DNA from: a virus
Lineage: Duplodnaviria; Caudoviricetes
Reading direction: 5' to 3' (one strand)
Length of the DNA stretch: 28,029 nt
IMG/VR virus record: IMGVR_UViG_3300008255_000386
Coordinates: 1 to 28,029 of that record
Below the pieces are notes generated by a model. The model ran no database searches, was not told the DNA's origin, and saw only the letters and a list, made by a program, of their open reading frames with translations. Of the stretch, positions 1 through 28,029 are shown one piece after another (within the stretch, counting starts at the first letter, position 1; each line of letters opens with the position of its first letter). The position numbers and the translations under genes were made by a program.

Positions 1-1
1 C

Positions 2-589
2 CTCAAACTGCAATACTACGGGTGCCGACACCTCGACAAAAAAGGCGGCTGCGGATCCGCGCGCATGATCCCCCAGAGCGTCATCGACCAGCTCGTGCTC
101 ACCAACGTCGCCAACACCCTCGAGCGCCTCGATCAGATCAAGACCTACTGGATCGATCGCAATACCGGCAGCACCACCGCCCAGCAGATCACTGCCAGCC
201 GCGCCGAGATCGAAACCCTGCAAAAACAAAAACAGCGCCTTATCACCGCCATCACCGAAGGCATCATCAGTTTCGCCGACGCCAAAGAAAAGCGGCAGCA
301 GATAGAAAGCAGCACCAACGCTTGCAAAAAGCGCTTGGCTGAACTCACCAGCCAAACCACCGAACCACCTAACTGGGATGACATTACACTCACCCGGGCA
401 GAGATCGGCCAACTCACCAAATCCGAACAACGCGAACTGCTGATAGCCATTTTAAAAACCATCACCATCGGCACCACAACCATGGTGATGGTTTACAAAT
501 TCCCCCGGTACCCGGACGGCCGAACCACCGCCGAGGTAAAACTCCCGGCGCCCGGGAAAACCAACCCAAAAGGCCACTGGAAACCATAA
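2..589 (+). CDS. Large serine recombinase/integrase, C-terminal part (5'-truncated by window)
   Basis: Frame is open from position 2: LKLQYYGCRHLDKKGGCGSARMIPQSVIDQLV. This YYxC...C zinc ribbon is followed by a coiled coil and a 'EQRELLIAILKTITI' tail, the usual C-terminal layout of large serine recombinases. It sits beside a tRNA half. Confidence 0.8.
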   Translation, partial: LKLQYYGCRHLDKKGGCGSARMIPQSVIDQLVLTNVANTLERLDQIKTYWIDRNTGSTTAQQITASRAEIETLQKQKQRLITAITEGIISFADAKEKRQQIESSTNACKKRLAELTSQTTEPPNWDDITLTRAEIGQLTKSEQRELLIAILKTITIGTTTMVMVYKFPRYPDGRTTAEVKLPAPGKTNPKGHWKP

Positions 590-593
590 AAGA

Positions 594-624
594 AAAGCCG
601 CAAGCCCTTGCGGGCTGCGGCTTT
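594..624. terminator. Hairpin/intrinsic terminator after the recombinase, possibly bidirectional
   Basis: AAAGCCGCA...TGCGGCTTT stem with inner GCCC/GGGC, flanked by A and T runs. Confidence 0.6.
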
Positions 625-643
625 GAAAGTCATTACTATGTAG

Positions 644-676
644 ATCATACGCTCTACCGAACTGAGCTAGGGCGGC
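644..676 (-). tRNA. 5' half of a tRNA (probably Thr), broken in the anticodon loop; putative attachment site
   Basis: Minus strand GCCGCCCTAGCTCAGTTCGGTAGAGCGTATGAT gives the acceptor 5' strand, D-arm and 5' anticodon stem, followed by non-tRNA sequence. There is no anticodon or T-arm. Thr is guessed only from the GCC start. Confidence 0.8.
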
Positions 677-777
677 AATGAGTAGAACTCTAAGTCTTTA
701 ATATTTAAAACAAAAAAGACATTTTCCTGATCTTGGCGGGTTTTACGGACCGCATAAACAGGGGGTTGAGTGCCGGG

Positions 778-806
778 ATTATGCTGGCATCGTCCTTATT
801 TGTCAA
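778..806 (-). promoter_or_regulatory. Sigma70-type promoter aimed at the tRNA half
   Basis: TTGACA-17 bp-CATAAT followed by a GC-rich discriminator (CCCGGCAC), as in stable-RNA promoters. Confidence 0.7.
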
Positions 807-867
807 CGGCCAATTCCCCAACCCTCTCCGGTATCGCGCGGATACATAGGGGTTGGCAAGGCAATAG

Positions 868-1116
868 TTAACCCCCTGGCCAACACAATATTACGGTGAC
901 AAACGTCGCTCCCGCTATCGTTGCCGCAGCGTCGAGAAGCTCGGGAGTTCCCCTGCTTAGCAACTTATCCCAAATAATTTCCTTGCTAATGCCAATCGCA
1001 ACTGCAATGCCGCAGGCGATTAGCGGGGCAAAAATCAGCGATAACAGCAGAGTCAAATACACCCCGAGATTAAAATGCCCTTGTTTGTCTGCTGGGATTC
1101 TGTCCAGCAAGGGCAT
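868..1116 (-). CDS. Small membrane protein, hypothetical
   Basis: 82 aa with hydrophobic segments and DKxxHF...KE...D pattern; starts 3 nt after the upstream stop. Confidence 0.65.
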   Translation of the reverse strand: MPLLDRIPADKQGHFNLGVYLTLLLSLIFAPLIACGIAVAIGISKEIIWDKLLSRGTPELLDAAATIAGATFVTVILCWPGG

Positions 1117-1118
1117 AC

Positions 1119-1541
1119 TCACAAACCCAACCCCGCACGTTGATCCCGCCCCCATTGCCGCACCTCTTCGACAAACGCGCCGAACGCCAGCAACTCCTCC
1201 TGTTCGCCGGGTTGAAAAACATAAACTCCCAGCGCCGCGCCGACGCCGATCCGCGCAAAATACTGTTCCTCCGACAAGCTGTATTTTGCGCGGATGCGCT
1301 CCTCCATCCGCACGCTGATCAATTTAACGTGTGGGCTGGCGGCCTTGATTGCTGTTTTAATCTCGTCGGTTACATCCGCCACAGCAACGCTGATCTGTTC
1401 CGGTTGCGCGGGCAACTCATACGGGCCGCTGATATAGGTGGTGCCATCATCCAGCGTGCAGAGTTCGGTCACCTCGTCGCCCTGCGCGGTGTATGTCGTG
1501 TATGCGTCTGACGTTTTGCGGTAGCTGTAAATTTTGGCCAT
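1119..1541 (-). CDS. Hypothetical phage protein downstream of the DGR RT fragment
   Basis: ATG at 1541 with AAGGAGA RBS; 140 aa. Confidence 0.75.
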   Translation of the reverse strand: MAKIYSYRKTSDAYTTYTAQGDEVTELCTLDDGTTYISGPYELPAQPEQISVAVADVTDEIKTAIKAASPHVKLISVRMEERIRAKYSLSEEQYFARIGVGAALGVYVFQPGEQEELLAFGAFVEEVRQWGRDQRAGLGL

Positions 1542-1552
1542 GGTCGATCTCC

Positions 1553-1840
1553 TTAATAATACGCACAAGGTGCGGTAGTGAGGCGGTTTTTTTTTGCATG
1601 TCCGAGAATCGATATTACGGCGAGATGATCGCCTTTTTTGACGGCGCTGCGGAATTTATACAAACTGTGCTTGCGGATCAGGCGACGGTTGCGCCAGGTG
1701 CGATAACCGACGAAATTGACGCCGCGTTTCACCCGCTGGATGGTGGTGTGCGAATATTCCAGATGCAGATTGTCGGCGATAAACTCACCGATGCGGGTGC
1801 GCAGCTGCAGCGCGTCATCGCGACTGACTCCCATAACGTC
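1553..1840 (-). pseudogene. DGR-type reverse transcriptase, C-terminal remnant
   Basis: VMGVSRDDALQLRTRIGEFIADNLHLEYS...RGVNFVGYRTW..RRLIRKHSLYKF...SILGHAKK matches the post-YxDD helix, domain 7 (GxxFxGY) and thumb. Domains 1-5 are absent. There is a probable +1 frameshift in an A9 run. Confidence 0.8.
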
Positions 1841-1856
1841 AAGTCCTCGCTATCGC

Positions 1857-3509
1857 TCAGACCGCAGGGTAACAGGCGGCACGGAACCCGGTGCTGGCGC
1901 TCGAGGACGACCGGTGGCTGGACAAATAGAGCGCCCAGACCCCCGCGCGCGTCGTGAAGCCCCAATGGAACGACGAAAGCAGGGACAGCTCGTGGAGGAT
2001 ATATTGATAATAATAGTCGGTGCCGAATAGGTTAGTGCCAGCCACTGATACCCCGGTGTCATCCGCTGGTAGTCCCAAGCCAGCCAGCTCCCAGGGGGCG
2101 CCGTTGATTCCGTTTGCCACGACCTGCGCTGCGGCGTTGCCGAAAAACTGAGCAAATCCATTATTGGGATAAACTGTAGCGAACTCTGGCGTGATCGGCG
2201 TCATCATCGCCGCAACACCGGCGGCACCCCAATGATCAGTTGCCAGAGTATTGCCGGCAGTAAACTGCCGCATCTCGGTGTTGTCGGCAGCGCGGTAAAA
2301 GGTGCCGACGGTGGCCGTGCCTCCCGAAATATAGGCGGCGAATGCGTTGGAGTCGACGCCATCCAAAGTGAAATTGTCTGCGTCCAGTACCGTAATCGTA
2401 AATATTTTATAGTTGATCTCTGTCATGCCGACAACGGCGGCGAGTTGCGCGTAGTCTCCCGTCGTCAGGCCATGGCCCACGGCGGTAATCTGGCAGGGGT
2501 TAGCATTGGATGCTGCTGTGATCGCTTTGGTAGTGGCGATGCAGGTCATGCCGATATTGATTTCGTACATCAGGCCGTTTAAATCCGCGACGCCGCAGGC
2601 CTGACCGTTATGAGTGGTTTTGGCAAAGGGTGTGCCGCTGCCGGTTTTTCCGCAGTTAATGTAGCCGTCGCTGGTGTAGGCGATGGTGGCATCGTTTGAG
2701 TCCCCCAGTGCGTTATTGTTGCACCCTTTCGGGAAATTATAGGTGGCATCAAACCACGCACAGTTGGTGGCATTGATCGCGGCCTGGCCATGGGCGAGAG
2801 ATAACAGCGCCAACGCGCCGTGGATCTGACGGGAGTTGCAGAAAAAAATCGAGTCGGGATTAACCGCACCATCCACCCCGTCGCGGCCATGGGCGGCGTT
2901 GAGCGCCTCGTAGTAATAGTTAGTCGTGCAGGCGGTCAGGTCGCTAAACGGATTGTGGTCAGCGGCGGCGGAAAGTGGCAGGCCATTTTGGATTGAGCTG
3001 GCAACAAAGCCGCTGCCAAGGGGGGTTTTACTGGCCTGGTATTTATCAACAAAAAAACCATCCTTTTCCACTCCGCCATCGATAAAGGCGCGGTGCAGGG
3101 CGTAGCCTGCGGCGTTGGCATCCGCGGTTGTATCAAAATCTGTCGCGGATTTTACATCGACGGAGTTAAGCAAAAATGGTGCGTAGGTCGGATTATCGAC
3201 ATGCCCGGCCCGATAGTAAAATTTGGGCACCCAGCACATGATCGAACCATCGGTATACTGATAGTTGCCGTAATGGTCATGGGTCGGGTCAACATACCCG
3301 TAGAGCGGTTGCATGCCGGGGGGTAGGGCGCTGCCGGGGGCGATGCCGACGCCAAAACCGGCGGCTCCAGGGGTGCCGATTTGGTTGGCCGCGCTGCTGG
3401 TGCCGTTAAGTACCGACTCAAGGCCGTCATTGAGATTAGTCAGATTAAGATCCATCTCGGCATGGGTCAGGGCGGCGCCTTTAGTGGCGCGGGTAATAAT
3501 CGTGGGCAT
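1857..3509 (-). CDS. Receptor-binding tail protein with FGE-sulfatase/C-type-lectin fold; DGR target
   Basis: ATG 3509 with AAGGAG RBS. N-terminal RxxKGxxLTxxEMDxNL tail-attachment motif; GFFVDKY and GVADLNGLMYE CLec motifs; C-terminus ...AGVWALYLSSHRSSSSASTGFRAA, typical of DGR variable regions. Confidence 0.85.
   Translation of the reverse strand: MPTIITRATKGAALTHAEMDLNLTNLNDGLESVLNGTSSAANQIGTPGAAGFGVGIAPGSALPPGMQPLYGYVDPTHDHYGNYQYTDGSIMCWVPKFYYRAGHVDNPTYAPFLLNSVDVKSATDFDTTADANAAGYALHRAFIDGGVEKDGFFVDKYQASKTPLGSGFVASSIQNGLPLSAAADHNPFSDLTACTTNYYYEALNAAHGRDGVDGAVNPDSIFFCNSRQIHGALALLSLAHGQAAINATNCAWFDATYNFPKGCNNNALGDSNDATIAYTSDGYINCGKTGSGTPFAKTTHNGQACGVADLNGLMYEINIGMTCIATTKAITAASNANPCQITAVGHGLTTGDYAQLAAVVGMTEINYKIFTITVLDADNFTLDGVDSNAFAAYISGGTATVGTFYRAADNTEMRQFTAGNTLATDHWGAAGVAAMMTPITPEFATVYPNNGFAQFFGNAAAQVVANGINGAPWELAGLGLPADDTGVSVAGTNLFGTDYYYQYILHELSLLSSFHWGFTTRAGVWALYLSSHRSSSSASTGFRAACYPAV
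1860..2000 (-). other. DGR variable region (VR) and IMH
   Basis: Variable positions are NNC/NNT codons between fixed scaffold codons; ends GGGTTCCGTGCCGCC. Confidence 0.7.
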
Positions 3510-3531
3510 GGATGATCTCCTTTTTTTACTG

Positions 3532-6117
3532 TTAAACCACGACCACCAGGCCGATGGTGTCAATTTTATTGATATCGCCGGGGCTGTGGCGCGCCTCGCT
3601 GATTTGCCCGATTTTATCGCCATCCCAGGCGAGGGTGACCGCGTCGCCAAATTCAAGGGCAGAATGATCTAAAAAAACCTCGAACTCGTGGATCCAGCGG
3701 CGGGTGGCGTAGTGCGCGAGATAAAAATCCCGCAGGCTATCCGCCAGGGCTGGATCGGTGACAAAATCGAACAGGAACAGCTCGGGTTGTTCGCGCTCAC
3801 CATATTTGCTGATGCTGTCCAGGTCGCTGGCCTTACTGATCCCCTGATAGGCGCTGTCGCTGCGGGCCTGCCGCCAATCGCGATTAAACAACAAGTGGAT
3901 TTTGTTAAGGATCTCGCTCCGCTCGACCTTGCGGCGACTCCAGATCTTTTTGCCGGCGGCGGCTTTAGGCATGGTGATGGTCTGACTGCTGGTCAGGCTG
4001 TCAGGCCGCAGGATCAGGCGCGGCTGGCCATTCGTGATTTTAAACCAGCAGCGCAACTGAAATGCCCAGGCATCGAGCCAGTTAAGCGCGGTCTGATATT
4101 CGGTGATGGCACCGTTTAGGGCGTAGCCGACAGGCAGACTACCGGTGATCTGCAGTGGCGGGAAGCCGAGGGGGGAAAGCAGATCATCAAAGGCTTGATG
4201 TATAGATACGGTGCGGGTCAGATTAACCAGGACGCTGTCGCCGACCAGGGTGTTTGCGGTGCTGTTGCCAGAGAGGGTAACAGCACCGGTCTTGGTGACG
4301 CTGCCGCTGAGTGTTACCGTGCCGGTTTTATCGACGGTGCCGGTGCTGGTGATAGTGCCGCTGCGGTCGACGGTGCCGGTCTGGGTGACGTCGCCGGTGC
4401 TGGTGATAGTGCCGCTGCGGTCGACGGTGCCGGTCTGGGTGACGTCGCCGGTGCTGGTGATAGTGCCGCTGCGGTCGACGGTGCCGGTACTATACGCCGC
4501 GCCTGCCTTGGTAACATTGGTCGCAGAGATCGAGCCTGAAACCGACACTGTACGTCGGGCAGCAGCCACGGTAATAATTAAACTGCCCGTTCCGCTGACC
4601 GTGCCTGTAATCGCTGGGGTTGTTGACCCCGACACGCTCCCAATCCATGAGCTTCCCGACTGAACCGCACCGTTAACCCGGATAGTTACCGTTCCGGAAC
4701 CCCCGGACAGCTTCCAGGACCAACTATACTCATAAGTGCCATCAATGACAGTTCCTCCTGGATAAGAAAAAGTCGGGGTGACAGATACGTTTGAACCTGA
4801 ATTGCTTGTCTGGGGGATGGCGCTGCCGTATTGTTCCTTTGTGTTATACAGGGTGGTGGTGTGTGAGTGGTTGCCATTGGCTAAACTGATGTTATCACCA
4901 ACAACAATGCCGTTACTGATGGCGATGGTGTCGTAAACGCTGATGGTGTCGCTGATGCCGAGCGTGTTCAGAATCGTCATTAGGTCGCTCACCCCGATGG
5001 TGTCGCTAATTTCGAGCGTGTTCAGAATCGTCATTAGGTCGCTCACCCCGATGGTGTCGCTAACCCCGATACTGTCAGCCAGCGACAGGGTGTCGAGAAT
5101 GCTGAGGCCGTCAGACAGCAGGAGATCAACAGCTTGGCCAATTGTGATATATCCAGGCAACACCACCACAGCATAACCCGCATAGCCTGGTAGCTCGTCG
5201 CCGGGTTGACCCGTGTAGCAAGTGGCAATGGCAGTGATATCAACCTCAGCGTCGCCAACCCGACCATAGATTTTATTCAGCGAGTCGACCGGCAGCGCAC
5301 TGGCGATATAAACAAACTGATTTTTAATTTGCCAGGCGATGGCACCGCGCTGGTGAACCACCGCGACCGTCAAATCATGCCCACGGCTACAGGTGAGCTG
5401 ATCGCCGACAATAGCCCCGATCAATAGCCTTTCCTCATCGACCTGCAAAATATCCCCAACCGTTAGACCCGCCGCATCCGATACTGCAAAGTCGGTCATT
5501 ATTGCATTAATGCTGTTGGGGAGGTTGGTCATGACCCCGGCATCAACCGCCAACGCGGGGAGTTTGTTGACCGTGCCGAAAGGGATGGGGATAACCTTTC
5601 CGACATCATCCGGGTCGGCTTCAGGGTAAAGCTCAAGGTCGACTTTACTGCCAACGTAACCATCCAATTTAATGGTTTCGTCCTGCAACACCAGCCGCAC
5701 TTCGGTTTCGTCGGGCAGTTCCACCGCGTCGACGTAAAAGCGGCGCATCTCCTGCGGCGGATCAGTGGCGGGGTTCAGGCCGCGAAACCATAGATATAAA
5801 CTGACCGGCGACGTTTCGAGCGCGGTATCGGTCGCCAAATCTGCCATACTGGGGCTGGCATCCGGATCAACCAGCAGCGTCAAATCCAGATCGGTAACGC
5901 GGATCTCATTCAGGGCTCCGCTGAGCGCTTCGCGCACCTCACCCCAGGTGGAGATCCAGGGCAGGGTAGTGATGCCGCCGTTCCAGACCGGGATGCTAAA
6001 GGCATCATCGCTGATATAGTAATCGCTGCCGGAGGCCGTCAACTTGATCAGCCAAACCGGGGCGATGCCGGTCTGTTTGGCGAGCTCCGCCGCAAAGGCT
6101 GAGGGGAAAGTTTTCAT
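3532..6117 (-). CDS. Tail tip/baseplate hub protein with internal repeat stalk
   Basis: 861 aa, after the distal-tail genes. GKVIPIPFG and SISKYGERE motifs, C-terminal LEFGDAVTL OB-like end, and internal hexad repeats. Confidence 0.75.
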   Translation of the reverse strand: MKTFPSAFAAELAKQTGIAPVWLIKLTASGSDYYISDDAFSIPVWNGGITTLPWISTWGEVREALSGALNEIRVTDLDLTLLVDPDASPSMADLATDTALETSPVSLYLWFRGLNPATDPPQEMRRFYVDAVELPDETEVRLVLQDETIKLDGYVGSKVDLELYPEADPDDVGKVIPIPFGTVNKLPALAVDAGVMTNLPNSINAIMTDFAVSDAAGLTVGDILQVDEERLLIGAIVGDQLTCSRGHDLTVAVVHQRGAIAWQIKNQFVYIASALPVDSLNKIYGRVGDAEVDITAIATCYTGQPGDELPGYAGYAVVVLPGYITIGQAVDLLLSDGLSILDTLSLADSIGVSDTIGVSDLMTILNTLEISDTIGVSDLMTILNTLGISDTISVYDTIAISNGIVVGDNISLANGNHSHTTTLYNTKEQYGSAIPQTSNSGSNVSVTPTFSYPGGTVIDGTYEYSWSWKLSGGSGTVTIRVNGAVQSGSSWIGSVSGSTTPAITGTVSGTGSLIITVAAARRTVSVSGSISATNVTKAGAAYSTGTVDRSGTITSTGDVTQTGTVDRSGTITSTGDVTQTGTVDRSGTITSTGTVDKTGTVTLSGSVTKTGAVTLSGNSTANTLVGDSVLVNLTRTVSIHQAFDDLLSPLGFPPLQITGSLPVGYALNGAITEYQTALNWLDAWAFQLRCWFKITNGQPRLILRPDSLTSSQTITMPKAAAGKKIWSRRKVERSEILNKIHLLFNRDWRQARSDSAYQGISKASDLDSISKYGEREQPELFLFDFVTDPALADSLRDFYLAHYATRRWIHEFEVFLDHSALEFGDAVTLAWDGDKIGQISEARHSPGDINKIDTIGLVVVV
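4339..4488. repeat. 54-bp exact tandem repeat, about 2.8 copies (TGTVDRSGTITSTGDVTQ)
   Basis: Units start at 4339, 4393 and 4447. Confidence 0.95.
4942..5063. repeat. 54-bp tandem repeat, about 2.3 copies (ISDTIGVSDLMTILNTLx)
   Basis: 4959-5009 is identical to 5013-5063; GATGGTGTCGCT occurs at 4942, 4996 and 5050. Confidence 0.95.
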
Positions 6118-6482
6118 GCGCTGTCCTCAGTTAAGGAGATATCAACGGCATAATGCTCAGCACCGACCGCGACGATTTTAAGGCGCGGGTCGGAAAATCT
6201 GACCTGGCGGGCAATATCCTGATGGTCGAACCAATAAAAGGTATTTTTCGTGCCCTGGGCCTGATCTTTAAAAAAAACCAGCAGCGCCGCGCGGGTTTCG
6301 GTGTTGATCCGCGGCAGGTGTAAACGGTGCGTGGTGCGCTGCAGGCTGCTCTTGCTGTACACATACAGCGCACCGTCTCCGGCGCGACCGCTGGCCTGGA
6401 ATAGTTTCGGGCTCTCGCCGCCGGCGCGGGTCGGATCACAATTAAAAATGAGGCTGCTGGTGCCCAGGACAAAGCGGGTCAT
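6114..6482 (-). CDS. Minor/distal tail protein
   Basis: LLVFFKDQAQGTKNTFYWFD...VRF motif; ATGA-coupled on both sides. Confidence 0.7.
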   Translation of the reverse strand: MTRFVLGTSSLIFNCDPTRAGGESPKLFQASGRAGDGALYVYSKSSLQRTTHRLHLPRINTETRAALLVFFKDQAQGTKNTFYWFDHQDIARQVRFSDPRLKIVAVGAEHYAVDISLTEDSA

Positions 6483-6898
6483 GAGATCACCAACAGCGCG
6501 ATCTCGACCTGATAACGCTGGTCAGCCACCTCGCGGATTTCGGGGAGTTGCGAGGTGGCCAGGCGCACGGTGTAGAGCTGATCATCCGCCGCGCGGTAGC
6601 TGAAGCTGTGCATCTGCCCCTGGGCGACATTAAAAAACCAGTCGAGCAGTTGGGCGCGATAGTAGGCATAGAGGCGCGGCCAGCGGAGCAGCAATATCTG
6701 CTCCTCGCCGATCTGGGGCAGGGCAAAACTGCGCCCGCCTGAACTGGTAAATTCGGCCTGCAGCAAGGTTAAATCCAGCGGCGGACGCAACGGGGCCTGC
6801 TCAAAGTTGAGGATTTTATCCCCCAACTGGAACATCGCCCGCGAACCGGGCGGGCCGAAATATCCCGCCTCTACATAACCCGCTGCGACGTAGCTCAT
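6479..6898 (-). CDS. Minor/distal tail protein, paralog of the neighbouring gene
   Basis: LLDWFFNVAQGQMHSFSY...VRL aligns with the 6114-6482 product. Confidence 0.7.
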   Translation of the reverse strand: MSYVAAGYVEAGYFGPPGSRAMFQLGDKILNFEQAPLRPPLDLTLLQAEFTSSGGRSFALPQIGEEQILLLRWPRLYAYYRAQLLDWFFNVAQGQMHSFSYRAADDQLYTVRLATSQLPEIREVADQRYQVEIALLVIS

Positions 6899-7074
6899 GC
6901 GATACTAAAATCCTTGCAGGCGATCACCAGAATGCCATCACCGGGGCCATCAACAAACTCTGGCTCAGTATTAAGGCGGGTGGCTAAGGGCGACAGGGTC
7001 GAGATCAGCTCTTTACGATCGGCGCAGCTCGCTTTTTTGCTGCAGCTGGGGCAGCGGGTGTCAATGGTCCACAT
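6895..7074 (-). CDS. 59-aa Cys-rich hypothetical protein (not in ORF track)
   Basis: MWTIDTRCPSCSKKASCADRK...IACKDFSIA*; AAGGAG RBS; ATGA overlap with next gene. Confidence 0.7.
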   Translation of the reverse strand: MWTIDTRCPSCSKKASCADRKELISTLSPLATRLNTEPEFVDGPGDGILVIACKDFSIA

Positions 7075-7086
7075 GGTTTAAGCTCC

Positions 7087-9567
7087 TTAACTGGCGCTCC
7101 GGTAACGGCCGCGCATCAGGTTTGAAAGTTCTGGCAGCAGCTCTTTGGCTAACTGCCGGGCAGTTGTCTGGTTGGTAACATTAGGCAGGCTGAGATTGAC
7201 ATCGCCGATGCTGATGCTGGTGGTAGAGGCTGATTGTTGATCGCGGGCCACTTCGCCGCGGTTTTTTACCTGCTCGCCCTGGTGGAGCTGATAAAGTCCG
7301 GTACGCGGGATGTAGCTGGTGCCGACGGCATTAGAGCCGAGGGAGTAACTACCGAAGGGGGCGCTGGGGTCAGACCCGCCGCCAATAGTCGAGGGCGCGG
7401 ACGAGGCGGCGCCGGGAACATTGCTGATATAATCGGCGGTGATCGTGATGGTTTTATCCCGCAGTTGATCGAGGGCGTTTTTGATACTGGCGATCGGGCT
7501 GCTGGCCTGGTCGTTGAGTGCCAGGGTGACGGTTTTGTTGAGCGCAAAAATCTGCTCATCAAGGGTGCTTATTTGGGACTGCAGGTCTGACATCGCCTGA
7601 TTAGCCCGGTCCATCTCGGTTTGCAGGAAGGCCGCCGCCTGTTGCGCCTGGCCCAGCTCGGCCTGTTTAGCCGACTCTGAAGCGGCCTGCATCTCGTTAA
7701 AACGTGACAGCGCTTGATCATAAATTGCCAGTGAGCTGATCACCACCTGGTCGCCCGCTTTAACCTCGGTCGGCAACGCCTTCAGTTTGTTCATGGCTGC
7801 CTGCAGCAGCTCAACCCGCTTTTGGCCGGTGGCAGCCATGGCCCGCACTTGATCGGCGTCAATCTGGTCCAGCGCGGTAAAATACTGCTCCATGGGGCCA
7901 AGAGCCTCGGCGGGGTTAAATTTCTCGGTCAGGGCCGCCTGCAGATCGGCCCCGAACTTCTTGACGGCGAGCAGCTCTTCCTGCTTTTTTTGCATATCAG
8001 CAAGGGTGGTGGTGTGCATTGCCCTGAGCTTGTCGTAATACGACTGCCAGCCCTTGAGGCGCGCTTCGGCGGCAAGTTTCTCAACATTGGCAATATTAAG
8101 CTGTTGTTGCAGCTGCGCGGCCTGATCGGCGCCCATATCTTTAAGGGTGTCTGCAATCGCGCGCTGCGCGCTGAGCTGCTGGCCATAAACCTGGCTGAGG
8201 ACGCTTAAATAGCTGCGGATCGGCGCGGCCAGGTTGGCGGCGGCGGTACCGGTTTTTTTTAAAAACTGCTCCTGGCGTTCGAGGTCGCTGCTGAATTTTG
8301 AATCGGAAAGTTTCAGCTGCTCACGGCCGAGCTCGGCCAGGCTTTTGCTGTATTTGTCGATGGCGGTTGCGGCCAGTTTGGTGGCCTCTTCCTGTTTTTT
8401 GGCGGTCTCTTCGGCGATTTTGGTGGCCTCTTCGGATTGCTTGGCGGCGAGCTGTTTCGCCGCTAGGGCCTTGCCTGCAGCGGTTACCGTGGCGTCTAAG
8501 TTGGTGGCCTGCATTTTTTTGAGTTTTTCGCTGGCGCTATCGGCGCCGGTGAACATCCACTCAATAAATCCGATCCGGCCCGACTGGTAGGCATCCAGCC
8601 AGCCGGTGGTGGCGCTGAGCTCTTGAGCCAAACCGGACATCGGCCCGGAAAGCAGAGCGCCCAACGATTGCTTGGCATTGTCGACATTGGCACTAAACTC
8701 GGCAAATTTTTCAGCCTCAGTCTTTGCATTGGCACCGACGCTCTCGATTATTTTCTGACCGGCGGCGAGTGTGGCATTGAGGAACGCCTGTTTTTTTTCG
8801 ACATCATTTAAAGCGGCGGCGGTTTTTCCGAGGGTGGCGGCATAGGCCGCATTGGCTTTATCAACCGGCACGATGATCCCCAAGTTATCAAGAATCATTT
8901 TTGATTGCCGACCGACGGCCAGCGAAAGATCACCGAAGCTCTTAGTGATGGTGGCGCCGGTAATTCTTGACGAGGCGCGGGCTATCTCCATTAATTTGGG
9001 CAGCACTTTCGCATCGATCCCAAGCAACATCGAGGTTCCGGCGTTGGTCACCAGGTCCTGCACCGAAATTGTTTCGGCGCTGACGCGGCGCAGATCGGCA
9101 ATGATCTGATCGGCAGATGCCCCCTGGCTGGCAGCCAGATTAGCAAACGCCTGACCGCCCTGCCGAGATTGCGCGCTCGATTCCACCAACGCCCAGGCGC
9201 GAGTCACCGCTAAATATGCGGCACCCATGGCAGCGGTCGCGCCGAGCCAGTTGGCTTTAAATTTTTGCAACAATCCTTCGCGTTTACTAAACTGCTCGGT
9301 ATCTATCGCGATCAATCGGCTGGCCAGGGCTTTTTGTGACCGGCCGAGCTCATCCGCCGTCGCTGACCCGCTGGATTTGATTTTGTCATAAGCCGACTGG
9401 GCGGCTTTGCGCTTATTGTCAAACGCCTGCGACGAGACGATCCCGAGCTGCTTGAAGTCGCGCTCGAGCCGATCAGTGACATCGTGGCCGGTGCGTTGCA
9501 GCTCGCGAATCGCCGCTTCAGCTTTGGCGGCGCTGGCGCCGATCAGCAATTTAATGTCCTTGGCCAT
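7087..9567 (-). CDS. Tail tape measure protein
   Basis: About 826 aa, Ala/Gln-rich and helical; SKMILDNLGI motif; C-terminal GTSYIPRTGLYQLHQGEQV; follows the chaperone genes. Confidence 0.9.
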   Translation of the reverse strand: MAKDIKLLIGASAAKAEAAIRELQRTGHDVTDRLERDFKQLGIVSSQAFDNKRKAAQSAYDKIKSSGSATADELGRSQKALASRLIAIDTEQFSKREGLLQKFKANWLGATAAMGAAYLAVTRAWALVESSAQSRQGGQAFANLAASQGASADQIIADLRRVSAETISVQDLVTNAGTSMLLGIDAKVLPKLMEIARASSRITGATITKSFGDLSLAVGRQSKMILDNLGIIVPVDKANAAYAATLGKTAAALNDVEKKQAFLNATLAAGQKIIESVGANAKTEAEKFAEFSANVDNAKQSLGALLSGPMSGLAQELSATTGWLDAYQSGRIGFIEWMFTGADSASEKLKKMQATNLDATVTAAGKALAAKQLAAKQSEEATKIAEETAKKQEEATKLAATAIDKYSKSLAELGREQLKLSDSKFSSDLERQEQFLKKTGTAAANLAAPIRSYLSVLSQVYGQQLSAQRAIADTLKDMGADQAAQLQQQLNIANVEKLAAEARLKGWQSYYDKLRAMHTTTLADMQKKQEELLAVKKFGADLQAALTEKFNPAEALGPMEQYFTALDQIDADQVRAMAATGQKRVELLQAAMNKLKALPTEVKAGDQVVISSLAIYDQALSRFNEMQAASESAKQAELGQAQQAAAFLQTEMDRANQAMSDLQSQISTLDEQIFALNKTVTLALNDQASSPIASIKNALDQLRDKTITITADYISNVPGAASSAPSTIGGGSDPSAPFGSYSLGSNAVGTSYIPRTGLYQLHQGEQVKNRGEVARDQQSASTTSISIGDVNLSLPNVTNQTTARQLAKELLPELSNLMRGRYRSAS

Positions 9568-9860
9568 CAGCATCCCTTTCTGGTTTTAACTCGGTTTCAA
9601 CCAGCGCCAACAGGCGCAGGTCATCCAGGTCAGCATCAAATAACCGGCAGATGGTGCCGGGGTCGATCAGGCGCTGCAGCTGCACGATCCGGCTACGGAT
9701 TTCAAGCACCCTCTGCCCCGCGGGGCGGAGGGACGGGATCAGGCAGCCGCTCTCGGTTTGACAATTCGGGGTGAGTCCGTCCATCTCCTGCGCGGTTGCA
9801 CAGTCGTCGCAATTTACGCCGGGGTAATCGGCGACGGCGCGGAGATGGTCGATAAGTTTT
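9551..9860 (-). CDS. Tail assembly chaperone, frameshift extension (gpGT-like)
   Basis: The -1 frame KLIDHLRAVADYPGVNCDDC... opens at the A AAA AAC slippery site and runs up to the tape measure start. Confidence 0.7.
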
Positions 9861-10230
9861 TTTCCGTTACCGCGCGCTCGGCGGCGAGCATCCGCTCGAA
9901 ACTGAGCGGCGTACCGATAACCAGCAGCCGGAACTCCGTCAATTTTTCCATCAGGTAATCGATGTTTTCCGGGCTGCAGGGGAAAGGTTGACCGGCGTCG
10001 TCCAGCCCTTGCCAATCCAGCACCACCGCGCGCGCCAGGAGTGAGTTAAACCGCTGCTCGTCGCGCTCTTCCTGTTTTAAGTGAGTTTTGGGGTTGAACG
10101 TGGTCTTGACCGATTGTTTTAAAATGGCATCATATTCGTCCTGGGCCAGATGCCGACACAAAACCTCAACTCCGTCCATCAACGGCAGCCAGACCTGGAT
10201 TTGTTTTTTGCTGATGCGCGAGATATCCAT
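9814..10230 (-). CDS. Tail assembly chaperone (gpG-like)
   Basis: AVVLDWQGL...PFPCSPEN motif; between tail tube and tape measure; ends near EKN. Confidence 0.8.
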   Translation of the reverse strand: MDISRISKKQIQVWLPLMDGVEVLCRHLAQDEYDAILKQSVKTTFNPKTHLKQEERDEQRFNSLLARAVVLDWQGLDDAGQPFPCSPENIDYLMEKLTEFRLLVIGTPLSFERMLAAERAVTEKNLSTISAPSPITPA

Positions 10231-10243
10231 ACTTTTAAACCTC

Positions 10244-10318
10244 GTGAGGTGTGAGGGGTGAGAAGTGAGGTGTAAAGACAAGGCCTTGCGGCTCACTCCT
10301 TACGCCTCACTCCTCACC
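10244..10318. repeat. GTGAGGN heptamer array with inverted partner arm
   Basis: Five units at 10244-10278 and four inverted units (CCTCACN-like) at 10291-10318. Confidence 0.85.
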
Positions 10319-10322
10319 GGGC

Positions 10323-11372
10323 CTAAGCCAGCGGGTTGGTGGCGCGCTGGTTGATGCCGCTGATGCGGAAAGGCTTGGTGATCCCGGTCATACCGGCAGG
10401 CGCGACCGAGGCGGCATGGACCAGAAACTCAACCGGTTCCTTGATTATTCCGGTTTCATCGACCACATCGACCGTTTTAAGCTGCAGATGCGGAAACTCG
10501 AGCTTGAACTGGCGGTAATAGGTCGAGGCGATCAGCGCGCCGGTAAAGGTGATATCCATTTTTTTACGGGTATCGGCGCCCAGGTCAGTGAGACGGGTCT
10601 TGCCGGTGTGCTTTGGAAATTGCAGCTTGAGGGTCACTTCGGGCATGCCGTCGTTGACCGGCTCGTCGATCAGGTCCTGGCTGTTGGCGCCGCCGGTAAC
10701 AAAGCTGCCGTAGGTGCCGGTTAGCTTGCGCTTGGCGCTGAGCTCAAAGCTGCTGGGGCCGATCTTGTCGCCGACCGCCAACGCAATACCGCTCTGATCG
10801 TTCATGCGGAACACGCCCTGGGCAAACTGGATGCGGTTAGCGACCTCGGCAATGGTCACGTTTAAGAAACTGGTGGCGTTGTTGGTGCCGTCCTCCGCCA
10901 TGTTATCGCCGATACCGGTGGCAATAAGCTGCAGCGGCTTGCCCTGCTCACCTTTAATCGTCAGGCCGGAAATCTTGAGGCTCGGCACCTCGGCGACATA
11001 GGTTTTCAAATGTTTGGCAAAGGTCGCAAACAGGCCGTCGGTGTTGTCGGCCAGATCATAGCTGTAAGCGTAAGCGGCGGTGGCGGCCTGCTGCACCGGC
11101 GCGCCGGTGATCCCCATAAACAGCGCGATCAGCAGATCCATGCCGTCATAGCGCAGGTAACTGGGGAGATCGCCCTCGACCTTAATCGCGCCGGGCGTAC
11201 CGTCTTTGGCCCAGAACTGGCCGAGGGAGTCATCGACATCAACCCCGGCATCGCGCTTGATGCCGGTCGGCAACAGCAGCAGGCCATCACTGGCCCCGCA
11301 GGCAACAGGCGTGCCCCAGGTGGCGGCTTTTTTAAGCCCAAATTTTAACTCTGTCCCGGCAACTGCGCTCAT
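10323..11372 (-). CDS. Major tail tube protein
   Basis: 349 aa; N-terminal KKAATWGTP; position upstream of the chaperones; no sheath gene. Confidence 0.8.
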   Translation of the reverse strand: MSAVAGTELKFGLKKAATWGTPVACGASDGLLLLPTGIKRDAGVDVDDSLGQFWAKDGTPGAIKVEGDLPSYLRYDGMDLLIALFMGITGAPVQQAATAAYAYSYDLADNTDGLFATFAKHLKTYVAEVPSLKISGLTIKGEQGKPLQLIATGIGDNMAEDGTNNATSFLNVTIAEVANRIQFAQGVFRMNDQSGIALAVGDKIGPSSFELSAKRKLTGTYGSFVTGGANSQDLIDEPVNDGMPEVTLKLQFPKHTGKTRLTDLGADTRKKMDITFTGALIASTYYRQFKLEFPHLQLKTVDVVDETGIIKEPVEFLVHAASVAPAGMTGITKPFRISGINQRATNPLA

Positions 11373-11375
11373 GGC

Positions 11376-11567
11376 TTAGATCTCCTTTTTGTGAGTAGCG
11401 GCGGATTTTTGCTCCCAGGGCGCCAGCCAGCCTTTGCTGGGACGCTCGAACAGCTGCTCGCCAAAATGATTAGGGTCGATGGTGTAGGTTTTACCGGCGA
11501 TGATCTGCCCGTAGAGCGGGTGATGTCCGCCGTTGATCCTGGCTTTAACGTTGATAAATTTGCTCAT
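11376..11567 (-). CDS. Small hypothetical protein
   Basis: 63 aa, GGAGG RBS, fills the gap in the operon. Confidence 0.65.
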   Translation of the reverse strand: MSKFINVKARINGGHHPLYGQIIAGKTYTIDPNHFGEQLFERPSKGWLAPWEQKSAATHKKEI

Positions 11568-11583
11568 AGGGATATGGCCTCCA

Positions 11584-12003
11584 TTAGCGTGCGGCTAGAT
11601 TTTTTTTGTCGACCGAGCGCGCGATGCTGTACCCGGTGTAGCCGATTCCGAAAGTTGCCCAGAGCCCGTCCGGGATCGCCGCCAGCCAGGCTTGCATACC
11701 GGCGGCAACCGCCGTGGCGGCCTCGGGTTTGAGATACGCCAGACCCCCCATCGGGATGCTGAATAAAATCATGATATAGATCACATACATAAATGAGGGG
11801 CGCGCGCGACTGGTATAAGGGTCAGCGCTTTTGGCCTCGGCGATGATCGCCGACATCCTTATTTCGAGCTCCTTAAGTTCACCGGCCTGCTGCAGGCTGA
11901 TTAATTTGGCTTGGGCGGCGGCCTTTTCGGTCGGGTCGGGAAAAAGCTTATCGAGCACCTTGGCCCCAAAATCAAACGCCGAGCCTAGTCCGGTCAGATC
12001 CAT
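11584..12003 (-). CDS. Holin (3TM/GTA-type)
   Basis: LDKLFPDP..KAAA, AEAKS, RARP, GYTGY..ARSVDK motifs; coupled to the endolysin. Confidence 0.85.
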   Translation of the reverse strand: MDLTGLGSAFDFGAKVLDKLFPDPTEKAAAQAKLISLQQAGELKELEIRMSAIIAEAKSADPYTSRARPSFMYVIYIMILFSIPMGGLAYLKPEAATAVAAGMQAWLAAIPDGLWATFGIGYTGYSIARSVDKKNLAAR

Positions 12004-12410
12004 CAGCGTGCCTTTCGCCAGTCGGCCAGTTCGAAATGCGGAAAATCATCAAAACGGTTGTCCGAGAGATGGGTGTCGCGGTTCCAGTCGCCGCCCCATT
12101 TTAGTTCAATCCCCATCGCCTGCGCGGTCGCCATGACGAACCCGGCGAAGTAGATCATGCGCTCGGTGTCCTGCCAGTCGACCGGATAGGGGATGACATC
12201 AATTGCTAAAGCGGGTGAAAAATTATGCGGGCTCTCCCCGAAGCGCGCCTTGCTCTTGCCGGTCTCAAACGCCAGCTGCTGAGCGGCCCTATCGCGCTGG
12301 CCACAAATCACACTGCAATCGAAGGTTTTCACCACCTCCAGAAACACCCGCTGCAACAGCGGCTGGCAGGTCTGCAATTTCGTCCGTGAGCTTTTCCCAA
12401 ACTCAGCCAT
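12003..12410 (-). CDS. Endolysin, M15-family L-Ala-D-Glu peptidase
   Basis: SPHN...AID, WGGDW and DFPHFEL motifs. Confidence 0.9.
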   Translation of the reverse strand: MAEFGKSSRTKLQTCQPLLQRVFLEVVKTFDCSVICGQRDRAAQQLAFETGKSKARFGESPHNFSPALAIDVIPYPVDWQDTERMIYFAGFVMATAQAMGIELKWGGDWNRDTHLSDNRFDDFPHFELADWRKAR

Positions 12411-12696
12411 GCGCTGCACCGTTTTTGACCAGCCAGACCAGCAGACCAAAGATTGACCCGACACCGCTGGTGTACAGTACGACCCAGGCGCGGCTAGCTG
12501 CGGAGCCTGGGGCTTTTTCGAGTTCCTGAATTCTGGTTTCGTGTTTGATCATCCAGTTCCTGAGATCGGCAATCGATTTATCGAGATGCTCAATGTCGTT
12601 TCTTTGCACGGCAATCTGCGCGACCACGTTGCCGATACTGTCAATTTTGTGTTCGATGCGGACAAAAGCCGGGCCTTGTGTACATGGGTCTGACAT
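12403..12696 (-). CDS. Coiled-coil protein with C-terminal transmembrane helix (lysis-associated)
   Basis: TGATG coupling; hydrophobic C-terminus; precedes the endolysin. Confidence 0.6.
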   Translation of the reverse strand: MSDPCTQGPAFVRIEHKIDSIGNVVAQIAVQRNDIEHLDKSIADLRNWMIKHETRIQELEKAPGSAASRAWVVLYTSGVGSIFGLLVWLVKNGAAHG

Positions 12697-13196
12697 CAAT
12701 AAGCTCCCCAGATCGTCGCATAGAAAAGGGTAAAATGGATTTCAACAAAACTTAAAAAACCACCCTCGCCGGCTGGCTCAACCGTGGTTGAGGATTTGAT
12801 AGCGCCTTCGACCCCTTCGACCAGACCGCCAAAGGTGCGATCCTGATTGATAGCGTGGATAAAGTCCTGACGCAGCTTCTGCCCTTCGCTACCCGCAGCG
12901 CTGTCATTGATAAACCCCTCAACCTTGATTTCAAAAAAATGATTCTCTTCGCCGAGCGAGGGCGGGGTATCGCCATCCAGGGTGTCGGTGACGTCGCCCG
13001 TATAGACGATGGTGCAGGGCTTTTCAGGGGGAGCCGTCTGATACTCCAGATTTAAAAAACTGTTGGCGCCGGCATCGGTCTGAAAAATATTATCGACATA
13101 ATCACCCAGCGAATAACCGACCTCAATGTACGGGGTAACCCGGATCTGGCTGAACCTCAGCTGCAGCGCGGCGATGATGTCATCGTAGCGGCTCAT
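12696..13196 (-). CDS. Tail terminator/completion protein
   Basis: DRTFGGL motif; position after the head-tail joining gene. Confidence 0.65.
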   Translation of the reverse strand: MSRYDDIIAALQLRFSQIRVTPYIEVGYSLGDYVDNIFQTDAGANSFLNLEYQTAPPEKPCTIVYTGDVTDTLDGDTPPSLGEENHFFEIKVEGFINDSAAGSEGQKLRQDFIHAINQDRTFGGLVEGVEGAIKSSTTVEPAGEGGFLSFVEIHFTLFYATIWGAY

Positions 13197-13493
13197 CTAT
13201 TTAACCAATACAAAACGGGTTAAGGCGCCGGTGTTTTTCGGTTCGCCAAACTGGCGGTAGTCGATACCGTCGAGCGTCAGCGTGTGGCGTCGATCAAGAC
13301 CTGAGACCTCTGGCGTTTTACACCAGACCTCGGGTCGACTTATCAGGGTCTCGGCCTCGTAGGGAGAGACCACCTCACTGGATGGATTAAACAAACAGTT
13401 GAGCGTGGCGACGCTGCTGCCATCCAGTTTAAAGGTGACAGGCTGCCCGAAGGCGCTAAAAATGGCGGTGGTCGGCACGTCGATCATGATCAT
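13197..13493 (-). CDS. Head-tail joining protein (gpFII-like)
   Basis: 98 aa, FGQPVTF...LTLDGIDY; synteny. Confidence 0.65.
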   Translation of the reverse strand: MIMIDVPTTAIFSAFGQPVTFKLDGSSVATLNCLFNPSSEVVSPYEAETLISRPEVWCKTPEVSGLDRRHTLTLDGIDYRQFGEPKNTGALTRFVLVK

Positions 13494-13511
13494 CCACTAC
13501 AAATAAAGGCT

Positions 13512-13549
13512 AAAAAAATGCGGGGCAGTCAGAGAGTTAACCGCCCCGC
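13512..13549 (-). terminator. Intrinsic terminator after the head genes
   Basis: GCGGGGC...GCCCCGC stem followed by ATTTTTTT on the - strand. Confidence 0.65.
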
Positions 13550-13562
13550 TATGGGGCTATTT

Positions 13563-13892
13563 TTATGCGTTGAGATTGACCCTTACGGTTGACGACCCGG
13601 CGAGCTCCGCCTCGGTGGCATAGCCGGCCAGGGTTTGCGCGGTCGCGGTTTTGTCGAGCTCGGTGGCGGCGCTGTTGCAGTAGAGCAGGTCGCCCTGGGC
13701 GACAACCAGGGCTGCTTCCTTGGTGACTTCAAACACGCCCTTGACCGCTACTGGACCGGTGGCCCCGATGGCGATATCTGCGCAGGCGACGCCGACCCGC
13801 ACGCCGACTTTGACCAGGGCACCACTGGCGATGGCGCTGCCGGTGGCGTTGGTGTAGGTGATGCGCTCACCTTTTTGGATATAGTTTTTCAT
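13563..13892 (-). CDS. DUF2190-family capsid cement/decoration protein
   Basis: MKNYIQKG...GVA..DIAIGATG....GVF...K motif directly after the capsid gene. Confidence 0.85.
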   Translation of the reverse strand: MKNYIQKGERITYTNATGSAIASGALVKVGVRVGVACADIAIGATGPVAVKGVFEVTKEAALVVAQGDLLYCNSAATELDKTATAQTLAGYATEAELAGSSTVRVNLNA

Positions 13893-13922
13893 GGTTAATC
13901 TCCTGTTTTTAAAGGGTTAAGG

Positions 13923-13953
13923 CTGCCAGCCGGGTTTATGCTCCGGCTGGCAG
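13923..13953. other. 11-bp perfect hairpin after the capsid gene
   Basis: CTGCCAGCCGG / CCGGCTGGCAG. Confidence 0.6.
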
Positions 13954-13972
13954 GTTGTTATTAATCGGCCGA

Positions 13973-16006
13973 TCAGGCACCGGAGTTTTTGGCCATGCCG
14001 CGCCAGTCGACTGCTTTAGCCGCGGCGTCGATGCGGGTTTTAAATTCAACCCCGTCGATACTCCAGCCCTGCTTGGTCTCCAGGTAGGGCGTGCGGTTGC
14101 CGTTGAGGTAGAAGATTTTGATGGTCTTACCCTTTGGCCCCAGGGCATACCAGGCGGTTACGCTGTCATCATCGAGACGCGCATCATAAACCCGGCCGTA
14201 TTTGGTGCCGGCGAAGGGGTTGGTGCGGGTGGTGGCGGTATCGGCCCCGGCAAACTGGTTGCTGTTGAAGAAAACCTCAGCAGCACCTTTGACCGACAGC
14301 GGCGCCAGGATGGTGCGCACCGGGAGATTCAGACGGCGCTTGCCGCTGATATCCTTTTGCAAGCCGAGCAGCTCCTCCATTTGCGCCATGGTGGTTTCGC
14401 TGATCGCGCCGGTGGTGCCAAGATTGCCGTGGGTGGAATGGAACAGGGCAACGCCATCGCCCATGGCGGCGTTGGCGGTGAGCACGGCGTAAGCGATGTC
14501 GCCGACCTTGCGCGCGGCGGACTCACCGCGGCGCTGGAACGCGGTGGTAATCGCGCCGAGCTCATCGTTGATGATCGCCTGGCGGCCGATGCGGTTCAGT
14601 TTGCCGTAGGTGGCAAGTTTGAATTGCTCCGACTGCTCACCGAGACTGCCGTATTTGTACTCGTTGTCATCGTCGATCTCGTCGAGATCATCGGTTTCAC
14701 CGGCGCGGGCCAGGGTGTGGATTTTGAAATCTGATACACTGCCGGAGGCGTCGGCCCACTGCTCAAAGGTCTCCTCGGCGGCATCCCAGCCGGCCATCAG
14801 GCTGAGGTTGGCGACGTTGCCGAGCAGGATTGGGAAATCAGAGGTGGTCAGCGCACGGCCGACCATCTGCATGGCAGCGCCGGTGTGTTGCCGACCGGCC
14901 ATGCGCAATGACTCGCGGGCCATCTCCACCAGCGAGTAGCCGCGCAGATCGAGGGCACCGGGTGCGGCCTTGCTGTGGTCGGTGATCAGACCGGCGCGTA
15001 ACAGGATCGCGTCTTGACCGGCGGCGCGGAATTTGTCGGTGGCATCGGCACCGATGACGATTTCGCCGCGATGCCCGACGTTTTGCCCGCTGGTCTCTTC
15101 GCCCATGTGCTTTTTCATGACGGCGGCACGGGCTTCATCCTCGGATTTTCCGCCGGTGATCAGTTCACTGGCCAGATCGGCATAGCCGTAATGGTCGCAC
15201 ATGCTGCGGATGTTTTCGCGGCGGTCAACCTCGGCGCGGGTCGCATCGGTCGCCATCTTGCGAGCTTCATCGACGGTCATGGTGTCGCCAGCTTCTTCGC
15301 TGCGGACGTCAAGGGTTTCAAGGAAGCGCAAGGCCTCCTCTTCGGTGGCTGTTTTGGACAGGCCACGGCTTTCCAGAAATGCTCTGATTTTCTGATCCAT
15401 TGCGTTCTCCTTTTTTGAATGGATATGTGGTTGTGGCAACCCCGTGGCCGCCCGTGCTTTAGCAATTTCGTCAGCCCCGATGGGACAGGCGGATAATTCG
15501 CGGATCTTCCAGCTGGTCGCGACCTTGACCGGGCCTTCGAAGCTGCGACCGTCGATCACGGCTTTTTCCCCGTCGGGGATATATGTTGCCGCGAGGACGC
15601 GATAGCCGATGCTGTAATCGGTCAGGTGCCCTTCGCAGGTTTTTTGCCAGATATCGCCGACTGCTTCAACCTCGCTGTAGTGCGCGCGGCCGACCAGCTG
15701 CCCCTTCTCGACCTGCAGTTCGCGGCAAGAACCGATCACCGTGCTGGTGTCGTACCGGCTATGGCTGTCGAGCAGCGGCACCTGGCGGCTGGCTGGCATG
15801 ATGCAGCCGGACATCAACAGCACCTCGGGGATAACCTCCCGGCGGTCATAGTCATAAACATCAACCGGGGTTTCGGTGGCGGCGATCACCCCGACCGAGC
15901 GGGTTTTTTCGTCGAGCGTCGCCGGGGTGCCGGTATCGAGCAGCCGCAAACTCAGGCTGCGCGTGGTTAAATTGTGTTGCTCGGCGTCCGTTTTTTTAGG
16001 TGGCAT
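13973..16006 (-). CDS. Fused prohead protease / major capsid protein
   Basis: N-terminal PLLDSH, SIGYRV, ELSACPIGAD (HK97-type protease); C-terminal TSDFP, TYGK, RQAIIND, LFHSTHGN, DWRG. Confidence 0.9.
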   Translation of the reverse strand: MPPKKTDAEQHNLTTRSLSLRLLDTGTPATLDEKTRSVGVIAATETPVDVYDYDRREVIPEVLLMSGCIMPASRQVPLLDSHSRYDTSTVIGSCRELQVEKGQLVGRAHYSEVEAVGDIWQKTCEGHLTDYSIGYRVLAATYIPDGEKAVIDGRSFEGPVKVATSWKIRELSACPIGADEIAKARAATGLPQPHIHSKKENAMDQKIRAFLESRGLSKTATEEEALRFLETLDVRSEEAGDTMTVDEARKMATDATRAEVDRRENIRSMCDHYGYADLASELITGGKSEDEARAAVMKKHMGEETSGQNVGHRGEIVIGADATDKFRAAGQDAILLRAGLITDHSKAAPGALDLRGYSLVEMARESLRMAGRQHTGAAMQMVGRALTTSDFPILLGNVANLSLMAGWDAAEETFEQWADASGSVSDFKIHTLARAGETDDLDEIDDDNEYKYGSLGEQSEQFKLATYGKLNRIGRQAIINDELGAITTAFQRRGESAARKVGDIAYAVLTANAAMGDGVALFHSTHGNLGTTGAISETTMAQMEELLGLQKDISGKRRLNLPVRTILAPLSVKGAAEVFFNSNQFAGADTATTRTNPFAGTKYGRVYDARLDDDSVTAWYALGPKGKTIKIFYLNGNRTPYLETKQGWSIDGVEFKTRIDAAAKAVDWRGMAKNSGA

Positions 16007-16008
16007 AT

Positions 16009-17562
16009 CTACTCCTCTTTTAATCCCTGCACCTGATCCAGGATTTCGATCAGCGCAGCGTTTATCGATCTGTCGTCAGCGGCATCCAGCGCCGCCGGGT
16101 TGTTGGCCAGCGCGGTACTGCCCTGCTCAAAGGTCAGACCGCGATCGGCGCACATCTGCTTGAAATCTTCGATCTCGTTGAGCACATCTTCGATATCGCG
16201 GCCGCGCTTGGCGACGATCTCTTGCGGAGAGCGCAGGCCGGAGGCGATATCGTCGCGGTTGGCTTTGGATTCTTTGAGCGGATCGATCGGCTCCATGCCG
16301 TCGGGGATCCAGACGGCGCGGCGGTAGTGGTGCGGGTTATTGTAATACCCCGGCAGATCGAGTTTGCCGTGCAAAACAGCCAGGTCGATAACATCGCGGG
16401 TGATGACCATCGGCAGTTGGCGGATATGGCGGGCGATGGGCGCGCGCAGGATTTTAGCAAAATCGTTACGCTCGCCGCGCAGCACGGTATAGTTGAGGCC
16501 GGAATAATCACCGGAAATCAGCGAGTAGGGCACACCCGACGACACGCAAAACATGCGCAGGATTAATTTCGTAACCGGATCGAAGGCATCGCTGACGGTG
16601 CTGGCGTTGGCAAACTGCATGGTTTCGCCAGGGCGCAGATATTCGACGATGGCGTTTTCGAGGTGGTCGAGTTTTTTTCCGGTCTCGGCATCGGTCTGCA
16701 TGCCAGCGCCGAGTTGGCGACCGGCGGGATCGGCGGTGGTGACCAGGGCCAGATATTTGCTCGCCATTTTGGCGGTGTCAAAGGTCGAATCCATGTAATC
16801 GCTCAGATCGTGCGCGACCAGGACGCCGCTGACCAGATCCGAGATGCCGCGCAGTTGACCGGGGCGCTTGGTGTCGAAGCCGTGGATAACGTCGGCGGCC
16901 AGCACGCGCAGGGTGCGGCCCCAGCCATCGGGATCGGTAAAATGATAGGCGACGGTTTTGCCAGTGACCAAGTTGTATTCGATCCCCTGATCAAGCTTGT
17001 TGCCGGCCGCGACCTTGGCGCCGAAATCGGTCAGCCAGTCAGCCTCAACCGCCTGCAGCGCATAGGGGAGATAGCGCCCAGGGGTGCGGTCCCATTTTTT
17101 GATAAACAGAAACTCGCCACACTCGACATCTTGGCGTTTGCTGAGGCGTTCCAGCTCTCTGCCGTGCTGGCGCCCGGTGATATCGAGCTCGTCATAGGCC
17201 CAGGACACCGCATCCTCAATTTTTTGCTGGGATTTTTTATCAAACTTGTTTTGGCTTTTTTTAGCAGGATCGTAGTCCGGATTGCGCACCCGGCTCTGAA
17301 AGGTCATGCCGGTGCCGACGATAAAATCAACCAGGTTGTTTTGGGCGCGGGTGAAATAGGGGAAGTCGCGGACCAGCTGGCGAACTTTGGCGCGCACCGG
17401 CACTGCCGATGAGCGGATGAGATCATTAATCGATTTATTGACCGGCGACCAGTCGGCGGCGCTGCCGTATGACTTGGCGGCGGCGTACTGGCGACCCTGG
17501 ACAGCCGGCAGGTTATGGCGCAGATGCTGCGGCACCGGATATGAGCGTCCAACGCGCGCCAT
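16009..17562 (-). CDS. Portal protein, lambda family
   Basis: RPGQLRGIS, LRPGE, GDYSGLNY and IDPLKE motifs. Start taken at the TGATG overlap (alternative start 17601). Confidence 0.92.
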   Translation of the reverse strand: MARVGRSYPVPQHLRHNLPAVQGRQYAAAKSYGSAADWSPVNKSINDLIRSSAVPVRAKVRQLVRDFPYFTRAQNNLVDFIVGTGMTFQSRVRNPDYDPAKKSQNKFDKKSQQKIEDAVSWAYDELDITGRQHGRELERLSKRQDVECGEFLFIKKWDRTPGRYLPYALQAVEADWLTDFGAKVAAGNKLDQGIEYNLVTGKTVAYHFTDPDGWGRTLRVLAADVIHGFDTKRPGQLRGISDLVSGVLVAHDLSDYMDSTFDTAKMASKYLALVTTADPAGRQLGAGMQTDAETGKKLDHLENAIVEYLRPGETMQFANASTVSDAFDPVTKLILRMFCVSSGVPYSLISGDYSGLNYTVLRGERNDFAKILRAPIARHIRQLPMVITRDVIDLAVLHGKLDLPGYYNNPHHYRRAVWIPDGMEPIDPLKESKANRDDIASGLRSPQEIVAKRGRDIEDVLNEIEDFKQMCADRGLTFEQGSTALANNPAALDAADDRSINAALIEILDQVQGLKEE

Positions 17563-17810
17563 CAGCCGCGCCCGCCGTTTTTGGCATAGACCCGCAGACA
17601 AGCTGCGCCAGACTCAGCGTCTACTTTTTGCCTGATCCGCTCGAGCGCAGCTTCAAGGTCGGCCAGCGAGCGATACTCCACCGACCGGCTACCGCTGCCG
17701 GTGTCAATGCTGGCCTTGACTGTCTCAAAGCCGCCGGTCAGCAGTGCATCTGTGTATCTGTCGAGGAGGGCGGCGTAGAGAGCCGACCAGCTGGTGAAGG
17801 GGGTTGCCAT
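17562..17810 (-). CDS. Head completion protein (gpW-like)
   Basis: RSVEYRSLADL motif, immediately upstream of the portal. Confidence 0.8.
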   Translation of the reverse strand: MATPFTSWSALYAALLDRYTDALLTGGFETVKASIDTGSGSRSVEYRSLADLEAALERIRQKVDAESGAACLRVYAKNGGRG

Positions 17811-17837
17811 GCGCGCTCCTTGGGATAGTATGGCGAT

Positions 17838-17930
17838 ATTATAGGGGCGCTTTTTGGGGGGTATGGGAATTTAAGGATATTTAAGGGTTTTTATGGGTAT
17901 TTAAGGATATTTAAGGGTTTTTAGGGGTTG
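17838..17930 (-). promoter_or_regulatory. Putative activator-dependent late promoter with 10-bp tandem repeats
   Basis: TATAAT at 17843-17838 with no -35 consensus; seven 10-bp units (TTAAGGRTWT-like) at 17861-17930. Confidence 0.6.
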
Positions 17931-17942
17931 ACAGGGGTTGGG

Positions 17943-17998
17943 AAACCCACAACATGTAGCGATCAATCTTAAATGATGGCGCTACATGTTGTGGGTTT
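17943..17998. repeat. 19-bp perfect inverted repeat; each arm resembles an NrdR box
   Basis: AAACCCACAACATGTAGCG / CGCTACATGTTGTGGGTTT. Confidence 0.8.
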
Positions 17999-18010
17999 TT
18001 CGTTAAGCGA

Positions 18011-18053
18011 TGCGTGTTATGCCGCCGGTGTGGCTGGGTAATGATGGTTAGCT
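18011..18053 (+). mobile_element. Second attI-like site
   Basis: 38/40 identical to 23641-23680; identity ends right after GTTA. Confidence 0.7.
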
Positions 18054-18485
18054 TCTGATTTTAGCACCTGATTCGCGCAGCAGGTCGGCGGCGGACAGCT
18101 CGGTGAGTTTTGGCGATCTCCAGAATTTGGCGACGACCTCAAGGATGGCGATCTGCTCGGGTAGGCGCATGGTACGAACCCGCTGGCTAAGAGCGTCGGT
18201 GTCAACGCTCCATTTTTCGGCCAGCCCGTCGAGGCGACCGGCCTCAGCGATGTCGGCCCACAAAAACCGGGCCGGATCGGTGTCACGGTGATCAGTGTCG
18301 ATGACCGTGGCGTTGAGCAGATCGCAGATCAGCGACCACTCAGATTCTGCCATTTCCGGGCACTCGGCGGCGGTGATTGCACCGTAGCGTCTGACGATGT
18401 TGTTGATGCGGCCGGAGAGGCTTTCGACCTCGCCGATAATAACTTCGGTGGCGTCGGTCAAATAGATGGATTTTCGGCTGGACAT
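18048..18485 (-). CDS. Hypothetical protein, possible N-terminal ribbon-helix-helix
   Basis: RKSIYL...SLSGRINNIVRRY; AAGGAG RBS. Confidence 0.7.
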   Translation of the reverse strand: MSSRKSIYLTDATEVIIGEVESLSGRINNIVRRYGAITAAECPEMAESEWSLICDLLNATVIDTDHRDTDPARFLWADIAEAGRLDGLAEKWSVDTDALSQRVRTMRLPEQIAILEVVAKFWRSPKLTELSAADLLRESGAKIRS

Positions 18486-18532
18486 AGGGGTCTCCTTGGT
18501 TGGGGCCGGTTTCCCGGCCCCGATAGTTGTTA

Positions 18533-19300
18533 TTATATGGTAACGCTGGCGATGATCTCGAGCGGTTTAATCCGGGTGACACAACGCTTGCCGGTGGAGC
18601 ATGGTCCAATCTCGTTGCCCGACACTTCAACACGGGCGATGACCAGGCTCTGGTGCTCGCTGGCGTCGCCGAAAATATTATTCTGATGCGCAGCGGACAG
18701 AACCTCATCGAGGCTGCGGTAGTAATAAAATCCGCCGGTGTGATCGTCTGTAGCTTTCTCGGTGCGGGTTTTGCCCAGCGGCCAGGGCGACCCATCCCAG
18801 ACGGAGACGGGATTGCCGGACTCGTCGAGGGTCAGGGCTTTGTAGCCGTGGCGGTGTTCCTGGCCCTTGACCTTGAGGCGGCTTTTGCCTTCGATAACTT
18901 CGATGGCGTAGCCGATGACCTGGCCGGAGGACTTGGCTGCCTTGGCAGCAACAGCCTTCTGTGCTTCGGCGACTTTGACGCCTTTTCCGCATTTGGCGAT
19001 GAGGTAGTAGGTTTTTGAAAGAGTTTTGACGCCGTACTTGCTGCCTTCAACCTCGCGGCAGCAGAGCAGCGCTTTTGTCGCGGCGGGGTTAATGTCATAA
19101 AGCTCGTGATGCAGGGCGGAGCCATCCCAGCGGCCCTTGCGGTCACGGCTGAGGGTGTCATGGCTGGCCGGGAGTTTCTTCCCGGCCAGTTTGACCAGAT
19201 TCCAGGCGGTGGCGAGAAGGGCGCGATGCTCGGGTTCGGTGGTGTGGCTGGTGATGAGTTCGCCATAGCTGCTGCGGGTCAGTGTGGTTTGAGTGGTCAT
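18533..19300 (-). CDS. Hypothetical accessory protein
   Basis: 255 aa, AAGGAG RBS, own promoter upstream. Confidence 0.75.
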   Translation of the reverse strand: MTTQTTLTRSSYGELITSHTTEPEHRALLATAWNLVKLAGKKLPASHDTLSRDRKGRWDGSALHHELYDINPAATKALLCCREVEGSKYGVKTLSKTYYLIAKCGKGVKVAEAQKAVAAKAAKSSGQVIGYAIEVIEGKSRLKVKGQEHRHGYKALTLDESGNPVSVWDGSPWPLGKTRTEKATDDHTGGFYYYRSLDEVLSAAHQNNIFGDASEHQSLVIARVEVSGNEIGPCSTGKRCVTRIKPLEIIASVTI

Positions 19301-19372
19301 GGTGGGTCTCCTTTCGCCTTCCCTGTCGGGTGGCGTGTTAAGTGGGGGTTTTGTTGCCCTCTTGTTGTTAAG

Positions 19373-19401
19373 ATAATACTATAGTAATACTATGGTGTCA
19401 A
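19373..19401 (-). promoter_or_regulatory. Sigma70 promoter of the accessory module with overlapping repeat operator
   Basis: TTGACA-17 bp-TATTAT; TAATACTAT occurs twice (19374, 19385). Confidence 0.7.
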
Positions 19402-19437
19402 CAAGAAAAGCGAAGAAATCTAAATTAAAAAAACTCA

Positions 19438-19623
19438 TCACTCTGCCGATACCATGTCATGGTTCCACCGGTCGATGGCCTTCTTAGATCCCATCCATGA
19501 CCCCCTGGCTTTTTTGATCGGAAGCCCGAATTCCCGGTGGTAATTGATCACGGTCACCTCACTACGGCCCAGGTAGCCACAAATTGCTTTCATCCCATTT
19601 AAAATATCATCGCTGCGGGTCAT
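19438..19623 (-). CDS. Small Xis/MerR-like HTH DNA-binding protein, candidate late activator
   Basis: GMKAICGYLGRSEVTV....GLP...GSW......IDRW; directly after terL. Confidence 0.75.
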   Translation of the reverse strand: MTRSDDILNGMKAICGYLGRSEVTVINYHREFGLPIKKARGSWMGSKKAIDRWNHDMVSAE

Positions 19624-19625
19624 GG

Positions 19626-21614
19626 CTACCATCTCCTCGATTTGCGGTTTTGGGGTTGTTGTGCTGGATTATTTTCAGGTTTTGTTTTTTGTTCCGGTTG
19701 AATTTCGCGGGGCATATTTAGTCTGCCCTGCTGCTTGAGCAGCTCGATGTGGTACATGCGATAGGTGGCGCAGTCGGCATAGTCATTCCGACCGGCGCTT
19801 TTGTCGTGCTCCCAGATCCCGAGCTCGTTACGGTATTCGGCGCATAAATGCTTGGCATAATCTTCGAGATCGTTGGCGAGCAGCAAGCTGCCCTTTTGTT
19901 GCTGCTCCAGCTGCCCCTGGGTGTATCCGCTATAGAGCACAAACGCGCCGGGGTCTTCAGGGTTGATGGCGATGCGCCGGGCGAGTTCATCTTTAAAATA
20001 ATGGACATCCAAGGTCACCAGGATCAGCCCGCCGGGGATCGGCTTGCTGGTGCCGGGCCAGCGGTCGAGGGTGGTGTATTTGACCGGGGTATCTTTGCGA
20101 CCGGTCCCCTTGACCGGAATAAACATCGGGTTGGCCTTGCAAAATTCATAAACTTCTTTAGTTCGCGAATGTTTGGGCGGCATCCCGGCTTTGCGCGTAC
20201 CGCCGGAATCGATGAGTGCCGACTGGATGCGGTACTCCCGTTGCTCGGCATCGGTCCAGGTGCGCGCGCTCAGGGTGAGGAGGTCGGCGAAGTTGAGCAA
20301 AAAACCCTTACTGACCAGGTGCGAGGTTCCGGCGTCTCCGTAGGCGATGGCGGCCAGCTCATAATAAAATCCGCTCTGCTGGGTATCGACCTGCAGGGCG
20401 AGGCAGGCGCTGCCGGTCGGGACCAGATCGCGCGGGCGATCATCACACAGGGATAAAAGTACCTTGTGGTCGGCAGCCGCTTTGGGTGGGTCGTAGTTTT
20501 CGACGGCGTAGCCGTTGGCCCAGGCGATCTTTGCGGCGGTGTCGCCGATTTCGGCCTTGGCCTTGGCGGCGCAAATCTCGCTCATTTTGATCTGGGGCAG
20601 ATACCATGCCGGCAGGTGGTAGCCGATACTGACCGGGGCGCTGATCTCGCCGCCCTTGATAGCGACATCGCGGCCATTGACGTAACTGCTTTTGCGGTCC
20701 TGCTCATCCCAGTCAGCACCGCAGGCGTTGCAGGAGTAGGCGAGCTTAACAGTGCCGTTTTTGATGTCCTCTTCCCGTGCGTCGGCCGGAATGACAAAAC
20801 CATCAGGGCTCATGCGGATCTGTTCATCACAATGTGGACATTTGGCGGTGCGGCTCCAGACCTGCTGGCAGGCCATGGTTTTTTTGTAGATAAAGCCCTG
20901 CGCCGGGGTGCTGGCGTAGATCAGCATACTGCTGTCATCATCGCGCCCGCGCTTTTCGAACAGGGTGAGAATGTCGGTCTCTTTGCCGACTCCTTTGGTG
21001 TCCATTTTGTCGATTTCATCGGCGATATTGAGCTTGCCGAACCAGCCGGCGACAGATCCGGGGCTTCCGGCCCAGGCGGGCTTTAAGCCGGTGCCGTTTT
21101 TGAACTTGATTTTTTTGCGGGTGGTGTCATCTGCATAACTGCTCAGCAGCCTGGCGCTGCGCGGGCTGGCTTTCAGCACCGGGATGATGCGATCACCAAC
21201 TTCTTCTTTAGCTTTTTCCTCGGAGGGCATCAGCCAGAAGACATTGCCCGACTCAAAACCGCGGTCGATTTTATACATGGCGGTATTTAACAAAATGTTG
21301 GTCTTGCCGCCGCGCTCGGTCATACACAGGCAGACGGTGCGCACGCTGGGCAGGCCGATCAGGTCCATGATCTTTTTTGCGTGGGGGATCAGCTCATTGC
21401 GCCAGGGGCCGGGGTGGGCATCGATCGGCGTGACGCGGCGGTATTTTTCGGCGTAGTCGCTGATGCTGATATCTTCCGGCACTTCCATCGCTTTTTTGAG
21501 CGAGCGATGAAAGCTGAACTCAACCACCTGGCCGGAACAGGCGGCGCGCAAATGCGCGGGCAAAAAATCCGGGATGGCGGTGGTTTGCCTGATATCGAGG
21601 GCCAGGTTGACCAT
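19626..21614 (-). CDS. Terminase large subunit, GpA family
   Basis: PGPWR, ERGGKT (Walker A), ADEID (Walker B), STP, CPHC/CNAC, VDTQ and IDSGG motifs. Confidence 0.92.
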   Translation of the reverse strand: MVNLALDIRQTTAIPDFLPAHLRAACSGQVVEFSFHRSLKKAMEVPEDISISDYAEKYRRVTPIDAHPGPWRNELIPHAKKIMDLIGLPSVRTVCLCMTERGGKTNILLNTAMYKIDRGFESGNVFWLMPSEEKAKEEVGDRIIPVLKASPRSARLLSSYADDTTRKKIKFKNGTGLKPAWAGSPGSVAGWFGKLNIADEIDKMDTKGVGKETDILTLFEKRGRDDDSSMLIYASTPAQGFIYKKTMACQQVWSRTAKCPHCDEQIRMSPDGFVIPADAREEDIKNGTVKLAYSCNACGADWDEQDRKSSYVNGRDVAIKGGEISAPVSIGYHLPAWYLPQIKMSEICAAKAKAEIGDTAAKIAWANGYAVENYDPPKAAADHKVLLSLCDDRPRDLVPTGSACLALQVDTQQSGFYYELAAIAYGDAGTSHLVSKGFLLNFADLLTLSARTWTDAEQREYRIQSALIDSGGTRKAGMPPKHSRTKEVYEFCKANPMFIPVKGTGRKDTPVKYTTLDRWPGTSKPIPGGLILVTLDVHYFKDELARRIAINPEDPGAFVLYSGYTQGQLEQQQKGSLLLANDLEDYAKHLCAEYRNELGIWEHDKSAGRNDYADCATYRMYHIELLKQQGRLNMPREIQPEQKTKPENNPAQQPQNRKSRRW

Positions 21615-22345
21615 TATTCGTCCTCATCCTCATCAAATTCAATACTGAAATCACCGGCCGCATAGACCACCGAAAAGGTGGTGTGGAGCGCCTGTTGGGT
21701 GATGGCGCGGATCTGCATTTCCCGCGTCGGGTCACCATTACAGGCATTGATCAGCACCGGCGTGGCTTTTTTGAGCTGATGCAGCGCTTCCTCCATAATC
21801 CGTACCGCTAACGCCGCTTCGCGCTCGTAAACGACGGTGCGCTCAATCCAGTTATGGCTTTCTTTGCGCCCTTCGCGCTCGCGCTTTTCGACCTCAAGCA
21901 CGAGTTTTCTTTCTTCGAGCGCGCTGATCCGCTCGGCGCGGTCATCGTCATAGGATACCCGTGCAGGTTGCTCCAGATGCTCCTTGGCGTAGCGCATCAG
22001 ATCGCTCAGCAGGATGCGCTTGCCGACGCCGGTGAATAGATGGCTGTCCTGGCTGAATTTCCCGCCGCTGACCTTGTAGCCAAGTTCGAGCAAATATTCG
22101 CGCGCCTCGGCCTGTTTATCAAAACTGCGCTCGGTGGTGACAACTTTTTTAGGCAGATAAACCGGCAACAGTCTGGCTATACACTCGGACAATCCTTCAC
22201 GGGCAGCGTCAAGATCGCGTTTATTTGTGGCCGTCGGGGACACTTGATAAGCTTTGAGAGTCTGCTCTTTGGCCGCTCGCAGGATGTTCAGTTCGGCTTT
22301 GTCGCTGTCACTGGCTTTACTGAGAAGTTTTTTAAATTCAGGCAT
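21614..22345 (-). CDS. Putative terminase small subunit
   Basis: TAATG-coupled to terL; HTH-like middle and coiled-coil C-terminus as in gpNu1. Confidence 0.6.
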   Translation of the reverse strand: MPEFKKLLSKASDSDKAELNILRAAKEQTLKAYQVSPTATNKRDLDAAREGLSECIARLLPVYLPKKVVTTERSFDKQAEAREYLLELGYKVSGGKFSQDSHLFTGVGKRILLSDLMRYAKEHLEQPARVSYDDDRAERISALEERKLVLEVEKREREGRKESHNWIERTVVYEREAALAVRIMEEALHQLKKATPVLINACNGDPTREMQIRAITQQALHTTFSVVYAAGDFSIEFDEDEDE

Positions 22346-22349
22346 GGCT

Positions 22350-22637
22350 TTAACCCCGTGAGGTGTGAAGCGTGAGGGGTGAGGTGTAATAGCCACGCGC
22401 GGCGTTTTTTGCGATGGTTTCGGCGATCAGCTGATCGACATAGGCCGGACCTTTTTCTAAAATTTTCCGTCGCCAGTAGGTCTCTGAACTGTGCATCAGA
22501 TCTACCATTTCGAGTTCTTCTTCGCGCTGGTCTTTTGCGTTGGAGACCTCGACAGCTTCGCTCAGCACATGATCTAGCTGGATCTCTGAGTCGTTTAGCA
22601 CAACAAATTTGGCGGCGGGAAAATTAAAGTTGATCAT
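22350..22637 (-). CDS. Hypothetical protein (possible MazG-like helical fold)
   Basis: HVLSEAVEV, EMVDL..S.ET and KNAARGYY motifs; AGGAG RBS overlapping the intI stop. Confidence 0.6.
   Translation of the reverse strand: MINFNFPAAKFVVLNDSEIQLDHVLSEAVEVSNAKDQREEELEMVDLMHSSETYWRRKILEKGPAYVDQLIAETIAKNAARGYYTSPLTLHTSRG
22358..22392. repeat. Second GTGAGGN heptamer array
   Basis: GTGAGGT GTGAAGC GTGAGGG GTGAGGT GTAATAG. Confidence 0.8.
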
Positions 22638-22647
22638 AGCGTAGCTC

Positions 22648-23622
22648 CTAGGCGACCAGGTCAAGCGGGCTGATGACTCCGCTGGCCTTGCCGGTGACGT
22701 GTGTATAAATCTGCGTGGTGCGCACGTCGGCATGGCCGAGCAGTTCTTGCAGGGTGCGGATATCAGTTCCGGATTCGAGCAGGTGGGTTGAGAAGCTGTG
22801 GCGGAATGTGTGGCAGCCGCCGGGCTGTGATATTCCGGCGCGCCGCACTGCGGCTTTTACGGATTTTTGCAGGGCCGATGGGTGCAGGTGGTGGCGGCAC
22901 AGGCTACTTTCTTCGCCAGATCTGTTCCAGGCGGTTGGAGCGGAGGCCGGAAAAACGTACTGCCAACCCCATTGCAACGGTGCCTGGGGATATTTGCGGA
23001 CCAGCGCTGGCGGCATACTGCAACCGATGCTGGCGGCCTGGTCGCTGTCGTGGATCTGGCGCAAATCAGCGAGATGCTGCTGCAGGGCTATGACGATGGA
23101 GCCGGGCAAACAAGTGACACGATCCTTATCACCCTTTCCACAGCGGACAATGATTTTTCGGCGGTCAAAATCGAGGTCCTTGACGCGCAGCCGCAGAACT
23201 TCGGAGAGCCGCAGACCCGCACCGTAAAGCAGCGATGCCATCAACCAGGGGCCATCGGCCAGTTGATCGAGGATGGCGGTGACTTCCTGTCGAGTCCAAA
23301 CTGAAGGCAGGCGGCGGCTTTTTTTGGCGCGCAGCGCGTCGATGGCGCCGAGTTCCTGGCCGAGGACCTGGGTGTAAAAAAATAGCAGGGCATTGAATGC
23401 CTGATTTTGCGTAGCGGCCGAAACACGCCGCTGCTTAGCCAGCCAGGTGAGAAAGGCTTCGACCTCTGGGGCGCCGGTTTGCGCTTTATTGGAGGCGACC
23501 CGGGAGGCATGAAAGGAGATGTAGCGGCGCACCCATCCGACATAACTTTTTTCCGTGGCGAGCGAGTAATGTTTCAGCCGTATTTTCTCGCGCATTTTGT
23601 TGATAATCTCACTGTTTTTCAT
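22648..23622 (-). CDS. intI: Integron integrase
   Basis: HYSLATEKSY, STQNQA-like SAATQNQAFNALLF, YGAGLRLSE, GKGDKDR, the IntI-specific insert PPALVRKYP..W.WQYVFP, RHHLH and HTFRHSF...LLGH..VRTTQIYTHV. Catalytic residues are intact. Confidence 0.95.
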   Translation of the reverse strand: MKNSEIINKMREKIRLKHYSLATEKSYVGWVRRYISFHASRVASNKAQTGAPEVEAFLTWLAKQRRVSAATQNQAFNALLFFYTQVLGQELGAIDALRAKKSRRLPSVWTRQEVTAILDQLADGPWLMASLLYGAGLRLSEVLRLRVKDLDFDRRKIIVRCGKGDKDRVTCLPGSIVIALQQHLADLRQIHDSDQAASIGCSMPPALVRKYPQAPLQWGWQYVFPASAPTAWNRSGEESSLCRHHLHPSALQKSVKAAVRRAGISQPGGCHTFRHSFSTHLLESGTDIRTLQELLGHADVRTTQIYTHVTGKASGVISPLDLVA

Positions 23623-23640
23623 GGGTTGCGCTCCTTTCTG

Positions 23641-23683
23641 TGCGTGTTATGCCGCCGGGGTGGCGGGGTAATGATGGTTATGG
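23641..23683 (+). mobile_element. attI site
   Basis: Immediately upstream of and divergent from intI. Core GTTATGG at 23677, TAA half-site before it, and direct repeat GTTATGC 31 bp upstream. Confidence 0.75.
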
Positions 23684-24055
23684 CCTAAACCTGCATTTTC
23701 CGCTGGCCAGAAGAATGGCTTCAAGCTCCTCCACTCCCCTCTTCCCAAAATTCTGGATATTCATCAGTTCTTTTCTACTTTTCTTTTCCAATTCTTCCCA
23801 TGTGCTGATCCGTGCATTTTTTAAACAGTTGCTAATTCTAACGGAGAGAAAGGTTGTGTCTATTACACCTGTAGCCCCCATCTCAATAGCTTTTCCAAGG
23901 TTTTTTTCTGCTCTTTCTTCTCTCTCAGCCTTGAGAATCATTTGCCGCGCAAAGTCCTTCGATCTTCCGAGTTCGTCTCCAATCTGCTGCAATGTTTTTC
24001 CTTCGCGCCTCAAACTAAGTGCTCTCAGTCTTCTTTCTTTGTGATCCACTGGCAT
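23678..24055 (-). CDS. Cassette gene: sigma-region-4-like HTH fused to an RNA polymerase alpha-CTD-like domain
   Basis: EGKTLQQIGDELGRSKDFARQM followed by LSVRISNCLKNARI....L......L..IQNFGKRGVEEL, which matches RpoA LTVRSANCLK...PNLGKKSL; AAGGAG RBS. Confidence 0.85.
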   Translation of the reverse strand: MPVDHKERRLRALSLRREGKTLQQIGDELGRSKDFARQMILKAEREERAEKNLGKAIEMGATGVIDTTFLSVRISNCLKNARISTWEELEKKSRKELMNIQNFGKRGVEELEAILLASGKCRFRP

Positions 24056-24136
24056 TTCTCCTTTAAAAGGCCATAACCAATCTATCCAGCGGACCGGCTA
24101 TACGCTTCGCGTCCGCCGGTCCGCTGATCTCAAGCG
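23678..24136 (+). mobile_element. Integron gene cassette
   Basis: Starts G|TTATGGCC, and its attC begins GGCCATAAC (9-bp complement). About 44% GC by hand count of 23701-24060, lower than the flanking intI. Confidence 0.85.
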
Positions 24137-24142
24137 TTACCA
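24071..24142 (+). mobile_element. attC site (72 bp)
   Basis: R'' CCATAAC, 5 nt, L'' TATCCAGC (extra C), 12-bp stem CAGCGGACCGGC/GCCGGTCCGCTG, L' GCTGATC, 6-nt spacer TCAAGC, R' GTTACCA. Confidence 0.92.
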
Positions 24143-24152
24143 CGGTGCCCGG

Positions 24153-24368
24153 TCAACTCTCACGCTCGCAGAGCGCTTGACGTAAATAAACTGCCAGATC
24201 TAAGGCTTCCTGATAGGCATCAACCAAGGGATCGCGGCCATTATGGGCCTGGAGCGGTGTTCCGTATTTTTTGCGGCCTATCTGGTCGCGCTCTTTCATA
24301 TCGGCGATGACCAGTTTCCAGATGGGGGTTGAGGTATTTTTGATAGGGGCTGATTCTGGTTTATTCAT
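24153..24368 (-). CDS. Small conserved phage protein
   Basis: ERDQIGRKKYGTPL...DAYQEALDLAVYL motif; ATGA-coupled. Confidence 0.75.
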   Translation of the reverse strand: MNKPESAPIKNTSTPIWKLVIADMKERDQIGRKKYGTPLQAHNGRDPLVDAYQEALDLAVYLRQALCERES

Positions 24369-24460
24369 TTTGTGACCTCTGCGAGAGCAAATCCGATAGC
24401 GACCAGGGCGACGCTGAAACAAATTATGGAGATAATGAGCGATACGGTACGTTTTTTCAT
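24365..24460 (-). CDS. 31-aa single-TM peptide (not in ORF track)
   Basis: MKKRTVSLIISIICFSVALVAIGFALAEVTK*; GAGGAG RBS; ATGA overlap. Confidence 0.6.
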   Translation of the reverse strand: MKKRTVSLIISIICFSVALVAIGFALAEVTK

Positions 24461-24570
24461 TTCTAAATCTCCTCGATGGATTCGATCTAGCAGCCACTAA
24501 AAACCTGTTTAGTGATCAGGTGTAACTCGGCGGCGTCCATGAACCGATTATTTTTTTAGGCAGTCATAAT

Positions 24571-24828
24571 GATTACGCCTAGTAGCTATTTATTACGCTT
24601 GATTACGGTTGTGATTACGGTTTAAGTCTTTAATATTGTTGAATGATTACTATTATTACGGTTTAAAATAGTTATATATGCGCGCGCGCGTGTGTGTTGT
24701 TTATATATTGGCGCGTGTTATTTCTCGCGCGTATACGCATAAGTTTTGCCGTAATAAGCGTAATAAGTGAATAAAAACGAGTAGTTAAACCGTAATCATA
24801 AGCGTAATCAGGCGTAATAAGCGTAATC
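24571..24828. repeat. Putative replication origin: opposed ATTACG iterons
   Basis: Six ATTAC(G) copies on the left and six CGTAAT copies on the right, around an AT-rich/alternating purine-pyrimidine core, directly after the primase gene. Confidence 0.75.
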
Positions 24829-27229
24829 ATTCGATAAAGTCTCCTGCGGTTTTGAAGTTTTCGTGGCATTCTGCGAGCCATTGCTCCTGATTAATCCCTT
24901 CATTTTTTGCATATTCTCCCGATGCCAACAGATCAATTGCAGGAATAACCATTTTTCTGGTAGTTCTATCCGGTGAGTTTGGGTATGTACGTACCGGAAA
25001 TGGACCTATTCGCCAGCCGGGCTGCATATTAAGCTCTGCGGTAAATTGCTTGAGATTGCGCGGTGATTTTTCGCAGGTGGTGGCGCAGTATTTTTGATAT
25101 GTGGTGAAAAGATGTGTGGTTTTACAGGGGCAAAATGGCGCTTTCTTAATTTCTCCTGAGTACCAATCGCGCAAAAAACTGCTAACGCTGTCAAGGCTGG
25201 CTTCGATGAGTTGCAGTTTTGCCCTGGTGCGCAGCGGTTTGGTATAAACATCAAATTCATCAAGATTATGATTTTTAAGATAATAGTGCAGGGCGGCGAT
25301 CCCACCGTTGTCCAGTTCGGCGCGTACTTCACCATAAAACTCAGCGGGGAGCTTTTCCGGGGTATGGATAACCATATAGCGCCGGTCATCATGTTCCAGG
25401 ACTAGTGGTGTTGATTCGTTGCTGAGAAAAACGAGGTTTACGTGGTTTCGCTCGTCGTGGGCAGTGACGTTTTTGGGGTTGATCCGAATCCATTCGCCAG
25501 TAACGAAGCTTTTGAGCTTATTTTTGACGTGAAACAGTTCTGTTCTGGCAACAACTTCATCTGCGATGAGAAATAGTTTGCGGCTGGCCCAGTCGTTGAA
25601 TTTATCTTCTATGGCGGACTGGTCAACGATACGCCCATATTCTCCATAAATTGCCATAATCGCTTCAAAAAAAAGATTTTTCCCAGTGCCTTGCGGGCCG
25701 TGAAAAACGAGGGCGGTTTGTAGTTTGGCACCTGGGTGTTGAATGGGGTAGGCAATCCAGGAGAGAACCCATTTGTATACCTCTTCGGGGTTTACTTCGT
25801 TGCTGCAAAGGTAGCGGAGCAACTGCAGGAGTTTGTCGCAGTTCCCTTTTTTTGGTTCGGTGGGCCACCCGCCATAAAGATTACAAAGAATCCGCGGATC
25901 CGCGCCGGCCGGATCAAAACCGACCTCATCAAGCCTCACGACGGCTTTGTGAGCGCGCATATCGCGCCAGCCATGCTCCGGAAGAATGTCGAGAACATCG
26001 GTTTTAGGGATAAGACAATGTTCCTGCCGGTCAAACATGGTGCCTTTACCGCCATAAACAAACGCGAAGCGCTCAATAGCCTCATCGATGCTGAGCATCG
26101 ATTTAAGAGAGGCTCGCAATACCCCGCCCCCCTGTGACGATAAAGGCGCAGCTTCCAAGACAGGTTTAATCCATCCCAGCTCTGACAGTTTGGCGTTGAC
26201 CTGAGCTCCAACGATACGCAGCCCCTCGCTGACATGGAGGTCGTTGAAGTCTGTCGGCCCTTTTTTATCCGTTAATCTATTGGCAAAAACGGGGATAGTC
26301 CAGGCAGCTGAGATGGTAAGTGAGGCGGCCTGAGCGCAGATAATCCCAGCGTTTTGCTTTTTGTGGGGCTGCCCGCAGTGTTGGCACTCGGTGGTGGTGA
26401 CGGTGGTTGTTTTACCGCAGCTGGCACAGGATTGAAGATGATCATCATCGGCACAGATGAGTAGATTGGCGCGCGGGTATTTTTTGTGCAGGGCCTTGCA
26501 GCCGACCAGGAGGTTGTTGGCGCTCCAGAGTGTAGCGACTGGATAGCCGGTGGCTTGGTGGAGGCTGGCGGCGGTGGCATACCCCTCGGTGATCAGGAGG
26601 ATATCGCGGGGATGATCTCCGATGAGGTGCCAGGTCCCGGACATGCCAAGACCTGCTGGGAAAAATTCTTTGTTGCGGCCGATCTTTTCAATGCGTTTAT
26701 GGCCAGTAGGCAGGATAATTTGCAAGCCACGAATAGTGTTGGTTTCGTTGCTCATGGGAATAACGACTTCACCGTTATCGCCGAAGCGGATACCGAAGGC
26801 CTTAACCTGTTTGGCGTCTAGGTAGGGGCTCGATCCAGTTGTTGTGAGTTTATCCCATGAATTTTTAGCCCTGGTAGCCGCCTTGTTTTGCTGGCGCTGG
26901 CGCTCGATTTCGGCTTTTTTGCGGGCGGCGTGTTGCTGGGCTACTAAGGCTTTTTTCTGGTCAGCGCTGAGGTTGTCGGTTTGGCTACGCTGCAGGGTTA
27001 TTTTCTGTTTTCCGTTATCGTTTCCAACGTAAATCCCATAAGCCCCGACGATATAAGATTCTCCATTGATACTAATGGAGCTTAGCCAGTACCACCCACT
27101 TTTTTCGCGTGGGTTGTCTTCGGTTTTGCAGCGCCGTACACGATCCGTATCGACCTCAAGATTTTCGACCAATAGGCCGTAGCCGCGCAGCTGATCAACA
27201 ACATCTGTGTAATTGGCGTGGTAGCTCAT
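24827..27229 (-). CDS. Primase-helicase (TOPRIM plus SF3/DUF5906-type NTPase)
   Basis: TEGYAT, ADDD and DFNDL (TOPRIM) with a CxxC-CxxC insert; GPQGTGKN Walker A; IADE Walker B; FLSN; DRR. Confidence 0.9.
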   Translation of the reverse strand: MSYHANYTDVVDQLRGYGLLVENLEVDTDRVRRCKTEDNPREKSGWYWLSSISINGESYIVGAYGIYVGNDNGKQKITLQRSQTDNLSADQKKALVAQQHAARKKAEIERQRQQNKAATRAKNSWDKLTTTGSSPYLDAKQVKAFGIRFGDNGEVVIPMSNETNTIRGLQIILPTGHKRIEKIGRNKEFFPAGLGMSGTWHLIGDHPRDILLITEGYATAASLHQATGYPVATLWSANNLLVGCKALHKKYPRANLLICADDDHLQSCASCGKTTTVTTTECQHCGQPHKKQNAGIICAQAASLTISAAWTIPVFANRLTDKKGPTDFNDLHVSEGLRIVGAQVNAKLSELGWIKPVLEAAPLSSQGGGVLRASLKSMLSIDEAIERFAFVYGGKGTMFDRQEHCLIPKTDVLDILPEHGWRDMRAHKAVVRLDEVGFDPAGADPRILCNLYGGWPTEPKKGNCDKLLQLLRYLCSNEVNPEEVYKWVLSWIAYPIQHPGAKLQTALVFHGPQGTGKNLFFEAIMAIYGEYGRIVDQSAIEDKFNDWASRKLFLIADEVVARTELFHVKNKLKSFVTGEWIRINPKNVTAHDERNHVNLVFLSNESTPLVLEHDDRRYMVIHTPEKLPAEFYGEVRAELDNGGIAALHYYLKNHNLDEFDVYTKPLRTRAKLQLIEASLDSVSSFLRDWYSGEIKKAPFCPCKTTHLFTTYQKYCATTCEKSPRNLKQFTAELNMQPGWRIGPFPVRTYPNSPDRTTRKMVIPAIDLLASGEYAKNEGINQEQWLAECHENFKTAGDFIE

Positions 27230-27531
27230 CCCTGGTCACCCTTTGAAAGGATTTGCTGCACGGTGCAGCCAGGGAATTCAAGTTTTACTTTCATGATTTG
27301 TTCGACCATCTCAGGCAGACAGTCGCGCATTATGGCGATTTCTCCGCCGTTAAAAAGAGGTAGGCCCTTGGCACAGGCTTCATCAATTACGGATTGCGGT
27401 GTTATTTGGGCGGTGCAGACCATAATTTTTCGACCGGAGCGGGTAGGCTTGATTGTGACAATATATTCAGGTCTCTTCAGCGGTTTCGTGACCGGTTCGG
27501 TTTCTATCGGCATGAGGTCAAACAGGCTCAT
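27226..27531 (-). CDS. Hypothetical protein coupled to the primase
   Basis: 101 aa with ATGA overlaps at both ends. Confidence 0.7.
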   Translation of the reverse strand: MSLFDLMPIETEPVTKPLKRPEYIVTIKPTRSGRKIMVCTAQITPQSVIDEACAKGLPLFNGGEIAIMRDCLPEMVEQIMKVKLEFPGCTVQQILSKGDQG

Positions 27532-27929
27532 GATTTCACCTCGGTCTGATCCGCAAGCCGCTTACTCCAGCTACTGACGGTTTCCGTGGTAATACTGAGG
27601 GTTGAGGCGATCTGACCGTTTGATGCGCCGAGGCCAACAAATAGGCAAAACAGAAAAAGGTCGCGCGGGGTCAGGTGGGCACCTTCAAGGATAGTCCCTT
27701 TAGTGGCGCGCGGTTGCTGGCCACAACCAGGGCAGGTAAAACGAGACAAATTATGGAAACTTTGCAGTGTGCGCTCGTGGGTGATTGCGGCGCCGCAATC
27801 CGGGCACTGCGGCCCTGACGGGTAACAGCGCTCCAGCCACCAGCGCGTGCATTCAGCAGCATCGAAAAATTTGGCATCAACCAACCTCAACACCTCGGCG
27901 GGTAGATCATGCGGGTTTTTATTACTCAT
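27528..27929 (-). CDS. IS1595-transposase-like Zn-ribbon plus HTH protein lacking the DDE domain
   Basis: YPSGPQCPDCG...RFTCPGC.....TKGTILE...L, then IASTLSITTETVSSW. Confidence 0.7.
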   Translation of the reverse strand: MSNKNPHDLPAEVLRLVDAKFFDAAECTRWWLERCYPSGPQCPDCGAAITHERTLQSFHNLSRFTCPGCGQQPRATKGTILEGAHLTPRDLFLFCLFVGLGASNGQIASTLSITTETVSSWSKRLADQTEVKS

Positions 27930-28029
27930 CGGTAACACCAATCAACTAGGCAAAAAAAACTAAAAATAATCATTTTTTCATTCTGCGTTCATCTTTTAAA
28001 CGGACGCAGATATTGCGCGCTTGCTCACC

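Follow-up and report, generated by a model that had tools for sequence, protein, structure and literature searches.

Integrons are generally regarded as bacterial devices. Their presence in phages has been reported as a matter of capture: in the available text of a survey of 10,705 phages (Qi et al., 2023; PMC9892861), three complete integrons and one In0 are described, all of them pieces of host chromosomal or class 1 integrons, along with 17 CALINs, some of which carry methyltransferases. This was the one dedicated paper retrieved by our literature search, which left subscription journals mostly outside and, in the texts as accessible, returned only captured host integrons in phages. The accessible portions of PMC13492144, PMC13366799, PMC8876359, PMC13323075, PMC13676570, 10.64898/2026.09.14.751636, 10.1101/2024.07.02.601686 and 10.1101/2022.09.11.507474 make no mention of IntI clades native to phages or of inverted cassettes. 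We analyzed a 28,029-base virus record (the window, taken at its full length) whose genes include a head module of the lambda type, those for the tail, one for a primase and the C-terminal part of a serine-integrase-like gene. The integron that it carries is a real variant of these systems, probably native to phages, and comparison among relatives provides good evidence for its activity.

The integron and its phage operon

Profile searches identified a primase-helicase gene (24827..27229, − strand) on one side of the integron and terminase genes on the other, as an earlier, sequence-only reading of this DNA had placed it, the origin itself being putative (24590..24838, an AT-rich stretch with inverted short repeats after the primase gene, recognized by its repeats and composition). 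The large terminase subunit (terL; 19626..21614, − strand) was assigned with Pfam and PHROG profiles, and the gene that adjoins it (21614..22345, − strand) is likely the small subunit, terS, by its membership in cluster c3, whose representative matches phrog_57 weakly; used as a query in the viral scan, this likely terS returned no relative. Next to it is a phage gene of 95 aa (22350..22637, − strand) that starts at ATG 22637 and has a homologue upstream of the array in two other loci (L009 and L305). The integrase gene is coupled to this neighbor as tightly as the earlier reading had stated, its stop overlapping the ribosome-binding motif of the ATG 22637 gene. On the opposite flank, a phage gene of 75 aa with PHROG matches (24153..24380, − strand) ends 10 nt beyond the attC site; we rejected it as a cassette because the covariance model described below found no further attC in the window. 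The C-terminal part of the serine-integrase-like gene (phrog_95) occupies positions 65-589 on the + strand; a temperate lifestyle is likely, and the contig is not complete.

Two other features of the backbone were noted. A C-terminal reverse transcriptase fragment (phrog_1423) sits behind a tail gene with a GFR motif at its end (1553-1834 and 1857-3656, − strand), a motif that we take to be a feature of DGR target genes. No DGR template repeat was found in positions 1-4200; the fragment and the GFR tail gene (1553-3656) are likely a DGR remnant. Further, a 41-nt intergenic repeat with GTGAGG-type units is present in two copies that are 85% alike, at 10235-10275 in the tail region and at 22349-22389 before the likely terS.

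A Logan contig of run X1 covers positions 21500-25500 in one piece with 0 differences from the window, and its architecture is shared by dozens of other, independent contigs and by a prophage within a 1.36-Mb contig. These observations leave a next to negligible probability that the region is a chimeric assembly, even considering that X1, the sole full holder, is possibly the source sample and that the contigs of several relatives end at attI. Runs X2-X4 contributed short pieces only, with no informative joint, and no RNA run was among the listed carriers of the sequence.

The integrase gene, intI (22648..23622, − strand), encodes a protein of 324 aa that scores 395.6 bits against the integron integrase model TIGR02249 (cut-off 265). 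Residues R138, K163, H271, R274, H297 and Y306, which we take from general knowledge to be the catalytic set, are invariant in two alignments of IntI relatives, and the IntI-specific insert of the window protein aligns with VchIntIA (2a3v). Hence, the integrase is intact, as had been claimed. An E. coli-type LexA box was present upstream of intI in 2 of 76 regions from viral loci and in 6 of 148 from non-viral ones, which did not separate the two groups; LexA control of intI is common among integrons but does not define them.

The first attachment site, attI1 (23641..23680, + strand), has its G|TT crossover at 23677/23678. This positions the crossover G 55 nt upstream of the intI ATG, in agreement with the divergent attI about 55 bp upstream that the sequence-only reading had described. 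A GTTAT-like box and a GC-rich palindrome upstream of the crossover are conserved, and an alignment of 15 attI sites of the family is conserved exactly to the GTT and diverges beyond it. The putative L box of attI1 is degenerate, with TAAT/TAAC at 4 nt from the GTT versus the 5 nt expected between L and R boxes. Beyond the crossover is a gene cassette (23678..24141) that extends from the core TT to the G of the R' box of attC. A low GC content and complementary ends had been reported for this cassette; both were borne out, the GC content being 0.433 (GC3, 0.43) versus 0.558 for the window and the ends forming a perfect 12-nt inverted repeat (23675-23686 and 24068-24079) that exceeds the 9 nt first noted. 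Complementary ends match the expectation for a circular intermediate.

The attC site (24071..24142, + or top strand) contains R'', L'', L' and R' boxes, with an extra C in the left arm, and was recognized by its fold and by a covariance model. It folded better than all 200 shuffled sequences on either strand (z scores of −4.4 and −5.5). The covariance model, for which 40 bacterial attC sites were taken from forward cassettes of non-viral loci only, matched the 28-kb window once, on the + strand (41.6 bits, E 1.8e-8), consistent with the description of the site as a textbook attC. Its match to the − strand was only partial (10.4 bits), a difference in score that rules out the opposite polarity; Rfam returned no match. 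The site is near-identical to an attC of another locus (L002) that carries a different gene.

The cassette gene (23678..24055, − strand) encodes 123-125 aa, depending on whether it starts at GTG 24049 or ATG 24055. Its start lies beside R'' behind a ribosome-binding motif, and its TAA stop is inside the G|TTA core. Because the polarity of attC is + only and the gene is on the − strand, the gene is truly inverted, which upholds the proposal that the cassette ORF runs opposite to the usual direction and terminates in the attI core. The encoded protein combines an N-terminal HTH with a C-terminal domain resembling that of the RNA polymerase alpha subunit (alphaCTD; PF03118, 52.6 bits; 3gfk_B, 4e-8). 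Residues 62-114 match alphaCTD by sequence (4e-8) and by fold (rmsd of ~2 over ~60 residues), although fold searches with the predicted protein gave no match at E<=1e-3. The domain retains SVR, NCL and NFGK motifs, presumably those through which alphaCTD contacts DNA. Unlike RNA polymerase alpha, however, the cassette protein has the HTH fused N-terminally and no alphaNTD. We predict that it acts as a DNA-binding transcription modulator or as an alphaCTD decoy. Its full-length family relatives have 122-136 aa and its look-alikes are uncharacterized phage proteins; a word-indexed search found no close relative and INPHARED yielded partial alphaCTD matches only. Distant relatives of the gene were located at 25 loci of viral contigs, and none of the 17 that were searched had an attC within 2.5 kb. 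Thus, the HTH-alphaCTD family also exists as a plain phage gene.

Integrase relatives, cassette exchange and solo attI sites

A protein search recovered the nearest IntIs as 37 clusters with 61-77% identity to the window protein, the next ones being at 59% or below. Phylogenetic trees placed the window IntI in a clade with a support of 99 (14 rows of a 232-row tree and 7 rows of a 78-row tree) composed of viral contigs or Desulfuromonadia bins. Every member with readable neighbors was in a phage or prophage context, including the one encoded in the prophage of the 1.36-Mb contig, where the genes include an integrase, a repressor, a primase, intI, terL and a portal. A phage-specific IntI clade, which the earlier reading had put forward as something to look for, was therefore found. 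It bears on the explanation that a phage picked up a piece of a host chromosomal integron and now carries it as a passenger, like the Vibrio and Shewanella cases of Qi et al. (2023). In the available text of PMC9892861, all complete phage integrons are host or class 1 fragments, and two of our own viral loci (L017 and L020) are captures of this type. However, the nearest IntIs are in phages or prophages wherever the context is readable and the host-type IntIs of the same bacterial class, the Desulfuromonadia, are only 52-57% identical to that of the window. The known captured integrons L302-L304 were called forward by the ribosome-binding test described below, and the cargo of the phage arrays is of phage type, as indicated by PHROG matches. 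Captured integrons combine an IntI close to host IntIs with forward cassettes and the window has neither. A captured host-integron origin is thus largely refuted and, in our estimate, very unlikely.

The IntIs of phages are not confined to this clade but spread over at least four groups, one of them nested with IntI1 and with Methylobacter and Nitrosomonas integrases (support 97). A single clade of all phage IntIs was rejected (AU p 0.0115, with groups named after the first tree). Almost all of the phage-context IntIs tested (14 of 15) pass TIGR02249. In 67 of the 88 loci surveyed, intI was followed within 4 kb on its downstream side by an annotated gene; the first such gene was on the intI strand in 63 loci, where it was a packaging gene in 28, and the four on the opposite strand were tyrosine integrases. 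Terminases downstream of the relatives were only 25-59% identical to those of the window; the integron has thus changed phage backbones. A primase-anchored search, which is independent of IntI, retrieved intI in 4, attC in 8 and either of them in 9 of 80 loci, many of them short; these numbers suggest that integron parts are not rare in phages. INPHARED contained only 9 IntI matches, and a metagenome scan (7 of 64 parts) returned mostly bacterial IntIs, which served as controls.

Several individual loci broaden this picture. Virus Rctr41k (KX853513; L301) has a gene at 4680-5678 that is annotated as xerD, scores 383 bits against TIGR02249 and is in line with phage genes; the model detected no attC there. 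Loci L022 and L267 have an IntI within Mu-like phages, as recognized by transposase, Gam-like and Mor-like neighbors. The closest IntI piece (80%; L012, 8001-8516) is truncated to residues 153-324 and retains a long inverted array. Four phage loci (L305, L327, L316 and L317) had attC sites, singly or in arrays, while the stretch retrieved for them contained no intI; checking of the first three showed inverted genes.

Related phages differ from each other by whole cassettes, with differences exactly at G|TT, and their attI sites are conserved to this point and then followed by different cassettes. These results match the earlier suggestions that relatives would carry other cassettes and that the phage IntI is a gene-capture device. 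The cleanest near-identical pairs, which belong to an IntI lineage other than that of the window, are L253/L254 and L256/L257. L253 and L254 have the same sequence up to and including attI and, past the array, agree at 99.98% of 5544 nt, with an additional 886 nt in L254 whose junctions are G|TT; L256 and L257 have different first cassettes. Elsewhere, L005 has two cassettes (685 nt) ahead of the sequence that directly follows attI in L003, L014 carries one cassette twice, L005 and L012 have one cassette in common (96%), and L009 and L305 diverge exactly at the GTT of attC, L305 being without intI. Arrays of up to 8-10 attC sites vary gene by gene. Near the end of its array, L254 also has a cassette with a truncated attC (R'' plus 6 nt and GTT). 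Neither an empty-site copy of this phage, also envisaged in the earlier reading, nor a re-filled one was among the 6 loci retrieved by an attI-subtype pattern scan, of which three are attI-like (L421, L424 and L425, the last identical to L009) and three look like chance matches. The phages likely keep and swap a gene-cassette pool of their own. The cargo of their cassettes included 8 DNA methyltransferases, 3 PAPS-reductase-like proteins, 2 DHH proteins, 1 radical-SAM protein, a Tad2-like protein above the cut-off, an Acb2/Tad1-like one below it and a weak Lar-like match. The methyltransferase and Tad2-like cargo is predicted to counter host defense.

We identified a second, solo attI (attI2; 18011..18050, + strand) between terL and the portal gene that the earlier reading had overlooked. 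This site is in the same orientation as attI1 and identical to it at 38 of 40 positions, a grade of match for which 0 are expected by chance; the attC model detected no cassette at attI2 in the window. A two-gene insert (18048..19401, − strand) with its own promoter-like site (19401-19373, 11/12 matches) adjoins attI2, and the stop of its last gene is in the attI2 core. The insert gave no Pfam or PHROG match and was ruled out as a cassette (18048-19300) because no attC was found. Homologues of its genes are located after terL in L004, L011 and L032 (43-79%) and are reversed in L374. Just past attI2 is a perfect 19-bp inverted repeat (17943..17998), likely the end of the insert transcript, and 5-7 copies of a 10-nt AT-rich unit (17862-17931) separate this hairpin from the head-tail adaptor gene.

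Similar sites in relatives provide context for attI2. The Desulfuromonas bin L167 has a closely similar solo attI downstream of its intI, and this site is filled: the cassette there has an attC, ends that are complementary, and a gene of the Tad2-like type (PF11195, 97.8 bits). Further, L166 has attC sites on either side of intI, attI is present in a second copy in L249, and no intI lies within 4 kb of the attI of L421 and L424. Solo attI sites are thus likely to be additional landing pads for cassettes. The attI upstream of intI in L167 (110-150) apparently holds a tiny gene-less cassette with complementary ends, and the region upstream of intI is duplicated in the opposite orientation in L246 (4560-4681; 122 nt, 89%) and L249 (8494-8523; 30 nt, 100%).

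The two attI sites of the window (18047-23677) form direct repeats at a distance of 5630 nt, with terL, terS and intI between them; recombination of one attI with the other would delete this block or relocate it. The bracketing of the terminase genes by direct repeats would also fit if IntI were mainly an integration or resolution enzyme of the phage and the att sites were attachment sites rather than cassette ends, and the available text of PMC9892861 describes a Vibrio prophage flanked by attC sites. Yet the window already contains the end of a separate serine-integrase-like gene (65-589), in the G060 prophage a separate tyrosine integrase lies at the edge and intI in the middle, and the longest arrays, with their 8-10 attC sites, vary by single genes. 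Together, these observations make integration or resolution extremely improbable as the main role of IntI.

Orientation of cassette genes

To compare viral and non-viral cassettes, we walked arrays with our own attC heuristic, kept only cassettes with both ends complementary, and removed ten duplicate loci before counting orientations. A ribosome-binding-plus-start test called 58 of 121 viral cassettes inverted, 1 forward and 1 both, and 2 of 115 non-viral cassettes inverted, 35 forward and 2 both; the test misses forward genes more, and 61 viral (half of them) and 76 non-viral cassettes were uncalled. When counted by locus, the same test scored 30 of 39 viral loci as inverted and 0 as forward versus 24 of 46 non-viral loci as forward and 1 as inverted, the latter being a Thiobacillus prophage. 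The longest-ORF test scored 55 viral cassettes as inverted, 31 as forward and 35 as unclear; it is unreliable in GC-rich DNA, and ribosome-binding and HMM tests took its place. These figures compare with 5, 91 and 19, respectively, in the non-viral set; 12 of the 31 forward viral calls came from the host-type arrays L017 and L020. With these two loci excluded and two duplicates dropped per list, PHROG matches were obtained for 25 of 95 inverted ORFs, whereas the forward ORFs of these cassettes gave 0 of 91. Furthermore, 39 of 106 viral cassettes, versus 8 of 115 non-viral ones, had a longest reverse ORF with its stop in the core. All 53 model attC matches in 32 phage loci are opposite in strand to intI or the local genes, as in the window, and the polarity of attC flips with the direction of the operon in left arms (L316 and L320). 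Cassettes and loci are non-independent in all of these counts, and with 3 independent pairs on supported branches a sign test had no power. Several IntI lineages of phages have inversion as their rule, and the view taken in the earlier reading was too narrow. In two apparently host-type Desulfuromonadia integrons (L408 and L418), the first cassette is inverted-looking, possibly through leakage from the phage pool.

Viral cassettes had a median size of 337 nt versus 576 nt in the non-viral set, and the gap between attI and intI had a median of 82 nt (n=32) versus 136 nt (n=25). In the window, the start codon of the cassette gene is ~22-28 nt from the R'' edge, which leaves no room for a promoter within the cassette body. 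Promoter-like matches around the integron were at chance level (2 found versus 2.5 expected), including the one inside the cassette ORF, and none was found on the + strand between 22463 and 25000. Expression by read-through would fit both the short attI-intI gap and promoter matches that are no more frequent than chance.

Thus, we consider it highly probable that the locus is a phage-native integron in which IntI likely moves cassettes at attI1 and attI2 and the inverted gene is placed for reading from the phage transcript rather than from a Pc promoter. As we envision the process, IntI would insert cassettes bounded by attC at the neighboring attI, or at the solo second one, and would also excise them. 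The intI gene would be transcribed within the phage operon, its attI retaining the usual divergent polarity, so that cassettes would land upstream of intI with attC polarity pointing away from it. Only genes on the bottom strand of attC would then be expressed, by read-through of the phage transcript. Such a filter would select for small inverted cassettes, each with a ribosome-binding site of its own beside R'', and so for a pool specific to phages. The attC bottom strand, which is the mRNA-like strand, would also serve as lagging template when a fork departs from the putative origin at 24590-24838, an arrangement that may favor attC folding. The earlier suggestion that the adjacent origin could provide the single-stranded DNA for this folding is compatible with the geometry. 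According to the accessible text of PMC5371416, orientation on the lagging template raises attC folding and cassette excision. It is conceivable that the integron is active but that its genes are inverted for a replication reason, or are served by their own promoters, with read-through exerting no selection. This effect of orientation on excision, the mirrored attC polarity on both sides of the primase region and the promoter-like match inside the cassette would all accommodate such an explanation. We nonetheless rate it as unlikely, because the start codon leaves no promoter space in the cassette body, the attI-intI gap is short and the promoter-like matches do not exceed chance. Replication and read-through predict the same geometry and are mutually compatible.

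Comparison with described integrons

The distribution of these elements invites a broader proposal, about which we are evenly divided: temperate phages of environmental bacteria may have domesticated integrons several times and may maintain a mirror-image cassette economy of their own. The variable regions of small genes beside the replication and packaging genes would be arrays of counter-defense and regulatory genes that IntI shuffles and that unrelated phages exchange; solo attI sites, like arrays without an IntI, would be served in trans, and cassettes would be built from ordinary phage genes. The genesis of cassettes is a long-standing open question. If the proposal is true, it would become traceable, since the cassettes would be made from ordinary phage genes; families found both in inverted cassettes and as plain phage genes would provide a route to test it. 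A phage-native form with a reversed logic of expression would also add a site-specific mechanism to phage mosaicism. Moreover, 69 of the 95 inverted cargo ORFs have no PHROG or Pfam match and most of the cargo is therefore unannotated, which makes it a mineable source of candidate anti-defense genes.

The phage form shares with sedentary chromosomal and mobile integrons the IntI family, the divergent attI with its G|TT crossover, the architecture and polarity of attC, and the gain, loss and duplication of cassettes. It differs from them in being embedded in a phage operon, with genes on the bottom strand that are read toward intI. No Pc-type promoter driving genes away from intI fits this arrangement, as the cassette gene points toward intI; the phage form would presumably need no Pc, and the newest cassette would be farthest from the putative promoter. 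Phage cassettes are also smaller, and solo extra attI sites occur. The phage integrons and CALINs of Qi et al. (2023) resemble the window, as far as the text of PMC9892861 was available, in having integron parts in phage genomes and orphan DNA methyltransferases as cargo. That text describes no phage-specific IntI clade or systematic gene inversion, though the 17 CALINs may include inverted arrays.

Inverted-integrase integrons, as described in the accessible part of PMC13323075, are similar in that intI and the cassette genes are read the same way. In those elements, however, intI is flipped relative to attC and the genes are forward. The window instead keeps an outward-facing pair of intI (− strand) and attC (+ strand), and only the cassette gene is flipped. 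Lastly, the anti-phage chromosomal integrons described in the available text of 10.1101/2024.07.02.601686 also deploy small cassettes in the conflict between phage and host. Phage integrons mirror their side of this conflict: here it is the phage that owns the array, and the cargo includes predicted counter-defense proteins. Hence, a phage integron would be the phage-side counterpart of the bacterial defense arrays.
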